A stretch of 64,000 nt of DNA from positions 248,001-312,000 of the forward strand of contig QPGO01000045.1 in assembly GCA_008632985.1 (NCBI GenBank). Reading direction: 5' to 3'. The notes beneath the pieces were generated by a model that had not been told where the DNA came from, searched no databases, and saw only the letters and a list, made by a program, of their open reading frames with translations. Below, one piece after another: positions 1 to 64,000 of the stretch (position 1 is its first letter; each line of letters begins with the position of its first letter). The stretch comes from Psammoneis japonica (Eukaryota). The translations under genes were made by a program, and so were the position numbers.

Positions 1-199
1 GTTTCACAAAAACAGCTGGAATGAAAAACACAAAGTGAAAAGCATCAAAACATGCAAATGAAAGCGGACATCAACATGTTGCAGCCTCTGATGATGGGAA
101 AGGCAAGAGGAATGGAAATTCATTCAGGACCCCTGTCCATTTTATGAGCTTGGTGCCATCAGAAGCAATGGCAAGAGATGCCATGTGTGAGACAGAAGC

Positions 200-1340
200 A
201 ACATTGCAGCATTGCTTTTGTCATTCAAACACTGCGCCCTTTTTGTGTGTTTGTTTCATCCAATGCTTTGGCATCTCAAACCCAAGTCCATGGCATGTGT
301 GAAGGCATGCGCTGCTGCATTTCAGCGTGGCTCCTGCCAGTCACAGGGAATCAGATGTGGAAAAAGAGAACACTGGGATTTGTTGGCCGCCATGGTCACC
401 TTGATTCTTCTTGATCATGAAGCCCAATCTGCAGTGCTTGGTGCATGTCCTTCCTTTGGCTTGATCCGCAAGCCTGTCATGAGAGTCGTTGGCTCAATGT
501 GTGGTTTGGACTTTCAAATGGGAGACAGCAAGCACAGAATGTTGAAATTCCATTGGCTGTGTTCAGGGATTTGAACAAATGCATTGGACAAATGGTGCAC
601 AAGCACATGTCTGCACTCTCAGCTTCTTTCTGCTGGAGTTTGCACCTGAAGGATCTGTGTCAAGTGCATCAGCACTTGTGGCGCCCAAAGCACAGATGCT
701 TGACGTGTCCAAGAGCATCAACCTCATCAACAGTTTGCACAGCTCAGTTCAATGTGGCCTCTCTCCTTGTTTCCATGACATGAGAGCTGGGCATCAGCTT
801 GGTTTTGGTGCCTTTTCTGACCCTCTGGTGGGCTGCGGAGGCTGCCGAGATGGGATGACAAGAAGTTTGGCAGAGCTTCAGAAATGTTCATGCATGAATC
901 CTCAGGCGAAACTTCTGGAGCAATTGTTGATGAGCTCACCACTCTTTTGGCATTGGGAAGGCTCAGCACCAAGAACAGGAAGCACGCTGCAGCTGCTTTT
1001 GATGCTGCAGTGGTCAACGTTGAAATCCAAGGATTTGTGAGACAATGTGGCCACATTGCAAACCTTGCAATTTGGTTGAACACTCCCTCAAAACTCTGGC
1101 AATGGCGCGGAACATGCCTGGGGTGGCAACTGCTTTGTGGCTGGCGGAGCCATCAAGGGTGGCAGAATCTTGGGAGAGTGTGGTCCTTCCGACATGTCTG
1201 AGAACAGCAAAGTTGATGTTGGAAGAGGACAGCTCATCCCGACAACTTCTTGGGATCTGATCTGGCCCGGCATTGCACAATGGACCGGCATCACCAATGC
1301 TGAAGATTTTGACCATGTCTGCCCAAATCGATTTTGTTTC
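200..1340 (+). pseudogene. Degenerate DUF1501-family gene relic (TpA-depleted)
   Basis: From about 1089 the + strand reads ENSGNGAEHAWGGNCFVAGGAIKGGRILGECGPSDMSENSKVDVGRGQLIPTTSWDLIWPGIAQW, matching the DUF1501 C-terminus as I recall it (DH(A/G)WGGNYF..GG.V.GG.I.G.YP...GRGR.IPT.SWD). Tyr positions are Cys or His and upstream frames are broken. The 5' limit is approximate. Confidence 0.65.
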
Positions 1341-2148
1341 CACATTTGCTGCATTTGATTTGTTTGAGAATGCACCTCAAGATTCAATCCCATGACCCAT
1401 CCCCAGAGGCAACAGAGAGATGTCTGCACCTGGAGAGCAGCAGCCTGGCAAAAGCCCCTCTCCACCACCCATGATGCACCCCAACGCAAACTTGGAATCA
1501 TCTGCAGTGCCCCACATGGTTGTCGCCTTTGCTTCCAGCATGCTGGTCCTGTCAGTCCCAACTGGGATTCAGCCAGTTTGGTGCCTTTCCGCAAGTGCGC
1601 ATTGGATGCCCATTTGTGCATTGGATGCCCATTTGCAGGAGACAAGTTGGTGAGTGACATTAGAATGAGTAACAACAAGAAGAAGCTGCTGCTTCTCAAT
1701 GGACAGTTCAGAGATGGAGTGCGCTCAACAGACAAAACCTCACACAATTGAGTTTGTCGAAAGACAACTGCGACGAGACGCGGTCTGCAAGAATTCGCAT
1801 CAACCGGAGCACCCTTTTATCGCACTGTGCTCCCAACAAGGCCACCACCGGCAACCAACACAATGACAAAACAGATCACAAGCTCTACTTGCACAGCACA
1901 AAACAAGAGGAGGCAGTTCCCACCTACATGATGCGAATCGAAAAAGAAGCAGCAGCAAGACCCGCCTGAGCAATGGCAAATTCTATGGCCACCATCGCAA
2001 TCACTTGCGAACGGAATAGAGTAACCCCCCAAAACCCCCGCTCTGCATTATATAATTTAGACCGCTGCTTTATTATGCATGAGTCGCAATGGTGAAGCAT
2101 GCGCTCGCAGTGCCGGTACATCCATTGGTCGTCCCTCTCTGTGCCCTG

Positions 2149-5100
2149 CTAGACACTGAAACCTTCAGGATTTGATTCCTCAATTGAACAAATAATAACG
2201 AAGGACTCATGCCATGTAGATTTTTGGCATGAAAGGACAGTTTCAGCACTCGCAGTCCTAGATGTCCATGCTGAAAAAATGACAGGTATAATGAAAATAT
2301 AGCTCCTCATCGAACGAGAACTGCGGACACTCCCGACTTCACCTCCTGGAGTCGGCTTGGGAAGTCTACTACTAGCAGGCTTGGAGCGACCTGCCGACTG
2401 AACACCGTTCAACTGGTTTTCGTCATTTGTGCTGTCGCTGTGACCACCTGAACTTGACGACTTGATGTTTAAAGCTGCGTCTCGCGGCGGACGAGAACTA
2501 GTACCATGGCGGAAGGAATCCCTCTCCTCAGAAAGCTTCTCCTCAAACGAAGGCTTATTCTCAATCTCCAACTTCCCACCAGTGAACAAAGGGTGTTCCA
2601 AGACTTCCCTCATCGACTGGACGCGTTGGTCAGGGTCATGATGCAAGAGTTTCCTCAACAAGTGACGGGCCACCTCATTCTCCTGTTGTACATGTTTGAG
2701 CGCCTTCCTCAGGCTGCTATCATCCCAAAGACCGACCTTACTAACTTCCGAAGAACTCATGGCTCGCTTGCCTCGGCATGCATACGGGGAGAGTGGGAGA
2801 CCCGCAATAGCCTCGTATACAACGACCCCATATGCCCAAATATCGTACGTTGTGTGGGACGAGATCGAGACTACGCAGGCGGAGACATTCTTCTTACCAA
2901 TCGCAGCGCGCTTGTTGTCAACTACGATAGCTTCTGGCGGGTGGTAAAATCCACGATTTGGATCTGTCGGTTCTCCAATCCTGACACTCCCACCGACTCC
3001 CAGCAACTTCCATCGGCTTCCAAACTTGCCAATATTGTGAGTTCCAAAGTCACCATGAATAAGTCCGTGCTCGTGCATGTGCAGCAGCGAAATACCAATC
3101 CTCTTTAGCGCCTTCTCGGGGAACTTTTTTCCGGACTTGCGAGTGTCCAGCATGAGATTCTCGGCGGTTGTATCGGCGCCTTCCATCGTGATGCAGTATC
3201 CAGGCTCCGCCATAGCCTCCGAGTACGCAGCATGCTGCACTGTGTGGTGGACACTAATAATGGCTGGCACATAGTGCCTCGACAGGTGGTAATCTTTTCG
3301 GACTTTCAGTTCACGTTCAACGACATCAGACCTTGAAGTCAACTTCGCAATAACTTGTTGCCCCTTCTCTTTGCGAATTCGGCGCAGCTTGTCCTCGATA
3401 CTCTGTTGGGACTTAGTGCTAAGCGTAGATCTCATGCTATTCCGAGATACCGCAGAGACCTGAGACGAATCGTCCCAATCTTCCACATAGTCATTGTCCC
3501 CGCCGTCGACTTTGTCATCGTGGAGCACCGTAAAGCCACTGCCTTGCTGCTTGGGTGGTTCGTAGCGCAGCGCATAAAAGATCTGCGTATCGCTCACTGG
3601 ATTCGTGTACGCCGGTCGTTGATTCACGACTTCCAAAGTATTGAACAGACGGAGCATGACACGAAGCTCATGTTTGCAAACAGGCGAAGCGGCCGTAAGA
3701 GCAATCCTACCATCGGGACCCTCGACGTGCGCAAGGGCAAGCACCTGGGGCTGCGTACAAGTTTGCAGGATTTTCGTTACAACCTGGTGATAGAGGTCGT
3801 CGGTGTTCGAGACAATGTGGTTCCACGAATAGTGGTGAGGGAGGAGCTGGGCCCGAACCTTTTCCTTAAGGTCGATCGGCATGTCACGCTTCAACAAATT
3901 GTGAACAATAAAGTGAGAATGCTCGTTCTCAGTAGCGACCTGAATGGGAAGCAAGCCAGTCTTCCGATCAACGGAAGTTGCAAGCTGTAGAAGGAGAACA
4001 AAGAGGCGGCTAGTGAGAATACGAAGAAGGAAACTCGATCTACATAGGCGACCGTTCCAACACGTACCTCTGGTGCATGATTGAGCAAGCCCATAATCGT
4101 CCTGTCGTCTGCATTGTGCTGGAACGCCAAAAAGAGCGGGCTGTGACCGTCTCCGTTTAGAACTCCAGCACCCTCTGGGAACTGCATGATAATCGTGTTG
4201 ATCACTGCCGATCTGCATTGATTCTTAATTGAAATGTGCAGAGGCAGGTCTCCATTCATATCGGTTCGCGACACCGCCGAAGAAAAGCAAGTCAACAACG
4301 TCTTGACCACAACCTGATCAACGACTTCGCCACAACGAAGAAGTAGGTGTAGCGGAAGATCGCCGTTTTCGTCGGTCCTCTTGGCCGACGCAAAGTTCTC
4401 CGCAAGAAGAGCCGTGATGACACCGATAGAAGCATAATTACGACAAGCAATGTGAAGAGGAAGGCCTCCACCTGAGTTATTGGGAGGACGATACACCATC
4501 GTATAAGCACCTTCAGGAGACTTTGAGAGCAAGAACTTAACCGTATCTACGGCGTCAAACTCAGCGGCAACATGAATAGGAAGGCGTCCCTTTTTATCGG
4601 TGTCGTTGATTCCCTCCTTGTAGGCACTGTAGATAATCTCCAAGGCTGCCAAGTTGTCGTGGGCCGAAGCATGGTGGATGGGAAGAGCGCCCATATTATC
4701 TCTGTGGATAAGAGCTTTTGGATACAAAACGAGCACCATGTCGATTAGAAGAGTCCAAGCCTCGTTGTGTCGCGCAATCATATGAAGCAGTAGTTCTCCG
4801 CTCTTGGGTTCAGGGGCCTCTGATAGCTCTGGATGCTTGTCCAGCACACTCTCAACCATCGCCCAGTTCTCTTCTTGAATGTGATGAAATAGCTCCTGTT
4901 GCATATCAGAAGAAACGGCAAGGGCGTCCGTAGGAGTAGGAGGGGGCAACGAAGGCGTGATTTCGCGCTGAATCGGTTCGGGCGATTGGAACATTACAAC
5001 CGGCGATCTGACTTTCTGTTTGACTTCCTCTTCTTCCACGGCCTTAAGCAAAGCCTCACGTGTCCGACCACCCCGATAGATCGCTTGCATGGCAGTCACT

Positions 5101-8100
5101 GCCATCACAATATCTTGTTCTGTCATTGAGTTGGATTCTTGCGCAATGAGCTGCATTCTGTGGTTTCTGTAGGAGCGCTGGATCTTAGTTGCAGCATTCG
5201 AACGCGTACTGACAATGCTATCCACAGACTTTCGCGCGGAATGCCCTCTCCATAATTTCTGCACCGTAGTCGCGGCACCATCCGTTCTCATCCGGCTCGC
5301 CCGCATGGCGGAAAGCTTCATGCGGAGGATACTTTGAATCATAATAGCTGCTCCCTTCATCGTGAGGAAGTATGTGCGAACAATCTTGCCTCGAACAATC
5401 TTCTGAATCGCACTCGCAGCAAAGAATAATTTGTCCGACCTCAGCGCCTCGATTCTGTCAAACGCTTCACGTCGGAGAAACACCTTTGTGCGTCCTAGCT
5501 GTAGACCAGCGACCGCACAACGGGAAGCAAAGTCCAGGGACAAAAAATCCTCTTCGGAGGTAGGACGAGCGACATTGTGCCCCTCTGTTTTACCTCCTCT
5601 CGAAGTTCTGCCGTTGCTGTCCCTTTTCTTTCGTTGCTTATCTTCTGGCGTCTTTACTGAACTTTCGACAACCAAGGAAAAGGCAGGACCTCGCCGGACC
5701 TGTCATTTGCTTCGTTTGCTGATCGGATTGCCGCTGTTTAGAAGCGATAACGGAATGAAAATGTCAGCGACACGAATCGATTCAACCTATAATTCGAATA
5801 TTCAAAAGTAACTTACGTGAGCATATTTCGGAGACGACAAGAGAGTTTCTCTACGCTTCTCCTCCATCTCCAGAAGCGCAACAATGTGCTGATGGTCGGC
5901 TTCCCACAAATCAAATGCAATTTTCGAAATGAGACGCTTGAGCTCGGACACTTGTTCGGTTTTGGATCGTGGCGAAAACATGGGAGACGCAGGGCTAGTA
6001 TCTTCAAAGTCACCAAGGATGTAGTATCGAGCCATAAACACATCGTGGGCGTATCGTGTTGGGTAGCCTGCACGACTTACACGGACAGCTTCCAGTACAC
6101 CTCCACAACGAAGCTGTTCGACAATGTTTTTGGGTTCAAAGTAGTCCGGAACTAACTCATCGTTCGGTTTGAGGCAGCGAATGTAGTGGGGTACGGTAGT
6201 GTCAATCCTCGCACGAAGCGTACGCAACTGCTCGGAGAATTGGGCACCAACAGACTTGGTGGCAATTGTGCCGCGTCCCTCGCGATCTTCTGATCTGACA
6301 TACTTTTGAATGTCCGAGATGAGGTGAAAGTCCGAAGACGTCAACAGGTCAGCGGAGGCAGCAGGAAGCTGGTCCTTGTTCTTTTCGAGCCATGAATCCG
6401 TCGTGTACTCTACGTAACCGGCGTAGTGTTCAATGCTAAACATGTAGTCCGAAGATCGGACATACTTTTGAATGTCCGAGATGAGGTGAAAGTCCGAAGA
6501 CGTCAACAGGTCAGCGGAGGCAGGAAGCTGTCTTTTCGAGCCATGAATCCGTCGTGTACTCTACGTAACCGGCGTAGTGTTCAATGCTAAACATGTAGTC
6601 CACGCGTTGCGACGAAGTTGCGTGAAATCTAGGATGAGAATCGCACCGACCGTAAATATACCGAGTGAATTTCTGATCCGTACTCTTTGGAAGGATACAT
6701 TGCTCATCAAGGAGAGCGAGAATACCCCTGTGCTTCTTGTCAATCAAATCAAGGACGTCCTGGTTGTCGGGGAACGAAATGAACTTCCACAGGATTCCCT
6801 CCTTCTCGTATTCCACTTGTTCAATCTTAAAGACAAACTTGTTGAACTGCTGCTGCAGAGCTTCGTTCGTGTAGTTGATACAGAGCTGCTCGTAGTTATT
6901 AATGTCAAAGGTTTCAAAACCAAAAATATCAAGCACACCGATGGATGCTTCAGAACGCATGGACGGGTCCTCCTCGATACTATCGTTCACTCGTTCGACA
7001 ATATAGTCAAACGCCGCGCCATAGACGGCCTTGATCAGGGCCTCGCATGCCTTGGTCGATTCGTCAATATGAAGCGGCTTGTGCACAATCTCATTTCCAG
7101 CCAGACTAACTCGGGTGGTTAGAGAGGCAGCGAGCCCCTCAACGCTCACACCCAAGAGCGCCGCAGTCTTCAAAGCAGCTTCTGTCTCATCCAAGGTGCA
7201 GGACTCTCCATCCTTAGAGGCGGTGAACGTAATGTTACCAGCAAAGAGGACAGCCATGACAAGGCGCATGAGAGCCTGAACGGTTTCTGGTGAAAAGCCA
7301 ATCGTAATCTGAATAAATAAGAGAGTTTTAGAAAAACAAATCAGTCGAGAAAAAAACGAAGAAAAGAAAAAACGTGACGACGAAAACCACTCACCATTGC
7401 GTCAAGCATTTCTTGATGCGTCACTTCATCGCTCACACCGTCGCGGCGATCGTACGTCCCACTCTGATTAAGCAATTTGAAATCTTCGAAGTGAAGGTTA
7501 TCAATATAGAATTGCTCCCTTTCCGCCTTGGTAGCGCTGGAGAGAAACTGATAAAAGACGTGGTAGTTCCGTTCTCCTGCTGCTTGATGGATGAGTCGAA
7601 CCTTTTCCAATAGATAAGTTTCAATTGAAGCGCCAGACAGCTTTCCAGACCTTGTGAAGCTAATGTCAATATATTTTCCAAAGCGGGAAGAGTTGTCGTT
7701 GCGGATCGTCCTTGCATTTCCAAAGGATTCAAGAATCGGGTTGCTCTGCAACACTTCCTGTTCGATACTGACGTCTTCGGCAGCACCCTTGGGAGACTTA
7801 CGGGGCGAAGAGCTTTGCATTTCAGCTCGCTTGCGTGAAAGCATGGCAAAGTAGTTCATGACAATCTTGGTCGTGACCGTCTTTCCCGCACCACTCTCCC
7901 CAGAAACCAAAATACTCTGGTTGGTCGGATTGTCTAGGAGGGCAACTCGACCCTTGCCTCTTGATACCTGACGTGACTGTCCCATCAGTGCAGAGTTCTC
8001 AAGTCCCCTTGTCATTGCACGGTATGCATCATCGGCAGTCTGGTATACGTGTGGTGGAAGCCTTTGATGAGACACATCTCTTCTACTGGGACGACGCTTA

Positions 8101-8720
8101 AAAGGCGTAACCATCCCGTCGACCCCGTTCTCGGTGTTAGCTCCGACCCCCTTCTCCCCCTGAATTCTATAGCCATCCATCATTTCAGACGAATAAAGAC
8201 CCATTGGTTTGAACGGGTTGACCGCATTCAGGATGGGACCTGTGGCTGTGTAGATAATATCCGCATCGTACCTGAGTCGCAGGGCGTGCAGAATAGCAGG
8301 TTCGTGTAAATGCGTTAGCCCAATCAAATCGTCGACTCCTCCAACCACTGATTCGTCTACTTTGTTGGAAGGACTCGCAATAACTGCCGCTTCTGGGTCC
8401 TCTCCCGCCAGATGGAAGCTCGTAGGCAAATTTCTCAGCTTAATGTCGTCGTGATCTGCAGTTTTGAGCTGTTCTGGATCCACCGTCACCACCACTTCGA
8501 ACTGGTCTCGCTCATCGTAGTAACTCGAGCGCTGTCGAGCAATACTCGGTCTAGAAGGAGTCATACCCATTGTCATCTCAATGTTTGGGTCGTCCCTAAG
8601 GGTCAGGTTAAACATATCAACTCCCTGCACCGCAACTGGTGTTTTATCCGTAATAACAGCCGGCACCCATCCCCAGTGAGATCCGTCAGAGCGGAGCCAT
8701 ACGTGCGCTCCCACCTCCAT
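2149..8720 (-). CDS. Myosin with IQ neck, ankyrin repeats and C-terminal kinase-like domain; 4 exons (8720-7395, 7308-5817, 5699-4068, 3984-2149); frame disrupted by an internal duplication near 6300-6600
   Basis: P-loop GESGAGKT, switch I FGNARTIRNDNSSRFGK, switch II LDIFGFE, PHYIRCLKPN, QLRCGGVLE, LGRTKVF, IQxxxRG motifs, ankyrin LP(L/I)H repeats and kinase-like HGDFGTHNI and DIWAYG. GT-AG introns at 7394-7309, 5816-5700 and 4067-3985 preserve the frame. The extreme C-terminus is uncertain. Confidence 0.9.
6297..6601. repeat. Tandem duplication of about 150 bp inside the myosin motor exon
   Basis: The segment gacatacttttgaatgtccgag...aaacatgtagtcc occurs at about 6297-6450 and 6459-6601. 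The second copy lacks 3 nt and 8 nt (gtccttgt). Confidence 0.9.
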
Positions 8721-9613
8721 GGTTGATACCTTAGTTTGCTATCTGGTTGTGTAGCAGAGCGAGTAAGCAAGAGACTAATGAGTATGGTGGGTTGAATAAT
8801 AATCAATGCAATCGGTCGACTTGAAGTCGCATCACACTGCAATCGATCGATCGCGACAAACGAAAGGGCCTGGAACAAAGTACCCAACAACATGCCACAG
8901 AGGTCACAAATCACAGTGTGCTCACCAGGGGATCTTTTAGAGGTAGTTCTGAGTCATCCTACCAAATTTTATGGCCCCAAGTGTCACCAGTGGTTCGTTG
9001 TATCAACGCATCCAAGGGTGGGCGAGGAGCCCGGCAACGCAAGCTTCCGCCTTTCCATTTTACCCAGTGCAAAGCCTAAACTGGTCGGTACACTACCAAG
9101 ATCTTCCAAAAAGCATGGGTGATGTCATGTTTTGACAATGAAGAGAATGTGGTTGTAGAGTAGGAAGAAAGGGTCGTCACACCGTAGACCAGATAGACAC
9201 CTGCACACATGAACTAGACACACAAAAAATCGCTCGTGAGACATGCGATTTTAGTCAAAACAAAGCCAAAACTCTCCAACATACTCACAGGCTTATCATA
9301 TTTTGACTATGATAAGATTGTCTGACAAATGCCAACGTCATAAGTGTCCTCCAGGCTCCATCGCGTCGTTTTGTTCCCAAGGCATGCACTTTTCCAAAAT
9401 TTTGACGGCCGAAAAACGACATGCCGTGATTACGAGCCGACCAAGACCCCGAGAACCACATCAAGCACGTCACATATCCAGCATAACATTCATAATGGGC
9501 ACACCACAGGATGTAGAGTGAGATGAAGAGTAAGGCTCCCAAACGGATACGCTGCAGTGGTGCAAACGACGTGAAAAGACACCAATGTTGCAGAAGCGAT
9601 AATCGAGCAAATC

Positions 9614-10266
9614 GACGATCAATCGACCTTACAAGCTGTAACAAAAAGCAACAATGATCTTTAGTGAATAAGAAAACGATATAAAATGATAAGACACAAA
9701 GAGAACTTACCGTCGCAACGTTGTCGACCGTAATCACTGTCTCGGGTGAAGCCGAAGGAGAAGTTGAGATTCGGTCCGATGGGTGCGACATCCGTTGCGC
9801 AGATGGTACGGACACGTTCTACCACCATGACTTTCTTCTTCACTTCTCTCTCACATGCTATAAAAGCGACAAGTCTCCAAGGTCGCTACACCTCTCGATC
9901 ATCGACACTCTTTCGTACGTAGTGTTATTATGAGAGCTTGTTATCACGCACGATTGAAATCTTTCGCCAAATCGACCGACCGTACGAGACGATCAATCGA
10001 CCTTACAAGCTGTAACAAAAAGCAACAATGATCTTTAGTGAACAAGAAAACGATATAAAATGATAAGACACAAAGAGAACTTACCGTCGCAACGTTGTCG
10101 ACCGTAATCACTGTCTCGGGTGAAGCCGAAGGAGAAGTTGAGATTCGGTCCGATGGGTGCGACATCCGTTGCGCAGATGGTACGGACACGTTCTACCACC
10201 ATGACTTTCTTCTTCACTTCTCTCTCACATGCTATAAAAGCGACAAGTCTCCAAGGTCGCTGCACC
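9614..10266. repeat. Direct repeat of about 280 bp, period 374 bp
   Basis: 9614-9892 and 9988-10266 are identical except T9669/C10043 and A9888/G10262. The unit contains a minus-strand intron-like segment (gtaagt...ttacag). Confidence 0.92.
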
Positions 10267-10699
10267 CATCATTGCGATGTCATTGCCATTCTCGATCATC
10301 GACACTCTTACTCTCTTTCGTGTGATTATGACGACAGAAATCGCTTTCGCCAAAAATCGGAAACGGTTGGATAGTTTTTAGTTTTGTACAGAAAATGCGA
10401 TAGTAATGCTGTACGTAGAATCAATACCATGACCTAGTATGTAGAACATCGGAAGGACGAGCAGACGAGCCGTGCGCAGACGTAGCTAGATAGACAAGCC
10501 GCACGGAAACATTCAACATGTGACGAAGATCTCACGCGGACAAAAAGGCAAAGAGAGCAGAATTTGATCCCTTCGAATGGATCCGATCGCGCAGAAAGAT
10601 GTCGGATGTCGCATCAGCGCCGGCCATAAACATGACACCCAACTGCCGCTGATGGCCGACGGCTTTTGAGATCTTAGGGCTACACAACACTTCCCGTAT

Positions 10700-12050
10700 T
10701 CGCCAGGCTGGTGAATCTCTCTCCTCAAGAAGACTGACTCCTGTTTGCCCCAATCTCACCACTGGTTCAACACAAGAACAAGAGCCGGTGCAGCAGGGCC
10801 CAGCATGAAGTTTGCACAAGGGTGCCAAATGTGACGGACTCGTCATTGTTCAACAAGGCACCATCAAGACAGTCAATGTTTCGATTGGTGACACCAAGGT
10901 GCAGGACTTGACCTTTGGTTGTAATGGAGTCTTTGGGCAGAATCTCATTCAAGACGAAAAGCCATGGCCAGGCGATGCGAGGGCACTGACGGGCGGAGTC
11001 ATGTTTTGCCTTTCACGAGACAACTTTATCTGGGTGGACTCGATCTAGACAAGTTTGTTGCCAAGAGCTTGCACGAGCGCATGCTGGTGCATTTTTGACA
11101 GTGTCTCGCTCTTGCATGTGCTCTTGTCAACTGTTGTTGTCGATGCTCACATGATGCTTGCAACTGAGCTGACTCTGCAGCAAGCAATTGATCTCTTTCG
11201 TAATTCCAATGTCAACGACGTCGAAATCGATTCAATTGTGGACCGAATCAAAACCGTTCACGATGAAAACAAGCACATCTTTTTCTGACAAGGCAAGGTC
11301 GTGACGCATCCAACGATTTACATTGTCATTTCGGGAACAGCTTCGGCATCCACCAACAGTTTGTTGGGCGGAACGACCAAGATTCTCGAATCAAACAGCA
11401 TGTTTGGACACAAACAACTCGTGCCAGAAACAAAAGGAGAACCCACAAAAGTGACATGCCGGTGCACCATTGCAGCGGCTCAAGACGTGACAATGGGTGT
11501 CTTGACTCTGAAGGATGTCGAAGGGGTCATTTTAGATCAAGCAAGACTGAGCAGAAAGATTGAAGAGGCACCCACCAAACCGGGACATTCGACTCAACTC
11601 GATTCCTTGGAAATGCTCAAACTGCTGGGAGTGGGCACCTTTGGACAAGTGTGGCCAGTTTGTGAAAGTGACAACCCAAACATTGGCACGCAACAAAAAA
11701 CTGCTCATCAAGAAGGCAACGCCAAGTGGTGGTGACAGCAGCCAAAGAGCAGGCAAAGCGATGCATGTGCTCAAGGTCCAATGCAAGCGCGATGCACTGA
11801 AGTGCAACCAAGCAACGGGAGCACTGGAGGAGAAAGCAATTGTGCAAAAGATGGATCATCCCTTTGTCGCGAGGAGTGTCATTGCATGCTGGTCAATCCA
11901 TTTCAAGGTGCAGAGCTGTCCAGTGTTGTTCACACACATGAATTTGACGGCATTCCCGAGGATGAGGTTGTTTTCCATGCCGCAGCAGCATGACATGCTG
12001 GACAGTGATGGATGTTGTGTTTTGATCGATCTTGGTTTTGGCGAGTGTTG
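10700..12050 (+). pseudogene. Degenerate cyclic-nucleotide-dependent (PKG/PKA-like) protein kinase relic
   Basis: Two cNMP-binding-like segments (GLVIVQQG..FGQ; IYIVISG..FG), then LLGVGTFGQVW, HVLKVQCKR, EKAIVQKMDHPFV, GAELSSVVH..GIPEDEVVFHAAA and LDSDGCCVLIDLGFG across shifting frames with stops. Confidence 0.8.
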
Positions 12051-14439
12051 CGCGGGTGTCATTTGGCAGCAGAGGCACAACTCTTTTAAATGCCAAGGAA
12101 TGTCTTCTCATGTTGTTTGCTCGTTGTGTCTCGAGTCCACCACGGCCTTCAGCGCACAGGGTCGTGATGCCGATCACGACCAAGAGGAGATTTGGAACAA
12201 AATTGTCAATGCTTCCACTTTTTCGGTGTGATGATCCCCCGACTGAAAGTGCGGGAAGTGGCGTCAGCCTGACTGCTGCAAGTGCAAGAGCTTCTCGGTC
12301 GACGATGGCTCAAACCTCCAACACAAGTTCTCCAGACAACAATGTCGTGGTCATGGACAGCGGGTGTGACTTGCATGATGAATCGTTTCCAAAGCAATTT
12401 GACACCGGCCCAATTTCACGTGAAGAGTGCAATGAGAAAATGCAGCAACTCAGAGAACGCTTGGACAAGTGGAAATGCGGAAGAGCGACTGTTGCGATTC
12501 TAACCGTTGCCTTGTTTGTTCTTGTTGCCTTTTTGTGGCCTGCTTTGCTGCCCATTTTTGGAGCAGCCCGCTGTTTGATCATCCTGGGTGCATCGCAGCC
12601 ATGGCTGTGACCATCACTTCTGCATTTTGCCTCCTCCATCAGTGTTCACGACGGGAATCGCAGAAGCCAGTGGCAGATGTTGAAGACTTGCATCAACTCT
12701 GGAGAGGCCGAGGCGTCCACGTGACAATGAAACGACATGCAAATGTCGCCCAATCAATCCCATGTGCACAACGTTCATCAAGAGCAACACATGGAGGCAA
12801 CCCACATCTGGGTCAAATTGTCGTTGCATGTCATGACACCAATCGATGAAAATGAGGAAGATGCGCAAGACAATGCAAGTGTGGGAACAATCATGACTGA
12901 CGCCAGCCGCCAGAGTGGAAGCGGCAAAGCAAATGAGGAGGGAGAGGTGAATGTTGCAGATGATGTCGTTTGGAAGCAGTGTGTTGCGTCGTTGCGTGTT
13001 GCGCAAGCAGCAGCTTGGATTGACTGAAGCTTTTCGAAAAGTTCGAGCCATGAAATCATGAGCGTTGATTTTAAATGGCACGTTTTGTGCTTCACGCACA
13101 GGAGCCTCGGGACATCCTTTGAAGCCGTGCAAGCCCGCCTTGATGTGCTGCAGCCCCACTGGAGTAGAACTCACCACACAGCGGACGCCATCTTTCACGA
13201 GAGCAGCAATCGGCAGCTGTTCTTTAACTGAATCGGAGTCACAGGATGGCATCTGTTTTCCAACTGAATCGTTGCTCTAAAGTGAGATCAACGGCCAGCA
13301 TGCGCGCTGGGTACAAAAATGGGAACGTTTGCAAGAGTTTCGCATGGAAGGACTCACGATGATAAAATGCTACACAGAAAATGGTCTCTGACGGCAGGTC
13401 CAGTTTACGAAAAGGATTCATGCTTTTCGACAAACCAAGCAACAACAACGAGCACAGCTTTCCATCTCAGTTGCTTGTCCTTGATCCGCATGGCAACTTG
13501 AGCTGCGCTTTCACTCCGATTTAAACGCCACAACAGAACACAGATCTGCAGAGCATTTCAAGCAGTTTGGAAGAAAGAGAGCCCGTGAAGCAAGGTGGCA
13601 AAACATGAGAGGGAGATCTCGTTCAGGAAGCCTTGCCAGCCAAATCCATTTCTTGCCGTCAAGCATGATGATCTCATCACTCTTGCAAAAGACACTGCAA
13701 CTGTCAATGGCACCGGAACAAAAGAAAATGGCGAGTGTCTCTCGCAAGATCTTTTGCTTCATTGAAACCAACCACAATTTTTTTTATAAAAGCACTTGGC
13801 AGCCTCAAGTTGGAGCAGTCCTTTGACATTGAACCTCAATTCCATGGATGGACGGTTGTCTTGTTGTTCTCCTGAACCGTTGCTGGCTCATGTCACGACA
13901 ACAAGAAGCCACCCACACAAAATGCTGATGATTCTTCCGCCTCAGTGTCATCACATTGATTTTAACTAAGATGGAAGGGTCACAGAGTTTACTTTCCATG
14001 CAGCCGACCAAGCCCAAGGAACAACTGAGGGCTTGCGGTGAAGCGATTGCCTTTTTGTTGTGGAGTTGGCAAACACTGCCACCGTTTCCTGAGGGCAAAC
14101 AATGCAGAAGAGTCTTGGGTGCCATCTTGCTTCCTCGATTGGTTGTTTTCTGCAAAATGCATGTCTCGCAAGCAAGAACAGTTGTGGCAGAAAAAAGCTT
14201 GAGCTTGAAATGATCGATCCTTGCATTCTGACTTGTGTCGGAGGATGCATTGAAGTCTGCTGCGCATCCTGGGCCATCAGTTTGGCGGGGTTGGCAGATG
14301 CTTTTGCAGCATGAGGTGGGGTGGACTGGTGGACCACGACGACTTTTGAACTTTTGTTGCTGGCAAGAGTGAGTGCTGACAAATGATGCCTCTCCATCAC
14401 GTTTGTCGCTCGGTTGTCACAAAGGTGGGCGGTCGTGGC

Positions 14440-14960
14440 GGCAGGTGTTCGTTGAACTCCAACACAGCACACACGGTGGAACAGCGTGTTCTGGCAATGA
14501 TTGAGGTGTGGCAAGCCAGGATGGTTGCTCAATGACAAGTCATTGCCACTGGATGACACTCATGCACAGCGCATGTGCCACAAGCCCAATGATCCACATG
14601 CCCCCATCCATGTTGATCAAATTACGGTCTGAATGGTTTGGCCTCTCATCTGACTGCAAGAGGCCCGGGCTCCACTGAGAGCACCCATGTCGTCCCTTGC
14701 ACAACAGCTTTGTTGCCCTCTCTGTCACGTTCGTTGTTTGGTTCTCACAAAGTTGGGCCATCGTGGCAGCAAGTGTGTGTTGAACTCCAAAACCAGCACA
14801 CACGGTGGAACAGCTTGCACTGGCGCATGTGCCACAAGCCCAATGATCCACGTGCCCCTGCCCTGTGCAGCAAGATCCATGTGTTGAGCAAATTACGGTC
14901 TGAATGGTTTGGACTTGCATCTCACTGCAAGAGGCCCGGGCTCTGCCAAGCGCCCATGTC
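14440..14960. repeat. Degenerate internal repeats in TpA-depleted block
   Basis: ttgaactccaa..cagcacacacggtggaacagc at about 14452 and 14780; gcgcatgtgccacaagcccaatgatccac...aattacggtctgaatggtttgg...ctgcaagaggcccgggctc at about 14569 and 14823. Confidence 0.75.
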
Positions 14961-16299
14961 ATCCCTTGGTCGCAAAGGTCGAACTCCCCAGAGATCGCTC
15001 AGTGACTCCCATCTGCCACTCGGCACATTGCCTTGGTCTCTCGTGCAAGCAGGGTCCCATCAAACTGACTGCACCTGATGCTTTTCGAAGAGGTGGGTCA
15101 CGTGCTGGGATGCGCTCTGCTGCTGGCGCAGAAGAAGACCTTGTTCATGATGCGTGCACATGTGAGTGTCACTTGGCTGCCGCAACTCTCTTCTTTGTAA
15201 GTCAAGCTCCGTCTCTTTCCAGCTTGTGTCTTTCCTTGATGATGGCAGTGTGTTTTCTGCCGAGCAACGGGCACATGTGTGTTGTTTTGACGCAAAGTGC
15301 TCAAAACTAGTTGCACACCGTGTGGTCAAAGACAGCAAGAGGCAACCCTTGATCAAAATCTTTGTTCCATCACATTGGCATGAGCCGCCAACTGCCACGG
15401 TCCAAAGTTGAACTTGTTGTTTTTCCTGAACGCAAAACTCGAGATTGGAGTCCTCGTCTTTGCCCTCTCTTTTGGACACAGTGTGACTGCTCAAACCATG
15501 CTGTGCTTTTGGCACAACTTGCTGTGAAAACTGGTGCAAGATCCAGTTTCAAACAATGGACGACATGCATGTGGCAGCACTGGTGGTCTCATGCTGACAC
15601 TGCATGAGATCATGCAGGAAAAAGTCGGCGACTTTCATGTCTGTCATGGACAGGAAGTGAGTGATTTTTCTTGCTGGCAAACAAGGTGAGCCGCAGATTC
15701 ATGCTGGTGCCAGTTGTTGTGGAGATGGCTGCCAAATTGCCCCAAACATCAAGCACCCATGGAAAAGCATGCAAATGATCTGGGACACACGAAGCAACAA
15801 TTCATGAATCTGAGGAAGGATCTCCAAACTGAGCTTGCTCCATCGTTTCTTGCCAGCTCTGCACAAGATCATTGCTTTGCAGATCTGAGTTGGCCAATGA
15901 TGACTGCAGTTGCATCAATCGCAGAAAGATGCCATCCGCACGGCAGTTGTCATGATGATCCACCCAAGCAGCAGAAAGAGGAGCCATGACAATGTCTGCC
16001 ATGTCATCATCGGAAGCAACTGGCGGGGATTGGCAGGCTCTTGGAGGACCAGCCAAGGTTTCTTTCCATGCAGAAAATCTTGTTGTGGACTGGTGCTCTG
16101 CTCCATCATCCCAAAGAACAGTCCTGTCATCCCCCGTTTGCACACATGACTGAGCAAGCCTTGATGGCACCAACTGAATCAAAGGGCACCAGCAACTGTC
16201 CATTGTTGTCCTTCAGTTTTTCAAGGAAACAGAGCTGGCATCTCCAGGGACTTGTCAAGAATTTTCTCATCATGCTTGCACTGTTGTGCAGCTCAAATG

Positions 16300-19130
16300 C
16301 AGCATTGACTGTGATGCTCCTCCAGGCAAAGGCATTGCACACTGGCGTCCCTTGGTTGCAAGAGTTGCTGTCAATCTGGGTGAAAAAAACACGGACACTC
16401 TTGCGGACTCTGTCATGTTGTTCACCCCCAAGGCATTGTGCACACACACAGCAGAGCAAACATTGCCACCAAGATTGTTCCTGGTCAGGGTGCCCCTCAA
16501 AGCATTGAAAAACCTGTTCAAAAACTTGACAATCTCATGGAAGAAGATGTGGGTTGCCACCAGGTGCATCAGGGGTGTCCATTTGCATCTGCTGCATCAT
16601 GCATCATTTTTTGTTGGCGCCACACCATCATGTGCAAAACCTTTGTTGCTTTCTCTGGAGAGAGTTTGGAGACAGGTGTCATCACCTTGAGCAGGATCAG
16701 TGCTGGGTGACAGATCTGTGCCTGTGCTCTGTTTCTCAGATTGTTTGCTTTTTCAGGTCTGAGTTGGATCTCTTGCAGTGTCCACATCCTTGTGTTGAGA
16801 GGCCCTCCAAATCAAGCCTCAATGACACCTGCTGCAGCTCTTCATTTTCTGTCACATTGACTTGAGCAAATCTCTCAATGTGATGCCAGCAAGCTCTGCA
16901 TTGGCATTGGTGTGTGTCCACCCCCAATCTCAGCACTTGACAGTTGGACAGGTGGGAATGGACCAAGTCGAAACATGCACAACGAGAAAGGGTCATGAGC
17001 CATTGGCATCGCCAAAAGATGGTTGTCTCTGATGTTGAGCTACAAACGTGATTGATTTTAGCTGCAGGGGAGTTGCGCAGTGCAAATGGACATTGCACCT
17101 TGACATGCCCAACCTGTTTGTGTGCTTTTCTTCCTTCACCTGGCCATGTGTGGTTGTGCCTTGCAAGAGATTGCCAGCAGCATTGTTTTGCAAGTTCAGT
17201 CTGCACATGCAGAAGCTGCGCTTGCTGTTCACTGGTCCAGTGCCATCACTGCACTGGTTGGATGGAGCTGTGTCATTGGAGCAGCAGCTCAAACTGCTCA
17301 CTCTGCAGTTGCAGCTTCTGGGGCCAATCGTGGTGCCAAGCCAAACCACAGCAAGCCCTGGAACCACTGCAAGACCACAACTTGACAGCTGTGTTTTCTG
17401 GTCTTTGTGCGCATTCCATCCATTGCAACTCTTTCCAATCATGGCTTGCACCCCGCAGCAATTGAGTCACAAGTTGAGGCACATTGCCGTTTGCACCATG
17501 TGTCAAAACCAAAGCCCCCCAGAAAACCAAACCAATGTGTCAACCTCTTCATGACAATGGCAGAAAAAGATCCCCCATGAAAAAGACACATCCTCAACCT
17601 CGCAAGACCCAAATTCTCACTGCCAAATTGCTGGAAGCAGCCCCATTTTCCCACTCTTCCTCCCTCTCAAGCTGACCCTCTCTGTGCCACCCTCTCATGC
17701 CTTGACACTGAAAATGATTCATCCTGCAGCTCCAAACTCACCTCTGGTGTGTCTGCTTCCTTGGTCAACCACTTGGTTCACAAACTTTTGCTGGCTCCTT
17801 CTTCTCTGCCACCGCTTCCACCCTCTCCAACAAGGTTGACATGCTCCTCTCTTGCCTTCATGACAAGCAAACTCAAGCTCAACTTTTCAAGCATTTCTTC
17901 ACTCCTTCCTCTGTCCATCTACTTGGCACCAACTTTTGCCACAGCTTTGATCCCAACAACCCACCCAATCCCTTCCTCTGGCCCTCCTCCTTTCAAGACT
18001 TTCTTCTTGCTGCTGCTCACTGATTTCTCCACTCTGTGCCACCTCCCACGCTGCTCCTCTCCCCAATCACCACTCCCTTGCCATTGCCCTCCTTCCTGCT
18101 TTGCTTGGGTGCTTTGGTCTTCATGATCCAGCAGCTGCTGCCACCCCTTTGTTTCTGATCTCACTCCTCCTCCGCCCCCTCTGCTTTGCATCTTGCAGCA
18201 TCCAGCTGCCGTCAGGTGCTGCCGCCACCCTTCCTTGCTGCTTTGAGCTCTCCCTGTCTGCTTGGAACAACCCCCCCGCTCAACCTTGTGTCTTTGTGTG
18301 ATCTTCCGTTGCTGTTCCCCTGCTCTTGCTTCTGCCCCTGCCCTTTCTGCCTCCTCCCTGGCTGCCCTTGTCAAGTCGGCCACTCTTCCTGGCCTGGCCT
18401 GGCCTGGCCTGCCATCAACATCATGAGCACCAGCAACAAATCATTGCTTCTGCTCTTGCCAATGCTCCCTCTGACGTGCAAGTCTCTCTGCCTTTGCTGC
18501 TGTCCCAGCTCACCAGCTCACCACTTCATTCTCTCTCTCTCTCTCTCGCCACTCCAAGAGCTCTCATCTCACTTCTGATGCCTGTGTTGTTGCCACCCAG
18601 TGAAAACCCAATTCTTCCTTCCTCCCTTGCTGGTGTGCCTTGTCCCTGTGGCTGTGTTGCTTTGCTCAACAATGACAGCATCTTCCTTCTTCCTTTCTCT
18701 GTCAATCACCTCTTGGCAGCCTTGGATTCTTTGCCCATCACATCCTTTTTTGCTCTGTGCATTCATCTGCTCGCTCTCTACCCAAGCCTCCCTGGTCCTC
18801 TCCCTCTAATCTTTGCTGCTCTGATGCTTCTTGCTCTGCTTTCCTCTGTGCCGTCATCTCCCTCTGCTCTCCTCCCATCTGCTGATTTTGTGTGGAATCA
18901 CCTGTCCACTGAACGCTTTGGCACTGCATTCCGCACCACTTCTCCTTCTCAGTGGGCCATTCAAACCCTTGGTCACAGCATTGTCCTTCCCCTGCCTTGT
19001 CCAGCCCTTCTGCCAAGCGCCCCATGTCCTGCACTTGCTGCCCACTCTTGTCTGCCATCACTGCAGCTGTCTCCGTGCCCCTTCTGCTGTCCCCTTTTGC
19101 TCCACACAGGCTCTCTAACTCTGCACTTAG
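16300..19130 (+). mobile_element. Putative relic of a CRE/R2-like non-LTR retrotransposon (RT plus restriction-like endonuclease)
   Basis: Degenerate RT-like motifs occur in the expected order: GIAHWRPLVARVA, LKNLFKN, VHQGCPF, GWS..GAAAQTAHSA. The C-terminal region reads LLPFSVNH and FRTTSPSQWAIQTLG, and the strand is pyrimidine-rich. Heavily mutated; family assignment is from motif memory only. Confidence 0.4.
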
Positions 19131-19177
19131 TTTAAAAACGTGCCAAATGAAAATGCACACAAAACACAAACAAGAGC

Positions 19178-19719
19178 AATGTCAAGCATCAGCCGCACAC
19201 CCAGCACCCGCACCTGTCGCCATCCAACCATGAACTTCAGCACCGAGTTCCTTTCCCTCCCCAAGGACAAGAGGCAGCTCTTGCTGGAGATGACCAAGTT
19301 TCTTGCAGAGTGGAGTAACAACCCGGTGCTGAAACACTCAACACAACGCATTGATGCCACACGTGATCACTTTCGTCACACCCAAGAGTGAGCTTCTCGC
19401 GTGACACTGCCTGCTGCTTGTTTCTGTCCTGCTGATTCATTCTAACATCTTGACATTTGCTGTTCTCCATGGAAGGGTGAGCGAAGATAAAGGAGAGAAG
19501 CTCAGTCAGGACTTGACGGAAGCCAACGAAGAGGTGGCCGACACGGAGGCTGAAATCGAGGCTCAACAACGCGAGTTGTCTTGCGGCCAAGCGAAGCATG
19601 ACTCGTTGCGCGACAAGCTTGCTGGCCGCAAAGATCGCGCTGCTTCAGCCGCTGGAGGGTGTGAGGATTGGAAGCAAGAACACATCAAGTTGACTCGCGA
19701 GCGGGAGGCGTGCTTGTGA
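19178..19719 (+). pseudogene. Tyr-free coiled-coil ORF relic with apparent intron
   Basis: MSSISRT...RHTQE, a gtgag donor near 19388, then an E/K/Q-rich heptad-like segment ending in TGA at 19719. It lies in a TpA-depleted block and its identity is unknown. Confidence 0.3.
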
Positions 19720-19741
19720 CATCTGGGTAAAAACTCACCCA

Positions 19742-21939
19742 GGGAGTTGCATGAAATGTCAAAATTTTCGTTTTTCCCTGCAAAAACGCACAGAATGTCA
19801 GAGAGACCTGCCTGCACGTGAGTGCCGCCACAGTCTGCACGATGCTGCGAAAGTTTGTGCACTTGCCACCAAAACGCTGCTCGCACTTTTTGCCAGGGGA
19901 CATGCCACAGACACACAATGTTGCATTTGGCTGCAGGACAAATCCTGTGTTTTTGGGGCTCTGTTTGATTTGACAAAATGTCGAAATTCCATGGAAGGTT
20001 TCTCAACAATTGCCTTTTTTCCCAACCAGTGCTGAGACAAAATGCCCCCAGAAATGCAGGTGGTTGTGTCTTCACCAGACCCCGCCAAAATTTCTCGTTG
20101 AGAAGACAACCCACTGGATGGAATGAGAATGTTTAAATGATGTTGCACAGTGCGTGAAAAATGACAACCTGCACTCACTCAATTGGGTTGGCATGGTGAC
20201 ATCAAGCACTGAAATGAACGACAAAACGGTGCGATAATCGATGATGACGACACCTTCTATCGGTGCCTGCCTGTGCGCTCATTTTCTACTGTATTCAAAT
20301 TTGTATATCCATATATACATCATAAGTAGTTGCCATGAGCACATCACGTTGTCGGTCACGGCGTTTCTGCACGCATGATGATACGCATGGCACCGTACGA
20401 CTGCAAGAGACGCCGTTGAGTTCCCTTCTCGATCCCGAACTCCGATTTGAACCAGTCACGACTGTCTCAACCTCATCGCTTCGTGCGATAGTACAATTTC
20501 AAATTCAAACCCGCCAAATAGCTCCAACCGCCAAAACCAAAAAAGGCCTCTTGGGGGGGACTGGGGCTAGAGACTATTTTGGATTATTGTCGTTCAAGAT
20601 TCCCTTGCATGCCGTTCCAAAAGCGTTCCAAAAGCGTTCCGAGAACGTTCTCATATGCACTAATTCGCGCGGAAATCAAACTTTGGAGCCGGTCAATTCG
20701 CCAATGAGACATATGATGCATTGTAATTAGTGCACTATTGTTAGAACTATTTGAGTATGGCACAATAGTGTAAAAGTTTAACAGATTATATGGATTTATT
20801 GCAAAAAGGTGCACCCGTCAAAACAGGTTTCTATTTTCTCTAAGAAAAAGAACGGCTGGTAGAAGTCTCAATAATTTTGAGTTACAGTGGCTGTGAGTTG
20901 AACTATAAGGGTGTGTTGTAACCACTGGTATTGTTTGACAATAAACCACATCTATAACAACCGCCAATAGCTCCAACACGGAAATACCATTCGACGAAAT
21001 AGGCATTTCGTCATTCCCGTGTTTCCACCGTTCCGGGACCGTACCAAAAGCGTTCCGAAACCGCACCAAAAGCGTTCCCGAAGGGAATCTCTCTAAAAGG
21101 CCTAACATCAAAACATTGTTTTTAGACGTTGGAAACGAATGAGAACCCTGCCCGATAATACATGGAACCATCAATCCACCTACGGCAACAAAAACACTGC
21201 TGTATGGCAACAGCGCGGTGTCAATCATTTTAGCATAGTGTAAAATATCAAATGCGCAACACACGACTGTACTACTCACCATGCAAATGCGCCTGCCCAG
21301 AGCCACAGTAGATTGTCTTGCAAGGACAGTCATTCAGAGGCAGACAAGATCGGAATGGATTTGGAACCAATGGGTTCGCGTCATACTTGAGCACTTTGCA
21401 GGACATACAGTAGTGTGCGAGTTGTGGGGCCTTCTTCAAGATGAAGGCAACCTTTCTCATGGGTTCCTGCCCACTCACTTGTTGTGTGCCCTTGTTTTCT
21501 GAATCTGCATTGTTCTGAAACCATTTTGCCGGGAATCTGTGGTGGAGCACACGAAGACACGATAAGAAAATGGTTTTGTGTCGGAATAGAGTTAATTGTA
21601 AATCTGGACTTGTTGCGTACCATCATTCCAATCTCTTTTTGAAAATCAACGTACTGGCATTAGCTTCACCATCTTATCATCTTAGATTGACTGGTAACAC
21701 AGGTTTATGGATGATAATGGCATGCACGGTGACGGTGGACGGCACTGACTTTCGCTTCGCATCAACGAACCATCGCCGCGTTCGCCGTTCGACCCCATCT
21801 TCTATCTGGTGTCTGGTGTTCGCATAGCCCAAAATGCAACGTTTTAGGGGATGTGTAAAATGAATTATCGTCACGAAAAAACACGAAAAACCACGAAAAA
21901 CAGGGAAAAACGAAAATTTCGACATTTCATGCAACTCCC
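19742..21939. mobile_element. Putative non-autonomous TIR element (39-bp inverted repeats)
   Basis: 19742 gggagttgcatgaaatgtcaaaattttcgtttttccctg is the reverse complement of 21901-21939 with one mismatch (CA vs CG). Internal repeats ccaaaagcgttcc and aaccgccaa(a)tagctccaac are present. No TSD was seen. Confidence 0.6.
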
Positions 21940-22193
21940 AGCAGGATCCGCGAGGATTGAGTCGTCGAAACCGTCGAACTCTTGGGGAGCTCCGACTACC
22001 ATGCTACTGCCCGTACCGGTATGTTCAGTTCTGCTTCAATGTTGGGGGGCATGTCGTAAGGAAATGGATTTTGTAGAAGCTGTAGTCTGTAGAACAACTG
22101 CATATATTTACTAGATCTAGGCCTAGAGATCAAACCGAACACCTTCCAAAGTAGTCGTCTTAAAGATGTATATGCGTCCCAACGAATTCATCA

Positions 22194-22307
22194 AACATTT
22201 CCATTATTAGCGACAGGGAGAAACAAAAAGATACCTCCGCCGTCGTTGTTAACATTTCCATTTTTAGCGACAGGGAGAAACAAAAAGATACCTCCGCCGT
22301 CGTTGTT
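22194..22307. repeat. 57-bp tandem duplication
   Basis: aacatttccatt(a/t)ttagcgacagggagaaacaaaaagatacctccgccgtcgttgtt occurs twice, head to tail. Confidence 0.9.
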
Positions 22308-24106
22308 GACGATATCGGAGCGCTAGATTTTGTCCGAGATTGTGAATCGCCATCATTCTAGCATATACGAACATATCAATCGCGAGAGCTCTACAACAGA
22401 ATCGCCAAAGCTAGCAAATTCTCCATCAAATGATGAAGAATATGATTTCAGCCATTGGAATCCACCACCAAACCATCGGTAGAATCCGGGAGCATCTGTA
22501 ACTCTGCCTCGGTTGAACAACGTCATGGAGTCACTTCGATCGTCGTTTCAAATCGGATCGCCCTCCGGTGCCAAGTTTTCACGATACTATACATTGACAT
22601 GATAGGTCCAGGAGTTCACGTGCCAGTGATGACACTGCCTGGTTTGCACCCGACAAGGTGATAGACACGGGTACATCGTTGCTTGGAGGCGGAACATCCC
22701 GAAACCACTGAGTATACGTGGACGAAAACGCCTTTACTTCAACTTGATCCAAGGCTTGATTGGCTCCCGTGTCTCGATTCTCATAGGGGCGGTCGGCCGT
22801 CTGTAACCCCAAGGGTACACCATCCATTCCAGCGTCCTTGCCAACCGCGGTCCCACTCGACGTTGTGATTGCGGATCGCTTTTTACTGCTACTGTACGTG
22901 CATATCCAAGAGCACGAAATCAGGCAGCACGCTCGTCATGAACCGACGTGGCATGGACAATTCTAACATCGCATTTGCCAACATCTTTTCCCAATTCCAA
23001 AGCCTTGTCCGTCGTGCTATTCTTTCAAGATTGTGTCAATCAGTCTGTCAAACGACATTTCGGCTCAATCTGCAAAGCCTCGTTCATATCATGGAGCAGC
23101 TCGACCCAGTCCGGTCGTTCGAAACCATGTTTGGTCTCTTTGAGAACACCAGACACAAGCAAGGCGTCTACTTGCGGAGCGTCCAATAAATTGTCGGTAT
23201 CCCATTTTATCGCCCAATTTGGTTTCCCACAGAGACATGTATCTTGTAAGAGGCCCTCGGCTTTTGTCGTGACATTGTCTTTTGATGATGCTACGTTTGT
23301 TCGAAACGGTGCGGCACCACTGTAATACATGAATTCGACTGTAACTTGCAGAGGAGCTACTTGACCGTGTGTACAAGAGATGGGATCGTGTACGATTCAA
23401 GCGAGCAGATACCTCGGCGGTCTCGGGGTTAACACCGTGCAAGGTTGAAATGGGCTCTTCTCCAATTCGAAAGCTTGGAGAAAAATTCAGCGAGGTCGAT
23501 ACGGACAGTAGCGTCGTGTTGCGGCATCTCGAAATTGTCGACGTTTCGCGGCGGTCTTTGTGCAGCTTTGTGAGTTCTCTTCTTGAAGGAGTATGATTAT
23601 GAAAAGCCGTACGACTTTCTGTTTGTTCTTTCTCTTCTTTAAGTCTCTACCAAGTCAACAAGGTAAACATGCCGTGTGATGAACTCCGCCGCAAATGCCA
23701 ATCAGGATTCGCTACAAAGAGCATACTCTCTAGTACGTGCCTCACAACAGCCATGACTTTCCGTTTGAATCAAGAGGACGCGGAAAGGACTTTAAATTTT
23801 GAATTCATTTTTCGCCGAATAGATTTTGTTCAACAGATTCCCGGTCAAGTTGCTACTCCTACGTTGTCTTTGTTCCGATTAATCAATGACGAGAAGGACG
23901 TAAAAAATGACAAATACAGCCGTAAACGTCGGTGCCGCAAGGATTGACATGATTGCAAGCGCTATTGACTGTTGTTGGACGGTGAATAGGGGCGTGATCA
24001 CTTGATTTTTTGTTGTTTTGTTTATTTCAATGCATGCCACGCTTGGATATGTAGAGATTGCAATCGCTATTCGAATGGTCAAGTGTAATGTACTGTACGT
24101 CCATCT

Positions 24107-25404
24107 TCATCTTGCAACGTACCGTACCATGTTGGGTCCAGCACCAACCATGGCATGTCCTCCAGGCGGTACGACTATCTCAAGCTGATTGGCTTTCAAT
24201 GTCTTTGAAAAGTACCCCAACACACAGTAAGCAGTGTCGGGCGGTTCAAATCCATCAAAGGCCGTACCCAACCCCAATCCACCGCCAAAACCGCCACATC
24301 CCAAGTTTGGAAACACAAGCCAGTCGTCACAATTGAGTGGAGGAAGCGTAAGCATGACTTGTCGGCAAACCCTGTCAAGGCCGTCGTCATTATCACTACT
24401 AGTCGTTGTCGTCTTGAGTGGCATGGGGCTAAACTCGTGTCCAGGTAATCCAGTGGTTTGTAGCGATCCGTAGCAACCGTCATCAATGTAGTAGTGCATG
24501 GTGCATGGTGTATCCAGTGTTGCAGTCCTGGCTCGTCTCGTTGTTGTCGGTACCACAAAAACACTCCTACTCTTGAAACCAATGATTCGAGTACACAAGG
24601 CCCGCATGACCCAACAAGTGACTCGCATCAATCGTGAGGGAAATACGAGGTAGTTCCAAAAGTTTGTGGAAGAATTCTTGTAGTGACCGAGTCAAGGCAT
24701 TGCCCCCACTGGGCGACAAACCAGTCACATCGATACGAAACTCTAGTTGTTGTTTGTCCGCATCATCACTGCAGATGGTAGTAAGCCGATATCAATCCAT
24801 TCAGTCGTCCTTGTAGCATTCCAAATGTAGACTAAGCCGTGCAATGTCGCATGGAGAGTGTGAGCAGCCGTTCGGATCGATTGAATCAAGTCCTCCCATT
24901 GTCGCTCGTCTCGTGGCAGCCGCAAAACGTATCCGCGTCCACCACAATCACTCCGTGTCGTTGTTGTCGTTGTAGTGTAGCCAGTGTTATGTGTGTTCAG
25001 TAGTGTATTGTGGATTCGTTTGACTTCCTCGGGTCCATCGACTGCAAAGCTATTTGTGAATTTTGCAATCCGTTTCAAATATCCATCCGGTTTTCTCGTG
25101 GCACCCATGTTGTCCACCACCAATCCATCGAGGCCTTGGGGACGAAATGGCGATGGAGACTGTGGAAGACGCGAGAGTCTGTAGTAGGCGTAGTAGTAGT
25201 TGGTGGCTTGTCATGATTGTTCATTGAGACTTTGTTTCCTGCTTTGTGATTCTGCTTCTGTTGTTGTTCCTGACGCCAAGTGGCCCAGCTTTGAGTAATA
25301 TTTTCTTTTGCAGCTGCACGACGAGTGGGTGAGGTCGATAAAGAATTGTCGGTAGGTCCTGCTCTTGTCGAGACGACGGCGCTGCTGGCTTTTGGCGACG
25401 CCAT
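24107..25404 (-). pseudogene. Ornithine decarboxylase / antizyme-inhibitor-like (group IV PLP fold) gene, frameshifted
   Basis: FAVDGPEEVKRI, YVLRL, HYYIDDGCYGSL, DGLDRV, LNCDDWLVFPNLG and TAFDGFEPPDTAY are spread over at least three frames. Confidence 0.7.
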
Positions 25405-25647
25405 GGTGTTACGCGTGCGGTATGTGGCGTGTCGGAGGGGAAGGCTGGATACCACGTTCTTCACACAAGAGAGGGGCATAGGCCAGATCTAGCTGATTGC
25501 CCCCCTCTAACAAGTTGTGGCGAAGCAAACAGATTGGAGCTGCGATTGGGTCCAGGTACGACGAAGCATTGTCTGGACCGAAACAATCAATTCTGTTGCT
25601 TATTGCTCACTCACACTATTGTTATCCTGTAAACTGAACTTTCCAGT

Positions 25648-26365
25648 GGTCCATGCAGACGAATTCTAGCGAGGGGCGAACCAGGGTGGGAAATTATTCC
25701 AGAGCTTGCTCCTCTCGAGGACGAAGTCGTTATTGACAAATCAGGGTAAGAGCCATTCGGTTGCTGCGTTGCTGCGTCCCCCGGGCTCCCACCTATGCCC
25801 CTTTCGTTTTCGATGATCTCATTGGCTTCTTACTGTATGTATTTTGACGCTTATGGCGATGCAAAACTTGAAACTTTAAACAGAAAAGGCTCTTTTGTAC
25901 TCTAGGAATAATCTCATTTTACGATCTCGAGGTAGGTGCTGCAGGACGATTCTGGCTCATTTGACAACTTCTATGAATGATTTTCTCACTTGGAAGTCAT
26001 TCTTTACTCGGACACCAAAAAAAGGTATATCCAATTTGATTCTCGCCGGAGTAACGACTGATGTTTGTGTCCACACGACCATGAGGAATGCGAACGATAT
26101 GGGATATGAATGCGTTCTCTTGGAAGTGAGTATTGCGTCGGAGTGGGGGGCGCTTCTTGCTTTGTACCTCAACAAGACTGCTCAAGCCGTCTCATCGCAA
26201 TGCGTTTATTCTTTTCGCTTCAATGCCATACCTTAGGATTGTTGCGCTGCTACGGACCCAGACAATCACCGTGCGGCCACTAGCATGATTAAGAATCAGG
26301 GTGGTGTATTTGGCTCCGTCACGGTCTCCAAGTCCTTGATCAAAGCATTGGCAACTTCATCGTAA
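25648..26365 (+). pseudogene. Cysteine hydrolase / isochorismatase family, biuret-hydrolase-like, 5'-truncated
   Basis: [67 protein letters not shown] and DCCAATDPDNHRAATSMIKNQGGVFG, with introns. No N-terminal exon is visible and the middle is disrupted. Confidence 0.7.
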
Positions 26366-26393
26366 GACACAGTACTGTATTCATGCGTGACTA

Positions 26394-27650
26394 TCAAGCA
26401 TGTTGATCTCCTTTGGCCGTAATTACGGCTGCTTTGAAATCAATAGTCAATCCAACTTCTTGTAACTGATTCTCGATTTCGGTTGCACTGAAGGAGTAGT
26501 TGATTCGGGCCGTGTTGTTTCCAACTCCAAAACGTGTTTTGCGCCTGCAAGAAAACGGTGGTCCATTCTCGATGACTTCTTTAGGTGTCGGTCGATTTTT
26601 TTCTGCCGATCGAATGGCCTTTCGAATTCCATCCCAATATCGCGCTTGTGCATCTTGTTCTCCATTGCAAACGTGGTCTTCTTCGACACCACTACAGGTC
26701 CGAATACCCGTGCGATCCTCATCGTCAACCCCTGCCCACAACGCCAAGCTTTCGGGGAAGTTGGTAAGCTCCGTGCCATCTTCCAGAACTGAAATCGGAG
26801 GGCTTGGGACAAAGCTCTCATGGTACCACACAGCAGTGACAATGGGCAACGCTACTCGATCCAAGTCGGTCTTTCCTGCGGAGTAGTAGGATTTTTTATC
26901 AAGCGGTGTGGGATAAGTAGTAGTCACAACATCAGTAGCGGAATGAATCGCATGCTTACCTTGCAACATAATTTGTTTACGTGCAAAGTCTCGCACAGCT
27001 TGACTCGTCTCAGCTGCGGCAAGGTCGATAAGACCGGTGTCAGGGGTGATACTTAGAAATCGCGGTTCGTTGTTCAGGACAGAAAGCACCTGAATGTGGG
27101 AAGTAACAGCAAACATAAGATTCCGAAAAGAGATAGGAACTTGCATAAGGTACGCAGGGTAGACTTACCTGCCGGGCATCCACAATGTACACCCAATACT
27201 GGTTGGCGTGCTCATGACAACCACTCGCAAGAACGACACTATTGATCAGCGGCTGTAGAAAGATATGTTAGTTGACTGTAAGTTGAACATAATCCGGTAA
27301 GAAATGCGAAACCTTCAACTTCAAACTGTAAAGCAACGTACTTGCTCAGCAGAATACTGTCGCCATCCTTCTTGCATTACATCCAAGTAAGCTTTATAGC
27401 CACGAACCACCGCTGTTCCTAGAAAGACTGCTTTCGAAATCAGCTCTCCGTCTGGTTGTTCACTCTGGTAGTGAAGCTTATCATGATCTGGAAACCCGTC
27501 TTGTAGACCGCCGCTTACACCAATTAAAAGATACTGTCGTTCTTCCCGTGAAGTAGTGGCCGTCACAAGTCTCGGTAGCAGACAAAACCAAAGTGGAGCC
27601 AGCAAGAAAACCATATACAGCAGAGGAATGATTCTGTAGCCTTGTGGCAT
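26394..27650 (-). CDS. Hypothetical secreted protein, 3 exons (27650-27342, 27252-27169, 27089-26394)
   Basis: Hydrophobic signal-like N-terminus (IIPLLYMVFLLAPLWFCLLP). Two phase-0 GT-AG introns join the ORFs without stops. Confidence 0.65.
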
Positions 27651-28261
27651 CGTTTCTATTGCTTCTTGCTGCAACACTCGACGGCAATCTGCAATCTCTA
27701 GCCCTATGAATACTCCAAGGGACTTCAGTATACTGTAATCCCTCTTCAATATATACACTCCTCCTTCGTCCTAATGTTACAATGCTATTGCGCCGAGCGA
27801 GATTTGCTGAGATGGGAAAAAAGAGAGATGAGATTATATTCGCGGACAGACGATCCTTGACTCGTGACTTACTTACTCGCGTCGCTCTACTTTCATTCAA
27901 CATGCTCTGTCATGGCCATGCCTCATGGCATGACCTGAATTGATGCCCGTCATCCTACTACCGTAGGGCCCTAGTCTCATTGACATTCAATCAGCACTAC
28001 TATGAGGGACACTATTTCAATTTATAACTCAAAACTATGATGCAACCAGCAGCGATTTCATCATTGAACGTTGGAGAGGAAAACTGACAAACTACTGACT
28101 ATCGAAGGACTTTCCAGGAGAAACAAGTGGCTCACGTCTCGTATCAACAGTGTAATGCACCGTAGGGTACAACACTGCCGAGCAACAAAGGTGCAGTACG
28201 CTATCTCCGGTTACTTTTGATTAGACGACCTCTTAAAACATAGGAGTAATGACCTGATAAT

Positions 28262-31200
28262 CTAATCATCCTTCTTGGCTTCATCTATCTTGGCATCAGC
28301 ATCTGGCATTTCTGTAGCCTCTTCGGCTTGGCCTTCTTCCTCAGCTTCCTCAACGGGAGGAGTCCATTCAAAGGGTTCCGGAGGAGCAGCCTCATCTACT
28401 GGTTCTAACGCAGGCGCCTTCACAGCGCGAAGATCATCGTCTTCCTCGTCGGGAGTAGAATCCGTAAGAATCAGAACACCACAGGGTTAATCCTCTGACC
28501 GAATGGGACGATAGCGCTGATGCAAGTCAGATTCGCACACACCGGATTGGGCATTGGTTATGCGGGATGGATTCGTAATACGAAAAGACTTGGGCTCTGG
28601 TTCGCGTTTCTTTTTTGGCTTCTTTTCAGCAGCCTCGTCTCCGTCTTCTTCGCCACCCTTGTCGGCGCCTTCATCATCTTTTGCTTCCTCTGTCTTTGCA
28701 ATTTCCTCCTTTTCAAGTTCCATAGCTGCGGGTCTACCCTCTTCGCCGCCTCCTTCTTCCATTGCACGCAATTGCACTGGATAATCTCAAAGCTCTTGGG
28801 GTACTTGAAATCCTTGTTTAGACCAATCGTATAGGTAGGTGTCAGCGCGAGACTCATCATGTGCAAAATGGGATACCAATGCCAATGTTTAAGCCAAAGC
28901 GCCATTCCGACCGCAGACGTCATTTTGGTAAATCCGTCACGTGATCCCAGCGTCAAGGCACAGTTCCGTCCACCCGCATCCAAGAGACCCGTGGATAGGA
29001 TCGCCCCCATTTTGGTAAGAGTCGTTTGGTGCTTGTCACTGACAATGGTTGACAGTTTCTCCCTAAAGGAGCGAATCATCTTGCGTCCATTGGAAACGTC
29101 ACTCTGTTGCATGTAAATCATGGTGGTACCAAGAAGCGCGCCCTGTCGAACATAGTCAGTCGTGTCGGTCAACATAGGCTCCAAGAGTGCCACGCTGTCG
29201 GAATCGCACGTTCCAGCCATGGCAATACCGAACAGCCATACAACTGGCGTACCGGACATGGGGATTGAAACTCTCCAGCAAGAGCTTGACCAATTCGGAA
29301 ACACGCTCGGGCGTCTTGTACAAGACAAATGCAAGCCCAATGACGGCAGCCATTCGGACATCGTCGCTGACATCACCGACGGCCGTGTGCAAAAGAATAC
29401 GAATCGCCTTGTTGGAACCGGTTCCACAAGAGCATACTGAGCACCGTAACGCAAAATAGGATCGCGGTCACTCCGCATCTCCTCGACAACAGCGTCGGCA
29501 TTTTCTTCCTGCCCAAAGTTGATGAGAGCCAGTCCCATGGAAATGCCACGAATAATCTTTTAATGCTGTGTGTCTCGCGCGTAATTCTTGAGTTCCGTGA
29601 CAATTTCATTGAATTCCTCCTTGGTGTCCGCGGGCAACAGGTTTTGTGAGTTGCCTGCGCCACTTCCAACGAGAACCATACCAATGGCCATTCCAGCCGC
29701 TTCTCCGGAAACGGCACTGTCCGTGAAGAGTAATTCCTTGAGTTAATTCACGACAGTTAGATCAGCAGAGCCAAACGCTGTCAGACCCACTCCCAACGCG
29801 GCGCCATCCGAAATCGCTTCATTGGCATGAGAGGTTTTCAAATGGTTACGAATGAATTCCGACGTCTCCCTCCGTTTCGCTTCCGATGAGCCAGCATGAG
29901 AACCATGAATGAGACCAAGAGCAAAGAGCGAGCCTCCTTCTGCGTATCCGCCCTCTGCAGAGACGAGATTGGGTGCCACTTCTCCATTGTCGCCCGTCTC
30001 GGCCGAGGGTGGAAGGTATGGCTCCAACAAGGTCATGGCCTCTTTTGTGTGCCCCGCTTGAATGACTCCCAAGGACGCCGTAGCCGATAACTTGGCCCTG
30101 CATGACGATAAGAAAGCGACAAGAATGTAAGAACCTCAAACGTTTCCAAAGCGAATGACAACACAAAAGAAGGGCCTTACCAGTTGGACGCCTTTTTTAT
30201 CCACTCCAAGTGCTCGCGCAAAAAGGCATCGTTGGTAGTACCGGCGTGCAAACAGGAGTGCGTCATGACAGAAGCCGAGTGCACCACAGAGCACAGAGTT
30301 ACGTGACGACCCACGTTGCTCGATGGCCTTTCTCTAGTTATCCATAATGAGAGGGTCGGCTTGAGAGTTCTTGTGCAAGAACGACAACGCCAATTCCGAC
30401 GAGAATCCTCCCACCAAGGCCCTTTCTGCTTGCTTCCAGGCTTCGTTCTCCTTATCCTCAGAGGCCTTGGACAAGTCCGCTGCGACCTTTTGAACAAAGG
30501 CCTGATCCCCACTATCAATCAAATCAAAGCACAGCTGCAATCCCGACAAGACCTGTTGTTCTGTTCCCTTTAAAAGAGTCAAGAATACGTCTGCCACCGC
30601 TGCCGAGTTTCCCAGCAACTGCTGGTACGTGCACGAGGTTCACAGCCGCCGACTGCACCGATCCCTGGGCAAAGAGCTCTGATGGCGTCTCAGCTGCCAC
30701 CGCCAGAGCTTCCAGACGAAAGGACTTGAGCGTAACACGTGGGACAGCATCAAGCGCATAGTCTAGTGTTTCAGTAAGAGCACCGTTTTGCTTTGCTCTT
30801 GCGAGAATGTCTCTGACTCGATCCGTTTCCCGTGCTTTCAACGCTACGCCCAGCGCTTGTCCGTAGTCCCCCGCCGCGCACGTCGTTTCCATCATGCTGT
30901 GCACCATGACTCGCAACTGATCCATGTTGAGATCTTGTGCGACAGCGTCTTCTTGCGGCTGCTCAGCTTGTCTGCTTGTTTCGATTAAACGTATGCATCC
31001 AATGCCGCGTGAGTCAATGGCTCTACATACGGAGAAGGCCTTGCAACGTCAAAGTGATCGTGGCCCGCTTCCAAAGCCAACCGGAGAGCCTGAGCCGCTT
31101 CTTCCAAGTGAAAGAACACACGAGATGCTACAGCCGCAGCCGCCTGTCGTGTACCGACTTGGAGCGACTCGTCTTCGGACAGAGCTTCCAATTGAGGTAA

Positions 31201-31374
31201 ACACTCGGCAACTTCATGCCAGAGCGTGTCGACGCATTTCAGCAACTGCGACAGCGCGTGAGACTTGAGAGTCACGTCATCTTCTTGCAAAAGAGTGATC
31301 CAACCAGAAGCAGTGGCGGTAGGGCTTGTCATGGGAGGACCAAACGGAGATGACGACATGGTTGCAGTCGCCAT
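28262..31374 (-). pseudogene. RPN2: 26S proteasome regulatory subunit Rpn2/PSMD1, multiply frameshifted
   Basis: VDTLWHEVA, AAAVASRVFFHLEE, KASNW-AKLSATASLGVI, YAEGGSLFALGLIH, TQH*KIIRG (internal TAA), [46 protein letters not shown] and APPEPFEW across many frames. Confidence 0.9.
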
Positions 31375-31402
31375 GGTGACTTGTTGTGACGGATCGGACA
31401 GG

Positions 31403-31779
31403 NNNNNNNNNNNNNNNNNNNNNNNNNNNNNNNNNNNNNNNNNNNNNNNNNNNNNNNNNNNNNNNNNNNNNNNNNNNNNNNNNNNNNNNNNNNNNNNNNN
31501 NNNNNNNNNNNNNNNNNNNNNNNNNNNNNNNNNNNNNNNNNNNNNNNNNNNNNNNNNNNNNNNNNNNNNNNNNNNNNNNNNNNNNNNNNNNNNNNNNNNN
31601 NNNNNNNNNNNNNNNNNNNNNNNNNNNNNNNNNNNNNNNNNNNNNNNNNNNNNNNNNNNNNNNNNNNNNNNNNNNNNNNNNNNNNNNNNNNNNNNNNNNN
31701 NNNNNNNNNNNNNNNNNNNNNNNNNNNNNNNNNNNNNNNNNNNNNNNNNNNNNNNNNNNNNNNNNNNNNNNNNNNNNNN
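31403..31779. other. Assembly gap (N run)
   Basis: Run of N characters. Confidence 1.
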
Positions 31780-32504
31780 CGCCTTACCGGTACATCCATC
31801 GACCGTTGATCGCGCGCTTCGCACACCCCGGGGTCTCCAGCAAAAGTTGGAGGCTTGCAGGTCGGAGTCGCAAAAATGCGCATCTTCGCCAATGACCCGC
31901 TCACTGTCGTTGCTGTTTGTTTGTTATGGCACTTTTATTGACATGGGTATATCCTTCATTGCCTAATACACCTCTTGATGTGTTGGTTGATTGTAGATAT
32001 GGTATGTGTAGCGTTGCCGGTTGCCGTTTGTTCAAGCGCCGATGATTGAGGATTTCATTTTTGCGTAGAATTTGTATGGATGTCTACAGGGCGTCATTTT
32101 TGGTGTCAAGAGTACGCCTTCGATTTGAGTACCAAGTTAGGGCCCTAGTTTATTATGGATGATCCAGATTGTGCAAATATAATATCTTCGTAATAATACG
32201 CGTCGATTCATGCCTTGTTTTTGTAGCATAGAGTAGTGTGGGAACAACGCGAGCGGCTTTTATCGCCATGGCGTCGTCGTTTTTCGCGTCGAAAATTCGG
32301 TGAGGGTCATACTCGTTTTTATATAAGCTTTTCAGATCCAAATTATTTATTCTTTAATTCATTTTTAAAGAGTATATATGTATACTTACGTCACATCCGT
32401 TGATTCCTATATGCAACATTCAGCTCTGTAGCCCTAGCAAGAGTCCCATTTGCGGGATAAGGCCCTATCATACCGTACCGGTAGCCTCTACAGTACCTCT
32501 AGGA

Positions 32505-32932
32505 ACCTACCAACTTTCTCGCGGGGGTTCCTGGGGGGATAAAAGTTCTCCATTGTGATTCCTGTGACGCCATGCTTCTCGCCATTGCGTTCCAGGGGGG
32601 CTACAAACTTTCTCGCAGGTGTTCCTCGGGGGATGCAATTTTTTGCGCGGGGGTTCCTGGGGGGTTACAAAGTTTTCCATTGTGTTTCATGATGCTAAAA
32701 ACTTCTCGCGTTTGCGTTCATGGGGGGCTACAAACTTTCTCGTGGGGGTTCCTTGGGGGCTACAAACTTTTTCGCGGTGGTTCCTCCGCGCGATTGTGTT
32801 CCTTGGGGACTGCAAGCAAACTTTGTCGCTGTGGTTCTGCTGACCACACAAACTGGCAGCTGCTGCAGAGCCAGGCTGTTGGGCCCCACTTGTTTCCCTT
32901 GCATTCCTGGGGGGGGGGGGTGCAAACTTTGT
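32505..32932. repeat. Degenerate short tandem repeats of about 30-35 bp, likely subterminal repeats of a transposon
   Basis: Repeated ctacaaactttctcgcgggggttcctggggg-like units at about 32507, 32601, 32633, 32728, 32760 and 32920. Confidence 0.7.
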
Positions 32933-35900
32933 CGAGCATGACAGCTCTGATGGTTGGGAGGAGGGTGTGGGCAACTCAGGACAATCAATTGAGAGCAACA
33001 TGGAAAAGTCAACAAAGAATGACAGAAGTGCAAAAAAGCTCAAAAGTGACAATGAAAGCCTCTTTGTGGACTTTCAGATTCAAGGAGACCACAGTCTGCA
33101 AATCAAGAAAACCAGGCTGCTCTTTTGAAATCTTCTTTTCGTCGGAGTCGCTGCTGCTTCCGCACCCCTGAACAACGCTCCCTGCGTTGACGCATGCCTT
33201 GCAGTGATCACACTGATTTGTCATCAAACAATGTTCCAATTTTCCAACAGCTGTGCCTGGTCCCAAACATTGCTGTGGTGTCAGCATTTTAATGACATTT
33301 TCAACTCAACTCACAGCCATCGTCAATGTCTTGCTTGTCTCTTGCCAGCGCTTTGACCTTGAGCCTTGTTGTCAATGTGGTCATCCCATGTCATCTTCAA
33401 GAATGCATGGCATTGGTCAGATCAATGAGGGTTTTCCCAGTGCTCACCCAAGTTTCAGTCATGGAGAAACAAGTGTGGCGTCAAGGAGCAAATGGGAGCG
33501 GCAGTCTGCATTTTCTCATTGCTTCCTGATCATGACAAGACTGCCCTCAAACATGTTTGTCTTTGGCCTTGCCTTGCTCTTGGATTTTTTTCTCTGGCAG
33601 AGGGACAAGCACACACGTTGCTTTTTGTTGCTTGCCTCCTGTGCATCCACAGTCGCATTGGCGGCAACCTCAAAAGACTCAATGTGATCATAAAAAGCCA
33701 CTGACATGTCCTGCACAATGCAGCAGAGATGATCTCCACCAATGTTTTTAGAATGCTGCAGGAGCAACTTGTCAACGTTCCTCGAGGCATTCCAACTTTC
33801 AAGAGTGCTCAATTCTTCCGTCACGTCAACTGAGCAAGGGACGTTTTCATTGTTGATCTGTTCATTCACACTGTCACAGAAAAGCCAAGAAAACGTTGGA
33901 TCATCATTGGCGGTCAATGGCAATTGGACTTCAACTGCATCATCAGTTGCTGCATCCTTGGCAGCCAAAAAGCCACATGCGCACATCAACGCTGATGGCT
34001 TGTTGCAAACACACGCGTGTGCAAAACAAAATGGCTCATCCCAACAATGATGAGAGCCTGCAGCTTGTGCAGCAAGCCTTCATTGGAGGAGGATTGCCAC
34101 AGCCAAATGAGTTCAAGTGTGGAGCTGGGATTGGAGCAACATTGTCCAATGCTCTCTCTTTTGTTCCATGCCACAGCAGCTGCAAAAATGTGGAAGAGCC
34201 TGACTTGACAAAGATCAAGCCTTCCTGCTTTGATGAATCCAACAGCAACTCTTCAAGCGTCAATGCAGTGCCAGCATTTGATTTCTTGACAGCGGGCGGT
34301 GGCAGCTGCAACATGCTTTGGCCTTCATCTGTGAACTCTCCCAAGCCCTTTGGAGTGTGCTTGTTCTGAACCAGTCTCTTGGCTGGCTTGATGCAAAAGT
34401 GAGCTCACCATTTGTGCTGTCACTCCCAAAGGTCTGAAGAAGAAAGTTGACAAATTCGCGCGCTTCTTCTTGTTGGAAGCAGCTGTCAAAGTCAACTTGG
34501 GCACCAAACCACCCACTTGTCATTCAGCGCCATTCAATCATTGTGTCTGCAGGACAAAACCTCAGCGCCACAAGCTGGTGACAATGTGCAGAGAAAAGTG
34601 CATTGGAGCACATTCCAAATTCACTTGGTCAGTTCTCACTGTTTCTCTTGTGCTGATGTTGCCACTTGGGGATCTCAGCAAGTTGTCAAAGCTGTCACTG
34701 TGACAAAACATTGCCATGGTGACAGAATCAAGAAAGGAAGAATTGTTTTTGCCTTGAATGCCTCATTGGGCACCAAGCCAATCTGCCATTGTCTCTTTGA
34801 CCAAGGGAGCCACGTCAAAAGAAAATGGCTCACAGGGAGGTGACAAACTGCTCTCTTCTTGATGTGTGCTTTCATGTGTGGGATGGACCAAGAGGTTGAT
34901 GGGTCTGTGCACTCATCATGCTGTGACTGCACCCTTGAACATGTTTGATTGTGTGTGTCAACCAGGGAAATCCTGACCTGAAGCACTGCAAACCAAATTG
35001 TGGTCATCCACTGATTCCACAGGAAATTGCCTTGATTGTTGGTCATGGGAATGTTGACATTGCCAACAGCCAGCCCCTTTTTGCAGCAAAAAGGGAGCTG
35101 CAAAAAAGGCAGCTTCTTGCAGTGACTGTGGCTTTGACCTCTGCACCAACTGTCTTGCTGCTTGTCATCCCAGAAGTGCTTGCCACTCCAAAAGGCGCAC
35201 CCTGAATGACCAGCGGCAAAATTGGATCATGTCCGGAAAAAGCACCTGCTGGCACGCTGGTGTTGAAATGAGGAGAAAGCTGAACAGGCCGCTGGTGTGA
35301 AAAAAAGCGGGTGGGCACCATCCCATGTGCAGAGGTGCAAGACCAAGAATGGAAAGCTCAAAAATGCTGTCACTGTGTGCATTGTGAATGCATCACAAAC
35401 CAGTTGGAAGGTTGCAGCATCATGAGCTGCCTGGTTGGGACTTGCATCAGCAGGACAATCTGCTGGCAACTGAGATGCAAGAGAATCAACCAACGGTTTG
35501 GACCTCACAGGAGGACAGACCAGCATCCTGCATTGGCAAGACAGCTTGTCTGCAAGTTTTTCATGAAACAAAGAAGAGTTGCAAACAAGAAGAGGTGTCA
35601 AAATGTGAGATGAAGACCATGTCCGGAATCAAAAGCAGCGGTCTTCTCACACACCTGTCCTTGCCAGAAAACAATCATTGTGTGTGTCCATGCCGCTCCA
35701 TGTTGGGCTTCCCATCAACGGCAACTTTTCTCCATGTTGCGCTTTTGCCCATGGCAACATCAGCAACAGTTTTGAAGTCATCATTCAATGCATCTTGCAT
35801 GCTGTGGAGAAGAGCATTGCTCCAATCTAGCTGAGGTTTTTGACACCAACTTTCTTGCTGTTCTTGATTCTCTGACGACGGCATGGACCCATCCAAGTGG

Positions 35901-37058
35901 CATGAGCCACATTTCTGCATGGCAAGCACAGCTGGATCAACATGGTTTGTCTCTTGCAATCAACTTGCAGCATGGTTGTGCGACAAGTCCTTGTTGTTCA
36001 CATTCAGGCTGCCCACAAAAATTGAGTTAATCAGGGGCAACATCTCATCCACTGCTGTTGTTGTCATTGTCAGCGCAGATGCTTCTTGGGGCTGCTGGTT
36101 GCAAAAGTGTTCATGAGGACTGCAAACAATGTCAGATGATGCCATTTGGATGAACATCAGCCTCACTTCCAAGTCTCAATCATTCACTCCAAGCAGCAGT
36201 GCATCTGGTCATGCAACTTTTCAGACAGTCAGTTGCTGCAATGTGAGCATGATCTGTTGCTCTCAGCAACATTGTTGTGGACCAGAAGCATTTCAACACA
36301 GAGGGTTGGCGAAGATGCAAGTTTCAATCAGCCAACACTTGAATGTCGAGTGCAGCTCAGCAGGCTCCGGCAGATGTGGCAGCTGGATGTTCAATGCTGT
36401 GTGTGCACAGATGGATGATGCACCAGGGTTGCATGCAGGTGATGTGTCAATGCAGCGCATGCTCATTTTCTCTGTTGTTTGACTTGAGGAGCAACTTTGT
36501 GCTGAAAGACCCCATCATGGGACAAATTTTCTGCCAAATGAATGCATTGATGAGATGCCATTTTTCAGCTTGACCTTTGCTTGCCTTTTTGCAGCCAATG
36601 GTTTGAGTCAGCAGGCGCCAAAAGCATGGCAAATGATTGGTGGGTGCAGAGTTGGCAAAAGCAACATGGCATCTCCACCAATGACCAAATTGGTGTGTCT
36701 CAAAAATTCTTGAAAGACAGTGGGTTTCTGGTTGGACAGTTGAAGCTGATGAGGATCCAACAGAGCTGCCCTTGCAATGGCTGCAAATGACGCAATGCAT
36801 GATGATTGTTGTGGACATGATGATGTCGACCTCAGAGCCCTTGCCTTTGCATTTTTGATCTTGCATCTTCTGCCAGCTCTGTGACAAGATTGAGGCCCAA
36901 TTCAGCCACAGCGTGCAGCTGCTCCAGCACTGTTCTCCAGGCCAGGTTGTTGTTTTTGTGATGGCACTCAGAGACATGCAGTGCATCTGTCATCCATGAT
37001 GTTGGCCAAGCCCACAAAACCTTTGCTGGTTTGTCAATTGACTCCTGTGCTGACAAAA

Positions 37059-37413
37059 GCATTGCTGAGTTTTCTGCCAAAGTGCCCCATCTTTTGCCAA
37101 GATCCTCCAGACTGGGTGCACACTCCCAGCGATGGTCAGGTCTGACCTTTTGAAGAAATGCACTGTTGAGACACATCTGGCAAGGCATTTGATCATGCCA
37201 ACAATTTTGCCAAGCTGGAGACAAGGTTGCTGCTGTGGAGTGCATTGCTGAGTTTGCTGCTAAAAAGTGCCTTGCATCTTTTGCCAAACAGGTGCACACC
37301 CCCGGCAATGCTCAGGTCTGACACCTTTTGAAGAAATGTGTGAAGACATCTGGCAAGACATTTGACCGTGCTGGCAATTTTGCCAAGCTGGGGACAAGGT
37401 TGCTGCCATGGAG
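37059..37413. repeat. Diverged tandem repeat, about 180 bp x2
   Basis: gcattgctgagttt...catcttttgccaa...caggtctgac...ttttgaagaaatg...aattttgccaagctgg.gacaaggttgctgc occurs twice. Confidence 0.8.
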
Positions 37414-37657
37414 GGCAAGTGCCAATTTTGAATCATCTGCACTGCTTGTCCAGAGGGCTCTGAAATTGTGGCACTCTGGCTCTGATTGTGTGCACACCAC
37501 ATTTTGTTGACAGAGCACAGCACGCTCTGTGCTGAAAACAACTGGCATGTGTGCACCAGCAGTGTTTTGTGTCTTGATGAGGATGGGGTCTCCTGCATGG
37601 CTGGGGATGCCCAGAAGTGCACATTGTGCCAGCCCGCACAGTTTGCACTCACTCCGC

Positions 37658-37880
37658 TGAGTGCAGAGATGCATTGACGTGACTCCATGCCATGAGGATC
37701 ATGCATTTAGCTGCCTCCCAATGCCGCACCTGGTGAGTGAAGGCTCTGTGCACAATGCTGTGTCAATGAGTGCAGAGATGCATTGACGTGACTCCATGTC
37801 ACGAGGATCATGCATTTGGCTGCCTCCCAACATTGCACCTGGTGAGTGAAGGCTCTGTGCACCACGATGCTGTGTCAATG
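37658..37880. repeat. Tandem repeat, about 110 bp x2
   Basis: tgagtgcagagatgcattgacgtgactccatg...ggtgagtgaaggctctgtgcac..atgctgtgtcaa at 37658 and 37767. Confidence 0.9.
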
Positions 37881-39495
37881 TGCTGTTTTGCACAATGTTT
37901 GCTGAGAACCAAAACGAACTTGGAGCAAAGATCTTTGTTTTTGAATGAAGCACATGTGTGTGAAACAAACGTGAGCAACTCACCCAACCAAACATTTCAC
38001 AGCAAAATGAGCCAACTCAGAACCAGCAGTTCTCACAGCTGTCAACAAGAACAGCAATGATGTTTGCAGCTGCTCAATGTCCATCCCTCAACCCAGTGCA
38101 TGAAGCAAAAGGTGTGGGTGTGGTCTGGATTGTTTTGATGGAAGTCAGCACATTCTGTCATTGAAGCTTCTTTGAGAGAGAAGCTCCTTGAGAGAGAACA
38201 TGCCAGTGCACACATGCTTGGGGCACCTGCATTGTGCGGCACACTTCCATGACACATCATGCAAAAAGTGCCATGGCTGAGCAGCAAGCAGCATCAGCTG
38301 CATTGTTTTGGCAGCAAGAAGGAGGATGGACATTTGATTTTCTTGATTGAGCACAGAGCCCTCACTCCTGACTCTGAACACATGCCTCAGAAGCTTTCTC
38401 TCCATTGCTTGATGATCGCAACAGAAAAGAAAAGGAGAACTTGAGTGTCACATTGTGGCAAGGTGCAGATGCTGAAAGACCACGTGCAAACAAGGCTTTC
38501 CCACTTGATTTTGCAGTCATTTCAAGTTTTGCTTGCACGAGACACCATGAAAATGTTGATTTGGGAACTTCCACTGGACTTGATGGATGACAAGGTTGCT
38601 GCAAAAAACATCTTTCCCATGTTGTGTGTCACAAGAAAATGCAATGATCACTTGTTGGCAAAGACATCTTGGCTGGGCCCACAGCACATTCTTTGATGCC
38701 AAAACAAAATGCAGCCAAGAAGATGATTTGGCATTCATCAGATTTCATGGTTGAGAGGGGAAGAAGAAGAGCTCCACAGCTCACTCACTCCCTGCCGCTC
38801 ACTCACTCATTCACTCCAACAAATCTCTTTTGGGTGGTGTGACGCTGGCCTGCATGTCTTGGCAGTGCTTGGCAGTTGGCACCTGCAACATGGCCAGCAA
38901 TGTGATGGTTGTGAAATGCTTTGCCTTTTCAATGCATTGGGGCCATGCCTTGGGCAGGTGCTCACCCAGCTTTTTGGCCCAAGGTGAAAGGGCAAAAAGA
39001 AAATGATTGTGGGGGCATGGCGCAGCAGCAGCAAGCAAAATGTGTGCCAGTTTGTGGACGAGAGAGGAAGAATCTCATTTCTGTTTGAAGCTAAAAAGGA
39101 GATGTGGCTGACAACCAACCTGGCCACTGCATGTTTGGATGTGTCGCTGCGCAGGCAAAAACTGTGACGAGGCCTGGTCAGTGCTCTCCCCCAGCTGCGG
39201 CTGAAGCGGCAGAGTGCATGTCATGAAGACGTCCATGCTTTTTCAGCACAGGGTTGTTGCAACATGTCATGCAATGATGGAATCTGGCATTCAAGACAGA
39301 CTGACGGTCTGTTGAAATGAGCATGTTTGTCAGCCAGGACATCAAAGTGCCGTGAAGGACTTCGGTGAGTGTGTTAGAGCCATGCAGTTGCATCATCATA
39401 ATATCTCTATCTGAAAAATGTAGCGGTCGTCGGTCGTGCGTCGGTCATCGGCTTATTTCGGCTCAAGGAACCACAGAGAGCACCAAGCACCAACC

Positions 39496-41606
<2,111 letters not shown>

Positions 41607-41790
41607 GCCCTTCGAGGAGAACCGGGATTTGTAAATCCGGCCTCGAAGGGCTCCGTCGAAGAGATTTGACGGCATGTTGGTGAATGCATAGCTGGATGAA
41701 GCAACATGATTTGAAACCACGCGAGAATGACGGAGAAGCTCTTCTTTGGCCGCTTTGGTCAAGGAGTGACACCTGAGATTCGTGTTGGTG
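41607..41790 (+). promoter_or_regulatory. 3' UTR stem-loops, candidate SECIS region
   Basis: An 11-bp stem gcccttcgagg/cctcgaagggc (41607-41651) follows the stop. A candidate ATGA(41727)/TGAG(41774) core is flanked by the helix 41716-41724/41780-41789. An alternative TTGAC..catgttg..AA..caacatg..TGAA lies at about 41666-41715. Confidence 0.5.
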
Positions 41791-41870
41791 GATTGTTGTT
41801 GATTTGCAGCGGCATTCATAGTTTTTAGATAGTTTGTTTGTATTCAGTGTGTAATCAGTTCTGTCTGTTA

Positions 41871-43025
41871 CTATTTATCATTTGGTCTATCGTTTGCCTT
41901 TAGCCACCTCTTCTCCAAGTCATGGAGGGTACCGCCGTTCTTCGGATCATTTCGAAGCCAGTTCGTGTGGTGATCGACGTACTTGAGGTAAATCCTCTTC
42001 ATTGGGTGACTTTCTTCGAGCTCCATCAGCTTCTGACCTGGTATGATCGAATTTTTTTGTTTCATTGCTTCTGCATTCATATCCAAAGCACCTATCTTAT
42101 CTTGGGATCCTAGAAAACTCGTCGACAAGTACCACCTCGATGAAATGTAGTCTATTCTTTCTTGGCTGACTCTCCAACCAAGCGAACGAAGCGATTCATA
42201 TAGGGAACCCAAGTTTTGAGGTTTCGAGTTGGTAGGTTGCAAAAGGAGAATACTACTTTCCAAATCATTCAGATCATTACTATGGAACAAGATCTGGGCC
42301 ATCGTATTGACCCCCATACCAGCAATGCATATCACGTCTGCTTCGCCAGGCTTGAGAACGTGCAAGCCGTCGCCTACTTTGAATTCAACTCGAGACATGT
42401 TTGGGGTGGCATGAGAAGGCATAAGTGATAAGACTTCCTTTTGTAAGGCAAGCGCACCATTTCGAAGTGCCTGCTCTGAAATATCAACACCAGTTACTAG
42501 CCTGAACCGGCCAGAAATAGCCAGCCCAACTGCAAGTAGGCCGTGGTCACATCCAACATCAGCAACAGATGGGAGAGCACCGTCTTCGGTAATTTCTTCT
42601 GATTCGGAGCAAGCAAGATCAACTAAATGCCTAAGTCGACGCCATGTCTTTCCTTTTTTCGCCAAGAAAGAGAATGCTTCCTCTACCTGTTTTAGTGAGA
42701 ACGAAGTAGAATCGCCCTGATAATTTGTTGTGTTGTGAAATGTCGAAAAGCCAATCCTATGGGCAGTTAGGACACGGCAACGCTGCCGGATCCAACCTGC
42801 TGCCTGATAAGATTTACCCGCCTGGTACGAAGGAATCCGATACAAAGAGAGCAGTACGCAATTGGAATAAGCTATTCTCTTCAGACGGAAAGATTGAGGA
42901 GAAGTAAGAGCATTAGCCCTCATTGGTAGCGGCATTCTGGGTGAAACAAACGAGCCAATAGGATGATGATTCGATCCTAGTATTGAGAGCACACCAAAAA
43001 CAAAGATCGCCGACTTCCTTGTCAT
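41871..43025 (-). CDS. TrmK-like tRNA (adenine22-N1) SAM methyltransferase, probably organelle-targeted
   Basis: VADVGCDHGLL, VTGVDIS, VGDGLHVLKPGEADVICIAGMG, LLLQP. The likely start MTRKSAIFVFGVLSILG..GSF resembles a signal plus transit peptide; the ORF extends to 43082. Confidence 0.85.
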   Translation of the reverse strand: MTRKSAIFVFGVLSILGSNHHPIGSFVSPRMPLPMRANALTSPQSFRLKRIAYSNCVLLSLYRIPSYQAGKSYQAAGWIRQRCRVLTAHRIGFSTFHNTTNYQGDSTSFSLKQVEEAFSFLAKKGKTWRRLRHLVDLACSESEEITEDGALPSVADVGCDHGLLAVGLAISGRFRLVTGVDISEQALRNGALALQKEVLSLMPSHATPNMSRVEFKVGDGLHVLKPGEADVICIAGMGVNTMAQILFHSNDLNDLESSILLLQPTNSKPQNLGSLYESLRSLGWRVSQERIDYISSRWYLSTSFLGSQDKIGALDMNAEAMKQKNSIIPGQKLMELEESHPMKRIYLKYVDHHTNWLRNDPKNGGTLHDLEKRWLKANDRPNDK

Positions 43026-43131
43026 AGTGGAGTCCCCATTGTCGATAATAGAAGTACCGGGTAGGAAGATTGGAAGCACCATTCAATGCGGACGGTATGG
43101 CCCGGTGAAGACGTGCTCTAGTAGTAGAGAT

Positions 43132-43227
43132 ACCTCGCAACTCACGGTCCTCCACGAACGCACGGACGAAGAGCCGCGAGGTCTAATGCTTTTTTCGCTC
43201 AGACCTCGCAACTCACGGTCCTCCACG
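43132..43227. repeat. 25-bp direct repeat in the divergent intergenic region
   Basis: acctcgcaactcacggtcctccacg at 43132 and 43203, between the divergently transcribed TrmK-like and kinesin genes. Confidence 0.8.
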
Positions 43228-43558
43228 CACGAGCGCGCCATCTCGCTCATGACCCTATACCGGCACGAAGATTACGAATCATCTCATTTAACCGTTGGGC
43301 ATTCTTTGGTGTAGCTTTCTACGTGTTTTCAGCACCAAAGAGAAAACTATCCGTTACTTTCGATGCCACGAGCTTCTCACACAATACAAAACAACACAAA
43401 CCACCGCACTGCGTGTTGGACGAAGACGGAGTTTTGTGTTATCGTTCACTGTCAAAGAAATAGACCCACAAGTTATATCATTGATACTTATCAAGGACGG
43501 ACTTTCGTTTGCTGGCTTCAGGAAAGGAATAAAGCTATTTGCGCGAGATTTCCGAAGG

Positions 43559-46337
43559 ATGAGCTCTCGTCGAATGTCTTTCAGTGGAGGCTCAGGTGGA
43601 AGGCCTGTCCTTCAGAGCTCTTCTTCGCGTCTCAATTCTCGTTCCTCGTCAGCGTCTCGTCGCAGATCGGTGGGTGGCGATGCGCTCGAGCCAAGTGAAG
43701 CTTCGGCAAACAAGGACCGCAGAGCTCTGCTGGATGAATGGCGTCGGAAAGCACGAGGGCGTGAGAATGATGAAAACGAGTACGAAGCTACAACCAAGCG
43801 CATTCGAGTTCAGACATCCGAAGCTCCGCCATTGGCACCATCATCGAGGTATGCCGCTCCTTCTCCCGCTCGTGGCGCCTTCTCCGCTGCACCGCCAAGG
43901 GACAATAGTATTCAGGGCATTCGGGAGAGAATTCGAATGAAGCAAGAGCAACAGAAGCTTCAAGATCAGAACCAATACCTGTCTCAAGATGAACCAGATA
44001 CATCCCACCTCCGCACTATTTGCTACGACGATGAAGACGAAGAGCCGGCAGTGGTAACATCAACTCCGTCGCTGAGTAGATCTAGACTCGGCACAACTGG
44101 TTCGGCTCGACGAAGAGCCAGCTTCTCAGTCGGGGCCATGTCACGTACTCGAGCTTCACCTTTAAGAAAGCATACAGATTATGCCGGTACGTTTGCCTTG
44201 TAATATCAGTCAGAGATCAAGTCGCACGACGTACTGTGGTTGTCTAACACATTTCTTTCCTGTTGTCTTTTCAACAGAGTCGCAGTCGTTAAGTCAGCTT
44301 ACCACGCAATCAGAACCTACTCCTCGAAAGGACGAGGATCCTGTTGATCCCGTGGAAGCGTCGGGGTTAAGATCTCGGGTGGTTGTTTTGGAGCAGCGTA
44401 TCAAAGTACTGGAGAAAGAAAAGATGGATTTGTCAATGATGAATGCTCCGTTGGAGGTACGGATGCGCCAAAAGGAAGACAACTGGAAGAAGCAGCAAAA
44501 TCGATTTGAGCAGGAAATTGATGCACTCATGACATCCTCGAAAGAAAGCGACGAGCGCTACCAAGACTTGAAGGTCAAGTTTGACTCTCTGCAAGAGGAA
44601 AACAAGAAGCTTCAATTCGAGAACCGGAAGGCAGCAAGCTCTCTTACAACTCAGCAGAACGAGAGTAGCGCTTGGTCAAGGCAGCTTCAAAATGATAGAG
44701 ACGTCAAAGACTTGAAGGATAAGCTGCGTCATGCAGAGGACGAAATTAGATTCCTACGGTTGGAGAAAGTGTCGGTCGAGAAGGAAGTCCGAGCGACTAA
44801 CATGGAGTTTGAAGCGCTCCTTCGTAACTACGACGAGCTTGCTGCAGAAAGAGACGAGCTTGCTGCATCCAGCTCAGAGGACGGAGAAACCAAGGTTCAA
44901 CTCGAAATGCTCACGACACAGAACGTAGCTACTACCGCTCAGCTCAACGCTGTCATTGCCGACCTTGCTTCGACCAAAGCACTTGCGCAGGCGACGTTGG
45001 AAGCAAAAGAAGAAGAGTGGAAGAATAAGTTGACGCAACTTCAGTTTGATATGAGTGTATTGAAAACTCGTGCTGGAAAGGTGGTCGATTTAGACGAATC
45101 TATCGGTGTGGACGACGAAGAAGATGAAGCAGTTTTGAAAGCTCGAATTGAAGAACGTGATCGTCGGATTGTCGAGCTCGAAGAGCAGCTACTCAAGGGG
45201 GAACAGCTCCGTCGTATGATGCACAATCGGATTCAAGAACTGCGAGGAAACATTCGAGTTTTCGTTCGTACACGTCCCTTCCTTCCTGGAGATGGAGAAT
45301 CACAGACGTCATCGATCGACGTTTGTCCGGACGGGGAGAGTCTCGCGATTACTGACCCTAGAGGGGGGAAGACCCACGAGTTTAAATTTGATCAAGTGTT
45401 TCCACCTTCAGCTGGCCAAGACAATGTTTTCGAGGAAGTTTCCGATTTTGTCCAGAGTGCATTGGACGGTTACCATGTTTGTCTGTTCTCATATGGTCAA
45501 ACAGGGTCGGGAAAAACTCATACTATGCAAGGTAGTGGCAATGGAGGAATGAGAGGTATTATTCCCAGAGCCGTCGAGCAAATTCTTTCTCAGGCTGCGG
45601 TCCTACAAAGCCAGAAGTGGGTATTCAGAATGAGTGCAAGCTTTCTAGAGATCTACAACGAAGAGCTGAAGGACTTACTTGTAGCAATGACAGGCGGGAA
45701 GAAGGCTCAACCTCGCCTTCCAAACAGTAAACTAGCGAAGCTTTCCATCAAGAGGACAAGAGAAGGGAAGAGCTATGTTGATGGTTTGACGAAGGTACCG
45801 ATCGAAACTCGAGCGTCTGGATCCGGAATGAGTCAGTTGGAAGATGTGATGGCATGCGCTGCACGTACTCGCTCAGTGGCGAGCACAAAAATGAATGCGC
45901 ATAGCTCTCGAAGCCACTCTGTTTTCATTTTACATTTGGAGGGGTACAACGAAGATAGCGGGACCACGGTGCATGGTGCACTAAATCTGTGTGACCTTGC
46001 TGGAAGTGAGAGGTTAGATCGAAGCGGCGCTTCGTCAGACGCCAAGCGCCTAAAAGAAACGCAATCTATCAACAAGAGTCTCAGTTGCCTTGGAGACGTC
46101 TTCAATGCGCTTGCCAATGGCGCTCCTCACGTTCCGTACAGAAACTCCAAGCTTACCTACCTTCTCCAGGACTGTCTGAGTGGTGACGGAAAGGCGCTGA
46201 TGTTTGTAAATTTGAGTCCAACAACAGCGAGTGGCAACGAAAGTCTCTGTTCCTTGCGATTCGCTCAACGAGTGAATCAGGTTGAGCTTGGAAAGGCGAC
46301 CAAGCACATTGAATATTCCAAGTCGAAAAAGAATTAG
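43559..46337 (+). CDS. Kinesin-14 (C-terminal motor); exons 43559-44186 and 44278-46337
   Basis: Long coiled coil, then the kinesin-14 neck RRMMHNRIQELRGNIRVFVRTRP, YGQTGSGKT, NAHSSRSH, DLAGSE and HVPYRNSKLT. A GT-AG intron preserves the frame. Confidence 0.95.
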
Positions 46338-48184
46338 TTGCGTTTGGAGAGAGGTAGGGGGGGTTATAAGGGAAACCGTTATTCTAAAAGCATGTAATAT
46401 GCAACACAGTTTTTTGTATCGTTTTCTTTGAAGCGTATGTAGCTGTGTCACCGTAGTGCGGATTGTTCCACCACGACCTACCGTGTTGCATACAGCGCAA
46501 CAATATCATTGCGACGACACTGAAGTTCCGGCCTCTCTCGTTTTTGATTCGTTTCTCTACAGAGAATGCGCCAGAACTTCAAGATCCACCCTGAATGTGA
46601 TCTATTCATAATGGAAAATGGATACCGTGGAATGATGTATTACCCGTGTTTACTAGGTACACTGACCCCAATCAGTGACACGACCGATGACGACCGACCT
46701 ACTACGCCACAGGACGCTAATGAGCCTTAACTCGACAACCAACGCAAGTGGAGAGGTGAGGTGCTTCAATGCAGTGACAATGTTGGCATCTACGCACCCA
46801 GCGCCACCGTATGTGCTTGACCTGTGAAGAGCGCCACTCTGCAGATTCGAGCCGAACGTCCACTCTGATGCTTCTTCTTCCGCCTCTCTTCTCGTCGTTT
46901 GCTTTCGCTAGACCAAAAACAATGACGACTTGATTCGGTACATCCACACGAGGTTGCTGAGTAAAGTGCCTTTCGGGGGGAAAGGCTGGGACCTGTGTCA
47001 GCTGAAAACAACGCGTCGTTGAGTGCCCGCAATTTTTCACAAGTGAGACTCCCTGTCGTCACTTGCATAGCTTTTATTGTGGCAGTACTGTCTGATGGTG
47101 CAGCACTTTCAGATGATGAATAGATACTCTCTCTCTCTCTCTCTCTTGTATTGGTTCCCCACTCTTGAGCTCCACTAGCCAAACCAAAACAACAAATGGT
47201 CCAATTTGTAAGCATACGGATACAGATGACACCATTCGAGCCGCTTTGTCGAGAAGCGTCAATGTCAACCCATAAATCCGTTCCCAAGTACTCATGACTT
47301 TGTATTCCGGTTCATGATGTAGTTCTGGCTTGATAATAATGACATGGATTCTGAGAGCATAATCAATAAATGGTCTTCCTGGCTTGTCACCCTTCTCAAT
47401 CACAAACAAGGCATCCTTGCGCAATTAGACAGACAGTTTGCCTCAAAAGCAAGTAACAATTTTTCATAGCCAACCTTGAACTCTGCTAGCTCATTAGCAG
47501 CAGCAGCAATGGGTGCAGGGACAATACGTAGCCGCGTTCTTGGCCAGGAGCTCTCCGGCTTACACGTACAATCATTTGACTTCTGACGCAGTATCAGCAA
47601 ATCATCACCAACTCCCAATCTGCCTCGTCGACGCCTGTCGCTAGTACTTTGCAATTGGCAATGATATATTTCACTGCACCTGGCTTCTTGTAGAACATGT
47701 TCCCGTTGTACGGTACTGCAGACATTTCGGGACTGTCCCATACAAGAAATATGGAAGCGTCGTCCTTCAACACCGTTCAGTCGAGCCCGCGAACCCCGTG
47801 CTCGAGAATTGGTTGAGTGGAATAGCACAGCACCGCTTACATTTAATATATGGAAAGGCGCTTGGATTGCAAAAGGTAGCATGGCATCCTTGGAGAGCTG
47901 GCTCGAGATTCGATGCATGCGTGCGTGCTCACGGATCTCGTCTAGATCCACAACACATTGTGGAGTGGGGAATGCAATGTCGTGCTCCACACTTTCTCCC
48001 AGCGCCCGTCGCTTGATGCACGGTCAAAACAGCGTTCTCAATACCGGTACGGTGATTTGTTTCGGAGACTGATTTTACCGACGAGGAGTTGCCATTAGAA
48101 GAGACGGCAGTCGGGATTCAAGAAGCAATGGATGCGTTGGTGGAATTGACTCTAGAATCAGATAAACAATGACGAGAACAAGAT

Positions 48185-48400
48185 CAAGCTTGGCATGGGG
48201 CACTAGAGCTGCTACACTGTCCACCACAATCATGTCAACGGCCGAGCTCCTCACCAACTGGTCCACGTTGCCCAAAGCCATTTCTCCCGAGTCTGGCTGA
48301 GAGACACGAGGAGCGAGTCGATATCTACGCCAAGGTCATGGACATACGATGGATCAAGAACGTGCTCTGCATTCACAAAGGCGGCGGTTCTTCTTCAACA
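48185..48400 (-). pseudogene. recA: RecA fragment
   Basis: [30 protein letters not shown], a 2-nt frameshift, then [34 protein letters not shown] (Walker B region). No Walker A or C-terminal part is visible. Confidence 0.85.
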
Positions 48401-48711
48401 ACCTTGCTTGCATGCCTCGTTCAATGTCATCGAATGCGTCGATGGATCGAGACGATAGTGCAGTGCGACAACCGACAACGGAGAGCGAAGAAGTCTATTG
48501 ATGCATGGACAGACCGTGTTTGGAAGGAGTTTTTGAAGTTTCGAAAAATGTCGTGACGTACCATACGAATTCCTACGTAGATTGTACGCGCGACTGGTCG
48601 TGTTCGCCAATGTCGCTCACCTACCTCGCACTCTGAAATCGCAGAACAAACCCGTCGGCTTCTCTGCCAACCTCAGGATAAGCTCGTCCATGGTGCTGTA
48701 AACGTTGAAGA

Positions 48712-50652
48712 ATGCTTCGGTCCTGCTTGACACTATCCCAGCGACAGGACTTGCTCGTGAGAAACAGTCGGCGGTCATTTACAATAGCTGCAGCGTCGTC
48801 ATGTCTCGCTAGCAGCAGCAGTAGTGGCCTCGGTTATTCTCCTCGAACTCTATTATTGGGGAACGATAACCAGTGCTGTGGTGGTGTGCAAGTGTCGCTG
48901 CTTGAGGATAGACACAACTGGCATTGCCAGAAGCAACAGTATCGATCTTATATATTTGTACCCACGTCGTTCCAGGAATTGCTGCAAAACGTTCGATCAC
49001 TTTACGACACGACGCAAGAGCGACGAACAGTCTGGGTGAAACTGGTGCAAGATCAATACACAAGAACCAAGGATCGAGTAGTAGTATCTAAAACAAAGGT
49101 CCATCGACTGTCGCAACGAACAAAAGGAAGAATAAACCGAGGCAATAAGAAGGCCATCTTGCTTAAGAAACAAGTCAAGGACAGACTGGTCTTTCATTCT
49201 TCCAATCTACTCAAGCAAGCAAAAGGCTTCGTGACGTGGGTGCTAAGAATCGCATCACCCGACTCAAGACACGAGGAATTGAATCACTGCTTCGATATCA
49301 ACAAAAAACCAACAAGTACTTACCAAGAGCATATAAGACAAAGCCAATTACCCTTGAAGAGTATTCCAAGGCAGACTGGTTTGATGAGAACGGGTACCCG
49401 CAAACAGCACGTGATGAACGCTCGGGGAGATTTGTCAACCCGTGGAATTCTGTCTCTACCAATGGGCACCATTCACTCTTTTCATTTCTTTCATGGCGAC
49501 TGGATAGACTCATTACAAAAGCAAGGAGGTACATTTGGGGCGAATCTACAGACCCTACTCTGAATGATGCTACTGGCGGAGATTCGAAGCATATAGTGCT
49601 TGCGCCTTGCGTTTCACAAACTAACCCTGATGCAATCAAGTTGACGTGGATGGGGCATTCCTCTTGTTTGGTGGAAATGGCCCGTGGTGATATTACAATA
49701 TTGACAGATCCGCATTTTTCGTCGTATGCCTTTCCATTGGACTTTGGAGGACCGAAACGACTCGTGGAAGCGCCGAAACTGGATTCATTACCACAACTCA
49801 TTCATGTCTGCGCCATTAGTCATGATCATTATGACCATTTGGATTATGAGACGGTGTGTGCATTGAAAGATAGAACATCGTGGTGGGTTGTCCCGCTTGG
49901 CTTGAAAGAATGGTTACAGGCGGAATGCAATGTCAATCCCAGTCAGATTGTGGAACTGCAATGGTGGGAGTCGACGACATTTCAAAAAGTGGAATCGTCC
50001 CTTTCACAAATCAAACAACAACAACAAGAAGAAGCCGGTACTCTTAAAATCACTTGCGCTCCGGCGCAGCATTGGTGTAGTCGCACACCGTGGGATCGAA
50101 ATGTAAGGCTGTGGTGCTCCTTTGCGATGGAGTACAATCAAGATTCGCTCCACCAGCGTTTCTACTTTGCAGGTGACTCGGGATATCCAAGCGAGTTTCC
50201 GCTCTTTCGACAGATTGGTGATATGCTTGGGCCATTTGATTTGGCCGCCATTCGTAAGTTATGAGAGTACTACTTGTTGGGTCTGCTCGTGATTCTGTAA
50301 TTGTATCCCCCCATGCAGCGTCTCACTTTATCTCTTTCTTTTATTCGCAGCGATTGGCGCATATGCGCCACGGTGGTTCATGGCCGACAGCCATGCATGC
50401 CCACGGGAAGCTCTCCAAATACACAAGGATTTGAAATCAAAGAAATCCGTTGCGATTCATTGGGGTACGTTTGATTTGGCGGATGAAAATGTACAAGAAC
50501 CTCCCTTGTTGCTACAGGAAGCATTACATGAACAAGACGATGAAATAGATTTTGTTGTTTTGCGTCACGGGTCGTCGGTGGAGTCCAATCCAGATGAACA
50601 GCATGAGTATCCAATCTACAATCAGGAGAGGCAGAGATGCGAAACATCATAA
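48712..50652 (+). CDS. NAPE-PLD-like metallo-beta-lactamase-fold hydrolase; intron 50254-50350; apparent frameshift near 49200-49240
   Basis: GRFVNPW, LTWMGHSS, ILTDPHFS, ISHDHYDHLD, PAQHWCSR, YFAGDSGY, PFDLAAI|PIGAYAPRWFM, AIHWGTF. The upstream transit-peptide-like ORF is in a different frame. Confidence 0.85.
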
Positions 50653-52749
50653 ATTGGGTCGAATGACGGGCCCGTAGACTAGCAGGAGATGCCGTTTCAA
50701 TGACGAGAAAATGTTGCTACACAATCTTAAGTTCCATTGCTATGTACGGTAGGGATAATCGTGTTTGTGATGTGCTATCTAGTTCGAATCGTTGTCATCA
50801 CTGTCTTTGCCTTCGTCTTCCTCAAGATCAAACAGATCCACAGTGCCTTCTCTTTGTTCTAAACACACCTCCAATCCGACGTATGAGCCACTCATCATCG
50901 TTCTTCCTGTTTTCGACGACGAATGACTACCGGTAGCTGCGATTCCAAATCGACTCTTTGCAGATGTTGCGCTGTGTATGTGGACATTGATAAAATGAGA
51001 GCAACAACAAGGTGTGGGGATTTGCTGCACGCTGGTAGATTTTACAATACATACCATAGGTTGAACTTACTCGTGGCAAACACCGTCCGTCGTCGACTGT
51101 GGAGTCGTCACCTTTTTCTTGCATGGGCTGAACGTTGACCATGCCGTGTGCATCCGACCAGTCCGACACCAATGTACCACCCAAGATTTCTTTTCTGTTA
51201 CAGTATGATGGACTGGGATCACTTGGAACACAGACACAATCGCAACTCCGTGGATACTGTTTCGTCAATGTTGCGGTGCACCAAAAGGGTCCTCTTCAAC
51301 AGAACCACTATCCGAAGCTGACGACAGAGAGCTCTTGCCGCCATTCAACAATTACAGATTTCCTAGACATGGCAGTTTAGATAGAGGTGGGCCGAAGCGA
51401 CTTTTAAGGTAGTAGTCCATATTAGCTTCTTCGATACATGCTCTCCGCTGGCACTATCTCCTAACTAAGCGGAGTACAAACAAGTCGGATAGAATCGCTT
51501 TCTTCCAAAGACTTGTGACACCGATTGCGATAATAGCAGCCCAATGACGGCTTAGCGAAAGAGCCTTGTCGGTACTACCGTACTATGTTGAGAAGGTGGC
51601 GAAAGAAGAACCCAGTAATATCGTCAGTTTGAGCGGCCACGTCGTTTTCAATTCCGATTCTTGTGGGGATCACAACAGCGCCACTTGCCGATGGCAAATT
51701 GAAACAAATCTATGCCACAGACTCTGTAACCACAAACTCTGTAAGAGAACGCCTGGGCTGTTCAAAGTTCAAAGACTTCATCGGCAAGGCGATGTACACT
51801 CTGCTGGCCGCGTTGACGATTGTGGGCGTTTCAATCTGAGATTTCTCTTGGCCTCCTGTGACTTAAACAAATGAGATCAGCAAAGCTCGTGTGAGCTACA
51901 ACCAAGCTTAACAGCAACCACTCTTACAAACGACAGACCCGCAGCAAGCTCACAGTTCAAAAATCTCCCTCGGCTGAATTTGGAGAACGGGGACGCAGTG
52001 CATGAGGACAGTCGCCAAGCTTCTAGAAAAAGTGCTCCTAATTTTGGATCCGCACCACACAAACACAAAAATGTGTTGTTAGACACATTGCTGCATTGAT
52101 GGCTTGGTTCGCTCACCAACAGTGGCAATCCCAACAAAGATTCAGTGACGCTTGCGCTGGTGCTTTCTTCCCCAAAGCACTCTGCACTTGTTGAAACTGG
52201 TCAGCGGCACATGCCTTTTCTTGTAGTTTCCTCGCAAGGCCGAGTCCTTCAATGCACCCTTGGCCTTGAAATGTGACGCAACTGGCCTCAGCAATGTCAT
52301 CAAATCTGCCAGGAGGGCAATCCAAAATTGAATTGTCACCAAGAGTGCAACACTGGTGCATGCCAACTCCTCAACAGCCTTGGGTTTCTTCATCCAGAGC
52401 CTTGCTGCATGAGTCTCCAACATGGCAAACAAAAGCCTGGGCTGGAGCCAAAAGCCCTCAACAAGCTTGGGATTCTGCTTTGGCAACCACACTGCAGAGT
52501 GAGTGCTCCAATCACCACACCAGCCAATCATTCACTTGAACAATCCCCCAAAGAATTGATTCATGGCAACAGATGATGCAGGCATGTCCTTGACATTCTG
52601 ACCAGTGTGAGCTGAAACAAAACCTGGTGCACACGGTCTTGTTTCACTGAGCACCTTTCAAGCACCAGTGGCTGGATGAGGTTCAGCAACTGTGCATCAT
52701 CAAGTGGGTGAAACACTGCCCACAGGGATGCCATGCAATCTTGTCTAAT

Positions 52750-53510
52750 CATTTTTGAGTGGCTTGCACATGCTTTGTAATTTTGCAATGTGGACAATTT
52801 GACAGTGATGTCAGTGGGCACAAAGCACAGGCATGTGCATGGACAGCCTGCTTGTCATCACAAAAGGCACATTGGATGACCACACAAGAAGGTGGGCACC
52901 ATGCTTTCTTGAGAAGCTTGAAGACACTGGGCTTCAGGTGTCAGCACCTCAACATTGCTGTTCTGTGGAGTGGGCTTGTTCTTTGACTCAAGAAAAAAGG
53001 TTGAGAAGTGTTGCCGGGCCAAAAAACAAGAAAGAACTTTGGTCATTTGGCGGCACAGTGAGCTGCTGCCAAGATGCATGGTTGCACAGATCGGACATTT
53101 TGGCATCCCTTGCAAGACTTGCAGGCTGGGCCATGAAATGGGAGGTGACTTCTGGCCATTGAAAAAGAAGTGCTTCTAAACTGTCAAGTGAGCAAAACAT
53201 CAGAAGAGATGCTTCTTGCATCCAGGATTTGACAAACTGTTTGAAATCTTTGCCATTGGCTGCATTCAAACATCAACCCAGAGCAGCAACATCTCAAGAC
53301 AAAAACCTGTCACACTTTGCAGCATCAAACAGCTGAGTGGTGCTCAGCTGACTTGTGCAACAGCAGAGCAAGAATTGTTTGCAATTTTGACACTCTGAAA
53401 AGTTCAGATCCACTTTCTGTGGTCATGATTGTTGCACCATTGTGCACACGGATCACAAAAACCTCATGTGCAGAGCATTCAAAGCTTGGCATTAAAAGAA
53501 TGCAGGCCTG
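52750..53510 (+). mobile_element. Ty3/Gypsy pol relic (RT and RNase H)
   Basis: CMDSLLVITKGTLDDH (YxDD), KLEDTGLQVS, PKNKKELWSFGGTVSCCQDAWLHRSDILASL (..VNYYRD.W..RS.ILAPL), HPGFDKLFEI (YPDF), SGAQLTCATAEQELFAI and VHTDHK (VYTDHK). Confidence 0.85.
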
Positions 53511-53899
53511 AGCTGAGATGTGCAAAAGGCCATCCCAATTTGATTGCAGGCTGCTGTCTCAGCCATCTCAACCCAAGCCAGGCCAACTTTTGACTCTAAA
53601 AAATGTTGCCCAACAGCTGCAGAAACACACACCTGAAGTGCATGATCTCAACAAGGCCTTTGCAAATGAAGAAAGGGAGATTGCAACAACTCCCACCAGG
53701 TTTGACAAAAGCCAACTCAAACAGCCAAAAAATGGTCACCTGTTGCAAAACAGTTGCATTTTGCATGACTGTTCTGCGTGCAGAAATTCTGATGAGAAAT
53801 GAGAAATGTCCAACAGATGGCTGTTTTGTTGATGAGACAAAATTTGAGTCACAAAATCAATCTCCTGTGTGGGAGGCTTCTGGTAAAAAAGGTGGCAGA

Positions 53900-55480
53900 G
53901 ATTGTCCCTTTGAAAGCCCTTTGCATTGTTCAGAGATGTGATTGTCAGAGAAACCTCTGGTGGAAAAGTGTGAGTCAACAGAAAAAGTCACTTCTGCCAA
54001 TGTTTTTGCACTCACAACTTCTGAGCACATTCTTGCTTCATGTCCCAAAAAATGACCTCAAAGGGGCAAGCACAATTTGGGTGGCTTGCTTGACTGCAGT
54101 TGTGGTGGAAAAGCCAAATCTAGGCAGGAGGCCAAGAAGCCTGGTGGCAAAGTGTCAGCCAGGAGAAACAAAGTCACTTCCATCACATTGTTTGCACTCT
54201 CAGCATCTGAGTGCACTCTCCATGTCCCAAGAAACAAGCTCAAAGGGTTGAGCACAGACTGGGTGGTTTGTTTGGCTGGGCTGCAGAGCTGTGGTGGCAG
54301 AACAGCCTCTGGTGGGTGGGCAGATGTGCGGCTGGAGGCAAAGTGTCAAACCACAGAAAAAGTCACTTCTGCAAACATGTTTGCAGTCTTGGCTTCTGAG
54401 CACACTCCTTGTGTCCCAAGAAACATGCACAGAGGGTTGGGCACAGCTTGGGTGGCTTGCTCAGCTGCAACTGTGGCAGCAGTGTGAAATCTGGGCAGCA
54501 GGCAGAAAAGCAGCATGTGGTGGTGGGAAAGTGTCAGTTGGCAGAAACAGTCACTTCTGCCAACTTGTTTGCATTCTCATCTTTTGAGCACACTTTTCCT
54601 GTCCAGAAGCATCTTGTCAAATGGTTGAGCACAGTTTGGGTGGCTTGATTGGCTGCAGTTGTGGGGTCAGACCAGCCTCTGGGTGGGAGAAACTCCTTGA
54701 GGAAAAGTGTCAAACACAGAAAAGTCACTTTTGTGCCAATGCATTTGCAGTCAAGGATTCTGAGCACACTTTCCCTGCACCAAGAAACAACCTCAATGGG
54801 CCCAGCACAGTTTGTGGGGCTTGCTTGACTGCAGTTGTGATGGCAGAGCAAAGTGTCAGCAGCAGCCAGAGAGATGTCTGATGTCGAAGTGTCAGCAGGC
54901 AAAAAAATTGCTTTTGCCAAATTTTCTGCACTCTCAGCCACTGAGCACACTCTTCATGTCCCAAGAAACAACATCAAATGGTTGAGCACAGTTTTGGCAG
55001 CTTTCTTGACTGCAGCTGGCTTTGGTGGCAGAGCAGCCTCTGGGCTGACAGAAATGCCTGCATGCAAAAAGTGTCAAGCAAGCCACAGAAAGCAAAAGAG
55101 TCACTTCTGCTCTGAGCACACTCCTTGTGTCCCAAGAAACATGCTTGGGGGTTGGGCACAGCTTGGGCAGCTTGCTCAGCTGCAACTGTGGTGTCAGTGT
55201 GAATTCTGGGCAGCAGGCAAAAAGCACTGTGTGGTGCGAAAGTGTCAGTTGGCAAAAAAATTCACTTCTGCCAAATCATGTGCACTCCCATCCACTTGGC
55301 GCACTTTTCTTGTCCCAGAGCATCTCAACACATGGTTGAGCACAGTTTGGGTGGCTTGTTTGGCTGCAGTTGTGGTGGCAGAGCAGCCTCTGGGCAGGCA
55401 GAAACACACTTGGAGGCAAAGTGTCAAACCACAAATGATGAAGTCACTTCTGCCAGTGTGTTTGCAGTCTTGGACCTTAG
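53900..55480. repeat. Diverged tandem array, about 185-bp unit, about 9 copies
   Basis: The anchor aaagtcacttc recurs near 53984, 54171, 54359, 54548, 54721, (54906), 55097, 55259 and 55441, each followed by tgagcaca..tgtcccaagaaac..gcacagtttgggtggcttg..ctgcagttgtgg. Confidence 0.88.
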
Positions 55481-55499
55481 ACTCTGATCACACCATTTG

Positions 55500-57100
55500 C
55501 CCAAGGACACCCAAGCTGAGCTGGGCAGCCATCACAAGTGCAAGGATTGAGTTGCATTGCAACCCAACCAACAGGAACAAGGGGCTCCAATGTAAAATGG
55601 CACATGGTCCCACCAATGCTCCAATGCCGCTGATGCAGTTGGGCCAATCTTCACAACTGGACTTCAACCAAAGAACTGGGAACATCGTTTTGGTCTTGCA
55701 GATGACACACCCCCCTGGCTCAGCTTTTGAAGGGATTCCCTCACAGCACATTTCCTGTCACCAACTGCACTTTTGGCACTTGCTTCTCTGGCTGTCATTT
55801 CCAAACATTCCCGTGAGTGACTGTGCTTCACCACACATTTGTTGTCATCTGTGACCAAAGCATCAGCTCCAACATTCCTGTCTTCATCATTGGCTCCCGC
55901 AACAGTTGCAGAGACTGCATTTCTTGATGCATGAGAACAATTCAATGTGGGGTCCAACTCCATCAACCTCTCCTTTGCTGTGTCCAGGTGCTCCAAAGCA
56001 CGGTCAAAGACAATGTTTTTGCATCATGGGCAAACACAAACAACAACCACAGTGCCAAAGTGTGTTGATGTTGTTTGGCACACCCGCGTGTGCACCCCCC
56101 AAATCACAAGCCACGCCTGCTGCAGTCCATGTCACAGTTTTTCAACCATGCAACAAACTCTTTCCCAAGTGAGCGTGGGTTGTGATTGCAGCATCTTGCT
56201 CAGAAGAAGCAGAGAAATGTGCACGGCAATTTTCTCAGCCTCATTGTCAATCATCACATTGCAAACTCTGCCTTCAATGGACGTTGTTCAGTTGTGCCAC
56301 AATGATCTCCCTGAATCTGGTTGTTGAACTTGGATTGAAGATGCTTGGAGCAGCAAGAAGCAGATGGCATGAAGATGCTGTTGGGCATTGACTCAAATGT
56401 CTTGTGTGATGCATTTCGATGCGATGATTTTTCCCAAGAATGGCCACATGAGGAGGATGGCAGTGCAGCTTTTTCAAAGTTGGAATGTGGTGTTTTATCA
56501 CAAAGACCCCAGTTGTTTGTGGAACCTTGTCAACAAGGTCTTTTGTTTGACCTTTGTGCCCTTGTTCCCATCTGGATTTGCCCCACAAACAAAACATGCT
56601 TCAACGAACATGCCGTGCTTTGAACACAACATTTTGCAGTTTTTTTGGACATTGCTTGGGAATCAAAAAGCAAAACATGGTGTCACCAACAAGGGTCTTG
56701 CCGTTGGCATCATGGGCATGTTCAAATCCGCCAGAGCCCACAGGCTTGACATGTTGTTGTGGAGCTCATGCACAGTCATGTTGCACAACCATTTGCTCAC
56801 TCATTTTTGCCTCATTTTTCATCTTTGGTGAGAACCATGCATCTCTTAATTTGGGAAACTGCGCCATGCCAGGACAATTTAAATCAAGGCACAGGCGCTT
56901 GTTGCTCCTGAGTGGCGGCACAGGACAAGATGCCATCTCTTGTTTTGACCATTGCAGGATGAAGTGCTGGTGTTGGGGGATCTTTGTGGGCTTCATTGAG
57001 GGTGTGAGGATCAAAAGTGAAGAGTTCTGTGGAGGGTTTCAGGTTGACAGGAGTTTGGCCAGTGGGAGCAACAGAGGGAGTGACAGTGAAAGTGCACATG
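55500..57100 (-). mobile_element. Relic of a DDD-type (possibly Sola-like) transposase
   Basis: Minus-strand fragments IPTLKKLHCHPPHVAILGKNH, KHLQSKFNNQIQGDHCG and FGAPGHSKGEVDGVG (HGK..DG motif, about 55954-55998). The superfamily assignment is tentative. Confidence 0.5.
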
Positions 57101-57324
57101 GGAATAGCTCATTACCCATTCGCTGCCGTCCACCGATACATGTGCATCTATTAGGGCCCTATCGCCTCCAACGATCGCAGCAGCGCGATAGATCGCGAGG
57201 ACCGCAAGCATCATTCAATCGAAATCGCTCTGTTATTTGACGATGTTGTAGAGCTGAAAGCAACAACTACAACGACTCGTCTACGAACCTCTCCCGTATA
57301 ATCACAGCCAAGCTGTATTGAATC

Positions 57325-59554
57325 ATGGGTAACCGCGTCAAGGGCAAAGTGAAGAAGAAGTCCATCAAGGCCGCCGCCCACTCGGGCATGGGCAGCAAGC
57401 GCAAGCTTTCTCGCATGGGAAAGAAGCGACAAAAGGACAAGTCCGGACTGGACGCCACCTTTATTGGAAGATCGGCATGTCTTAAAAAGTTGCAGTTGTC
57501 GTTAAAGGATTTCCGTCGCTTATGCATCCTCAAGGGTGTGTACCCCCGAGAACCTCGCGGCCGTGCTCCGGGAAACAAAAAGGGGCAAGTCTACTACCAC
57601 ATCAAGGACGTTCGTGCGATTGCGCATGAACCGATTCTCGAGAAGTTTCGGGAGTTTAGGGCCTTTATGAAAAAGGTAAGCTTCATACACGGTCTATTGT
57701 CATGGTTGAGGAGTTGCTGACGTATGCTCAACTCATTTTTGTTGTACGAGTAGGTTCGAAAAGCTGCTGGTCGGAATGAAAAGGATGAGGCGGCTCGTCG
57801 TCACGCCCTCGCTCCAACGTATGACCTTCACCACTTGGTACGCGAACGTTACCCGCGTTTTATGGATGCTCTAGAAGACCTGGATGATGCTTTGACGCTA
57901 GTATACTTATTTGCAAGCCTACCCAGTCAAGGCCGGATCAAAACGCGGATCACAAACAAGGCAAAAGCACTAGCAGCCGCATGGGGAGCCTACTGTTGCA
58001 GCACTTGCAGTGTCACTAAGTCCTTTATATCGGTAAAGGGCGTGTACCTGGAAGCTTCCATTGTCGGCGGAAATGCCAGTCAACCCACTTGTGTTCGTTG
58101 GGTTATTCCTCATGCGTTTACACAAAACATGCCGTCCAATGTTGATTATCGCGTCATGTTGACCTTTTTCGAGTTTTACGAAACACTCTTGAGTTTTGTT
58201 CTCTTTAAGCTCTACAATGATATTGGAGTACGATACCCTCTGGCACCAGAGTCAACGTCTGCTCCGGGAAGTACAAGTTCTGTCTTGGCCTTGCATCTCA
58301 AGTCTCTCACGAATGCGCTAGACTCGGCGCGAACCGGTGGAGCGGTTAGCAAGGTTGTGAGCGAATCCATTCAGCAGCAGCAAAACGAGACCAAGCCATA
58401 TAACAAGCAACAAACGAGAAAGAACAAGGAGCTTATTCAAACGGTGGATGTTGCTCTCAACAAGCTTGCAAATGAGGACGATAGTCAAGATGAATCAGAA
58501 GACGAAGACAATGATGAAGAAATTGGAGCACCGCTCAAGGCTGCTCTAGAGAGTATTGCCGAAGCAAACGAAAGTAACGTAGGCGGAAAAGCCTCTATCA
58601 TCCTCGATGAAGATGCCAAGAAGCGACGGAACTTGTTTGCAGGCCTCGTCTTCTTTTTGTCGAGGGAAGTGCCTCGGGGATATCTAGAGCTGGTTTGTCT
58701 GTCGTTTGGTGGACGAGTTGGCTGGGAGGGCCCAGAGAGTCCTCTAGATGCCTCTGATCCGGCCATTACACATCACATTGTGGATCGTCCCAAGCTACCG
58801 TCAAGCTATGACAAGCTGCCCGCTTCTCGGGAATACGTTCAACCCCAATGGATTGTGGATTGTGCCAACTTTATGTTTTTGTTGCCCATTGCCAAGTATG
58901 GAGTCGCTGCCAAGTTGCCTCCACATTTGTCACCATGGGTAGATGATGAAGAGGAAGGATACAAGCCAGCGTATGCAGAAGAAGTAGACCGCCTTAAGAA
59001 TGGAGAAGTAGTTGGATCCAGTGCATCTTCGGCAGATGAAGAGGACGCTTCCGTGGACGACAATTCTGTAAAACGAGAGAGCGAGAACGAGAACGAGCAA
59101 GAAAGTGACGATGCTGCCGAAGAAATGGAGGAGGAAGAAGACGAGAAGGTTGTAAAGAAGCGTAGAAAGAAGAAGCAAAAGAAGGAGGCAAGTATACCTA
59201 CGAACAACCTTTGCGTGACGTCTTTCTCCTATTTGGCGGTAGGTCTTACTTTGCCTTTTGTATCGAATGTTGTAGGACGATGAGGCTCATGCGTTGGCCA
59301 AGGTAATGATGAGCAAAAAGGCTTCAAGACTCTATGGCAGAATGCAACATGGAATCGAACAGAAACAAGCCAAAGTGGAGGTGTTGCACAAGCGCAGACA
59401 GGAATTGGAATCGTCTAAGAAAAAGAGTCAGGATGGTAAGACTGTCAACAAGCAAAAGGCGGAAAGGCTCAAGAAGGAACGCAAGGCGATAGAAGATGAA
59501 TATGCCAACACCGGTGGCTCGATGAAAAAGAAACGAAGAACGTCAAAGAACTAA
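57325..59554 (+). CDS. PES1: Pescadillo / Nop7; exons 57325-57675, 57754-59187, 59276-59554
   Basis: KKLQLSLKDFRRLCILKGVYPREP, ERYPRFMDALEDLDDALT, VDYRVMLTFFEFY, BRCT region (FFLSREVP, ITHHIVDRP, YVQPQWIVD), LPPHLSPWV, MMSKKASRLY. Confidence 0.96.
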
Positions 59555-60199
59555 CACGTACGCCAAACTGTCTGGAAGATTTGATGGTTGTTCTAGAGTA
59601 GTCTCCACACTGCTTGTCGACATACTAAGTATAGTTAGTTTGTGTTAACCTGGTGAATTACGATGCGGTGGAAAATCGCTACCGGTAGCAACGGGGCCGC
59701 CGCAAGCGTTTAGCCCCCCCAACACCGACATCAGCATGTGCCACTTGACGAAGTCGAGAAACTTGTTTCTGTGTTCTCGAATAAATTGGGTTCGCCTAAA
59801 CTATAGAGGCATGTGACTGGCTGTGTAAGTTTGCTGCAATCCACTAGACCAGGATAGATCAATAACCTTGCTCACAACAACAAAAGTTCCTAGGGTTTCT
59901 TTTGTGTCTTGGAGGAAACATCAAATGAGTAGAGGCACGTCTTGGGGTGCCGGCACACCGTGAGGTGCGCTTCAGTTTGTGTGACTCGCTGACACCTCGT
60001 TACCGCAAATTATGGACTGACAACAGCCCTAGATTGATGAGGTGCAAGTCGTTCTCATCCTTCTCTGTAGATCCGTAGGCCACCAGAAACAAAAATTAAG
60101 AGACAGAGACCGAGAATTGAAGTTGTTTTTGTTTGTTTGTCATGCCGGTGCTGTAAATGCATGATGCATCAACACCAGATGTCAACATGCCTTTCTTTG

Positions 60200-63100
60200 G
60201 CACACAGCCTTAAGAGTTGTCCGCACAACATTCCAGCCTCCTCGCTCACATTCCAGTCGCATGCTCTCCATGACACTAAGATTTGCCCCATCCCACTGCC
60301 GAGAAGTTGTGGTGTGGCTTCCACAATTCAGGTGGGGTCCAGAGGCGCCACTCCATTTTGCCCCGCATGCCGCAAAAACCACCGAGTGGGTCTTCATGGC
60401 TGCCAAACCAATCATTGCGCCAGGAGCGTCATTTCGCACAACACGTGCTGTCATGTCATGACAGCCCAACAAATTTGCCACGATTGCAAAGCACGACGCC
60501 AGAGTGGTGAAGACATCCCACAATGCACGGTCACATGGGACACAACCCAACTTCCATTGGATTGCTGCCTTGTGGACACGGAGACGAGTTTCCCATGTTC
60601 CTGACTCACAAGGCTGCAGTTGACAAAGAAACAGTGCTGGACCTGATGCGTCCAATTCATGATGAAGGCATGCGGCCCGTAGCACTGTCCAACCTGCTCC
60701 TTGAGTTGCATTCTAAAAAACACTTCTGCGAGCACATCAAAAGGGAAAACAGGTGCAGACGTGACAGGCGGTCAAACCCCGCGACACAAAGAGAAATGTG
60801 CTCTTCATTTGCCGGCAAATCTGGCTGTGATGGTCTTTTCCCTGCAGGAAAGCATCTGGAGCATGTTCACAAGGAACACCACAAAACCGTTCGCCCCCAC
60901 CTTGACAAGGAAGCAAAAAAGTGGGGAGCCCATCGCCTGCACATTGATGCATCGTACAAAGAAGCAAAGCATCTTTGTCAGTGTCATGGCAACCTGATTT
61001 TTAAAGTGCTGGTCACTTGCACAAATGAATTCGGAGAAATCAGAGTGCAGCATCACGTTGTTTCTGACAGCCATGCCCAGATGAGGAATGCCATGGCAGG
61101 GTTTCTCAATGCCGTCAAAGCACGCAGGCAGGATCCCATCGAGGTGGTGTTTGCGGACAAACCCGGCACAGACAAAGCTTTCCTGCTTGAGACTGTTCCA
61201 TCCTTGAGGCAGTTTGAAGACCTGCACAACAAGAACATTGGTGCTGCACAACAGGATTCAACCAGCAACACTGATTTTCCAACGTGCATTGCGGACTTGC
61301 GGGACATCTGAGTCGTGCACAGCGACTCGGAGACAAATGCCATGGTGGGTGCACTTCGAGATGCAACAAAGGAGAAACCAGAGAGTGAGAGGGCAATCGG
61401 AATGGATTGTGAATGGCCAGCAGCAAAGAACTCACGAGGAATGGCGGTGTCAAGCGGAAAGACTGGCGCGACTGAGCTTGCGCATTGCACTGATGATGGC
61501 TCAACCAAATGCCTCACAATCTCATGGGGAGAAAGAGACTGCATCCTGCCTCGTCTTGGAGCTTTCCTGAGCGACCCGGAGATTCTGTTTGCAGGCGTTG
61601 GAGCCACTGGCGACTTCAAGAAAATGGGCCGCGATTTTGGCTGCAACGAATTGACAAAAGAGACGGCAAATGTTCAGAATCTTGGGACATGTGCACGAAA
61701 GCGAGACGTTGTGCAGAACGGAACTGCCAGTCTAGATGCACTCGTGAGACTTGCCCTTTGCGAAACCTTGGAGAAGCCAGCCAATGTGCGACTCTCCAAC
61801 TGGTCAGTCCATCCATTGTCGCCGGAGCAGAATCAATGTGCAGCCGTCGACGCCATCAAGTCGTTGGAGGTTTGCCTGAAGCTGCAGGAAATGCCGGATC
61901 TCACAACAAGGTTGCTCCAAGAGGATGCAGTGGCAAATGCTGCAGCAGATGTTGTTCCCAGTCGGCCTGTTCCAGCTCCAGGTGATCCGCTTTTAATCAC
62001 GCGAAAGGCCGATTTTCTGCGCAGTTTGGCGCAATTGGCTCCTTCAATGTTGATCGTTTTGAAAATCGAAAGGCAAGTGTGCACCCGAAAACACATGTGA
62101 AGTGTGCACTTGCCCTTGGATTTGGCAAAAAAGGATTTTGAAAAAGTCAATTGCGCTAAATGCACAAATTGCCAAATGATGGGAATCGAACCCTCGCGGA
62201 GCACCTGGAGCTGGAACAGGCCAGTCTCGGAAGCGTGTCTTCCACAGCAACAAGAGCTCGATGGGGAACAACAGTTGATGAGTCAACAGCCGTTAGTCCT
62301 GCAAATTGCACGCCAGCTCAGATGACACTTCATTGTGCAACACGCACCTCAAGAGCAGTGCGAGTCAACAAAGTTGCTGCACCTCATCTCACAGTTCCTG
62401 GGTTGAAGACAAGTGCGGGTGACAAAGTGTGCCTTGGAGACTTTCGGCGAGGCTCCTTTTTCCATTGTGCTGCCGCTTTCCATGCTGAAACAACACGTCA
62501 AATCCGACGAGATCAGAGACGTCCCTGGCGCCAATCACGATCTGCCTGACAACAGCAACACACAAGGGCTGCGCCGGCACCTGCACCCGCACCACCAGCC
62601 AATCTGGAACAAGAAGATGATGAAGCAACTGACAGTGAGGAGTTCGAGTCAACCAATGAAGATGATGATGAAGATGTCAACTGCTTGTCCGAAACACTTG
62701 CCACAGCTGACATTGAGTGTGTGAGGCAATGTGAAGCTTCAGCCAGAGGTGCCTGGGCCGGTCAAGCATCCCTGTCACATCCTCACCTTGACGACCCACC
62801 TGAGACCGAAGAAATGCAAGACTTGTTCTCAGCCGTGAATGGAGACGGTTTTCACAGCATTGACAGGCCAAGAATGCCAGTCTGGCACATGCCAAAAAAA
62901 GCTTTAAAAGTGGTGCTTCGTGAGGCCGAACATGCGCGGAACCCACAGAAGCTGCAAGAAGCAAAGCAGGCGATGATTGAAGATGGATTCACCGAGAACG
63001 ACATTGAACTGGAAATGTGCCATCGAGTGAAATTCTTCCGAGACTGTGTCGACCATTGGAAGCTGCCACTGAGACAGTTGTGTTGGCAAGTCCGTGCTGC

Positions 63101-63612
63101 ACATGCGCTGTTGGGCGACAAAAAAGACGGTGAGACAGGACAGCCACTTTTCAACAAGAGGGCATGGAAGAAGGCAAACAGTGTTCTGAAAGCCACACTT
63201 GCCGGGTGCATGCCCGATCCTCCTGGAGTGCAGTCTCACACGCTGCGCCTCAACAGTTCAGGAGAACCATTGAAGAACAAGCACAGGTTTGGTCTGCTGA
63301 ACTGCAGCTGGGGAACAAGTGATGCAGAGTCCATGCACAAACAAATCGTCGCAACTTTCGGGACATGGTGCACCAGTGTTGAAATGTTGGATTTCAATCA
63401 TCGATGCTCAGAATGTTGGTGCCAGGGCTTTCCGAGGATTGGTCATTGTTTTGACACTTGGCTGACAGATCGGCTGCAACTCCTTGTTGAAGACAACCAT
63501 GGCACACCATTGCATCCCGAATGGACCAATTCAAGTGACTGCAAAAGCACGCCAGAGAGCTTTGACACAACTCCATTGCACAGTCAGGAACTGGCAAACG
63601 CTGTTGAAGGCA
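60200..63612 (+). mobile_element. Relic of a large transposase-like gene (DUF6729-like region) carrying a WRN/DnaQ-type 3'-5' exonuclease domain
   Basis: CPAC...CHDC zinc-finger-like segment, GDEFPMFLTHKAAVDK, IDASYKEAKHL, TNEFGEIRVQ, Exo I AIGMDCEW, Exo II GVGATGDFKKM, Exo III RLSNWS..LSPEQNQCAAVDA, then GDGFH, GQPLFNKRAWKKA and WGTSDAESMH. Stops and frameshifts are present. Confidence 0.65.
61964..62222. mobile_element. 259-bp MITE with 21-bp TIRs and 4-bp TSD (AGTC)
   Basis: ggcctgttccagctccaggtg (61964-61984) and its exact reverse complement (62202-62222); agtc at 61960-61963 and 62223-62226. Excision restores the host frame VVPS-LGSVSS. Confidence 0.9.
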
Positions 63613-64000
63613 GACATGCTCCAGCTCCAGGTGGGACCTCGTGCCACTGCACTGTGACATCAACAGTTTTTTGGATCACGTCGCATGTCGCGCACGTGCA
63701 TTTCTGCATGTCAAATTCTACGAAATTGTTTCACACTCCCTGTTTTGCAAAGCCAAAGGCTTTCTATTTTCATCATTTGTGAGAATGAAAATGCACTGGG
63801 TGTGTTCTTCAATGTCTGAAGAACACACCCGGGCAAACTGTCAATGATGTGCTGCAAGCATGAAGGAGGAGATGCATCCGCAAAGTTGCCTCTTTTTCTG
63901 TTGATGATCATTTGCACTCTCATTGCAGCACAAATTTGCTGCGGAGCTCGCACGCAGAATCGAACTCTGGAACAAGAGTGACAAGTTAAAGCCGGGTGAG
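63613..64000. mobile_element. Probable left end of a second element of the same TIR family
   Basis: gacatgctccagctccaggtg resembles the MITE TIR, and the host protein-like sequence appears to stop here. The other end is not seen in the window. Confidence 0.5.

Follow-up and report, generated by a model that had tools for sequence, protein, structure and literature searches.

The analysed 64,000-nt stretch of DNA (the window) very probably loses TpA and CpG at two different rates within common domains, and two mutational clocks running on the same silenced DNA are probably the best overall explanation of what we observed. TpA erasure is about 10-30 times faster per site than CpG decay, and CpG loss is almost confined to TpA-lost DNA: in a de-duplicated, repeat-biased genome sample of 588 kb that includes the window, 2 of 323 TA-normal windows had a CpG observed/expected ratio (O/E) below 0.5.

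Dinucleotide counts revealed five sharp TpA-depleted blocks with CA/TG O/E of 1.5-1.9, containing repeats and dead gene copies; altogether 26,782 of the 64,000 bases (42% of the window) are TpA-affected. The gene blocks of the window have TpA O/E of 0.60-0.61 and CpG O/E of 0.99-1.05. An earlier note on this DNA had described 60100-64000, 10700-13300 and 19140-20200 as nearly free of TpA with many CpG retained, and the counts bear this out (TpA O/E 0.06, 0.07 and 0.08; CpG O/E 0.63, 0.72 and 0.64), as they do the loss of both dinucleotides at about 16000-19100, 33000-39000 and 52100-57100 (TpA O/E 0.03, 0.02 and 0.04; CpG O/E 0.17, 0.22 and 0.13). Retention holds relative to the CpG-poor blocks, but 60100-64000 (15 TpA with 233 expected; 159 CpG with 252 expected, 95% CI of O/E 0.54-0.74) has still lost some 35-40% of its CpG by O/E; the values for 60278-64000 are 0.05 (12/220) for TpA and 0.64 (154/242) for CpG. 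The description of 19140-20200 fits by its O/E values, but about half of it (19742-20234) belongs to one end of a young TIR element. The TA-poverty of that end came by inheritance and did not arise on site, since 15 other copies at 96-100% identity are TA-poor there too. CpG O/E is not equally low everywhere, as the confidence intervals fully separate CpG-retaining from CpG-poor blocks, nor do the two losses track each other linearly, and the earlier claim was not overturned on either count. Intermediate CpG O/E at 13301-16000 (0.52) and at the left edge of the window indicates that block CpG levels form a continuum.

Features of the window, in order of position (strand given where assigned)
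Positions	Strand	Feature	Basis or remark
1..1885		TpA-erased block, intermediate CpG O/E (0.32)	
10700..13300	+	Dead host-gene copy (cNMP-binding protein kinase and neighbour), TpA-erased, CpG mostly kept	C257 and C56 carry intact paralogs
10700..19742		Segment in three copies (C47, C22, C55)	Orders events; CpG level varies by sub-block
16000..19140		Older sub-block, CpG O/E 0.17	TpA-erased before triplication
19742..21942		Young non-autonomous TIR element	TA-poor over the left 490 bp; interior nearly unconverted (TA kept 77/83)
32762..39374		Block with both dinucleotides lost	Intact paralogs for 35438-36079 and 32935-33359
52081..57104		Block with both dinucleotides lost	Old repeats present in many copies
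60278..64000		TpA-erased, half CpG-decayed block	Counts and HMM; low-TA state begins at about 60278 (HMM) and ends at about 65500, past the window edge
60291..64000	+	Dead repeat element	DUF6729 and WRN-like 3'-5' exonuclease in one ORF of about 1500 aa
61964..62222		MITE, 259 bp, terminal inverted repeats, 4-bp target duplication AGTC	Lies inside the dead element; present in many copies and serves as an internal clock
63613..63960		Second short insert, about 350 bp, left end like the MITE end	Unconverted copy on C2 (L104)

That TpA conversion is fast and early, as the earlier note had proposed, is upheld by ratios to CpG decay of 27, 9.5 and 10 in three datasets. In the young TIR family (15 rows with at most five transversions), TA retention is graded from 82/83 down to 13/83, CG retention stays at 91-100% throughout, and copies differ by 0-3 transversions per about 980 sites. 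Six distinct converted copies, counted without L106 (the same copy as L115), kept 137 of 480 TA and 465 of 487 CG (ratio 27, 18-43), with four transversions in 5700 sites once the duplicate row was removed. TA retention in these young copies was unrelated to the TpA state of one flank (rho -0.01, n=15), giving no sign of spread from neighbours. The MITE, represented by 32 copies that are the best matches to the window copy (from 1271 candidates, 40 were scored; L016, near-identical to L017, was removed), yielded a ratio of 9.5: 69 TA sites were kept, 107 became TG, 111 CA and none CG, with 423 CG sites kept and 68 lost. TA retention is overdispersed across these copies (variance 2.94 versus 1.41), of which either age or bursts could be the source. 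The dead kinase-gene copy, compared with its two intact paralogs, kept 5/78 TA and 71/95 CG (ratio 10). The ratio is not constant: with TA loss much alike, it is 27 in the TIR copies and 9.5 in the MITE. Rows L116 and L117, in which no TA site is covered, were left out. In CpG-poor 35438-36079, 0/22 TA and 5/33 CG were kept relative to the intact paralog.

The element that fills the right end of the window bears the same marks. Its coding match stops near 64771, TGA codons, among them 61309-61311, and two inserts interrupt its ORF, and dispersed copies share 68-85% identity; we infer that this dead DUF6729/exonuclease repeat is probably a DNA transposon, and a literature search for the element class returned nothing on DUF6729. 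Its 24 conserved Tyr codons now read 1 TAY, 9 TGY, 11 CAY, 1 CGY and 2 other, such that 1/22 Tyr codons are kept versus 8/19 CGN (11/19 inferred CGN Arg codons lost); two sister copies kept 3/21 Tyr versus 15/18 CGN and 4/24 versus 16/21. The second short insert kept 1/18 TA and 10/16 CG in its window copy. Long frames, whose survival the earlier note had remarked on, are present in the block (266, 262 and 410 aa stop to stop) and exceed the 95th percentiles of a trinucleotide simulation (255, 218 and 329). They are nevertheless poor evidence of youth, because a median longest frame of 231 aa is expected from TA loss by itself, and a frame of 337 aa occurs in a CpG-poor block.

The description of the two losses as uncoupled was right in that the processes are distinct and unlike in rate but overstated, as the target domain is common and the losses co-vary across copies (rho -0.64 and 0.75). 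TpA saturates near 0.02-0.1 almost immediately, so that differences between blocks are visible in CpG alone; and as TA is lost far sooner than CG, blocks without TA but with CG are mostly younger. Decay of CpG with age was supported, inasmuch as CG loss rises with transversions (rho 0.48) and with non-CpG G:C->A:T changes (rho 0.70) across 32 pairs (one of 33, with fewer than 8 CG sites, was dropped), although the local CpG rate also counts. These pairs are non-independent, sharing triplicate copies and common intact references, and the divergence clock takes in the distance to the intact paralog; the rates leave aside family-consensus clocks of old repeats, in which subfamilies and tandem units are confounders.

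The triplicated segment orders these events. CA/TG swaps among the triplicates affect 5 of 685 YpR sites in 16000-19140 versus 53 of 595 in 10700-13300 (p=3e-13), and the scarcity in the former implies that TpA conversion there predates triplication. Ratios of sites with CG in three copies to sites with CG in two were 58:42, 40:40, 11:20 and 26:6 by sub-block (p=0.04 and 0.0003), a roughly 2-5-fold spread in CpG loss rate over one interval, and age alone is therefore insufficient. This inequality, together with the inherited state of the young element's left end, favours the alternative that CpG differences between blocks reflect mainly local methylation level or ancestral CpG content rather than age. 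We nonetheless consider it unlikely: the starting CG O/E, read from intact paralogs, is about 0.75-1.2 for either type of block, the CpG-poor sub-block was converted before triplication, CG loss follows the two divergence measures above, and CG loss in the MITE is independent of flank CpG (14% in CpG-poor flanks, 32/224, and 14% in CpG-rich flanks, 20/144; rho -0.16, p=0.39). Differences in block CpG mostly reflect time since silencing, and partly the local CpG rate.

We then consider which change erases TpA. In young pairs the A of TA became G 291 times, C three times and T once, and among the 898 converted TA sites of the 33 pairs 455 are now TG, 426 CA and 17 CG; CG sites turned into TG 228 times and CA 258 times. 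Conversion prefers TAC > TAT > TAG > TAA, best with a 3' pyrimidine, and spills over weakly to (A/C)-A-(C/T) (43/1091 mutated versus 12/2120 in other contexts), giving an A-strand flank rule of 5' T >> A/C > G and 3' Y > R. Strand-coordinated (processive) runs were not detected below 25 nt (z -0.5 to 1.3; MITE p=0.07). A deficit at 60-150 nt (all pairs, z -3.2) may reflect pseudo-replication. The contexts proposed to protect surviving TA were confirmed for TTAA (26/70 survive) but not for CGTAC (2/56) or CGTAG (0/27).

TET/JBP enzymes can make 5hmU or 5fU that pairs with G, and methylated adenine may deaminate later. A modified T of this kind, or such an adenine, would leave an identical sequence signature: the palindromic TpA hides whether A->G or T->C on the opposite strand occurred, and the spectrum consists of transitions only. 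Against this alternative, to which we accord a small chance, the A-strand flank rule resembles the taste of the TadA family.

Less probable still is that TpA loss is a by-product of methylation, in which T:G repair after 5mCpG deamination lays down error-prone patches that mutate nearby TpA and restore CpG. The nested and correlated losses of TpA and CpG, and a raw TA survival that is greater more than 12 nt from a CG, are as it would predict, and non-canonical mismatch repair (ncMMR) yields A/T mutations, with WA a hotspot in somatic hypermutation (PMC6423074). However, AAA (2/423) and AAG (0/194) are scarcely mutated versus about 80% of TA sites, the A of TA almost never undergoes transversion, same-strand runs below 25 nt are missing, and distance to the nearest CG has no effect once context is included (p=0.84 in young pairs, 0.06 in all). 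Moreover, in Bigelowiella natans lines 230 of 231 changes were A:T->G:C at TpA (bioRxiv 10.64898/2026.01.13.699255). The relative speed, order and common target of the two losses argue that TpA erasure is neither simple 5mC decay nor Pol-eta-like patch repair. The earlier conclusion that it is no by-product of 5mC deamination stands insofar as A:T->G:C is not directly so made, but 5mC may still be needed indirectly, either to mark the DNA or to trigger repair.

It is very improbable that the retained CpG is largely new, arising through TA->CG double conversion and masking an equal decay. Such conversion, raised in the earlier note, does exist (17/898 converted sites; 4/124 converted Tyr codons), and CpG gains from CA/TG->CG are also seen, but it is minor: of the 851 CG present in converted copies, 693 correspond in the alignment to an ancestral CG and only 17 to TA, which rules it out as the main CpG source, and among converted MITE cells it is seen in 0/218. 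A sequencing or assembly artefact, or selection for open frames, has a negligible chance, with no evidence found in its favour: identical elements vary by copy in a graded, context-dependent manner, conserved Tyr turned into Cys or His, contigs of run X1, possibly itself the source sample, agree with long stretches of the block at 60278-64000 apart from 0-1 letters, and no TA was seen at converted sites in independent reads. The X1 contigs contain 10 variant places, mostly paralog-derived and too few for a spectrum. In contigs of run X2 two introns of the pescadillo gene are skipped, and 59700-64000 is uncovered, which is no evidence either way. Among the read sets listed as containing this DNA, none was RNA.

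A search of Creative Commons PMC papers and bioRxiv found no report of a TpA process in any diatom, the sole match being a preprint on B. natans (Mettrop et al., bioRxiv 10.64898/2026.01.13.699255). That preprint describes hypermutation at TpA in NCLDV and virophage DNA that has become integrated, with all A:T->G:C changes at TpA and a roughly 1000-fold rate in some lines only, proposes an ADAT-type deaminase as the agent, and in its main text contains neither the word "CpG" nor "diatom". Both systems show local A:T->G:C change at TpA on both strands of silent foreign DNA (putatively so here), and long-term TpA loss with CpA and TpG gain. They differ in that our host is a diatom (a stramenopile), the targets are transposons, MITEs and dead host-gene copies, and erasure is near completion, with a TAY>TAR rule, weak (A/C)AY spill-over and CpG decay alongside. 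Changes here fall mostly at TpA, in long-term data compared with a short experiment, and may or may not mark a departure from a strict TpA target. Near-exclusive A:T->G:C change, a TpA target with TG and CA outcomes and clustered local depletion are all present in our data.

Repeat-induced point mutation (RIP) of ascomycetes is premeiotic and depends on RID/DIM-2. As described in PMC2621366, it likewise kills repeats by dinucleotide-specific transitions on both strands, but it makes TpA from CpA/TpG, whereas here TpA is destroyed (CA/TG->TA in 16 cases only), and it mutates both duplicates, whereas here the intact paralogs that gave rise to the copies escape, and near-identical copies are damaged to differing degrees. 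As for CpG, the repeats show CG->TG/CA change of both strands, which becomes more frequent as divergence grows. Spontaneous deamination of 5mC turns CG into TG or CA. Diatom transposons carry CG methylation by DNMT5 (PMC9998398); followed by 5mC deamination, such methylation would explain why CG also decays, more slowly, in these repeats, but it cannot remove TpA. Somatic hypermutation by Pol eta and ncMMR (PMC6423074) shares A:T mutagenesis and a TA within the WA hotspot, with deaminated C as its trigger; it differs in that AAR is nearly untouched here, transversions are nearly absent and CG distance has no influence after context.

Returning to the two clocks, both act on putatively silenced transposons, MITEs and dead host-gene copies. 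The first is a fast, strand-symmetric A->G change at TpA, mostly done while CpG and transversion counts have scarcely changed, through many scattered single hits without strand-coordinated runs. We lean somewhat towards a DNA adenine deaminase as its agent, judging from sequence patterns: a TadA/ADAT-fold enzyme that would convert adenine to inosine and be recruited to copies silenced by the cell. PMC12296453 reports that TadA prefers UACG and TadA-8e prefers UA. PF00383 has nine matches in the genome, one of them TadA/MafB19-like; the TadA-like gene on C38 could simply be a tRNA editor of the usual kind. The second clock is the slower CG->TG/CA decay, presumably 5mCpG deamination, and PF00145 (C5-DNMT) has 27 matches in the genome, one DNMT3-like; no certain DNMT5 was identified.

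These results tell apart two mutation processes with the same TG/CA end letters by their relative speed, order and common target. They permit two-clock dating of repeats in this genome, with TpA recording the earliest phase and CpG the later one, and they offer two ready reporters, the young TIR family and the MITE, with which to look for the enzyme. We tentatively envisage a host DNA adenine deaminase as first responder to new inserts and duplications, which would find each copy singly, without spread from neighbours or prior CpG methylation, and remove most TpA before mCpG decay: a "reverse RIP" defence common to stramenopiles and Rhizaria, and at the same time a DNA adenine editor made by nature. 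If such an adenine deaminase of genomic DNA does exist, it would matter both for eukaryotic genome defence and for base editing.

The O/E of TpA falls to 0.02-0.07 in five blocks that total 26,782 of the 64,000 bases of the window, compared to 0.60-0.64 in gene blocks, and the O/E of CA and TG in these five blocks rises up to 1.5-1.9. Across the TpA-poor blocks the CpG O/E spans 0.13 to 0.72; at 60278-64000 we counted 12 TA (220 expected) and 154 CG (242 expected), and this low-TA state extends in the genome to about 65500. The earlier note had separated TpA-poor blocks that retain CpG from those that have lost both dinucleotides, a grouping that is right, but since blocks of intermediate CpG O/E (0.52 and 0.32) exist, CpG levels form a continuum. 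At 53960-56000, repeat units several hundred bases long, both tandem and dispersed, make up the most decayed DNA of the window (CpG O/E 0.0-0.2).

Features discussed in the text, with their coordinates
Feature	Coordinates	Comparison or remark
Dead copy of host genes	10700-13300	two intact paralogs
Triplicated segment	10700-19742	three copies
Young TIR (terminal-inverted-repeat) element	19742-21942	
Dead repeat element (exonuclease element)	60291-64771	homologous to intact proteins from metagenomes (about 1500 aa, DUF6729 and WRN-like 3'-5' exonuclease)
Nested MITE	61964-62222	259 bp, AGTC target duplication
Second insert	63613-63960	350 bp

In the dead copy of host genes, 5 of 78 ancestral TA are kept (40 TG, 29 CA, 2 CG, 2 other), as are 71 of 95 ancestral CG (21 TG/CA, 3 other). 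At 35438-36079, 0/22 TA and 5/33 CG are kept, with 27/298 non-YpR transitions versus 27/954 in the dead copy. Over 33 converted/intact pairs (25.7 kb), which are not independent, 96 TA are kept, 455 are TG, 426 CA and 17 CG, while 697 CG are kept and 486 lost; pairs with more CG loss also carry more transversions (rho 0.48) and more non-CpG G:C->A:T changes (rho 0.70; n=32 pairs). The pescadillo-region DNA (56642-58979) is intact in the window, and its dead duplicate on contig C10 (locus L196), with the 52-57 kb block copied alongside, keeps 6/72 TA and 55/109 CG. Thus, the copied host gene was hit and its source spared.

The young TIR family provides a graded series of 15 rows with at most five transversions, seven of which set the ancestral states and one of which (L106) duplicates another (L115). 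Along the series TA kept declines from 82/83 through 60, 34, 28, 20 and 17 to 13/83, and CG kept from about 100% to 91-98%. Six distinct converted copies, with 4 transversions in 5700 sites, keep 137/480 TA and 465/487 CG, a ratio of TA conversion to CG decay per site of 27 (18-43); three older copies (19-21 transversions) keep 8-14/76 TA and 61-66 of 77-80 CG. Conversion of TIR copies bore no relation to the TpA state of the one flank examined (rho -0.01). The left end of the element (19742-20234) is TpA-free and half CpG-decayed in 15 near-identical copies; as the element is apparently still mobile, erased DNA can be re-mobilised.

In the exonuclease element we took Tyr and Arg codons conserved among ten homologs as ancestral. 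The window copy has 1 TAY, 9 TGY, 11 CAY, 1 CGY and 2 other at 24 Tyr positions, and 8 CGN, 11 TGN/CAN, 9 AGR and 4 other at 32 Arg positions; sister copies on contigs C75 and C28 keep 3/21 and 4/24 Tyr TA and 15/18 and 16/21 CGN, the ratios for the three copies being 3.4, 10 and 6.4 with wide intervals. The MITE alignment (33 copies, 32 after removal of one duplicate; the best matches among 40 scored of 1271 candidates) yielded 69 TA, 107 TG, 111 CA and 0 CG at nine ancestral TA sites, and 423 CG kept and 68 lost at sixteen ancestral CG sites, a ratio of 9.5 (7-13). CG loss was similar with CpG-poor (32/224) and CpG-rich flanks (20/144), indicating that a young insert inside an old block kept its CpG and lost its TpA. 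At two mirror sites (alignment columns 73-75 and 185-187), TAAC reads TGGC in 6/32 copies each, both A always being changed on one same strand, either by tandem bystander editing or by subfamily inheritance.

The three long frames that the earlier note had stressed are fragments of a single ORF split by TGA codons and the two inserts. The TGA at 61309 lies opposite Arg in the homologous protein P0001 (alignment judged by eye), which fits CGA->TGA. At 410, 266 and 262 aa the frames do exceed the simulated 95th percentiles (329, 255 and 218), but they are weak evidence of youth because simulated loss of TAA and TAG by itself already yields a longest frame with a median of 231 aa, and the CpG-poor 52-57 kb block also contains a 337-aa frame. 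Dispersed copies are 68-85% identical, and several have an erased coding part and a 3' tail with normal TpA (L044, window-equivalent 65500-66043; L047, 1802-2500; L046, 6001-6900). We infer that the element is a DNA transposon. Related elements (about 1500 aa; P0001-P0010) are present in several metagenomes, none of the papers listed by our literature search on this class names DUF6729, and they possibly represent an undescribed DNA transposon family.

The triplicated segment gives an order of events. CA/TG swaps between copies affect 53/595 YpR sites at 10700-13300 versus 5/685 at 16001-19140, implying that at copying the CpG-poor part was already converted and the CpG-rich part not yet. This order supports the age reading without reliance on any clock. 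On the other hand, CG present in three versus two copies number 58:42, 40:40, 11:20 and 26:6 in four sub-blocks (contrasts against the CpG-poor block, p=0.04 and 0.0003), and such unequal loss over one shared interval indicates that the local CpG rate varies as well.

The two losses had been described as uncoupled, but they share a domain and co-vary across copies, so that two rates acting within a single domain describe them more precisely. In a repeat-biased sample of 1100 windows of 500 bp, CG O/E was below 0.5 in only 2/323 windows with TA O/E above 0.4, and TA-poor windows spanned CG O/E 0-1.16. TA kept correlates with CG lost among MITE copies (rho -0.64) and with CG kept in the young TIR family (rho 0.75). 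Double conversion of TA to CG, another suggestion of the earlier note, is real and small: the 851 CG in converted copies align to 693 CG, 17 TA, 93 CA/TG and 48 other.

On the mutated strand, A->G changes have a frequency of 0.62 at TAC, 0.48 at TAT, 0.34 at TAG and 0.27 at TAA, and TA survives at 5/321 RTAY, 18/249 YTAY, 21/227 RTAR and 48/149 YTAR sites. Among the flanks proposed as protective, TTAA holds up (26/70 survive) but CGTAC (2/56) and CGTAG (0/27) do not. Surviving TA in TA-poor windows are enriched for A at +1 (0.52 versus 0.22) and +2 (0.57 versus 0.28). Outside TpA, mutations affect 43/1091 sites of the form (A/C)A(C/T) and 12/2120 sites elsewhere (p=2e-11). Double conversion was confined to sites with a pyrimidine after A on one strand or both (16/753 versus 0/101), in agreement with this secondary motif. 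Conversions did not form same-strand runs at distances under 25 nt, and distance to CG had no effect on conversion once context was included.

The data establish two transition processes, as well as the order, ratio and nesting of the two and the flank rule. The slow one would be 5mCpG deamination: diatom TEs carry CG methylation (PMC9998398), and DNMT genes are present in the genome. For the fast one the likeliest candidate is DNA adenine deamination by an enzyme of the TadA/ADAT fold; TadA prefers UACG and TadA-8e UA (PMC12296453), and ADAT2 is the agent proposed for B. natans (10.64898/2026.01.13.699255). Modified T or 6mA as the altered base would leave an identical sequence signature and seems unlikely. 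A Pol-eta-like patch set off by T:G mismatches (PMC6423074) is more doubtful still, since it accords badly with the untouched AAR sites and the near absence of transversions.

The genome also holds 27 matches to C5 DNA methylase domains, several near full length in open frames (contigs C43, C10, C59, C78, C27, C297 and C301) with broken copies nearby; they are possibly repeat-borne and more numerous than expected. A diatom is the most probable source of this genome, given its 24 matches to the silicon-transporter family (best E 2e-208). In the window, a short part of the myosin gene is duplicated and its reading frame is interrupted (5802-6560 and 6511-7401), perhaps an assembly error, and an assembly gap of 377 N at about 31400-31780 lies in a gene region that we take to be proteasome-subunit-like.

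The process differs from RIP (PMC2621366) and works like the TpA hypermutation of B. natans (10.64898/2026.01.13.699255), whose testable features recur here apart from strict TpA exclusivity, our data being long-term and theirs from a short experiment. No diatom report of the process was found among open-access PMC papers and bioRxiv. What the window contributes is a quantified ratio (three datasets), a young family with graded conversion, an order of events read from the triplication and a measurement that bounds double conversion.
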